From positions 1-46,463 of the forward strand of contig JAUCBJ010001851.1 of NCBI GenBank assembly GCA_032718475.1: DNA of 46,463 bases, written 5' to 3'. The number at the start of each line of letters is the position of its first letter. Within the stretch, counting starts at the first letter, position 1. Below are positions 1-46,463 of this stretch, piece by piece. Source of the DNA: Nemertoderma westbladi. Taxonomy: Eukaryota > Animalia > Xenacoelomorpha. The notes beneath the pieces were generated by a model, which was not told the DNA's origin, did not search any database, and saw only the letters and a program-made list of their open reading frames with translations. The position numbers and the translations under genes were made by a program.

Positions 1-1331
1 GGCCGCTGTTGGGAGACGAAGTTACCGATACGACAGTAACGGGGCCAGATCTCACCATCAAGAAGAATACCCGCTTCTTCATCTTTACAGCTGATAATGA
101 ACGAACAGTACGAACAGTTGGTTTGGATCCAATGGCCATACACTTGATATCCAGGTTAACGTTACACTTTACGTAAGCCGTAATCTCCTGAGCTTGAACC
201 TCGTGGGCACAACCAGTTAAGAACAACTTGCGAAGTGGCTGAACAGTGGCAAACCCCAATGAGCTGGACTTACCATAAATGTATTTTGTTCGATGACCCG
301 GTGGCTGCGAGCGACGCCCGTCATCCCCAGATCTGCGAGCCGGTATTTTGTGAGCACTCTTTGGTTTCTTATCCTTAACTGGTTTGCCGGCACGCCCAAC
401 CTTGACGTATGGCACCCGCCATCCCCTCTGTGGGCCGGCAGGGAAGAGGTAGTCACATTCAACTGAATTGGACGTGGTATGACCTCTTCGATCGATGCAG
501 TAGACTCAGAGTTGGAATCCAGCTGATCGGTACCGGTAAGGTCAGGTACCAAATAAATTGACTTAGGGGTAGGTTTCTTCTCTCTCTGCCTATTGGACTT
601 GGACACAGAATTAACAGCCTCCGCGACATTCAGACCACCAGAGACCGAACTGAGGCCTGTACTAGTACAGGTGCCGGTAGCAGTATCGGGGGTTGCAGCA
701 GAACAGCTGACGACAGTCAGGGTGTTTAGGTTACTCTCCATCACTGCAATACGATCCTGGAGAGAGCTAACCATGTTTAGAAGGAACAGCATATCAGAGT
801 CTGTGGACCCAAACGGCGGGATAACAGATAGATCGCATAGAATGAAAATTGGCCTAGGTTCCAAGGACTGGAACCCTGGAAATTCGAACATCTCTAAGAT
901 ATCTTTTACAATAAGTTTCCTCATATCCTCACCTTGTTTCCTGTTCTTCGCGAAGCTCTGTTTCGAAAGACCAGCTCTCCTCTCATTCAAGCTACCCGAA
1001 CCTGACGATAGCAACTCTAAGATAAGGGTCTTGGCCTCCTTCAGCAGCGCATCTGGAAACTTTGGCCACGGCCCAATGACAGCGGCAATTGAGTTGGGGT
1101 GCAACCCACGGGTGTGGGCAGTCCAGATGTAGGCTAAAATATCATTCCCTACATGACAGCAGGGACTAACAGCAACATCAGGTGGTATGGTTATACTTGC
1201 TGTGGTGCAGTATTGTACCAGGGTCCGGGACCGGGGTAGGTTACTGCAGATTTAGTATCATTCATTGTAAAGTATTGGAATATAGTGAATGTTGAAACAA
1301 CAACAGCAGGTTCCCGGAAACGCGATCCCTC
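1..1331 (-). mobile_element. 5' part of a non-LTR retrotransposon (LINE): 5' UTR plus frameshifted ORF1; continues beyond the left edge of the window
   Basis: Minus-strand reading gives GNDILAYI...EAKTLI...VKDILEMF...PIFILCDLSVIPP (ORF 217-1104). After frameshifts it gives KLFLTGC...SFIISC...LLDGEIWPRYCRIGNF (1-290). The motif order matches ORF1 of the neighbouring LINE (VKDILDKL, QLFVNRC, SFKVTV, PETWPARVYVREW). 5' boundary approximate. Confidence 0.75.
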
Positions 1332-1425
1332 CAAATATCCAATATATTCGACTATCGAGAAATGGTTGAGAAATGAGAAATGTCTGAGAAATGGTTGACT
1401 TTGTTAGAATTAAAATTGGCTGAGT

Positions 1426-1470
1426 CATGGAATACTAAATATACATATACTGTATATTTAGTATTCCATG
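1426..1470. repeat. Perfect 20-bp inverted repeat with 5-nt loop; possible P-superfamily excision footprint or micro-MITE
   Basis: CATGGAATACTAAATATACA (1426-1445) and TGTATATTTAGTATTCCATG (1451-1470), flanked by near-direct repeats GCTGAGT (1419-1425) and GGTGAGT (1471-1477). Confidence 0.7.
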
Positions 1471-1999
1471 GGTGAGTCAATGTTCTGGGTAATAACATAG
1501 TTTTAGTGTATGTCTTTTCTCAAATTGTTACTCACCATATCGATAATTGAAAGATATTGTCGGACAATGTTAGAGAAAGTGAGTGGCAAACACTGTTGGA
1601 CAATATAACACAGGCGGTTCGAGTAAATTACGTCAAATAAAGATACAAAAAAAACAAAGAAAGAAAAGATACAAGAAACGTTAAAGATATATTCTTTGAC
1701 ATAATAACTTCTATGATAAACTATTACTACATAATGAAATTTTTCTAGAATAAAAAGAACAATTCCAGTAAACAGAAAACATTGCTGATAAAGTTTTTAC
1801 ATTTATTAAAAATTCAATTTCATTGATAAAAATAATGAATCTATAAACTATGCAGGAGTGGGAAATAATCTCTGCTATAAGAACTTTTTAAGAAACGAGA
1901 ATAAAGACACAAATATTAAAAAAAATACCTCGTAATGAACATTGTAAGAACATAGATTAGATTTCATTATTAGCAGCCAGCTGCTGAAAACACACTGAC

Positions 2000-3269
2000 A
2001 TGACTGAAGGAAGTGTAGCTGATACCAGTACTACCAGTACCGGCGCTGGTACTGCCAATCAGACTGGAAATAGTAGTAGTAATGGGAATATAGTAATTGT
2101 AAATGCATGTCTAACTCTGATTATGCAAGGTATGTCTTCGAGCACAATGGATCGGGGTAGTTCGTATCGTTCTAACGAGATTTACACCAGAGGAAATTTT
2201 CGCGGCCAAGGTACAACTGTTCGAAAAGTTCGACGTAGAGGTAGTCAATAGGAGAGATACTCATGAAAGGTTAGCTAGTACTGCAAATGTTAAGGACATT
2301 CTGGACAAACTGAGAGAACTAGATCATGGCGGACTATTACCCACTATCGCTACAGCTGCACTCGATGCACTGTCTCTACCAGTTATCAAAGAAGCAGACA
2401 TGGATGTTGATATCGCAATCGCTGACAATCGAACCGGCATGTCATTAGTAAACGATAGTATTGAGAAATTGGACAATTTAGTAAACGATGAAATAAAGGG
2501 ATTGGAAGGTAGGCTGCTGAAGCAAATACAGAAGAATGTAGGTCAACCAGTACCGGTACAACCTACACCTGGCCACAACCTACCGTTACAGACTGAGAGA
2601 GTAGGTCAATCTTCCAGTATGTTAAGTTACCCTCCGCAGACTTTGAGAAGTGGAATGGCCGGGCCCGCCGTACGTCCGCCGTATTCATCGGTACTAACCA
2701 CTGTAGCCAGCTCCACTGGAACAAGTAGAGTAAATAATCCGCACGGATCACAGCGAGAAGAATGGGGAGCTACTCCAACAGGTACTCCAAATAGTGCTAG
2801 AGGCAGTGTGAAGCGATATCGGCAATCAACTCCACCTGGGATGGATGAAGAAGGCTACCAATTAGTTACCAATAGGCGATATAAACGTAATGATGGTAAA
2901 CAGAGAGCAAATATGGTGGTAGGAACCCGAGGCGCGGACCAATCGAACTCAAATGTGACTTTACGCGCAGCCCCGAGCCAGTTATTCGTAAATCGATGTG
3001 ATGCAGACACGACAATAGCCGATATCGAGTCATGTTTGGCTGCAGTAAATGTGAAGGCGAGGAAGGTGGAGAAGAATACGCACAAAGACGCCGAAATGGC
3101 TAGTTTCAAAGTAACAGTGGCGACCACTCAGCTTGTAGCGTGTCTCCAGCCAGAGACATGGCCAGCCCGTGTATATGTCCGAGAATGGTTCACAGCTAGC
3201 CATAGACAATTCCAGCCACGTCGAGAGGACTTCTCACAGTCGCGGAGGGAAGCTTCGTCACATTCTTGA
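2000..3269 (+). pseudogene. LINE ORF1 (coiled-coil plus RRM-like C-terminus), one frameshift
   Basis: ORF 2000-2251 (IVIVNACLTLI) joins the frame of ORF 2400-3269 if one base is removed near the GGGG run at ~2154-2157. The join reads VVRIVLTRFTPEEIFAAKVQLFEKF...VKDILDKLRELD...MDVDI. Confidence 0.8.
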
Positions 3270-3321
3270 CGAGACTTAGGACTGATAAGTCAGTAATGTG
3301 CCATAACTCAAAAACTTACCA

Positions 3322-6289
3322 ATGGCAGGACTTACTGCTGTAGGTTCTAAACTTACTATAACTTCATATAATTCGACCGGGTTTAGTGCAGATAAAATTG
3401 ATGTAACTAAGTGATCTCATATTTAGTTCAAATATTATGTGTTTGCAAGAACATTTTCTCTTTTTTCTTGCGGTTCTGCTTTTGTACCAGCTCACTATAA
3501 TGATATAAATGGTTCATCAGGGTAGACCTTCTGGTGGATTATGTATTTTATGGCATAAATCAATTGAGAAATACATAATACGCAGAGAAATACACAGTTA
3601 AATTTACCAGGAAAGAAAATGGTTATTTTTAATAGCTATTTTCCGGTGGATGATCTTTCGATGTCCACTGTCAATGATGAGTTATTGTCCATTCTCAATG
3701 ATGTTGCTACAGTAATTTCGCAAACAAATTGCTCAAATATTTTATGGTGTGGCGATTTCAATGCCGATTTTATTCGTTCGACTATGCATTATCGTAAAGT
3801 GCGTGAATTTATAGATTGTCATTCTTTACATGTTATTTGGGACACGATCCCCATTGATTATACATATGTACATACTGTAAATGATGTAGCCTTTAAGTCA
3901 ACTATTGATCATTTTGTTGTCAGTGAATCACTATTTAATTGCAATTTCAATGCAGATGTTTTGCATCTAGGTAATAATTTGTCCAACCATAGCCAAATAT
4001 ATTTTAAAGTTGAAGTAGATGATTTAGACTACACAGAACAAGATGAAGTTAGACCTAATAGGTCTAACTATAGTAAAGCATCAGATGACCAGAAACATGA
4101 GTTTCAGCGTAGACTTGATGACAGGTTAAATGGTTTAACAGTGCCATCTTGTGTCGTTGGTTGTAGTAATGCTTTTTGTTCATCTATTGAGCATATAATG
4201 TTAATTGAGCAATATATGTTAAATGTGCTTGATTCTATCGAGATAGCAGCCGAGTGTTTATCTCAGAGTGGAGGATCGGTCAATAGCGATGCTACACAGG
4301 GTGAAATTATGCCTGGGTGGAATACTCATGTAAAACAATATAAAACAGATGCAACTTGTTATCGTGGAAGATGCCTCACAGGGCAATTTGTTTCATCTAC
4401 GCCAACTCAATATAAATATGCGGTGCGCAGGTTGAAGAAAATGACGGATAAAATAAAAAGGGAGAAACTTTTAGAGGCTGCTATCTCTGGTAATTCTAGA
4501 ATTTTTGACGAGATTCGTGATTTATGTGTGTGCAGTAATGTACAAAGTAGTGCTGTAGACGGTGAAACCGAGGCTCAGCATATAGCCAATAATTTTTATC
4601 GGATTTACAAAGAATTGTATAATCAAAGTAGTGAGGTTGAATATGACAGTTTGCTTAATGATATGAATAATATTATTCGTGATAATGATTTGATAACTAG
4701 TACGGCAGTAACAGTTGATGATGTTAAGGATGCAATGCAAAGGCTAAAAAGTCCGAAAAGTGACGTATTTTATAGTTTCGATTCGGATTCATTAATTAAT
4801 GGTGGCGATGTATTCTTCGAACATATAGCAAAGTTATTTAATATATTTTTAACTCATGGTATGATACCTAAATGTTTATTGTCTATTGCGTTAATTCCAA
4901 TTATAAAGAATAAGTTGGGAAATATTGCGTCTTCCAGTAATTATCGTGCAATTGCTGTAGCGTCATTGGTTTTAAAGATATTCGAGTTAGTTATATTAAC
5001 TACACAGGGTAGTAAGTTAGATTTGCATGACTTGCAATTTGGGTATCAGCCGCTGTCCAGCACTGTATTATGCTCTTGGACAGCGACTGAGGCTATAAAT
5101 AATTATTTAAGACAGTCAACGCCAGTTTATTCATGTCTTCTGGATTTCACCAAGGCATTTGACTTGGTGGAATGGAAGAAATTATTCTTGGAACTTATTA
5201 AAAAGGGTATTAATAGTTTATATTTAAGGTGCCTATGATATATTTACTGTAATCAGACTTGTTTTGTGCGATGGAATATGCTTAAGTCCGATGCATTTAC
5301 AATTGGCAATGGGGTAAGACAGGGGTCGTGTATATCTCCGATTCTGTTTTGCGTTATATTGAACATTCTTATTAATCGATTAAAAGATTCGAATGTAGGT
5401 TGTTTTATTGGTAGTCATTACTTTGGTTGTTTGGCTTATGCCGACGACGTTTTGTTGTTGTGTCCGTCGGTATCGGGTTTACAGTTTATGATAGACATTT
5501 GTGAAAAGTTTTGTGCAGAATTTAAGCTGCGCCTGAGTGTTAATGTAAATCAATCAAAGTGTAAATCGAAATGTATACCCTTTAATTTTAATTGGTGCCC
5601 TCCTCAGGTAAATATTGTTGTTTCTGGAATTTCGTTACCATGGGTACGACAGGCAACCCATTTGGGAATTGTCCTGGACTATAGGTGCAATTTGGCTGCG
5701 GATACACTCATGAAACGTGGACAAACTAGCAAATTTGAGACAAGAATTCTATTTTGCAGACTCATATTGTTTGACTAATATACAGAGAATTTATGTTACT
5801 AGTTTTTATCGCAGCCCGGTATGGGACTTGTTTTCACATGAATGCGCCAGGATATTTACTGCATGGAATAATAATATACATATGATTTGGGGTCTTCCCT
5901 TTACTGCACATAGGTTTATAGTTGAACGTTTAACACATTTTTCACATCCACGGGTAATGCTCTGCAGGCGCTTTTTGAATTTTTCTAGAACGATTATTAC
6001 ATCTTGTAAATTGCCCGTTAGATTTCTATCATATCTTACATTGTTTGACTGTAGAAGTAAGTGTGGTCTCAATCTTAGAAGATTATGTAATGAACTTGAT
6101 CAACCTTACTTATATAAATTATGTGCTAATGATATAAATAAGTTGAAGTATATTTATATTGATAATTCTCAGTTATGGCGCGTAAATTGCTGTCGCGATA
6201 TAATTAAGTGCATAACTGGTCCAGACTTTGTTGACGGTTTCTCTGAAGAAGAATTACGTTATATGTTAACTTATGTTGCTTCATATTAG
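3322..6289 (+). pseudogene. LINE ORF2: AP-like endonuclease plus reverse transcriptase, disrupted
   Basis: APE motifs ITSYNSTG, CLQEHF, GRPSGGL, GDFNAD, STIDHF, LSNHS. RT motifs QFGYQ, LDFTKAFD, GVRQGSCISP, AYADD. Broken by frameshifts near 3400-3610 and ~5715 and a stop at 5236-5238. Confidence 0.92.
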
Positions 6290-7126
6290 TATAGTTTCGA
6301 TGGTGTGTTTATATTATACTGCTGTATTCTTACTCTATTTAAGTATGGTTGTTTATATATTTTCTACTGTACTTAATTCTACTTTTTAAGTATTATACTG
6401 TTACTGTTACTGTTACTTACTTACCGGTACAATTATTGTGCTCTCTATACAGTAGATTCTCATTACTTTATGCTGTTCCCAGCTTGCTGGTGTACGAAAA
6501 TAAACGAAATAAATAAATAGGCCCTATTTATAATTTATTTACTCCAACATTAATAAGTACCAATTTTATAACATGGAAATGTAGACATAATCGCCTCAAC
6601 CGTTAAGCATTGCAATAGAAGGTCCGTGACTTGGAATCCCATCCCTCGCTGCCAGTAGTGCCCCCACATAGCGCCACCAACTCTTCCATCCATTGGTTAA
6701 GATTGGTATCGTCCTTAGCAACGAACAACCACCACACAGGGCTGACTCTTTAACATTTAAAGTTTATTTAACATATTAACAATTTTAATAATATTATTTC
6801 ATACAATAAGCAGGACAAAATAATCTCCACTCCAGTTAAAGTTTAACGGTATATACTATATATTCGTCATCTTACTCATCGCTGTCGCTTTCAAGTATTA
6901 TTGCCTTTCTTTTATTCTTTTGTGGTTCCGGTTCTTCAACAACTTCATTACCAGTACCAGTATTATTTGACTTCTAACATACGCTTATCTGTCATGACAT
7001 GAATCGCATCCCTTATCTCGGTTTCCACACGAGATTTAGAAAAATCCGGGTTCTTTCCATTTGCCTTTATAATCAACGACACAACTCGATAAGGGAAATT
7101 TTTTTCCCTTTAGAGGATTTTCCACT

Positions 7127-8395
7127 TGTACGTGCTTTTGAAGACCTTTAGCAGTTTAACCTGCCAAAATTTATATGTCTTTTGGTTTATAAACAGACTT
7201 TAGAAGTTGACAAATATTTAATACCAATAAACACAACATTAGCAGAAGCCAGCCTAGTGCGCGTCCATTCACCCGCTGGATATACCCGGGAGACTGGATT
7301 CTGAGGGCTTAGATTATTATTGCAGTGTAAGCTTACTGTATTATTCGATTGATCGTTAATAATTAATTTCTGACTAATATTATTCACTTTCGGGAAATAT
7401 TAACAGTTCCTTTAGGATGTGGCGCTCTATCTAGGTAAACAGAGATATGACTTATACTAATCACAACGGTAAGTCGATAAGGCTTATGATTCACGTATGA
7501 GGCGCATTCTTTAGGAAATGCTTAGTTATCAATCACAATCAGGCACACTACCGGTAACACACAATACTGCTCACTAATTTGCCGACCGTCAATGAATTTT
7601 ATCATATACAAAGAGAACAGCAACGGACTCATGTAGTGCTTATCAAATAGCATTAAATTCACTACAAACCACAATAATATAAGTCGCAATCGCTATATAT
7701 AACCCGTCTCTCTAACCTGTAGTGTATCAAGAAAATTGGGAAATTTGGGTTCTTTATAAATGTTCTCCAAATAATATTCAACCAACTAATACAAAATATG
7801 ACAACAGTAAAAAGCATTAAGACGGTAGGTTAAGATATGATATGACAATGTATGTGCCGATTGAGTCGAGTTGATTGAGTTGTGATAACAGTTATACGCT
7901 CTATAATTTAAGCCTACTAATGTTTCTTCTAAAGTATGAAAACGAATTGACTCTAGAGCCGGTGTTCCTGGCCTAGATAGAAACAACACAACAGTATCAA
8001 GAAAAAACCGTAAGACTGAACACTCCTAGTATGATCGGCCGAATATCTCCACATCGACAGAAAAAATCGCTCTGATTGGCTTAAGCTAAACAAAGAACCA
8101 TGTGTCCAATGGCCGTTTCCATGTCAGCAACCAGCTGTTAGATGTCGTAATCTGAATCATCAAGGCTAAGCTGTGTAAAGGTATTTGGTGCATTGCGGGT
8201 TTTTTGCCTTACCATGTCCGCCAAAGCACGTATATAGAAGAATGACTTTTATGTCCGTTAAAACACCTATAACGGTACCTTGCGGGCGAGGGGAATATAT
8301 ATATAGTTAGAGAGCCTTTTAGAGTATTCCAGCGCCTGGGGGGAAACTGGATTGCGAAGCAAAAGGGCCAGTTATATCCCACAGAAGCTTTTACA
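7127..8395 (-). repeat. 3' LTR of BEL element 1
   Basis: Direct repeat of 18408-19676 at a constant offset of 11281. I saw three substitutions and no indel by eye. Confidence 0.97.
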
Positions 8396-8403
8396 CCGCT
8401 CCC
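8396..8403 (-). promoter_or_regulatory. Short polypurine tract of BEL element 1
   Basis: GGGAGCGG on the minus strand directly precedes the TGTAAAAG start of the 3' LTR. Confidence 0.6.
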
Positions 8404-8473
8404 AGAAAATGGGATTTGAGTATATAAAATATACAAAATCACAGTTTCTAATATACGTAAATACTCTAAACAG

Positions 8474-9922
8474 TTAGTCTTTCTTGCGCGGACGGCGTTT
8501 ACGCAGTTTTTTAAAGCTAGCCAGAGTCCTTTTCTCTTTGGGGCGAGCCACTTTACAAGGAGGGCTATAACTCCTGGGTGAAGGGTGCAATATGATTGCA
8601 TCAGAGGGTGTAGGATTATGGTCGGTGTATCCGCCAGTCGAAGTACCGGGTTGATTGACATCAACGTCAGGGGAGAGGGGTCTAACGGCTTTGAGAGCTC
8701 GTTTCAAGACAGCCGCTCTTACGGGTCCTTTACGAGTGGTCTGAACGAGGGCCGTGGGTGGACCATAGGCAGTTAGAAACCTCCGGGGTTTAATGGTTCT
8801 TTCCAACTCGCGTTCGCGGGCTCGGTATTCGTAAGGCCGTCGATATACTTCCTGTATCTCGGGGTGTGAGTTAACAAACAAGTCTCCATAGTCCGGATCC
8901 TGACGGATATAATTGATTAAGTTATAGGAATGAAGGTCGCTAGGATTAACACTCCTGAGAAATTTGCGTACGAATTTGGTTGAAATACATTCTCCGACGC
9001 GCTTCAGTAGCTCGTAACTCGATATGCGTGATTTCTGTTCAACCGAAGCGAATAGATAAGGATGGAACGCATAAACTCCTTCGTAAGCGCGTCCGGGATA
9101 ATAGCGATGGCGCGAATCACAATGTAAATCAGCGTTCGCTTCCCAAGCTCTGATGTAACGTAGTGTGATCATTTCATCTACGCTTTCCAAATCGTGATTA
9201 AAAGGGCAATCGAAACTGGCGTGTCCCTTTAGTTGACAATGGTGACATTGAGTCATAAATTGAGGGCAAACCGCAAAAATGTGCAAGTTATTGAGTCTGC
9301 AATATGCGCAATAAATTTCCATAGTCGGTTGTTCTTGGAAATAGGAACAGCGGACGTTTGTGTCCATGGGCGTATCATGGTCTCTCGATGCGCATAACCG
9401 ACAACGTTGCCTAGAAACATAGTTGGCATGTCGATAATCATACGCAGTGAGACACTGGGGACCATGATACCATTCTATGATGTAATCGTTGTCGCTGTTC
9501 CGGGCGCGATAGGCTGAATCTCCTCAGATTCTAGGCGTATTGGTTCGTCTTCCCAGTCTGTTACGAATAGAATTTTCGTGATCTATTTTCGGTTTATCGT
9601 TACGACTCCGCTGGGTATGATATTTAAATAGAACCATTTCCCTTTCGGTGTCTACATCGTCCGTATCATGTAAATCGATAGGATGGCCGGTAGTTAGGAA
9701 GTCCATATACGTACCATTACGATGCGTATAGCGAGCGGTGAATTTTCGATAGTCCAATTCACGCGTAAGTTGCTCTTGGGACATCGGCGGTTCGATATAA
9801 CGACCATCGTCCTCCGTAATGGTTGGATCGGCTTCATCGCGTATCAAGCTATCCACAAATGCTTGTAAAGGTAGAGTATATCGCTCCCTGATACCAAGAT
9901 CATCTTCTATCAACTCCGTCAT
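8474..9922 (-). CDS. Accessory ORF of unknown function with three CCHC-type zinc knuckles and a basic C-terminus; one in-frame TGA at 9524-9526
   Basis: ORFs 9524-9922 and 8474-9367 share a frame and the sequence between them is open. Motifs: CRLCASRDHDTPMDTNVRC, CAYCRLNNLHIFAVC, CHHCQLKGHASFDC. Ends FKKLRKRRPRKKD. Confidence 0.7.
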
Positions 9923-10743
9923 ATCTGCTATCTGAGTTTATTAATATTGTAATGAGTTTATGTTTAGGCGAGCGGGCGTCGCTGCCTACCTCTCTTCGCC
10001 CCGGACAGTGGGATTCTCAGCGCCGATGTACCGTCGTCGCGGTGTTTACGCCAACATGTAGCAACATCACGACAACGATAACCGGCACAAGTCACTCCAC
10101 TGTCCGTCCCAAAGGCTTGAATCCACTTTAGGTTCTTTCTATAGGAGAGTTGGGCTACTTTCACAATTGCGACTAGCTACTGTAAACATACTTTAGCAGT
10201 AACATTCACCTATAAACGCACAAATTCCACACATCTGTCACCAATTGTACACATACAGGCCATTTGTCCGTTAGTCAGTGCCTTCCAGAATGTCACGTTA
10301 TTACTGTGTATCTTTGGATACTAACAGTGTGCTATGTATTCTCTATGCTATGCAATGTGACAAGCTTTCTATTGTTCTTTTAACTTGCTTCTAATTCTAG
10401 CGTAGGTGTTGCTATGGTGACATTATGGAATGCTAGCGGTAGAATTAGGGTAATTCTCATGCATACAGATCTGGGATGCTATTTAATAATAATTCTTTAA
10501 TTGTCAATATCCTCTTTATGCATGATTTTATTAATTTTATCGGCTATTGACTATATGTTGGAGATTCTCGCACTCTAATACACTCAATAGGATGAATCTC
10601 CGCTCCCATGATCTATTAATTAATGGAATTTTGGGAATGTTATAAATTGCACAAAATGACAATTTATGAAATTCATTTAAAATACGAATTTGAATTTATT
10701 CCCGTGAATTTTATTATTTGATGTTAAAATTGACACAATTTGA

Positions 10744-11030
10744 TTCCAGAGCAGGTCTGGGGGCATAGGATCCTTAATTCTATGACAATTGTCTTTTAAG
10801 AGTATCGGTAAGTGCTGCGATATCTTAATTGACTAGAGATTTAAAGGATCTGAATTTTACAGATTTTACTAAATATTAAATTAATATTTAAGATGGGCAC
10901 CGATTTATTCCAGAACTTGTCTGGGGACGTTAACCACTGATTCTAGAATTTGTCTTTCAAGTATATCGGTGGGTGCCGCGATATCTTAATCGACTAGAAT
11001 TACAGATGGTCAAAAGGTTTAACAGATTTA
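10744..11030. repeat. Diverged two-copy direct repeat (period ~164 bp) in the AT-rich internal spacer of BEL element 1
   Basis: TTCCAGA...GTCTGGGG...TTGTCTTT.AAG...ATCGGT..GTGC.GCGATATCTTAAT.GACTAGA occurs from ~10744 and from ~10908. Confidence 0.7.
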
Positions 11031-11549
11031 TTTGCGTTTTACGCTACTGTTATATGGACATCACGCTACTATATGTATTATTTAATATAAGGTAGAAGAG
11101 CAATATCGCACGAAGCAATGTCAGTGTGAAGAGGCAAGTCGTTTCCAAGGTCTACCCAGAGCTTGGTTTAGCCGAGACATGAGGATCTGAACTTTGCATT
11201 CCTAATACTCTGCCTACCAATAATACTTCAGTATAGTAGGAGCTTTATTGTACTTTAATAAGTACGGACATTTCATCTTACTGTAGTCACGTATTTATAA
11301 TATGATACGGACAGTAAGGAAAGAGAACAAATAATTATTTCTTGCCGTCACACTAAATATATTATAAGTAATTACGTACGTAATAAACACTAATATATTG
11401 CACTAATCTACTAAATAATCACTAAAATAACATTCTACTAAATAAAATTAAAGGAAACGATTATAATAAAATTACATAATAATACATACATAAATATAAA
11501 ATAAAAACAAATATAAAATGATATAGTCACACGCCCACTCCATATGTTA

Positions 11550-14500
11550 TTACGTTATGGAGTCCCTAGATATTTGTCGGATTAGGGAAGTGGTCGTAGG
11601 AAGAGTATCTTGCCTTCCATAGTTTCCGGACAGTTTTCGGTCTCTTTCCAGTAAACATAAACGACTAGCTGGGCGATTTAGTTGTTGTGTTACTTTCTCC
11701 GCTCCCTTGGCCTGTCTAATCTTCACCGGGGTAAGATGAGGAGGCCATTCTCCTTCTTCTTTACTTAAGAAGTCGGATCCACCTAACCAGCCTGGATTAT
11801 CTATCAGTTCTTGAGGAGTTGCTCCTCTGGAAGCGATGTCGGCTGGATTAATCGTCCCAAGGCAATGTCTCCATTGATCTACATTGGAGTTAATATCGTC
11901 ATTATCTGAGGAGTATGGTGTTCCCTCAGTTGGATCGTCCACATCACTGCTCTCCACTTCCCATTCCTTTACTTGGTATACCTGTTGTTGAGGTAATCTC
12001 TCTTTGAGAGTTCTATGGGAAGGGCCAGTGAAGTACCAACCTACTCTAGTTCTTACCGCATAGGTTTGTAGTGGCTGCGGTTGAGCAGGCTGTTTCTCCA
12101 ATGTCTCGAGCGCCTCATGCGCGTTTTGGCCGATGAGTATTTGCACTCCAGGATAATCTGTCTGGAATCGAGGTATCTTAAGATGTTGGATGCTCTCATC
12201 CTCGTCCCAATTATAAAGGTCTGCTTGGGTAGTAGCGAAGTTCTTTATAGCCACCATTTTTACCGACCTTATACCTTGTGCTCCTAATTTATCCTGGGGG
12301 GTGGACAACACACCTACATAGTAATCTGCCGTTAGGGTAGATTTCCAAACCTGCATAATTCCTGACATATTCAATTTAGTCCGGAATTTGGGTTGTCCAG
12401 CAAAGATATCTTCGGCTAGTTCTTGATCGATGAATGTTCCTGTGCTGCCGGAGTCAAGGAGGGCGTTCACTATATAACTTTTGTTAGGACCGTGAACTCT
12501 TACCTGCACTACAGGAAATTCTCTGATTCCTACGTTGGAAGTGGGAGCTTTCCAAGATGGTTGTCTGTCAAAGGTAGTTGGGGGGAACTCATTGTCGGTG
12601 TCCTTTTCATGCGTAAGTGCTCGATACACTGCGGTATTTATTAAGTAACAGGATTCGTTGGCGTCGGAGAATTCGTCCGTATAGAATCCTTCCATCTCAG
12701 ATTCTTGATCAGTGTCATTTACATCACTGAATTGGACATGTAGTTCGGGCTCACTTACCTGACTCGGGTTGTCTCGTTCGAACTCACTGTGTAACAAGAT
12801 GTGATGTTTCGCGCCACACTTTGCACACTTTACGTCGGAGTAACAGGTTCGCCGTTGGTGTCCTGATCTGAGGCAATTATAGCATAACCGCTTATTCCAC
12901 AGGACTGTACGTCTGTCTACAAGGGATTTCTTTAGAAATTCAGCACACGCACTCAAACGGTGGGGCCCGTCGCACAGCGCACATTTTGGTTTGATGTTAC
13001 TCACCTTACCTTGGGTAACGTTATGCACTCTCGTTCTTTCTTCGGGCTTTCTTCCGTGAATTCTCTTAGGAGACGTAGGAGGAGTTGTTGTTATCTGTTC
13101 TCTCCTGTCACTGGTTCGAGACTTGTATTTACTTACGTCTTTATAGGTCTTGTTGTCATAGTAAGATTTTGCTGTGTCTTTCCCGCTGTCCTCTTCTTGA
13201 GAAGCTTGGCTTTCGCCGTCGTCAGTGTAACACACTGGTATTATCCTTCTCCTAGAAACGGGTTTCTCACTTACCTTATTTTCCGATGTTTTCTCTCTGG
13301 ACTGCTTTATGAGTTGTAATTTTACTTCACTATCTAAGAAGGACATGAGATCAGCCATGGTAGGGCTTCGTCGTTGTTGTTCATTCATGTACAACACTTT
13401 CTTGTCCCAGCGTGTACATACTCCACCCTTTGGTAAAGTAGAGACTACGGCTCCAATAACCATGGAACTCTGATATTCATGAGACTTACCTAACCAGTCC
13501 AATTGTCTACAGATCTCCTGAATCTCATCGGAAAACTCTATAATCCCGCTACTAAGGAAGTTTCGGGGGGCTACTAATTTTGCATACAAATACTTAGCTA
13601 TGTTATCCTTGTTACCATACCTGATGTTTAATGTATCCCAAACTTGTCTTAATCCTTCTGGATGTCCAATAAACTTTAACGCCATTAACTTGGGAGGTCC
13701 TTCCAAGCACTTGATGAGGAACCTAAGTTTCTCTCCATTAGATAGCACAGAGTTCTGTATGCTGTCTTTGTAATATTCGTTGAAAGGTAACCATTTCATC
13801 TCATCTCCATTGAATTTGACGATCTCTCCCACTTTGACCGCTTGGCGGGCTTCTGTTCTAGCCATCTGACGCGTAAAGCTTTCTTGGGCCATCGTGTTAT
13901 TTAATATCGAATTATCGGTATATAAATTTCTCGGATCATTGTCAGGTCCATAGGGAATATCATTAATAACAGGTCTATAATCACCCTTAATAGGGTTTGC
14001 TATAGGAGTTTCTACTTCACTAGCAGTATAGATGCGTGTAGGCTCCACACCTTGCGCATGTAATACTTCAGACCTAACAGGTTGACACAATGTTACAGGG
14101 GGTATTGGTATGCCTTTTTGTATATTGACTAATTTGTCGCGTTCCAGTGCGATACTTTGCTGCACTTCTTGCAATTCTGCCCTACCTTCCCTTACTGTTC
14201 CCTTAAGCTGGTGGACAGTCTCCTGCATCTGTCCGAGCAGGAGGTTCATCCCCCGCCGTCCCTCTTCTACCCACTCGACCGCCGCAGCGGGAGTCGCCAA
14301 CATTGTAGCGGGCTGACGCGGGACGACGGGAGACAAATCTTTGATTTCTCTCTCAGCTTCCAGGACAGGGATATTTTCATGGACTGTTCTACCGGGTACA
14401 GGCAGTGTAGTACTGTGTAAAGGGAATTTAGAGTTAAGCTCTGGAAGTACAGGGGTCTCTAGCACAGAAGTGACTTTGGGAACGACAGGCCTAATTATTT

Positions 14501-16172
14501 CAGGCTCATCAACTATTGTAGGGAGTCTTTTGACCCGAATAATTTGTTCTGTGGGTTCTGTATTGCCTAAGTCTGCGCTAGTTAGTTGTCTTCTAACCGC
14601 CGGGGGCAAATTTGGCAATTTGTGGCAGTGAGATGTTTTTCTACGCCTGCTTAGACGAGATCTATTTCCTCCGCCTTCAGGATCGGTGGTTTCGCTTTCC
14701 TCCGATGATGTGTATCCCTGGCGCTTGGGAGTAGATCGACTCCTCATCTGCATTTGACTAGCAGTTAACTGTTTATTTATGCAGTCTTGCGTCTCTTGAA
14801 GATTTTCCAACTCCAGTTGTGTGGTCTCTTCAGACGCTCTCTGTTCTGCGTCTGCCAATGCTATTGCTGCTGCTGCTTTGGCTGCTTCTACTGTCGCTGC
14901 AGCTTTCGCCGATGCTACTGCCTTTGCCTCTTCCACTGCCGCTGCTGCCTTTGCCGCTTCCACTGACGCTGCCGCTTTCGCCGCTGCTACTGCTTTTTTG
15001 TCCTCTATCCGCCTTTTCTTTACTTGTTCTTCTTGGACTCTAGCGAGGCGGAGTTTTTCATCAAATTCAGCTTGGTTAGCAGCTAACATTTCAGCATCGA
15101 TTGAGTCTAACACACGCTGGGTTCCTTCACTATTAGGGGAAAGTCCAGACAGCCGTCTCCTCAACTCTTCGTCTCCTAGGAATCGCTGATAGTCGGACAG
15201 ATATATGTCGATGGCGTCTCTCGTTCGTGGTCTCTCTGCAGTCTCTTCGCCTTCCACTTGAGAAAGGGTGGCATCGGTTGGTTCTTCATAGGTTAGTCTC
15301 TCAGACAGCTGGGATTTCCACTGGTCCGTTTCTTGTACTTTGAGACCTACCCGCTGGAACCAAGTTTTGACAGCAACCTGCAGCGACGTGTCCTGTCTTC
15401 TTTTGGAAGTTTCCTCAAAGGCTGATAGGATTAGTCTAATGCGTAGGGTTCTTTCGCGTACTTGATATAGCAGCTCTTCCTGCTCTTGAGGTCCTTGGGG
15501 TTGTCGAAACAGTTGTTCTTCCAATCGCTCCAAGGAGCCGAAGAATCCCTGCACATATCCTGCTGCCGACCTCTTCCAAACAGCTGGGTCCATTGTATCT
15601 TTAGTCACTCCCATCCTGTGTATATCTTCCCAAGTAGCCTCGGACAAATCTAACGGGAGTCCGGGTCCGGGAAAGTTCCATTGTGACTCGACAATAGACA
15701 TCAATTCTTCCCTGGCGTATCCCGCATAATTATCTTGGGTCGCTCGCTTACTTCTCGCCCAATCGGCTTGATGTTCCTCCACCGCAATCAATATAGTAGT
15801 TAGCACTGCGGCAGGAAGGGTGAGAAGGGGGTCCGAGTAGGCTGTAGCCGCCATCTGCAATCCGCGTTCGGGAGTCAGTTCGACAGTATCCGAACTACTG
15901 GAGCTATCGGATCGCTGGGAACAAGTTTCTTGACTAGGCTGTTGCTGCTGTGGGACAGCTGCTTCCTGGTTCCGTTTGACTTGGGCCCGAGTGCCGATGA
16001 TAGACCTACGGTGTTGGATTAGCTTAGGGTCTGATACCACTACTGGAGGGATGACTTTTCTTTCAGTAGGAGGTGAGCTGAACTCCTTTCTTAATCGCTC
16101 CACACTCCTATCTGTGTCACAGATGGTTGTATCGATTAGACTGTCTGACAGGTTTTGCTGAGTGTCAGACAT
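11550..16172 (-). CDS. BEL/Pao Gag-protease polyprotein (1540 aa) with in-frame loss of RT/RNase H and integrase
   Basis: DUF1759-like capsid (KFNGDEMKWLPF...LSNGEKLRFL), triple Cys-His array (CALCDGPH..C; CYNCLRSGH..C; CAKCGAKHHILLH) and aspartic protease ALLDSGSTGTFI...ILIGQ...RTRVGW. It then runs directly into the RNase H tail QWRHC..NPADIASRG and the polyprotein terminal motif RPASRLCLLE. Confidence 0.93.
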   Translation of the reverse strand: MSDTQQNLSDSLIDTTICDTDRSVERLRKEFSSPPTERKVIPPVVVSDPKLIQHRRSIIGTRAQVKRNQEAAVPQQQQPSQETCSQRSDSSSSSDTVELTPERGLQMAATAYSDPLLTLPAAVLTTILIAVEEHQADWARSKRATQDNYAGYAREELMSIVESQWNFPGPGLPLDLSEATWEDIHRMGVTKDTMDPAVWKRSAAGYVQGFFGSLERLEEQLFRQPQGPQEQEELLYQVRERTLRIRLILSAFEETSKRRQDTSLQVAVKTWFQRVGLKVQETDQWKSQLSERLTYEEPTDATLSQVEGEETAERPRTRDAIDIYLSDYQRFLGDEELRRRLSGLSPNSEGTQRVLDSIDAEMLAANQAEFDEKLRLARVQEEQVKKRRIEDKKAVAAAKAAASVEAAKAAAAVEEAKAVASAKAAATVEAAKAAAAIALADAEQRASEETTQLELENLQETQDCINKQLTASQMQMRSRSTPKRQGYTSSEESETTDPEGGGNRSRLSRRRKTSHCHKLPNLPPAVRRQLTSADLGNTEPTEQIIRVKRLPTIVDEPEIIRPVVPKVTSVLETPVLPELNSKFPLHSTTLPVPGRTVHENIPVLEAEREIKDLSPVVPRQPATMLATPAAAVEWVEEGRRGMNLLLGQMQETVHQLKGTVREGRAELQEVQQSIALERDKLVNIQKGIPIPPVTLCQPVRSEVLHAQGVEPTRIYTASEVETPIANPIKGDYRPVINDIPYGPDNDPRNLYTDNSILNNTMAQESFTRQMARTEARQAVKVGEIVKFNGDEMKWLPFNEYYKDSIQNSVLSNGEKLRFLIKCLEGPPKLMALKFIGHPEGLRQVWDTLNIRYGNKDNIAKYLYAKLVAPRNFLSSGIIEFSDEIQEICRQLDWLGKSHEYQSSMVIGAVVSTLPKGGVCTRWDKKVLYMNEQQRRSPTMADLMSFLDSEVKLQLIKQSREKTSENKVSEKPVSRRRIIPVCYTDDGESQASQEEDSGKDTAKSYYDNKTYKDVSKYKSRTSDRREQITTTPPTSPKRIHGRKPEERTRVHNVTQGKVSNIKPKCALCDGPHRLSACAEFLKKSLVDRRTVLWNKRLCYNCLRSGHQRRTCYSDVKCAKCGAKHHILLHSEFERDNPSQVSEPELHVQFSDVNDTDQESEMEGFYTDEFSDANESCYLINTAVYRALTHEKDTDNEFPPTTFDRQPSWKAPTSNVGIREFPVVQVRVHGPNKSYIVNALLDSGSTGTFIDQELAEDIFAGQPKFRTKLNMSGIMQVWKSTLTADYYVGVLSTPQDKLGAQGIRSVKMVAIKNFATTQADLYNWDEDESIQHLKIPRFQTDYPGVQILIGQNAHEALETLEKQPAQPQPLQTYAVRTRVGWYFTGPSHRTLKERLPQQQVYQVKEWEVESSDVDDPTEGTPYSSDNDDINSNVDQWRHCLGTINPADIASRGATPQELIDNPGWLGGSDFLSKEEGEWPPHLTPVKIRQAKGAEKVTQQLNRPASRLCLLERDRKLSGNYGRQDTLPTTTSLIRQISRDSIT

Positions 16173-17515
16173 GTTTAGCTATACAGTTGAATGTCTACTG
16201 CTATAGTTTCAGTTAAAGCAAGTCTAGTAATTCAGTATGACCGTTGGCCTAGTACCGTTAATTTATTACAGTATATTAGAATATCGGTATACACTTATAG
16301 TATATATAAGTATTGTAAACTAGGTTTGTCACAGAGTACCGGTATATAATTTTAGCACAAATATATATAAATATATAATAGGCCTATCGTGAATACCGGT
16401 ATACAGCTTACACTGATAGTATATATAAGTATAATTATGAACTAGAATTAATTACAGAATACCGGTATGATTTCAGCTCAAATTTATAGAAATAAATATA
16501 ATAAGCCTATGGTAAATACCGGTATGTCAATTATTTTAGAATAATTGAATTTCTGAATATTTTAGGGTTACTTGGTTACTTTAACTTACTTTATTACCGT
16601 TATTTAAGCAGTAGTCCAACTGATATTGAGACCTAGTTGTTGTATGACAGGCCTACTATTTATAAATCATTTGAGTTGATTTATAATATATATATACCCG
16701 TTTAAAATGGGTTTTGTCAATATTTGAAATAAATGTTATTATTTCTGAGGGAGTCACTACATAGAAGCTGTGCGCTCTCAGTGAAGTGACACTTATTTGA
16801 CGCTAAAACAGATAATTCTAATTTACCTAAGTTACTTAATACTACAAATTACTTACGATATGGGTGAGATTAAATCTCTAATTAAACACAACAAAAATAT
16901 TACGTACGAAATTTTAGGGTAATTTTACAGGAAGTCTAAAAACCAGCCTAACAAAGGGTTAGAATTCTGGTTATTACAAAGGACAGGGTACTACGGTATT
17001 TGAAAATAATAAGTAGTAGTAAATATATTGCACTGTCCAGATAGGAAAATACCACCGCCTGACGACCTATAACCGTATCGCTATAGGTACTACGTTATGT
17101 ATCACGGAGTGTTCCTACCTAGAAGTTAATTACCGCGGACTACCAGATCCAGCGTGCCTATTAACCACTTTACAACACAAATATACTGCCTACACACTAA
17201 TTACCTCGGAAAGCACTGTACACTAAACCCTAAATTAGGTACAAGTACTGGTACAACAAATAATCAGTAGTTAAATATACTTGAACAGTTAAAAGAACCA
17301 CGGCATCTGCTGGAGTGACCGAAGCACAAAGTCACCAGTCTTTTCCTACGCCAAGCAGCCCGTGTAGTACCGGGGTTAATTTAACTATAACGGTATGTGT
17401 AACAAACACAATTACTGTAGGAATAAACTTGGGGACATGAATGTTGCGAATAATCGCATAAACTCTGAATAATAAATATTACGCTACCCGTACAGAATAC
17501 TCAAACAAAATACAA

Positions 17516-18040
17516 GCCAAACGCTGGCAGACTACCACCAAGCCTAAATAAACTACAGTATGCGCAGATTCCGAAATGGTTAGTTAGTATGCGTTCTAAC
17601 ACGGTAGTACGACTTATTCTTTAAGAGGGGATTGACCTTACAGCTATGGCTGCCCCAACTTACTAACTGGCACTTTATCAGACCAACTCTACACACGCAG
17701 CAATCTCTTCAGACCTAAGAATAGCTAGACAACAATCCAGCCTACAAAATATCTGAGTAATAACTATTACGGTACCTGAACAGACTACACAAACAAACAC
17801 AGGCCAAAACGTTGGCAGAATACTGTCAAGCCTAAATAAACTACAGTATGTGCAGATTCCAAAATGGTTAGTTAGTATGCGTTCTAACACGGTAGTACGA
17901 CTTATTCTTTAAGAGGGGATTGACCTTACAGCTATGGCTGCCCCAACTTACTAACTGGCACTCTATCGGACAAACTCTACACACGCCGTAATCTCTCCAA
18001 TCTCAACAACAATCTAACAACAGTCCGGCCTACAATTATC
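17516..18040. repeat. Two-copy ~288-bp tandem repeat in the 2.2-kb 5' leader of BEL element 1
   Basis: The block AAGCCTAAATAAACTACAG...CCCCAACTTACTAACTGGCACT starts at 17540 and again at 17828. Confidence 0.9.
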
Positions 18041-18215
18041 TGAACAATCTGAGCAGACTTACACGTCTTCAGCTCAATATTAACTTACATGTAAATAAAA
18101 CCGACAGAAATAAGTAAAATCTCAATAAAAAACCAGGGCTGCAGTCCCTGATTAAATACTAAGACCTACCGGTATGCAATAATCAAAATCGAATAATACT
18201 AATGTACTTATACTG

Positions 18216-18342
18216 GAAGTACCGGTTAGGACAGTTGGGCCTACGGACCTACAGAAGTACCGGTTCTGGCAGTTGGACCTACGGACCTACGGCAGTACCG
18301 GTTCTGGCAGTTGGGCCTACTGACCTACAGAAGTACCGGTTC
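18216..18342. repeat. ~38-bp tandem repeat, about 3 copies, in the leader near the primer-binding position
   Basis: Units of AGTACCGGTTCTGGCAGTTGG(G/A)CCTACGGACCTAC. Confidence 0.85.
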
Positions 18343-18396
18343 AGGTTTACCGGTCGACCGGTACTTTCAACTTTATTGCTTACTGCAATAAAGTCA

Positions 18397-18407
18397 ATAA
18401 CTGTTAT
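18397..18407 (-). promoter_or_regulatory. Candidate self-primer binding site of BEL element 1 (no tRNA-type PBS)
   Basis: Sense ATAACAGTTAT abuts the 5' LTR and is the exact reverse complement of sense ATAACTGTTAT inside the LTR (19176-19166). Confidence 0.5.
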
Positions 18408-19676
18408 TGTACGCGCTTTTGAAGACCTTTAGCAGTTTAACCTGCCAAAATTTATATGTCTTTTGGTTTATAAACAGACTTTAGAAGTTGACAAATATTT
18501 AATACCAATAAACACAACATTAGCAGAAGCCAGCCTAGTGCGCGTCCATTCACCCGCTGGATATACCCGGGAGACTGGATTCTGAGGGCTTAGATTATTA
18601 TTGCAGTGTAAGCTTACTGTATTATTCGATTGATCGTTAATAATTAATTTCTGACTAATATTATTCACTTTCGGGAAATATTAACAGTTCCTTTAGGACG
18701 TGGCGCTCTATCTAGGTAAACAGAGATATGACTTATACTAATCACAACGGTAAGTCGATAAGGCTTATGATTCACGTATGAGGCGCATTCTTTAGGAAAT
18801 GCTTAGTTATCAATCACAATCAGGCACACTACCGGTAACACACAATACTGCTCACTAATTTGCCGACCGTCAATGAATTTTATCATATACAAAGAGAACA
18901 GCAACGGACTCATGTAGTGCTTATCAAATAGCATTAAATTCACTACAAACCACAATAATATAAGTCGCAATCGCTATATATAACCCGTCTCTCTAACCTG
19001 TAGTGTATCAAGAAAATTGGGAAATTTGGGTTCTTTATAAATGTTCTCCAAATAATATTCAACCAACTAATACAAAATATGACAACAGTAAAAAGCATTA
19101 AGACGGTAGGTTAAGATATGATATGACAATGTATGTGCCGATTGAGTCGAGTTGATTGAGTTGTGATAACAGTTATACGCTCTATAATTTAAGCCTACTA
19201 ATGTTTCTTCTAAAGTATGAAAACGAATTGACTCTAGAGCCGGTGTTCCTGGCCTAGATAGAAACAACACAACAGTATCAAGAAAAAACCGTAAGACTGA
19301 ACACTCCTAGTATGATCGGCCGAATATCTCCACATCGACAGAAAAAATCGCTCTGATTGGCTTAAGCTAAACAAAGAACCAGGTGTCCAATGGCCGTTTC
19401 CATGTCAGCAACCAGCTGTTAGATGTCGTAATCTGAATCATCAAGGCTAAGCTGTGTAAAGGTATTTGGTGCATTGCGGGTTTTTTGCCTTACCATGTCC
19501 GCCAAAGCACGTATATAGAAGAATGACTTTTATGTCCGTTAAAACACCTATAACGGTACCTTGCGGGCGAGGGGAATATATATATAGTTAGAGAGCCTTT
19601 TAGAGTATTCCAGCGCCTGGGGGGAAACTGGATTGCGAAGCAAAAGGGCCAGTTATATCCCACAGAAGCTTTTACA
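18408..19676 (-). repeat. 5' LTR of BEL element 1
   Basis: Partner of 7127-8395; lies upstream of the minus-strand gag ORF. Confidence 0.97.
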
Positions 19677-22600
19677 CCACTGTATAATACTTCTGTAGCC
19701 ATCTCACTTGTTATTAGTGTTTTGAGCTGCATCCTAACCGACTTCGTTATTGTCGTCCCACCTTCACTCTTTAACCCTATTCAACCTGGGCTAATCTATC
19801 CGAGATTCAACCTGGGTGTTGGCGTTTTCTGCCAACAATTTTGAATGCATTTTGAATGAGGTAGAAATGTACAAATTTAGTTGCGTATTCGCATGGACAC
19901 AGACACATATATGGAGCATATAGTGGATTTTAAATTAATGTAAAATATGATAGCAAACTATCCAATATTTAAATAATTAATTAGAGTGCACCATTCACAA
20001 AATATATCATATAGTTTCAATGGAAAGAGTTGCATGCATCTTGCTATTTGCCTATCTTTACCAAATTACTCCATCCTCCTACCTTATATGAGATGTTGGG
20101 TTTAGTATTTCATATTATAGTCTAGCAAAGGACAGATGGCTGGGGGCTATTCTGTACACTACTACAAAGATTGGTAAATAATTGGAATAAAGTGGTCAGA
20201 CAATATTAGCTAGTCTGCCTGCATGCTGCAACCTGGGAAGCCAACCTAATTTGCTATTTTAATGGAGGCAGTTTCAGACTCCTGGTGACTTAATTCAATA
20301 CATCCTGAGATGATAACTTGTCTGCAGAACTCAACCCAGTTTTAAATCCAGCTATGTTTTAGGTATCTCAATTCCAGCATGAGGTAAACAAACACAATGC
20401 CTTATCTACCTTCACTTGTAATTTAATTAAATTCAATAATATCTGTCTGGCAGGTAAAACTGGTTGAATAGTTTGGTATTTGATTGGGTGCCAAAGCTAA
20501 GGCATTGTCCAACCAGAATCACATTAATTAAGAAGTTAGGAATATTGTGACAGCACCAAGAATTATTTTAGTAAATTTGGATAAAATTCTCGACTTCCCT
20601 TTGACAAGACAATATCTCATTTGCAAAAAAACTAAAAATCGCACAAAAAAATAAATGACACTACGAGATTCACCAGTAAATTTTAGGAAAAGTCAATAAA
20701 TTTCAAGTGCATAGCCCTTATATATATTCTCAAATTCACAGCATTATAAAATGTTGGCGGATAATGGTAAGGGGCGACAAACCCCAAAGGAACACACACA
20801 CAGCGGGGGTCAGAGGTTACACCTCCGGGAGGGAGAGAGTGACAGTAGCGGGGGGAAGCACTCCCAGAGAGATGGGAGGGCGAGAAGTGAGTTATTAGCC
20901 AATGGGGGAAAGGCATCCACTGAGTAATGTAATACGGCCAAGCAGTGCAATATATTACCAGTTGTTGTGTCATTTCATTCAGTTTGGTTATCTCAGTACA
21001 GTTAGGGCAGAACGGTGACTTTTGTTACCGTCGTCGCCACCATCATCCATCAGTATTACCGGTATATTACAGTTTACTCAGTCATTCATGCTAACTTACT
21101 TTACTCTATTTTTACCCTATATATTAATAACATCGGAAGAACTATAATAACTCTTTTACACACGGCGGGGACGCGTAAACAAACAACCAGGATAAATCGG
21201 GATTTCCGGATCCCGTCACAAATATTCAATGGGCCTAAGTAGTCTCTCTGGTAGTTAAGGCAAAAACTAACAGCCAATAATATAAATAATAAAAAATTAA
21301 TTTTTATGTTCAACTGGCGGATCTTTCCTGGAGCAGAAAACGCAACGCCCACGGCCACAGAATGAAGGAAGGTGGAGGAATATCTGAAATACGAAGGCGT
21401 TTATAAGGACGGGAAGTTGGAAATGCGTGTTTGCGTCCAGAAAACGACCCAACCAACTCCTTGCTTAGCAGCAGTTTGAATTCCAGCAGTGTGATGTATG
21501 AATTTGGGCGCACTTCACAGTATATAATAAATGAATTGACACATGCAATGTCTAGTAAATCGAAGAACATCCTAAGGTAGTAGCGAACCCTCGACCATCT
21601 GTCGAGTGAGTAGGTAGCCTTCCATTGATCGGCAAGATCGACACCACCCATGCCGTTGTTATATAACTTTATTGCTAGAGGGCAATCAAACTTTTTCTTT
21701 CCTTTATGCCCCTTCTCCCTATGGACATCAAATAAAAGTAAATGAAATAAATTTCAAATGTAGGTTGTATAAAGTAATATATATAAAATATATATTCGAC
21801 CAGATAGTAGCTATAGTTATATATAAGGAGTACCTGTAAGTATAATAAATAGACCTTGATTATGCATTATAATAATTTTTTCTCACAATAAAGTTAGTTA
21901 TAGGAGAAGGGTTCACGGTACGATTCATGTACAATAATAAATAAATTATAATATATGTTATGTTATGTTATATATGGAATATTAATACTAGCGGATGTCA
22001 AATATATAGAATTCGATACCTATAAATAACCTATAATTAAAATATTAATATTATACTGATACATTACACACATGTATATAGATAGATATATGGGCCTATA
22101 CAATTTAACATTATAGTAACTGCCGTTCCACAGTCGAGATAGCAGAGATATCACCGACATTTGAACCAAGAACATGAACCCCGCGATTGTCCATCCATTT
22201 CACATCCATCCACATCGTTGCAATATCGCATTGCACTCTGTCCACGAATCATACTTTTGTCTGTAGGAAATGTATGGGGGAGTCCTTTCCGAGCAGTATT
22301 AACAGTTCCCAGTGAATAAATCCCATTGTTGAACAATGTCTGAACCAAACATGGTGAATTAAAAAAGTTATCGAAATAGAGCCAAGCAAATGTTCCCTTC
22401 AGTCTAGGAGAGAGTTTTAGCACAACTTCCTCACCCAAGCCATACTCAGTGGTTTCTTTCTTCCCCAGGTACAGATCCAAATCGTAACCTGATTTACTGG
22501 CCGCACGAATCCAGAATTTGAAACCCCACTTAATTGGTTTATTCTTTATATACTGCTTCATCCCAGATTGACCCTTAAATGTACACAATGCATTTGCTAA

Positions 22601-23057
22601 ATGAGAAATAATGGGGCGAATTTTATATCCACGATCAATAGGTTTTTTATTTACATCAAAGAACTCTTTGGAAGGGTGCTGGTCACCTCGCCGCACTACC
22701 ACTTCGCCGCAGGTCACCTCACCGCAGATAATGTGCGGCGAGGTGTCTTTGCGGCGAGGTGTCTCACTGTGAATGCCATTTCGCCGCAAATTATCGGACC
22801 CCTCGCCGCAAGTCAATATTAATGATTTATTTCTATATTTACAGGGAAGCCTACTAAGCCTAGTTATGGCATTGGACATTATTATATGAAGAAATAAAAT
22901 AATATATTATAATTAAAAATAAATAAAATAATAAAATATAAAAAATTTAAATTTTAAAAAATTTATATTTAAAATTTGGAATTTGGAAAATTTGGAAAAA
23001 ATGGAAAAGTTCAAATTTGGAATAAAACATTTCATTGCGAAATTTATCTATCTAATA

Positions 23058-23526
23058 TATATATTTTTTTAAACCAATCCTCATTTTATTTACAATAGTT
23101 AAAAAACTTTCAAACGAACAATAGGACATGACATCGATATACACACGGATAAAATAAACCCACCACCAGCTGACTTGGCAATAGATAGTTTAAATATATA
23201 TATTTTACGGTTCCACCTCCGCATTCGCCATCACGATGGCTGCCTCAGCCCAAGTCACTTTGACTGGCCGCCTGGCTGCAGAGCGGCACCCATGTAAGTA
23301 GAGCAGCGCCGACCGAAGTAGTGCGAAGCTCAGGTTGCGCCTCACCCAGACAACGCACTCTGAGTACGGGACGCTTTGTTTGTCGCACAACTTCATCGAC
23401 AGCCTCTTCACGAACTGGCTCGCCGATGGGCCCATGCCACCATAAGCCGACAGGATGAAGGGAGTAAAGGTTGAATGTTCAACCTCCCTTAAACGTTCCT
23501 CATATTTGAGGACCTTGCGGTTCTCG
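23058..23526 (-). mobile_element. 5'-truncated CRE-like non-LTR retrotransposon (C-terminus of restriction-like endonuclease, 3' UTR, A-tail)
   Basis: ENRKVLKYEERLREVEHSTFTPFILSAYGGMGP...LSFALLRSALLYLHGCRS; short A tail; 14-bp TSD TTATCTATCTAATA (23044-23057, 23527-23540). Confidence 0.85.
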
Positions 23527-23589
23527 TTATCTATCTAATAACTATTTACGTACATGTACAATGCACAATTGCACGATTGTACATGTACA

Positions 23590-25530
23590 TTACAAGGCGC
23601 AGAAAGAGTCCTGACTCAAACAGACTACAGCAGCCAAGAATGCAGTTAAGGCTGCATCTAGGTCCCTGAACAGGCAGTACTCTGTTAATCTACAGGAGCT
23701 AATAAACCAACAGGTTGATGCCATCAATGATGCTGAGGACAGCAGGCGATCATTCCAGGCATGGAGATCGATCAACTTGCTTGCTGGTCGAAAAAGCCAA
23801 GCAACCACCAAGGTTAAGGCTGAATCACCAGCCGATCGCCTCAATGGTTGGAAGGCCCACTTTGAAAAGCTCCTCAATAATGACAGGGTATTGCCTGATA
23901 ACTTTATAGAAGTAAAAGTGTCTGAGTCTGTACTCCAAGATATTCCCATTGGTGATATCTCCTTTGCAGAAGTGAAGGCTGCTGCAAAGAGCATTAAGAC
24001 CAATTGTGCCAGTGGATTAGATGGTGTTCCCCCTGAGGTCTTTAAAATACCTGAGTGTTTAAAGCTCATCTATCCCATCATAGTAGACATGCACCAAACA
24101 ACAAGAGTCCCACAAGAAATGAAAACAAATAAGTTGGTGCCAGTTCCCAAGAAGGCCAACCTAACACTCTATGGTTCTTTTCGGGGAATCTCATTGATCT
24201 CGATTGCTGCAAAGCTATATAATATAATTATATTAAATCGCATCAGGGATCCCATTGAGAGACAGCTCCGTGGAAATCAGAATGGGTTCCGTAAAGGTCA
24301 TGGGACCATGGAGCCCATTTTGGCACTTAGAAGGGTAATTGAAGAGTTATCAAAAAAGAAAGACAGGCATCTGGCTGTTATCTTTGTTGACTTCTTCAAG
24401 GCCTTTGATTCAGTCTCTTGCTCACGTATGTTCAGCATTTCATTACATGGGATTCCTGATGAAATTATTGCAGCAATCAGATCAGTATACGATGATTCGA
24501 CAACATTTGTGTCTACTATTGACGGTGACACAGAACCATTTGAAGTGTTATGTGGCGTCCTCCAGGGAGATACACTTGCACCATTCTTGTTCATAATTGT
24601 TGTTGACTATGTTCTACGCATGTCCTTAGATCATCATAATGATGATGGGGTGATGATAACTCCACCTACTGGCTCCAGAAGTCGAGGAAATCCTGCCAAG
24701 TACCTAACTGATCTAGACTTTGCTGATGACTTAGGAGTACTCTCAGAATCACTAGAGGGAGCCCAACGGCTCCTCAGCTCATTAGAACATGCTGCTTCTA
24801 GTGTTGGTCTTTTTATTAACTCCAGAAAGACCAAAATTTTGACAGTTAACTTTGAAAGTCCTCAGCAAGTCTCTGATCGGATGAGCATAAGCTCAAAAGA
24901 TGGTATGCTTGAGCATGTGGATGACTTCTGTTACCTGGGATCATGGATCCGGAAGTCAGGTGAGGACCTTCGAATACGTAAGGGAAAGGCATGGGCAGCC
25001 TTGAATAGGCTTTCCAGGATTTGGAAGTCACAGAGAATTAATCAGAAACTTAAGGTCCGATTATTTAGAGCAGTAGTTCCAGTACTCCTCTATGGGAGCC
25101 CATGCTGGGCTCTAACTGCTGAGGACACCAAATCTCTGGATGGCACATTCACAAGAATGCTACGCCGGGTTCATTGTTTCAAGTACAATGCACACATCTC
25201 CAACGAGACACTATATAATATTGGAGGTGTCTCATTGGTTCCCCCAAGCTAGACACTAGAACAAAATCGCCTCCGCTTTGCAGGACATTGCTTTCGCCGT
25301 GAGGACCAGCCAGTGCATAATCTTGTACTTTGGCAGCCTCATGGAGTGAATAAGCATGGTGGACAGCCCATGACTTTCTTGAGACGCATCTTAAAGGACA
25401 CTGACCCATCACATGTGGATTATCACCCAAATGTCATGGGTGATAGGGAGTTATGGCGGTGCATTTTTGTCGATAAGCCGGCACAGCATTCTTAAAAATG
25501 CAGCTGCAATGCAGCATGCCGATCCTAGTA
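23590..25530 (+). mobile_element. 5'-truncated RTE-clade LINE; RT in ORF 23777-25252 with frameshifted C-terminus
   Basis: RGISLISIAAKLYN, QNGFRKG, FVDFFKAFDS, GVLQGDTLAPFLF, DLDFADD, FCYLGS, PVLLYGS, RLRFAGHC. Short TAG-repeat tail; GTACATGTACA duplicated at 23579-23589 and 25531-25541. Confidence 0.92.
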
Positions 25531-25543
25531 GTACATGTACAAT

Positions 25544-26200
25544 CAGGTCAGGTCAGGTCCCCAGATCCTGCTACCACTATGGCAGTAATGTGGTACTACC
25601 TGTAGCTGTCAGCCCAGTAGGGCAGGCCCGATAAGCATAGCCTATTCATTATTTAGTTGATAAGAGTGGGTTAGTTTAGCCCCGTCAACTAAATAAGTCA
25701 TTGAGGGCTATAGCGCCTAGGGCACCATTGAAGGCAAAGGCTTGATACGCATCTGCATTAGAGATGATACACGCCCCACCCTGTCTATACTGGATGCTCC
25801 TCTACCAGTGTTAGGTAACCTAACCCAGGAGGCACACTTGGTTCAAGGTGTAACAAATGGACCCCTACAGTCAGCAGCAGGGCTGTAGGCCATGGATAGG
25901 CAGAAGGTAATCAACCAACGGCTAGACATGCTGACAAGGTCGGCGGAAGATAATCAACCAACGGCGACCTACTGCGAAGATGCTTGTAGGAGTTGCGACC
26001 ACACGCGGTTTACTCCCGCAACTGAAAGATATGAGTATAAGAACCATCCAGGAGAAATACCGGCTTGGTCGTTGCCCGGGTCAACAAGGACTGCTTCCGT
26101 CAGTGGTACACCAGGCTGGGTTCGATAAATTTGCTACTGGAACAGAAGACAGAGAAGACAATGAACGCACACAAACGCACGTAATTGCAACTCTAAGGAT
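25544..26200 (+). other. Structured, relatively GC-rich segment; possibly the 5' UTR and ORF start of an RTE-type LINE
   Basis: (CAGGT)3 start, several hairpins (e.g. TATTTAGTTGA/TCAACTAAATA) and a repeated TAATCAACCAACGGC. Ends in HVIATL, resembling the first APE motif, just before the IS3EU-like element. Confidence 0.35.
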
Positions 26201-26216
26201 CTGTTCACATATTACG

Positions 26217-26721
26217 GACGACTTACTAAGTCGTGCGAACGACATACTAAGTCATGCGAACGACTTAACTAACTCGTGCGAACGACATAGTAGGTCATTC
26301 GAACGACTTACTAAGTCGTGCGAACGACTTACTAACTCATGCGAACGACTTACTAAGTCGTGCGAACGACAAATTCAGTCCACTCAATATTCTTTTAATT
26401 TGTCGGACGCTTAGGATAACTTCATTATTTAGTTTTAAAGCAGATGAAATCTGTCCGTATGTTTAATTTACGTCAATATTAACAGAGCGCGTTCAGCCAT
26501 TGATAATAATATTTTCAACCAATAATGCCATTAACAACAATGCTGTAGATTGAATTGAAAAACCCGCTAAAAAGGTTGTGCTTTTATTGCCAGTATTATT
26601 TAGCCAATCAAAGTACAGTTACTAAGTCATGCAAACGACATACTAAGTCGTGCGAACGACTTAACTAACGCGTGCGAACGACATACTAAGTCGTGCGAAC
26701 GACTTACTAAGTCGTGCGAAC
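26217..26721. repeat. Left subterminal array of ~21-bp quasi-palindromic units, interrupted by a duplicated segment (26370-26621)
   Basis: Units GTCGTGCGAACGAC(T/A)TACTAA; inverted relative to 28855-29195. Confidence 0.9.
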
Positions 26722-26813
26722 TGTGGTAGTATGGAGAGCTGGTGGTGGTGCTAACGGAATTTGATATGTATATTATTATTATTAATTTTAAATTTTATGA
26801 CCCCTCCCGACAG

Positions 26814-26993
26814 ATGGCAGATTCCCAGACTGATGAGGAATTCCGTGACGCTACAGGAAGAGTCGAAGAACTGATTGCTCGCATAAGTACCTGCAGTATG
26901 GACTTGCAGCTACCTATTTTGGACGATTATAATTCTTTCAAGGAACGAATGGCTATTAGCATAGCCACCCAGAAAACATTTTATGATTCTTAA
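26814..26993 (+). pseudogene. Remnant of the second ORF of the IS3EU-like element: short N-terminal piece fused to a HECT-like C-terminal tail
   Basis: STCSMDLQLPILDDYNSFKERMAISI...F fits the HECT C-lobe pattern TC...L.LP...Y..F...M..AI with the catalytic Cys. Convergent with the transposase. Confidence 0.55.
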
Positions 26994-27135
26994 TCAAATC
27001 TAAAAACTCCAGTTCAAAACTTCAGTACAAAATATTAAAACGTTCATATTTCATCAATTATTATTATTATTCGGTATTTCACTGATGTCTTAATATCTAT
27101 TGTGTTTTAAGAATGATAATGAATCCATATCCATA

Positions 27136-28751
27136 TTAATACATTAGTCGGTCTAGTTCGCTGGTCAAAAGGATATATAGATCCTTTGCTTTTGACGTAG
27201 TGGTGGGGGGTATTATACGATACTTTTGCATAAAGTTAATGCATAGTTCATAAAGGTCAATATCGCAATGCCCAGTGGGATGACGAAAAGTAGCCTCATC
27301 GCAACAAGGTTCAATATCGCCAGAACTTACGGGACAGAGCTGATGGGTTCCACCCCAGAGTTCAGGCAGCTTGAACATAATGTTAGGGCTGCCTGCCGGC
27401 ACGTTGGGATTGCGTGATGGTCGAATTCGATGTTTATTCCAGAGTTTAGCTACCCTATCTAACTCATCCTGTACTATTGATGTAAAACAAAACTGCACTA
27501 AGTTTTTATGTAAATCGCTTCCATCGAATAAACCATTGTCTTGAAGGGACTTGAAAAAATCCATCCAGTACTCCATACTTTGTCTCCTAAGGAATCCCCA
27601 CCACGCTTCAATCCTCTGATTAGCTGTGCTTGCGCCATCGATGTAACAGGTCTGTTGCATATTGTCAGTGTGATCTCTACGGATGAACTTCTGAAAGTCT
27701 CGAACGCGAACATTTTCTGTTCCAAAATCCCCACGAACAATCCGCGGAGCACCCTTGTTCTCAGTTATCACTTCCAGGAAGTAGCCCCCGATAACTTTAC
27801 TGTCATTGTTGGTCTTATATACATTCAACCAAATCATTTTCCGGGAATATCCATCAATGCACCCACTGGATGTTAACGCATTACTTATTTGAATTGAAAT
27901 ACGGGTACGTACTTTATTTAAATCGAATATTGTGGCGGAGTGACAATATTGTACAATACTCTAAATAGTAGCACCTATCTCACCTCCCCCCCAAAACCTG
28001 AGATTTCGATTACAGCTGTTCGATACAATAGTGAGATGGGAATGTTGCTTAGCAACACAGCAACAACACCTGACACTATAATAAGCTTATCTAACAGCGC
28101 TGACCGTAGATAAGATAATACAGCTACTTACTGACTTAGTTACAATAAAATTAATATGTTAAAGATATTATACTGAAATAATACTGTTACTTTATTTCAA
28201 GCCGCGTTGTTTATATAGCACCCCATAATTTACTTTATTTCACGCTTACTTGAAAATAAAATATTCTAATAATATTTAACAAGGAAATTCGTGACATCCC
28301 TAATACATAATCCATAAGGTTTCAATTTGTCGTACCCGTCTAGGTGCCAGATAAAATTCGGTCCCTTAGCAAAGTACTGGCGGCGACGCAAACGTCTCGT
28401 AGCGCGCCATTGCGATGCTTCAGGATCAAGCATGCGGAGAATGTGACGCACATCTTCCTTTCGCACTCGCAGACCAGCTAATATGCACTTGGTGTGCATC
28501 ATGCGATACCCATGCAGGTGTCCCGATCCTTTAATTTCATTGGAAATGAAATTAATGACTTCTTCCGTATTAGTGTAAACATTTCTCCTGCCCAAATTCA
28601 GTCCACTCAATATTCTTTTAATTTGTCGGACGCTTAGGATAACTTCATTATTTAGTTTTAAAGCAGATGAAATCTGTCCATATATTAGGCCTAAGTTAAA
28701 GTACGTCGATATTAACAGAGCGCGTTCAGCCATTGATAATAATATTTTCAA
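27136..28751 (-). pseudogene. IS3EU-type DDE (integrase-core) transposase split by a MITE
   Basis: GYRMM...RRLRRRQYFAKGPNFIWHLDGYDKLKPYGLCI|SGCIDGYSRKMIWL...PRIVRGDFGTEN...STANQRIEAWW. The halves join in frame once the insert is removed. Confidence 0.9.
27868..28302. mobile_element. hAT-type MITE with damaged left end
   Basis: Right end CGTGACATCCCTA (TAGGGATGTCACG on minus) and left end GGATGTTAACG. Interrupts the transposase within CISGC. TSD not preserved. Confidence 0.6.
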
Positions 28752-28854
28752 CCAATAATGCCATTAACAACAATGCTGTAGATTGAATTGAAAAACCCGC
28801 TAAAAAGGTTGTGCTTTTATTGCCAGTATTATTTAGCCAATCAAAGTACAGTTA

Positions 28855-29195
28855 GTAAGTCGTTGGCACGAGTTACTAAGTCGTTCGCACGACTTAGTAT
28901 GTCGTTCGAACGACTTACTATGTCGTTCGCACGAGTTACTATGTTGTTCGCCCGACTTAGTATGTCGTTCGCACGAGTTAGTTAAGTCATTCGCACGACT
29001 TAGTATGTCGTTCGCACGACTTAGTAAGTCGTTCGCACGACTTAGTAAGTCGTGCGCACGACTTAGTATGTCGTTTGCACGACTTAGTATGTCGTTCGCA
29101 CGAGTTAGTTAAGTCGTTCGCACGACTTAGTATATCGTTCGCACGACTTAGTAAGTCGTTCGCACGACATACTAAGTCGTTCGCACGAGTTAGCG
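28855..29195. repeat. Right subterminal array of ~21-bp units (about 16 copies)
   Basis: GTCGTTCGCACGA(C/G)TTAGTA(A/T) tandem units with no unique spacers. Confidence 0.92.
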
Positions 29196-32100
29196 AAAAA
29201 AAATATTTTTTTTTCTCATGTCCCTTTAGGGGCTCCGTACAACAGTTATGAATTCAAATCTAAAAATGTAAACTTTAATCTGCAAATCTCGTGTACAGTA
29301 CGCATATTGAAGGCACCCCCTTGTTTTAAACAACTGAGCAACAGTTTTGACAAACATACGATTAGGACTGTTTTACTATTATCTAATACGTTACTAAAAT
29401 ACTCTCACTGTATATCTATAATAATACAGTAATTATAATAGAACAACTAACATTACCCTATTATTTTATTTCTTCTTATAATAATGCCCAATGCCATAAC
29501 TAGGCTTAGTTTCCCTGTAAATATAGAAATAAATGATTAATATTGACTTGCGGCGAGGTGTCCGATAATTTGCAGCGAAATGGCATTCACAGTGAGACAC
29601 CTCACCACAAGACACCTCGCCGCGCATTATCTGCGGCAAGATGACTTGCGGCGAGGTGACCTGACCAGCACCCCTTTGGAATTATCCACGAAATGAAGAT
29701 TCTGTAGAATATCTTGAAACTACGAGTCATAATATTCTGTTTCCGCGGTTTCCTACAAATATGTTTGTTGGCCAGTAATCTACAATGGATGGTAACTTGT
29801 TGATTGACGTAACATAATTAATACCGAGTAACGCCTTCATTCCTTCACCAGTGATTGTGAATGTACAGCCCTTTTGTTCAGAATATCGTATTGACTCATT
29901 GGTAAGTAGGTCTATGAGTTCTGGAAGGTTTGTGGTTTTCCCGAATACTTGAAGCGGTGATTGGAGAACTTTACTTGATAATTTACATTCATTTGGGGGT
30001 TTGACTTAATTTTGTTAGTCCATTTGATGAAATCTGTGGGTTTAACACCTCCTATAATGCTGGTAATAGTAGCGTTAGCACTGGTACTGGTGGTAGTTGG
30101 AATTTTAATAGTTCCGGTAGTTGGAATTTGAATAGTACCGGTAGTGGAACTACCAGTAATTGGAATTTGACCGGTACTGGTAGTGGAAGTGGAAGTACCG
30201 GTAGTCGGAATTTGAATACCGTTACTGGTAGTAGGCCTACTGGAAGTTGGAATAGTACAACCAGATATAGATATCGGAATTGTGGATTTAAGTGCATCAG
30301 GAACTCCAATATATATATTCGCATCAGCAACTCCAATAGGACCGCCCTGACTTATTACATTGATTCATAAATTATTGATTTAACCAATATACCATGATTT
30401 GTGGCAGTAAACAGTGTTTATATGTTATTTTAATAGATTAATTTAATAGATTTTAATAGATTTTAATAGATAGAAAGTTATTGTCACTACCTGTCAATCG
30501 TTCAACATAAAAAGCAATTATTTTGTCATTAAATTTATGTTTCATTACGAGATACACTACTTTTTAGTAAAATTGAATGCATTTCTACATGATGATAGAC
30601 TTTATAACATGTTTTTTACAAAATTAGGGGATAATACTGGCTAGTTAAAATCTGGGCCTTAGGAGTACAAAATTAGGGGATAATACTGACTATTTAAAAT
30701 CTGGGCCTTAGGAGTCCCGTGGGAGTTAAAGGGTTAATAGTTCCAAAAGACCGGGCATTAAGAGATCCTTTAATTCCTCCAATGAGGATGCAGGTGTAAT
30801 TTCAACTTCTTCTGATTCATGGATACCAGTAACAGATTTATCAATATGTTTACCGGTATTCTTCTTCATTATCCCTAACTGTGTATTTATACTTCTGAGT
30901 GAGCGCCAAAGTTCACAGGTCCATCGAAAATTAGCTTCTAGCAATTGCCTATCACTAAGATATGATAATGAATGATTATTCGGGATTCGGCTCATAGCGA
31001 GACAGCTTAACCGAGACGTGTCTTCATTGCCAGTAGCTGCGCTACCAATGCCAACATCATCGAGCATGGGTATGTCTTTATTGCCAGCAGCAGCACTACC
31101 AATGCCCACCCCATCGGGCATATCTTCATTGATGTTAGTTGCTTTGCCAATGGAATTTGGTCTTGGAAATGGCAGAGGTAAAGATAATGTTGATTTACCA
31201 CGTCTGGATTGAAGGTTCTCTTCACATGATGACTGCAAGGGTGGACCAATCAAATGATAGCTCCGGAAATGAGGTCATTGATTACTCTGGATATCCTGGG
31301 TTTGAATTTCCTGTCGTCAGTTGTTTAAATGAATAACCATTAGCTTTCATATCCTTAGCAAAGGAAGTTATTGTCAATCATATTACCATGTATTATAATT
31401 TCAGCTCTATAATATTCACCACCACCATATTTTACTTCATATGTTTTAACTTTGCAAATTAAATCCCATTGAAAATTCCTAAGTTCTCTCTCTAAGTCAA
31501 CCGACCATATTGCTTGTCATGCTGACAATATACAATTGCTTGTGTAATATCCATATCAATTGTTTAGAACATTTAGAGAATAACTAATATTACTTAAAAC
31601 CAATTTCAGTTATGTAATAGTAATAATGTTCTTTAGTTTATACAAGGCCTAGTACCGTAATGGTCTGATAGTTTGTAGTACTAACGGTATTAATATACCG
31701 TTTTCAATTCAGTTACACAACCTTGTCACATAATATGCATCACTATAACCAGCATATTTTGAAGGCATTGCAATACACCACTGAAATACACATGGATTAC
31801 CAATAGAGGTCAAACCATCAGAAATGTAGTACCCTTCACCATACAATTCACTCAAACAAGGAATGGTATAAGCATAAGTCAAAAAATTTCAGCTTGCGAC
31901 CTGTAATTACTTGTGTGTTCACAGTATAACTTTGAACAACAATAAACATTTCATCAAACTTTATACAATCCCCACGCTTAATGGACTTATTAGGTCCTTC
32001 AACATCTCCAGCAACAAGTACTTCAGCTTTGGATGGTGCCTCTCGAACAATTAAATTTGCATTTCGAGAAAAAAGATCCCGTTTTAATTTGCTCTTAAAT

Positions 32101-33066
32101 GATTCAAATCGAAATGCTGACCATCGATCTAAACACCCAAAACGTCACGATGTGTCAGTATATGCATATTATTATAAGTTAACGCATGTTCTGTATATAA
32201 CTCACTCATGGATCCGCTAAAGAAATTTATGAGGTTACTGGCATAATCAGTCAAGGGGAAATTTGACTGCATTGCTAGCTGATCTGAAAGTGGTCAAAGT
32301 ATTTATTTGGTAGGAACCCTTTCATTAGAGGTGCTGCATAAGCTATAAATCTCCGAAATTCCATGGCCTTGAAATGTTCAAGAGAATCAAATCCACGAAG
32401 GTGACGGTTAACGACATGAGGCATTGCTGATCCAAACTCAACTAAAAGCTATTTAATCTAGCTTACAAGACAGTTGATGATAAAATGCATTGTAGAGAGA
32501 CTCGAAGGGTGGATGTTCCATACCAGTACTTAATCAACTGTCTCACAACTCCGAGACAAAGACAATGCATATAGTCAAATGCAAAACCACTAGAAATTGG
32601 GATATATTTATGCAATGGTGATACAAGTACTGATGTTCTTCGTCTGAAATGGTGCTATAATCGTTATCATGCCTTCCCTCCCAGGAAAAATTATCTTATG
32701 AAATTGGTGACTATATATATTCCTACAATTTTGCAAACTGTACAGCAGGCATAACCACTGACGAATTTGGTTCCTCCAAGCATAGCTCAAGCTGGGGCAT
32801 CAGCAACCATTAATTGTAAATTTGGTTTTAGCCAAAGGTTATTTTAAGGTTATGCCAGGCAATCTAACAAAGGTTGTAAATATTCAACCATATTATTTGG
32901 TTTACAATATCCTGCCCAAATTCCAACACTGAAAGCTTTGTAGCCAAGTCCAATACGACTGACCAATATGGGCCATAGTGACAAATTAGATGACTTAGAG
33001 ATGGGTAAGCCATCAATATTTGACATAATTGCGTATTTTGAGGCAATTCAGGAAAGCCAAGAAACA

Positions 33067-33214
33067 CCATAAAACCACCTGCACATGGAACAGTCGTCTG
33101 TTTCCATAAAACCACCTGCACATGGAACAGTCGTCTGTTTCCATAAAACCACCTGCACATGGAACAGTCGTCTGTTTCCATAAAACCACCTGCACATGGA
33201 ACAGTCGTCTGTTT
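33067..33214. repeat. 37-bp tandem repeat, 4 perfect copies, inside the EnSpm transposase
   Basis: CCATAAAACCACCTGCACATGGAACAGTCGTCTGTTT x4. Confidence 0.95.
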
Positions 33215-33311
33215 AGTAATAAAATCTTGAGTTCTATGTATCTCGACCAGAGTTTTAGAACTCAATGGTAAATTGGGATGGAACTTGTTTAAAATGTTCA
33301 GTAAACTGGAT

Positions 33312-34008
33312 TGTAGTGGCGGGTCTCTCTCAAACAATAAAAAATATATTATCATTACATTACCGCCCATTCTCCCAGCTTATTGTTGCAAACCAATATC
33401 TATCTCATCTCCAATATACTCATTCGACCATTAGTGGCTGCCCCCATTCACAGCCGTTTATCCTATACAGATAAACAGCTGTATTCTTCCCTTCACTCCT
33501 GTGAAGGATAGGTACCACATTAGGTAGGTATCTCCACTGCGCTACAACCCCTTATTACCCATTAACCAATCAAGGCCCACCACACTGTCACCCCTATTAT
33601 TACTTCACTGTATTTCTACAGCTTACCAAGCTCAACATTACTCATTCACTATAGTTGGTCTCATTCCGCAGTTTCCCAAACGGAAACTCCCCCTATTAAC
33701 ACTCTTTATTACTTTGTATTCTTGACTCTTACGATATTTTACGTTTATATTATTAGATCTCTTATTATGTATTAATGTTCTTATGTTTCCGTTATCTTAT
33801 TACCCCTTACCGCTTATAATCGTATATTATTATCTTATATATTTTCTATAATAAATATGCTCCTAATTCCCAATCAAATAAACAAATTATTCTTCTTTAT
33901 GGGACGTAACCGTGTAAACTGGGTGAAATCCAACTATAGTTGAACATATTACAATCACATAGATCATCTTATTGTTTTATACACAAGAGCATAGCAACCG
34001 CTCTTACA
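33312..34008 (+). repeat. 5' LTR of BEL element 2
   Basis: Direct repeat of 37839-38535; AATAAA signals in the distal half. Confidence 0.97.
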
Positions 34009-34021
34009 GTTTGGGAAAACT
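34009..34021 (+). promoter_or_regulatory. Candidate self-primer binding site of BEL element 2
   Basis: GTTTGGGAAAACT abuts the 5' LTR and pairs with AGTTTCCCAAAC (33670-33681) in the LTR: 10 contiguous bp, or 12 with one bulged A. Confidence 0.55.
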
Positions 34022-34193
34022 CAAATAAAACTCTATGAAATTTACAATTATAAATAAATAAATTAAATTGTATATTAATTATTTTATTTCTTAGTAATTC
34101 TTTACTATACCACGTTACTAAGCTTTTGTAGCCAAGTTGGTATGTATTACAGTCTATTTAGGCGATTCTAACTACCGTAGCTAGACTTTAATT

Positions 34194-36656
34194 TTGAAGA
34201 CGACACCTTTATTTAATTTGGATACAAATATGGACAACAAAGGTGTTCAAATGGACGACGAAATTCATTCAGCTTCGGAATCTGATGCATCCACACAGTC
34301 TGGTAAGTCACCTCTTACATCTACACGTATTGAAAACGTTATCTCACCAACTCCTGTTGCATCTGTTGTAAATCCTACCGTAGAAATGTCTAGTGAGAGT
34401 TCAGTACCTAATCTAACTCACGTAAAGAGAACGATTGCTGGTTATAAGGCTCATTTTACACGACGTTTCAATGAGTTTACCATTCAAAGGTCTGCTACAT
34501 TCGACCCTACTAATATCGATTCTATATTTAATTCTTGTATTAATGTATACAAATCTTTGTGTAGTCACTATGAAAAATCAACTTTCGATTTCGAAAGATT
34601 TGGTTTTTCTGATGTGTCACGTGAGCTAGCTGCACAATCAGTAACTGTACTGTCAGACCTTGAATCTAAACTCAATGACATTCGCGAATATATTAATAGC
34701 AATGAGCAGACCGTGACTCAGACCCAGACATGTCGGAGTAACGCCATACCTATTGTAGTTGTGTCTTCAGATGTTCCACAGTATGTATCATCTCATGAAC
34801 AATTGCAAGTTGGCGAGCACAAACGTAATCGAACAATTTCAACTCACTCTGGTTCTACAGCACATTCTCAAGCCTCGACGAGCGCATCAGTTAGAGTTCA
34901 TCGTGCCAAAGTCAAGCGAAAATTACTCCTGCTACAGCTCGAGCAGTCAGGAGCAGCTGCTCAGGCAGATCAGGCTGACACATTGATATTACAAAAATCA
35001 GAGCGGCAACAGAAAGAAATTTCTCGCTTGGCAAAGGAACGTGGCCTTCGCGATGCTCTTGCACTTGCAGCACTTGAAGAAGCTTTAGAGTTGAAATCAC
35101 CTGAATTTGGAGAAGCAGAAGCAGATTATGTAGCTTCTGCGCTATTACAATCACCAAAAAGATCTCCCACGTATGACGTACCAATTGGTGTACAAACTAA
35201 AAGTAATCTTAACAATAATGTGACTGTTAATACAAGGAACCAATCAGAGTCTCCAGTCGACCCTGTTGCCATAGCAACCACGTGCCTACCTGTTAATGTG
35301 AGTGCCTCAGATTCCTATGAATCAGCACAAAATAATCTGCAGTCTAGTCAATCTCATTCCTACCCTGTCACTGTAGAAACAACGTCAGTAGTGTCATCTC
35401 AACTTCCAATTTTTTCTCTTACGTCTCCTATAAGACCCACTAGTGCGCTAATTAATAGTAGAGTTTCTGAAATTATCCCACTAGGTAATTTTTGTACAAC
35501 TGGTCTCTTTATACCCCCAACATCGCCTTTTAATACTGCATCTTCCTTAAGTCAGTATTCTCAGAGATATCCTAGAAGTTCCTCGGCCGGACAATGCATT
35601 TATTCATCCTATACTTCTGGAGGACAATATGTCCCATCCTATCTTACTACCAGCCGGGAACAATATAGTCAAGAGGAGCCTGTGGCATTTACATCTCTTG
35701 ATGTAAATAGCCTTACATGTCCATCTATATATGTTTCAACATACCCCATAGGGGGACAATTCCCCCACCCTTCCCACCCCATAGGTCAAAGTGTCCCATC
35801 ATGTCCCATCAATGTTCCGGGTCAATCTGCACAAGAGAGGCGCCCCAAGTTTGCCTCTTCTGCGATATACAATACCCATAATATATCTCACGTCCCATCA
35901 TTTGCCATGGGAGGACAAAACTTATATGATGAGGGACAATATTTCCCATATAGTACCACTGGCCTACAGTATCAATACAGTGAGACTCCTGGATTTTTAT
36001 GTAATCCTGTAGAATCTGTAACTGCTAGTTCAATCTCTGTTGGTCAGTCTGCAGTAAATGCTCCTAATTCAAATCATGTACAATTTGCCATGGGGGGACA
36101 CAATGGTCCAGTATATTTCGATAGAAATGCTCCTAATTCTGCACTATCGGGTATTACATCCATGAACCCTAATGATAGATCTTCTATCTCCATTGCAGGT
36201 GACCCCACTGTAGTATCAAGTGGTGTCAATTATAATATGGCAAAATCTCGTTTCGCATATTTAATCCGTCAGCTACATGGTCAGCCACAAATCCGTGCCC
36301 TTTATCAACAAAAAATAGACGATTATGTCGTGAAGGGTTATGTTCGCAAACGATCGTACGATCCCATTAACTTTATCTTACCTTTTATCATAGCAGGTCG
36401 ATTAGTTATAGCAAAAATGTGGTCAATGGAATTAGACTGTGATACCCCACTCCCACCAGATACAACACGTCAATGGATGAAGTGGCGAGATCAACTCCCT
36501 TTGTTCAGCGAACTGGAAATACCTAGGATGTACATCCCCGTCCATTCGGGTCCAATCAACTACCAGTTACATATTTTTCCAGACGCCACTAAAGTGGCCT
36601 ACGGTACAGTATTGTACATCCGATCTGTAAGTGACAATGAAATAAATAGTATATAA
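34194..36656 (+). CDS. Collapsed BEL/Pao polyprotein: Gag N-terminal region fused in frame to pre-RT and Peptidase_A17/RNase H fragments
   Basis: NYNMAKSRF...YQQKIDDYVVKGYVRK joins YDPINFILPF...LHIFPDATKVAYGTVLYIR. No capsid core, zinc knuckles, protease, RT core or integrase. The terminal motif VYPDHVGLIRSVEVKT...KLCILE lies out of frame at ~36653-36772. Confidence 0.85.
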   Translation: MKTTPLFNLDTNMDNKGVQMDDEIHSASESDASTQSGKSPLTSTRIENVISPTPVASVVNPTVEMSSESSVPNLTHVKRTIAGYKAHFTRRFNEFTIQRSATFDPTNIDSIFNSCINVYKSLCSHYEKSTFDFERFGFSDVSRELAAQSVTVLSDLESKLNDIREYINSNEQTVTQTQTCRSNAIPIVVVSSDVPQYVSSHEQLQVGEHKRNRTISTHSGSTAHSQASTSASVRVHRAKVKRKLLLLQLEQSGAAAQADQADTLILQKSERQQKEISRLAKERGLRDALALAALEEALELKSPEFGEAEADYVASALLQSPKRSPTYDVPIGVQTKSNLNNNVTVNTRNQSESPVDPVAIATTCLPVNVSASDSYESAQNNLQSSQSHSYPVTVETTSVVSSQLPIFSLTSPIRPTSALINSRVSEIIPLGNFCTTGLFIPPTSPFNTASSLSQYSQRYPRSSSAGQCIYSSYTSGGQYVPSYLTTSREQYSQEEPVAFTSLDVNSLTCPSIYVSTYPIGGQFPHPSHPIGQSVPSCPINVPGQSAQERRPKFASSAIYNTHNISHVPSFAMGGQNLYDEGQYFPYSTTGLQYQYSETPGFLCNPVESVTASSISVGQSAVNAPNSNHVQFAMGGHNGPVYFDRNAPNSALSGITSMNPNDRSSISIAGDPTVVSSGVNYNMAKSRFAYLIRQLHGQPQIRALYQQKIDDYVVKGYVRKRSYDPINFILPFIIAGRLVIAKMWSMELDCDTPLPPDTTRQWMKWRDQLPLFSELEIPRMYIPVHSGPINYQLHIFPDATKVAYGTVLYIRSVSDNEINSI

Positions 36657-36933
36657 CGCAAGTATACCCTGATCATGTGGGGTTAATTAGATCAGTTGAA
36701 GTAAAAACCTCCTTGGGAGTTTACAAAAGATCACTTGATAAACTATGCATCTTAGAGGAAATAATTAAGTAACAATAAACTACTACTAAAATTAATTAAC
36801 TAATAAACCATACTTTGTATACTTATCAAATAGCAAAATAATTTCTCTAATTTACTTTTAGGTTTTGGCTACCAAAATTCCTGGGTGTGATGTGATGGTC
36901 GTCCACATCTTTGTTGACTTCCACTGAAGGATG

Positions 36934-37101
36934 AATATTGAACTCGGTTAAATGGAACTATAAGCAACGAACTATAAAATGATAACTAGAGATCCATTGT
37001 TAAAGAGATTAAGTATTAATATTGAACTCGGTTAAATGGAACTATAAGCAACGAACTATAAAATGATAACTAGAGATCCATTGTTAAAGAGATTAAGTAT
37101 T
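36934..37101. repeat. 84-bp tandem duplication in the 3' UTR of BEL element 2
   Basis: AATATTGAACTCGG...GAGATTAAGTATT starts at 36934 and at 37018. Confidence 0.93.
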
Positions 37102-37829
37102 AACCGTTGGTGATGGTCGAGCTTACATGGTTGGTACATTGTAAATTATGTAATGTAGTGGTGAAATTCATAAGTATTTTGAATTTATTCACCCTATAGT
37201 AGTTATTCTAACTAATCTATCACCACACTCCTAACAACCTAATCTATAATCCTAAATCATTGTGTCATAATTGTTTATCGTTTCCTATTTACATAGTGTC
37301 CTTAAGATGAGATATATTATAAACAATTTTAACTTAATTTTACAAAATTGACGATGCATTATTTGGATATTACACGTATCTTAACTTCGTCAAATACATT
37401 ACTGAACAAATTACCTTCCTTAAGTATTGTATTAATAATGTTAATCTTTGACCTTCAATGACCCTTTAGATACCAAGGAGCTTCTTATCTCCTTTGTATG
37501 GTATATCCATACTTTTAAATGTTTGTCCTCTGTGTTATATGTGTTGTCTTCTGTACGCCTGTTTCACTCGTATGGCAACTCCATACTTTTAAATGTACGT
37601 CATATATGTATCCTTTATGTTTATCTGTCATTCGTATGGTTTACCCATACTTTTAAATGTATGTCCTGTGTGTAATCTTTGTTTTGTATGTCCTGTTCGA
37701 CCACCGAGGTAAAATATAAAGGCCATAGATTAATATTATTTGAGTGGGACAAGATGTTCCTTCGATTGTTTGAAATTTTTAAGATGTTTTGAGGAAGCCC
37801 AGATATCGTGTAAAAATTTGAAAATTTTT

Positions 37830-37837
37830 AAGGGGGA
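37830..37837 (+). promoter_or_regulatory. Polypurine tract of BEL element 2
   Basis: AAGGGGGA one base before the 3' LTR. Confidence 0.75.
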
Positions 37838-37838
37838 C

Positions 37839-38535
37839 TGTAGTGGCGGGTCTCTCTCAAACAATAAAAAATATATTATCATTACATTACCGCCCATTCT
37901 CCCAGCTTATTGTTGCAAACCAATATCTATCTCATCTCCAATATACTCATTCGACCATTAGTGGCTGCCCCCATTCACAGCCGTTTATCCTATACAGATA
38001 AACAGCTGTATTCTTCCCTTCACTCCTGTGAAGGATAGGTACCACATTAGGTAGGTATCTCCACTGCGCTACAACCCCTTATTACCCATTAACCAATCAA
38101 GGCCCACCACACTGTCACCCCTATTATTACTTCACTGTATTTCTACAGCTTACCAAGCTCAACATTACTCATTCACTATAGTTGGTCTCATTCCGCAGTT
38201 TCCCAAACGGAAACTCCCCCTATTAACACTCTTTATTACTTTGTATTCTTGACTCTTACGATATTTTACGTTTATATTATTAGATCTCTTATTATGTATT
38301 AATGTTCTTATGTTTCCGTTATCTTATTACCCCTTACCGCTTATAATCGTATATTATTATCTTATATATTTTCTATAATAAATATGCTCCTAATTCCCAA
38401 TCAAATAAACAAATTATTCTTCTTTATGGGACGTAACCGTGTAAACTGGGTGAAATCCAACTATAGTTGAACATATTACAATCACATAGATCATCTTATT
38501 GTTTTATACACAAGAGCATAGCAACCGCTCTTACA
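37839..38535 (+). repeat. 3' LTR of BEL element 2
   Basis: Partner of 33312-34008. Confidence 0.97.
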
Positions 38536-39646
38536 TGGATAAGCAGCTATAGGAAATACCAGTCTTTCTCTGCCAACCATAAAGTTTGCAACACAATTCA
38601 TTCCCAGAAGCAGAATGACATTCATCTGCAAAACTATGGTCTTCAACTTCATCCTTATCCTCAAAACTAAAATCTGTGTTACTGTCCAAACTCTCATCAC
38701 TATCACAAGATTATCATAAGATTCTCACCACCAGCACTTGGAGCATTGTGACAGCTACCTGTACTAATACTAATCACATTCTGAACAGTTTCCAATAAAT
38801 CATGTTTCCTCTTATGAGTAGATTGCGTCTCGACTCCATCCAAAGCTGCATAGCATAGCCTAGTCTGTAAGACAAAGAAAGGGATCGAATTGATTATCAA
38901 AATGGTACTTGTACTGGCAGCAATTACATTTTACAATAAAATTTGTAATTCCAGAATTTCTAATGCTAATACCAGGCTGGAATTGCTACATGAAACTCTG
39001 AAGATTCTTCCATGTACAAGAGAAATACGTGGTGTAAAGCCGCGTAATGACGATTTTGCACCACGCAGAGTGACAAGTACACCGCCGAACCCGCAGTGTG
39101 GGCGGCGATAAAGTTCGTGCAAAGTGGAGAAGTATCAACAAGAATTTGCCACAAAAAATTTCAAAAAGTTTCATTATCATTTTATATTGTTAAAATGAAA
39201 AAATTTCGCTCAGGTTTCTTTTTAATTTTGCATTTTAAGAATGAAAATTTTCACTGGTGCTTCTATTTCATTTGGCCATTTGGCTTAGCTTTGCATTGTA
39301 GTGCAGGGTGCGAATTACCTGTATTGAATTACTACAGTAGTACTGGTACTAAATGCGAATTACTAATAAACACATTTAAAATCCAAATCTTCTGGTATCT
39401 TCTGCGTACATTGTGGAAAAGACGCTGAGCCAGCTAATACAATTACTGTAAACTGTAACACTGTATTGGCCTACATGAACCCGATTTTCCCACGAAAATC
39501 ATAATTCTTTATAGAATGCTATCAAAGCTTTAATTTAAAATTTATTGAATTCCCATTCGCTGATAACCATGTTTAGTTTAAGAGTTATAGGGATCTGCAA
39601 CTCTGCTATACTGTACAGTATGTTGATCTGTTAAGATATCTGTGCA

Positions 39647-39981
39647 TTAATTAGCAAGTCGTAGGACTTGATTACTGTAAGAATTGTTGGCTGACTGGCT
39701 GACTGACTGGCTGGCTGGCTGGCTGGCTGACTGACTGATCTACAGCCAAAACTACTCTAACGATTTTGATGAAATTTTCACAGCGGCTAGATACCACGAT
39801 TCTAAGGTCCCTGGTATGTTCCGCTATTTCGTCCATGAGCCGTGGGCTCGAAAAATATACATAAACGAAAAAACGCCATAGGCGCAATGGTAAAATAACA
39901 CCAATGACAGCTTGTTGATGGAATTTACATTTGATTGATGACTTCCGACTTGCTTAACGGCGTCTTGACGCCGTCTCTAGT
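39647..39981 (+). mobile_element. DINE-1/HINE-like non-autonomous Helentron (rolling-circle) element
   Basis: Subterminal IR AGCAAGTCG (39653-39661) and CGACTTGCT (39946-39954), a (GACT/GGCT)n microsatellite, an ACGATTTTGATGAAATTT core, and a 3' GC hairpin ACGGCGTC-TT-GACGCCGT followed by CTAGT. Confidence 0.82.
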
Positions 39982-40679
39982 AATACAGTTACTGTATTTA
40001 CTGAGTGAAGAGAATGTTTTTGTTCATTTAAGAGTGTACGACATACCTATAGTATGCCTATAGTATAGCCATGACGGTAGGTTAGATTTACTTGAATTAC
40101 TGTAAATCTTATCAAATACAATATCATGCGGGTAATGCTGGAGTGTATATTTCCTGTGCCAGTGGCTAATTTAAGTGGTTTGACATATACAAGTTAAAGT
40201 TATTCCTAATACAAGTTATTCAGTGCGATTAATATGCGATCACTCGCATGCGAGAGGGCAGATGCGAAACGCAAGAGAACGAATGCAACACGCGCATTTC
40301 GAGGAGAACCAAATATAAACCACATACTGTACTTTCGGCACAGGGAATTTATTTGGCCATCTGAAAGCAAAACACAAAACTCCATTCCACCAAGTAAAAC
40401 GAGACGAAGAGGAAACGAAGATAGTGGAAGAAATTGATAAAAATAAGAAAAGTTCTATCTATATCATTGATAAAAATAACGTGAGTAGGTCTACTGGTAA
40501 TGGTCTCTCCAGTTCCAGTACGAGTTCTATTAGTACCGGTACAGGTAGTACCATTAATATCCGTACTAATACTCCATCCACCCAACTGGGGTTAATTTAA
40601 CAGATGCCCCTAAAGAAAACGAATACACGGTAGCGCCAGCTGTAGATACCCCTGCCATTCATATTAGGTCTACGCCTTT

Positions 40680-41855
40680 AAGACAGACGAGTCTCAGGGA
40701 GCTGATGTTATGAAAGGAACACAATTCAAAAGGTAACAAACTTCAGATAGATCTTAACTATTTACAAATGGAAATGTTGGTGGATGAAATGTTGGTGGAT
40801 GAAATGTTGCCATACAACCTAGTTAATAAACGATCCTTCCAAGTTTTCATTAATACAATTAATCCACGTTTTCTGATTCCAGCGATTTTCTAATTCGCAC
40901 GGTAATATTGCCGGATATATACACTAGAGTGCGGCGAAAGGTCATGGACGTGATGAAGAACATTACTTGGTTTGCTGGTACGACAGATATATGGAGTTCA
41001 GAACATAAGGACTCGTATATCATCTTTACATGTCACTATTTCGAGTCCTGGGAAAGAAAATGTGCAGTTATTGAATGTCTCCCCTTCCCCCGCTGGTCAT
41101 TCTGGCGATCACATTGCAGCGGCCTTAAAAGAAGCAGTTGACGACTGGGGACTAGGTTCTAAACTCAACTTAATTTTGCATGATAATGCGTTGAATATGG
41201 TTAATGGGATGGGGTTAAACGGCTGGAGAAATTGTGGTTGATTTCCCCATGGCCTACATCTGGTGGTGACCAACGCAATTGATTTACAACCTTCACTTAG
41301 TTAACAATTTCTAAGATATGGAAAACCGTAGCTTTCTTCCACAGAAGCAATTTAGCGATATTAGGACAATTGCGACCTGGACAATTGCGACCCATGATTT
41401 TGGGAAAAATTTATGGGTTGCAATTGACCGGGTCGCAATTGTCTGGGTTGCAATTGACCGGGTCGCAATTTTCCGGATCCAGATAAAAAGATGTAATGTA
41501 TATCATTGATAAATATCATTGTATCATTGACAATTGCGACCCGGACAATTGTGACACATAATTTTTATTTAAAAACATGGGTCGCAATTGACCGGGTCGC
41601 AATTGTCTGGGTCGCAATTATCCGTACTCCCAATTTAGCCATGAATGAGTTGCGTAAGGCTCAGTAAATTGAATGCCAACTTCCTTTTTATTGAGATTTT
41701 AAGAACCATTTTTATTGATTCTGCCATTTGGTGGTCAAGTTTATACCATATGATAACTCGTTTCGTTGAACAAAAACAAGCAATCTTAAGGGCCCTTGCA
41801 GAGCTGGGGAAGACCATGAGGTTAAATACGTTAGACAGGGAGATTGTACAGAAGG
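40680..41855 (+). pseudogene. hAT (ZBED/Ac-like) transposase, degenerate and 3'-truncated
   Basis: DEMLPYNLV...F...NPRF, TTDIWSS...SYIIFTCHY, HSGDHIAAAL..WGL, HDNALNM, HGLHLVV, FHRS and WSSLYHMITRFVEQK; several stops and frameshifts. Confidence 0.88.
41357..41630. mobile_element. Mutator-like MITE built of CAATTGCGACC repeats
   Basis: 9-bp TSD CAATTTAGC (41348-41356, 41631-41639) and imperfect G-terminal TIRs. Removal restores HRSNLAMNELR in the hAT ORF. Confidence 0.85.
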
Positions 41856-41882
41856 TAAGATTTTCTTTACATCACATGTGAA

Positions 41883-43575
41883 GGGAGGCAGGGCGAGAAA
41901 AAATAATTTTCTGACCAAAATTTTTTTTATTGAATTTTCTAGTTCAAAATTTTATTAGCTATTCAAAAAATTAAGTCCTAATTAAATGCAATCAAGCGTT
42001 CAAAAGTTCTAAACATTTGAGTGATGTGCACTCCTGACATTGTTTTGAAAAAAAAATTACAAAATTAACATGATGTAATTAAGTATTATAATTAGTAGTA
42101 CCAGTAATATATGATTAATTATTAATGAGAGTAATAAAATATTATTATTATTATATATTATTATTATTAATTAATTAATTATTCATTTATTGTATTAGGT
42201 GTAGAATTAGTTTCCATATTATTTGCAAGTTAGTATAGACCTGTAATGCACTCATTATCAGTTTCTTCTTTCCTTTTTCTATTTCACCTGTTCTTTGCCT
42301 TGGCTTCCCTATCAACGCGGTTAGATAGATTTTTTTATACATTATGTAAAAACAATAACAAATACACCAAACAATGTACCGGTATAAAGGTATTGTCCAA
42401 CATAACATATAGGATTACCCTTAAAGCTTTGCAGCTTATTTCCAAGGGGGTCCTTTATGTTACTTAGTTACAAATACAATATTACACTACGCTAACCTAA
42501 AACCAATATAAACGTAATTACACTATGTACATATACAACTTTACCGAGAGCGTGACAATGTCTGACTCAACGATAAAGATGTAATGTACAGAACAATTTA
42601 ATATAAAACGTAATTACAGTATAAATAGTAAATAATTTATAAACTAATAACTTACTGAAGGACTATTGTACCTATTTTTACATTGCACACGGAGATGAGA
42701 TTTAACTGCAGATTTAAAAGAATGTTGATTATTTAGGTTTTTAATTTCATTATGCAGAGCGTTCCAATTTTTAATGCCGTTAAAAAAAAGAAAGAAGAAA
42801 GGTTAGCAGTGCGGACACGTCTCATGTCCAAGGAGAGTAGGCCATAGTTAGTATGTTTGCCTGGTTCTATCCCCAGCTGCTTTAGGACACGTATTCGAGA
42901 TTCATTTCCATTATTATAGACCAATACAGCATCCAATGTTCCGAGTTGCAGTGTGTGTATACCAATAAACACTCGCTTTGGGCACCGAGTCCAAATTGAA
43001 TTATTTAAACTCTCGTTTACATTTTGACTTTTCCCATGAAGGCACTTTGATAAGAATTTATTCTCAGTGAGATCTCGATATATTGGTTTCAGCTTCAAAA
43101 GTATCGGTTCTGGAATTTAATTTTATGAGTATAGGCTTGGTGGGTGATTTGTGCAATGTTATATTTGCACCAACTATCAGCATCTTTGGGGCAAAGTCCA
43201 TGGGATGGGTTTTTGTCAGTGGAGAGATAGTGAAAATACGTTGCCAAGATTGCCTTTTTCATCGCATCGACACTGTGACCATTTGCCCGAATAGCATTTC
43301 CATAGTAACCTTGCCTTTTACATCGCATCGACACTGTGACCATTTGCCCGAATAGCATTTCCATAGTAACCTTGAAGCCTATCTATCCGCGAGTCTGTTA
43401 GTCTGTTTTTACCAGAAATCACTCTTCCATCTGACAGTTTCACAAGCTTTCAATTTCCGCATGGGTCAACCAATCCTCTTTTGCACATGGCGTTCTAGTT
43501 TTTAAATAGTTACTTTATCCCCATATGGTCTACTCTGGGCAACTTCAGAGAAAGAGTTAGTATCACCATCACTTA
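41883..43575 (-). mobile_element. 3' half of a Kolobok-type DNA transposon (transposase pseudogene ~42230-43575), cut on the right by the Penelope insertion
   Basis: SDGDT...PYG...HVQKRIG...DG...RLTD..ID.LQGYYGNAIR...STDKNPSHGLCP...SWCKY...KCLHGKSQNVNESLN..IW..CPK. A 61-bp tandem duplication at ~43250-43373. Left terminus approximate. Confidence 0.75.
42325..42800 (-). mobile_element. 5'-truncated CR1/L2-group LINE fragment (ORF2 C-terminus plus 3' UTR)
   Basis: SFF..NGIKNWNALHNEIK...SFKSAVKSHL, 3' UTR with GGAAATAAGC, and an ATCT tail. 6-bp TSD GGTTAG (42319-42324, 42801-42806); removal restores RTANRVDREAK. Confidence 0.78.
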
Positions 43576-43637
43576 AATGATAAAGTAGCTAGAGTTAACA
43601 TTGTAAACGTTCGAATAAACATTATAAAATAATAAAA

Positions 43638-43672
43638 ACCGACGCGTTTCGAATTTTAATTCGTCTTCAGGT
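43638..43672 (-). ncRNA. Minimal type I hammerhead ribozyme (3' copy)
   Basis: Minus strand ACCTGAAGACGAATTAAAATTCGAAACGCGTCGGT: CUGANGA core, stem II GAATT/AATTC, GAAA, palindromic stem III ACGCGT, GUC cleavage triplet. Confidence 0.85.
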
Positions 43673-43786
43673 ATATAATACATAACATGGTACAGTACAA
43701 CAGTACAGTAATTAAATTAGAGTGTACCAACACATATAATAATAAGATTAAATGGCGCCTAACTAAAGTTCAAATTTGCCGCCAAT

Positions 43787-46243
43787 CTAATGCCATAGCT
43801 GAAGGGCTACCCCCATCTCTGTTTGTTTATTCAAAAGGGGTATTGTCGCCTCTTTTATGCTCAAAGATTCGGCAATACGTACATGACTCTTTTTTTGACA
43901 CATATATGCGATTTTAAAACTATCGATCGGCGGACGCACCTGCCCACATATTGGCCAGTGCTCCGAAACAGATGTCCCTCCCGCAGTACGCCTATGTTCG
44001 GAAACCCTATCATGGAAATGGCGCACAGTGTGGCCAATGTATGCCTTTTGACAGGCATGACATTCGTACTTATATACGATATTTGATTGAAGGGGTTCCG
44101 GAACACGATCTTTATTAGGGAACAGACTGCCAACCTTTTTTGCTCTAAAGGCCATAAGCAACTTATAATCTCTGGGTAATACTGAATTGATTAGCCCCCT
44201 AAACCTCTTTTCAAAAATTTTATCATACCTATAAAAAGGCAATGATAATACTATATTTTTCATCTTTGGTGTGGGTCGGTTACCAACTAAGACTTTATCC
44301 TGCGCACGCCTAATAATTGAATTAGGATAACCATTAGCTCTCAAATACGTAGTTAGTTTATCAAAACCCTCAAGCACTGATACCCAACTGCTACAAATAA
44401 TTAATATCCGATAAAATAATGTAAATATCATCGACCATTTGTATTTAGGGTGTGTTATACTCTGTTCAGGGGTATAAAGACCCGTGTGCGTAGGTTTGGT
44501 GTACCAAGATGTAGCGAAACCGTTTCTGGTACGTTTAACCAAAACATCCAGAAAAGGAATGCTAGCATCCTTTTCCAATTCTACAGTAAATTTCGCATTT
44601 GGTTCCAAAGAGTTCATAAAATCTAAAAATCTTGATTGGCGATTACCGCCTGGATCAAATGTAAGTATCGAGTCATCCACGAAACGTTTGTAGAGTTCAG
44701 GTAGAATCTCAGAGTCACAAGTTTCAAAATTACATTCCAACATATACATGAAAAAACCTGCCAACGTGCAGGCCAAGGGGGATCCCATTGCTAAACCATC
44801 CTTCTGGATGTAATCTGTACCATTGAACTTGAAATGGTGTCCATTCAAGTTATCACTGTGGCCAAGGGCCAATAAAACCAATTTGTGGAAAGTTTCTTTT
44901 AACATTGGTGGTCTTTCACTTAATTCCAACTCATACACCTTGTCTACCGCAAACTTAACAGTTTTTCGCAACGGTACATTGGTAAATAGACTAACCACAT
45001 CAAAGCTACACAGAAGCTTTTCCGATAAATCTCGATCTTTATATTGTTCTAGAACTTTCAAGAAGTCAAAAGTATCATTCACAGTATATGACGCAGGGAG
45101 TGCCTTCTTTAACCAAACATCCATTTCTTTGGCAAGTTCGTATGTGTAACACCCAGTCGCCGATAATATTGGACGTAGTGGGACCCCATCCTTATGGACT
45201 TTGGCTAGACCATAAAGTCGCGCAGGTGAACTACCCACTGCCTTCAAGCGCCTAAACTTAGCATCAGACAGTTTACATGCTTTCAGAGCATCATTAAACT
45301 TGTCTTCAACTAAACATGTTGTGTCCCTGGTTTGTCTATGATGTGGTTTGTAGATTTCGAACTTTGTATTATCGTCTAAGATTAAATGCATTTTATCCAA
45401 ATACTCCTGTCTATCCATAATGACTGTTCCTTTCCCTTTATCATATTTACAAATATATAATGATGAATCCTTCGCTAATTCACTCAAAGTTCTTTCTATC
45501 GAGCTCAAGCAAACCGGCTGTTGGTTTGCATAACCTAATACTAGAGACTGTACGCGAGCTTTTAATTCTAGAGACTTTGAGGGTGAGAGTGGTTCCTCCT
45601 GCACCTGTAATACGTTCCGATAGAATATTTCCGAATCAATTTTGACTCTCATAAGATCGATTTTCTTATATCCCACTGACAAATCAAAGCCTAATTTTAG
45701 GCAATCTGTCTCCTTTTGCGTTAGAGTCCTACTTGACACATTGAGGACTGTATTCTCCACTGTGAATTTGTTTGCAATCCCTTTATTTTGAATCAAAACC
45801 TCGAGTTTCTTTCGTACTCGATGCTTCTTTGCCAGTAGAGCAGTAGCATTTATACGCTCTATGTTGTCAAGTAAAGATACGACTTCTGTGGATGATAACT
45901 GTTCGGTTAATGTGTCCTTAAGGATTCTAAAACGGTCAGTTAATCCAGTTATTTCTTGTTTGATATTTCTCAGCCGTCGTCTAACGATATCCAGTCTTTG
46001 ACGTGCGAATGAGTCCGAGAAACAGATCAGGTGCTCCGGTATGCGTATATGCGTAAACTTCGGAGCCACATGTTCCGCCAAACAACGCGAAAGAAAATCC
46101 ACATCGACACTCCTGTTCTGCAGTTGTCGATACACTTTATTCACCTCCCTGTAGGTAATACCCGTACGCTCTGAGCAATGCCGTTTGAAAGAAATAAATG
46201 ATAAAGTAGCTAGAGTTAACATTGTAAACGTTCGAATAAACAT
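43787..46243 (-). CDS. Penelope-like reverse transcriptase with GIY-YIG endonuclease (818 aa, uninterrupted)
   Basis: DKGKGTV, LYGLAKVHK, PLRPI, FDVVSLFTNVP, GLAMGSPL, RFVDD, PFLD; endonuclease NIVYKYEC..C...YIGHT.R...RVSEH...E...LNKQ. Confidence 0.96.
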   Translation of the reverse strand: MFIRTFTMLTLATLSFISFKRHCSERTGITYREVNKVYRQLQNRSVDVDFLSRCLAEHVAPKFTHIRIPEHLICFSDSFARQRLDIVRRRLRNIKQEITGLTDRFRILKDTLTEQLSSTEVVSLLDNIERINATALLAKKHRVRKKLEVLIQNKGIANKFTVENTVLNVSSRTLTQKETDCLKLGFDLSVGYKKIDLMRVKIDSEIFYRNVLQVQEEPLSPSKSLELKARVQSLVLGYANQQPVCLSSIERTLSELAKDSSLYICKYDKGKGTVIMDRQEYLDKMHLILDDNTKFEIYKPHHRQTRDTTCLVEDKFNDALKACKLSDAKFRRLKAVGSSPARLYGLAKVHKDGVPLRPILSATGCYTYELAKEMDVWLKKALPASYTVNDTFDFLKVLEQYKDRDLSEKLLCSFDVVSLFTNVPLRKTVKFAVDKVYELELSERPPMLKETFHKLVLLALGHSDNLNGHHFKFNGTDYIQKDGLAMGSPLACTLAGFFMYMLECNFETCDSEILPELYKRFVDDSILTFDPGGNRQSRFLDFMNSLEPNAKFTVELEKDASIPFLDVLVKRTRNGFATSWYTKPTHTGLYTPEQSITHPKYKWSMIFTLFYRILIICSSWVSVLEGFDKLTTYLRANGYPNSIIRRAQDKVLVGNRPTPKMKNIVLSLPFYRYDKIFEKRFRGLINSVLPRDYKLLMAFRAKKVGSLFPNKDRVPEPLQSNIVYKYECHACQKAYIGHTVRHFHDRVSEHRRTAGGTSVSEHWPICGQVRPPIDSFKIAYMCQKKSHVRIAESLSIKEATIPLLNKQTEMGVALQLWH

Positions 46244-46258
46244 TATAAAATAATAAAA

Positions 46259-46293
46259 ACCGACGCGTTTCGAATTTTAATTCGTCTTCAGGT
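46259..46293 (-). ncRNA. Minimal type I hammerhead ribozyme (5' copy), just upstream of the ORF ATG
   Basis: Same sequence as 43638-43672. Confidence 0.85.
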
Positions 46294-46463
46294 ATATAAT
46301 ACATAACATGGTACAGTACAACAGTACAGTAATTAAATTAGAGTGTACCAACACATAGAATAATAAGATTAAATGGCGCCTAACTAAAGTTCAAATTTGC
46401 CGCCAATCTAATGCCATAGCTGAAGGGCTACCCCCATCTCTGTTTGTTTATTCAAAAGGGGTA

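Follow-up and report, generated by a model that had tools for sequence, protein, structure and literature searches.

The question raised by this locus was how two LTR retrotransposons lying on one contig of Nemertoderma westbladi start their reverse transcription. The window (the whole stretch of 46,463 nucleotides that was analysed) contained element 1 (E1) on the minus strand and element 2 (E2) on the plus strand. The first-pass annotation had assigned both to BEL/Pao and had described a Tf1-like geometry in which the bases at the primer-binding position (PBS) are complementary to a segment inside the LTR. Of the three superfamilies of LTR retrotransposons, BEL/Pao has been studied least. 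According to ICTV, its members are tRNA-primed and their replication is poorly understood (PMC8742986).

Anatomy, family and age of the two elements

The assignment to BEL/Pao was confirmed. Both elements had TG..CA LTRs, a short target-site duplication and a polypurine tract, which are hallmarks of the superfamily, as well as BEL/Pao-specific gag/pol domains, namely DUF1759 in E1 (Pfam E 3.5e-12) and Peptidase_A17 in E2 (Pfam E 6.5e-19). Peptidase_A17 was also present in 25/25 protein matches to E1. The encoded proteins matched BEL/Pao families and were not those of Ty3/gypsy chromoviruses. In fragment trees, which included neither the RT core nor a non-BEL outgroup, E1 and E2 were placed among BEL/Pao proteins on long branches.

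The E1 ORF lacked RT, RNase H and integrase, and the complete PR-RT-RH-IN polyprotein was absent from both elements owing to internal deletions. Therefore, we classed them as non-autonomous BEL/Pao derivatives rather than full members. The long N-terminal region of the E2 ORF had no family match. A close autonomous partner was found for neither element, the best relatives being at most about 45% identical. An Rfam search of the window gave no match, and no BEL loci were found in the scanned viral contigs.

Both elements were young, recently mobilised insertions, with 3 (E1) and 0 (E2) differences between their LTRs and intact target duplications. The E1 family was abundant in DNA sequencing runs (113,779 contigs aligned to E1 in run X1), and the contigs aligned on E2, none of which came from the one run presumed to be RNA, represented a young, uniform family. 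Since the elements had moved recently and the E1 family was abundant, some primer must work. The coordinates of all features are collected in the table.

Table. Features of E1 and E2 in the window
Feature	Position	Strand	Basis or content
E1, non-autonomous BEL/Pao-type LTR retrotransposon, 12.55 kb	7127..19676	-	LTR pair and 5-bp target duplication
E1 target duplication AGTGG, 5 bp	19681-19677 and 7126-7122		flanks of element
E1 5' LTR, 1269 bp, TGTA..TACA	18408..19676	-	3 differences from 3' LTR
E1 3' LTR	7127..8395	-	LTR pair
E1 candidate self-primer, 11 nt, LTR position 501-511	19166..19176	-	exact complement of post-LTR 11-mer
E1 PBS ATAACAGTTAT, 11 nt, quasi-palindromic, without TGG	18407-18397	-	gapless after 5' LTR end ..TACA at 18408
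E1 hairpin directly after PBS	18367..18397	-	-13.3 kcal/mol, z -4.0 against 200 base shuffles
E1 ORF, 1542 aa stop to stop	11550..16178	-	gag (DUF1759), zinc knuckles, protease, short post-RNase H motif
E1 purine-rich tract abutting 3' LTR	8396..8409	-	sequence
E2, non-autonomous BEL/Pao-type LTR retrotransposon, 5.2 kb	33312..38535	+	identical LTRs and target duplication TGGAT, 5 bp
E2 5' LTR, 697 bp, TGTA..TACA	33312..34008	+	0 differences from 3' LTR
E2 3' LTR	37839..38535	+	LTR pair
E2 candidate self-primer, 10 nt perfect	33672..33681	+	33670-33681 pairs with one bulge
E2 PBS	34009..34018	+	directly after 5' LTR
E2 ORF, 823 aa stop to stop	34185..36656	+	100-aa Peptidase_A17 piece (RT-RNase H junction)
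E2 remnant of polyprotein C-terminus	36653-36757	+	downstream of Peptidase_A17 piece
E2 purine tract abutting 3' LTR	37825..37838	+	sequence

The tRNA site and the complement inside the LTR

Judged from the element sequences alone, neither E1 nor E2 has a plausible TGG tRNA site, and the 18-nt PBS complementary to a tRNA 3' end, by which BEL/Pao elements are recognised, was found in neither. The first 60 nt after the E1 5' LTR contained no TGG. In E2, a TGG occurred at 34012, three bases past the LTR. C61 of tRNAs is invariant, so a tRNA-complementary site is expected to carry G at position 16; the 18-mer at the E2 TGG had an A there. This TGG is one reason to consider an unusual host RNA, such as a half-tRNA or another small RNA, as the primer, in which case the LTR complement would be incidental or auxiliary. 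Half-tRNA priming does exist in Ty1/copia lineages, as described in passages of PMC6317226. However, the E2 18-mer misfits a tRNA 3' end, an argument drawn partly from general tRNA structure. Moreover, the post-LTR sequences of 15 TGG-less loci from the public data described below were all different, each tracking its own LTR, a pattern not expected if a few host RNAs served as primers. We considered a host primer of this kind unlikely.

In E1, the first 11 bases after the LTR were the exact reverse complement of LTR positions 19176-19166 at offset 0, as annotated earlier. The quasi-palindromic structure of the 11-mer (ATAAC-N-GTTAT), which makes it a 10/11 direct repeat of the LTR site as well, had gone unmentioned. 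For E2, the annotated coordinates of the complement stood and its length of 12-13 nt did not: the perfect complement was 10 nt (34009-34018 with 33672-33681, offset 0), and the 13-mer and 12-mer proposed before pair only with a one-base bulge. In both elements the pairing stopped at the LTR boundary (18407 adjoins 18408 in E1; offset 0 in E2), and the two LTRs had no significant similarity to each other (best blastn E 1.3), both as the first reading had it. The criterion of Neumann et al. for self-priming is at least 10 bp of complementarity starting 0-5 bp after the LTR (PMC6317226); the complements of E1 (11 nt) and E2 (10 nt), both at offset 0, fall within these limits and have the length of at least 10 nt that marks the Tf1/sushi self-priming group.

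Dinucleotide-shuffled LTRs reached an equal anchored length in 14/5000 cases for E1 and 27/5000 for E2, and with exact LTR ends in 1/500 and 4/500, respectively. A pseudo-PBS slid along the internal regions matched equally well at 6 of 9957 positions in E1 and 4 of 3779 in E2. The finding was chosen by eye in a large scan, so these small per-element probabilities are inflated. In E1, a palindromic motif for protein binding, present twice, could have aided coincidence: the 11-mer is quasi-palindromic, the LTR and PBS together contained 4 occurrences of the ACNGTTA core, and the motif TAACNGTTA resembles Myb/Ovo sites. On the other hand, without the two sites there were 2 motif copies in 1290 nt, compared with a background of 29 in 33,913 nt. 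The central bases were complementary rather than identical, the E2 site was not palindromic, and coincidence would leave both elements without a primer. It was therefore regarded as quite improbable.

The first-pass annotation predicted transcription to start at the complementary sites; both LTRs also carried splice-like signals upstream of the candidate primer site, and thus the RNA of E1 and E2 may begin upstream of it. Candidate LTR introns lie at 19493-19210 in E1 and 33524-33671 in E2. In E2, the candidate primer started immediately 3' of a pyrimidine-rich CAG, and the AATAAA signals of the 5' LTR lay downstream of it, as an R region would have. RNA folding gave high pairing probabilities if the RNA started at most 5 nt from the site and none if the start lay 100 nt upstream in E1 or 30 nt upstream in E2. 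Folding was rejected as evidence for self-priming and adds nothing, because shuffled spacers behaved alike and retained the helix in 99/100 (E2) and 33/40 (E1) cases; one E1 fold lost the helix. In the E1 contig alignment, none of the 40 listed differences (of 2842) fell at either site, which is uninformative on conservation there. E2 copies had 3 listed places of difference, none in the PBS or the LTR site, and no co-variation was seen within the families of E1 and E2 themselves.

Complements in other BEL/Pao loci

The first-pass annotation had also suggested testing whether post-LTR sequences co-vary with LTR-internal complements against controls; a comparison of this kind was made with outside families. 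From public data we fetched 102 BEL loci, 20 of which had a definable LTR end. The five loci with a TGG site had a self-complement of only 4-6 nt (0/5 at 10 nt). Among the 15 TGG-less loci, 13 had a complement of 10-15 nt and the remaining 2 one of only 9 nt, while 5 of 442 cross-family pairings reached 10 nt. Additionally, both sides changed together in the sister families L043/L056, L014/L022, L028/L047 and L079/L080.

The 13 complements were mostly of another form than in E1 and E2: 12 formed solely when the two sides of a predicted GT-AG intron in the LTR were joined, and 1 was contiguous. A junction-spanning complement, as in most relatives, departs from the Tf1 geometry claimed before; in E1 and E2 the complement is contiguous. 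The contiguous-type candidate L018 was sister to the junction-type L029/L030 (support 0.996). In E1 and E2, the best junction-spanning matches (8 and 5 nt) were below their contiguous ones, and a splice-built extension of their primers was sought and not found.

The helix might be real and yet structural, serving packaging, dimerisation or a translation switch, with priming by another route. Two E1 RNAs could pair with each other through the near-palindrome, which is immediately followed by a strong hairpin, and co-variation demonstrates pairing rather than priming. However, the helix ended 0-4 bases from the LTR end, where a primer 3' end must be, in E1, E2 and all 13 outside matches of at least 10 nt, and none of the 5 loci carrying a tRNA-type site had it. 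We held a purely structural role to be very improbable.

The trees tentatively placed E1 and E2 outside the TGG-less junction-type clade, on branches that were long and poorly resolved (441 and 100 columns in the alignments), and therefore the two elements draw support from the outside families only by analogy. Of the earlier proposal that one BEL/Pao lineage self-primes, self-priming was retained as the best explanation; a single lineage was not supported, as the trees gave no clear grouping of E1 and E2 with each other or with that clade. A blind scan without known LTR ends yielded 7 matches across 18 loci, compared with 1 when their opposite strands were scanned; it was taken as a lead only, because the match in L078 was false and lay inside a longer LTR. 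A U5 hairpin before the primer site was not a common feature (z -2.4 to +1.3 over 22 LTR ends).

Putative priming mechanism and known systems

The missing tRNA site together with the LTR complement, a pattern common in TGG-less relatives, suggested that the reverse transcription primer of E1 and E2 is likely a piece of their own RNA and not a tRNA. For the anatomy, the missing tRNA site, and the complement with its position, all of which were established in the two elements themselves, self-priming is the best explanation, backed by the outside BEL/Pao families and their controls. In Tf1, the transcript anneals to the PBS through its first 11 bases, and RNase H cleaves it between bases 11 and 12 (PMC7175516, PMC4600332). 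By analogy, the LTR segment in the transcript of E1 or E2 would anneal to the PBS, and the RNase H likely supplied in trans by an autonomous helper element would cut just 3' of the segment. The freed 3' end would then be extended by RT through U5 and R, and once strand transfer had taken place the 3' LTR would serve to restore the LTR part upstream of the cut. An RNA start at the primer would not be required. For most relatives, splicing of an LTR intron is predicted to assemble this primer, whereas E1 and E2 would carry it ready-made.

It is possible, and we propose it tentatively, that tRNA-independent self-priming is widespread across deep BEL/Pao branches, with a primer that is either ready-made or spliced and forms that interchange by loss or gain of the intron. 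If so, host splicing would gate reverse transcription, and the junction-spanning form in the relatives would tie splicing to primer formation. Self-priming itself is a known mechanism; the BEL/Pao family has not been described as using it, and our literature search for reports of BEL self-priming found none, consistent with the first-pass annotation. Its presence in BEL/Pao would extend the mechanism to all three LTR retrotransposon superfamilies, would probably make the elements independent of the tRNA supply of the host and of silencing by tRNA fragments, and would account for BEL elements annotated without a primer site. It also gives an exact prediction for the RNA-DNA junction.

Compared with known systems, E1 and E2 shared LTRs, a polypurine tract, and gag and pol domains with Belpaoviridae (Semotivirus) as defined by ICTV. 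Unlike these, they were without most of pol, and neither encoded a whole RNase H. The Semotivirus profile further specifies tRNA-primed replication from an 18-nt site that pairs with the 3' end of a host tRNA (PMC8742986); no such site was seen in either element. For the TAR lineage of Ty1/copia (Houba, Osr-1), passages of PMC6317226 predict self-priming by the same 10-bp criterion; however, this lineage belongs to a different superfamily and to plants. A further parallel was with Tf1/Tf2 of Schizosaccharomyces pombe, Tj1, and the Tf1/sushi and Tcn1 chromoviruses (Ty3/gypsy), which, like E1 and E2, have no tRNA site and in which a stretch of about 11 nt immediately following the 5' LTR is likewise complementary to a segment inside the LTR. 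Unlike the Tf1 group, E1 and E2 were BEL/Pao by protein and non-autonomous, their segment is only a candidate RNA 5' end, and their relatives seem to build the segment across an intron.

Structure and candidate primer-binding positions of the two elements

The window was animal-type DNA dense in transposons. Among them were two BEL/Pao-type LTR retrotransposons, element 1 (E1) and element 2 (E2). The LTR copies of E1 had 3 differences, and its long ORF encoded a DUF1759 gag, zinc knuckles, a protease and then a short motif found after RNase H in relatives, while RT, RNase H and integrase were all absent. Of pol, E2 had kept no more than a Peptidase_A17 piece of 100 aa and a remnant of the C-terminus. 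The near-identical LTRs, the target duplications and the missing pol parts mark both elements as young BEL/Pao derivatives that are non-autonomous. At the env position of E1, a Pfam search of the two additional ORFs gave no match; the longer had Cys/His knuckle-like motifs. The RT ORF at the window end had a C-terminal motif that we take to be GIY-YIG-like.

Transposons and associated features of the window
Feature	Position	Strand	Description
E1	19676-7127	minus	1269-bp LTRs TGTA..TACA, 5-bp target duplication
E1 leader (2.2 kb)	16290-18345		38-bp tandem array, 288-bp and 119-bp duplications
E1 env position	9937-8474	minus	two additional ORFs, 137 and 349 aa
E2	33312-38535	plus	identical 697-bp LTRs, 5-bp target duplication
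Broken LINE	3568-5778		endonuclease and RT
DDE_Tnp_1_7 transposase piece	22151-22906		
Another RT	23615-25252		
rva_4 integrase-core ORF (27960-27136)	26215-29193		between oppositely oriented 21-bp tandem arrays and 350-bp direct repeats
Looks like a Penelope-like element	43574-46463	minus	829-aa RT ORF, 269-bp terminal direct repeat, cut by window end

The first-pass annotation had claimed that the sequence directly after each 5' LTR was complementary to a segment within that LTR. In E1 this was confirmed, namely, 11 post-LTR bases were the exact complement of LTR positions 19176-19166, with the caveat that the 11-nt word itself is a quasi-palindrome. In E2 the match at the LTR end stood, the exact complement was 10 bases (33672-33681), and the longer match quoted required a bulge. 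Thus, the observation was real with one correction, the length of the E2 match. Shuffled LTRs matched the observed length in 14 of 5000 trials for E1 and 27 of 5000 for E2, and a complement of the same length was present at 6 of 9957 internal positions in E1 and 4 of 3779 in E2. We considered coincidence unlikely. The two LTRs were unrelated (best E 1.3), as the annotation had also stated. It was likewise right that neither element had a plausible tRNA site: the 60 nt after the E1 LTR contained no TGG, and the TGG at +4 in E2, a second caveat, began an 18-mer without the G expected opposite C61, an invariant base of tRNA. Priming by an unusual host RNA was an unlikely explanation for these positions.

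Scoring of complements formed across a predicted GT-AG intron gave no junction-built primer in either LTR. The candidate primer of E2 began directly after a pyrimidine-rich CAG (a motif only). A possible intron, 33524-33671, ended exactly at this primer; joining its ends made the complement no longer. Other E2 copies were missing 8 nt at 33507. The E1 LTR had donor-like (19493) and acceptor-like (19210, minus) motifs, and motifs only, upstream of its candidate primer. A contig from run X5 omitted 19223-19480, retaining about 13 nt at either end of the 19493-19210 stretch; this may reflect a variable intron interior, and ordinary U3 variation explained it equally well.

In sequencing-run contigs the E1 family was abundant and diverse and the E2 family uniform, with 3 substitutions among the differences listed, all outside both sites. 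In RNA folding, the LTR/post-LTR helix was in the ensemble when the RNA began near the site. The helix was also retained with shuffled spacers (99 of 100 trials for E2 and 33 of 40 for E1), and one E1 fold was without it. Folding was uninformative as support, since shuffled spacers formed the helix equally. That the helix is structural we regarded as highly improbable.

Complements in BEL/Pao loci from public data

A BEL alignment search gave 77 metagenome loci, from the best 80 of at least 569 confirmed, and 25 further loci (L078-L102) from a prokaryote genome collection. The latter were BEL/Pao elements within prokaryote-filed records, several with intact LTRs, and were probably contamination from host animals. 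We retained 20 of the 102 loci, with the LTR 3' end fixed by a repeat pair, and excluded 82 without a repeat pair or a defined LTR end; for L014 and L022, the LTR start was placed manually at the purine tract. Both contiguous and GT-AG-junction complements were counted. The permitted offset began at 2 bases and was raised to 3 and then to 5 once near misses had been seen, with controls under the identical rule each time. Whole elements were repeated head-to-tail in L030, L066 and L070 (period 6.1-7.3 kb), which may be tandem copies, circles or assembly artefacts.

Five of the 20 loci had a TGG site followed by TCGAGCCGG, and their complements reached 4-6 Watson-Crick pairs. Among the 15 loci without a TGG site, a complement of 10-15 pairs was present in 13, and two (L058 and L083) had a score of 9. 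Twelve of the 13 scored via a junction and one contiguously (L053). The best-scoring donor was GTAAG or GTGAG in 11 of the 12, and L080 had a GTGAG junction available, equal in length to its best-scoring one. Non-sister cross pairings reached at least 10 in 5 of 442 cases, including the L080 LTR with the E1 post-LTR sequence (score 13). When post-LTR sequences were shuffled and scored on the real LTRs, none of 30 trials attained the observed score for 11 of the 12 loci then scoring at least 10, and 2 of 30 did so for L079. Moreover, pairing was retained with different letters between sister families (L043/L056, L014/L022, L028/L047 and L079/L080). At the sequence level, the self-complement pattern was real in BEL/Pao.

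All 15 TGG-less loci fell in a single clade (SH-aLRT 100 in one tree, 0.999 in another) and therefore did not represent 15 independent origins. A blind scan gave a further contiguous candidate, L018, with an inferred LTR end; it was sister to the junction-type L029/L030. E1 and E2, added to the trees as fragments of 441 and 100 columns, lay on long branches outside this clade and also outside the insect-type clade, which contained four of the five tRNA-site loci; the position of E2, with its 100 columns, differed between trees. A search for a close autonomous partner of either element found none. Thus, the outside set supported self-priming of E1 and E2 by analogy rather than by descent.

Candidate self-priming and known systems

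In E1 and E2 the absence of a tRNA site, the complement, its position and recent mobility were all observed. That both elements self-prime reverse transcription is likely but unproven.

The annotation knew of no report of BEL self-priming, and our literature search, mostly in openly available papers, found none; an earlier mention is possible. A term search of the main text of two BEL surveys (PMC3118150, PMC554778) gave no PBS, tRNA or priming, and passages from PMC3601003 and PMC8220671 contributed nothing further. Reports of self-priming exist for Tf1/sushi and Tcn1, and for copia TAR it has been predicted (PMC6317226, PMC4600332, PMC6934838, PMC5443660).

In the ICTV profile, BEL/Pao is a family primed by a tRNA at an 18-nt site (PMC8742986), whereas E1 and E2 were without such a site. 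In Tf1, bases 1-11 of the RNA anneal to the PBS, and RNase H cleaves directly after base 11 (PMC7175516). On this model, the RNA of E1 and E2 would fold back so that the LTR segment, not necessarily the RNA 5' end, pairs with the post-LTR position; a cut 3' of the segment would follow, and the RT of an autonomous helper, acting in trans, would extend the primer. The pattern would thus represent a known self-priming mechanism in a new form, in a superfamily described as tRNA-primed.
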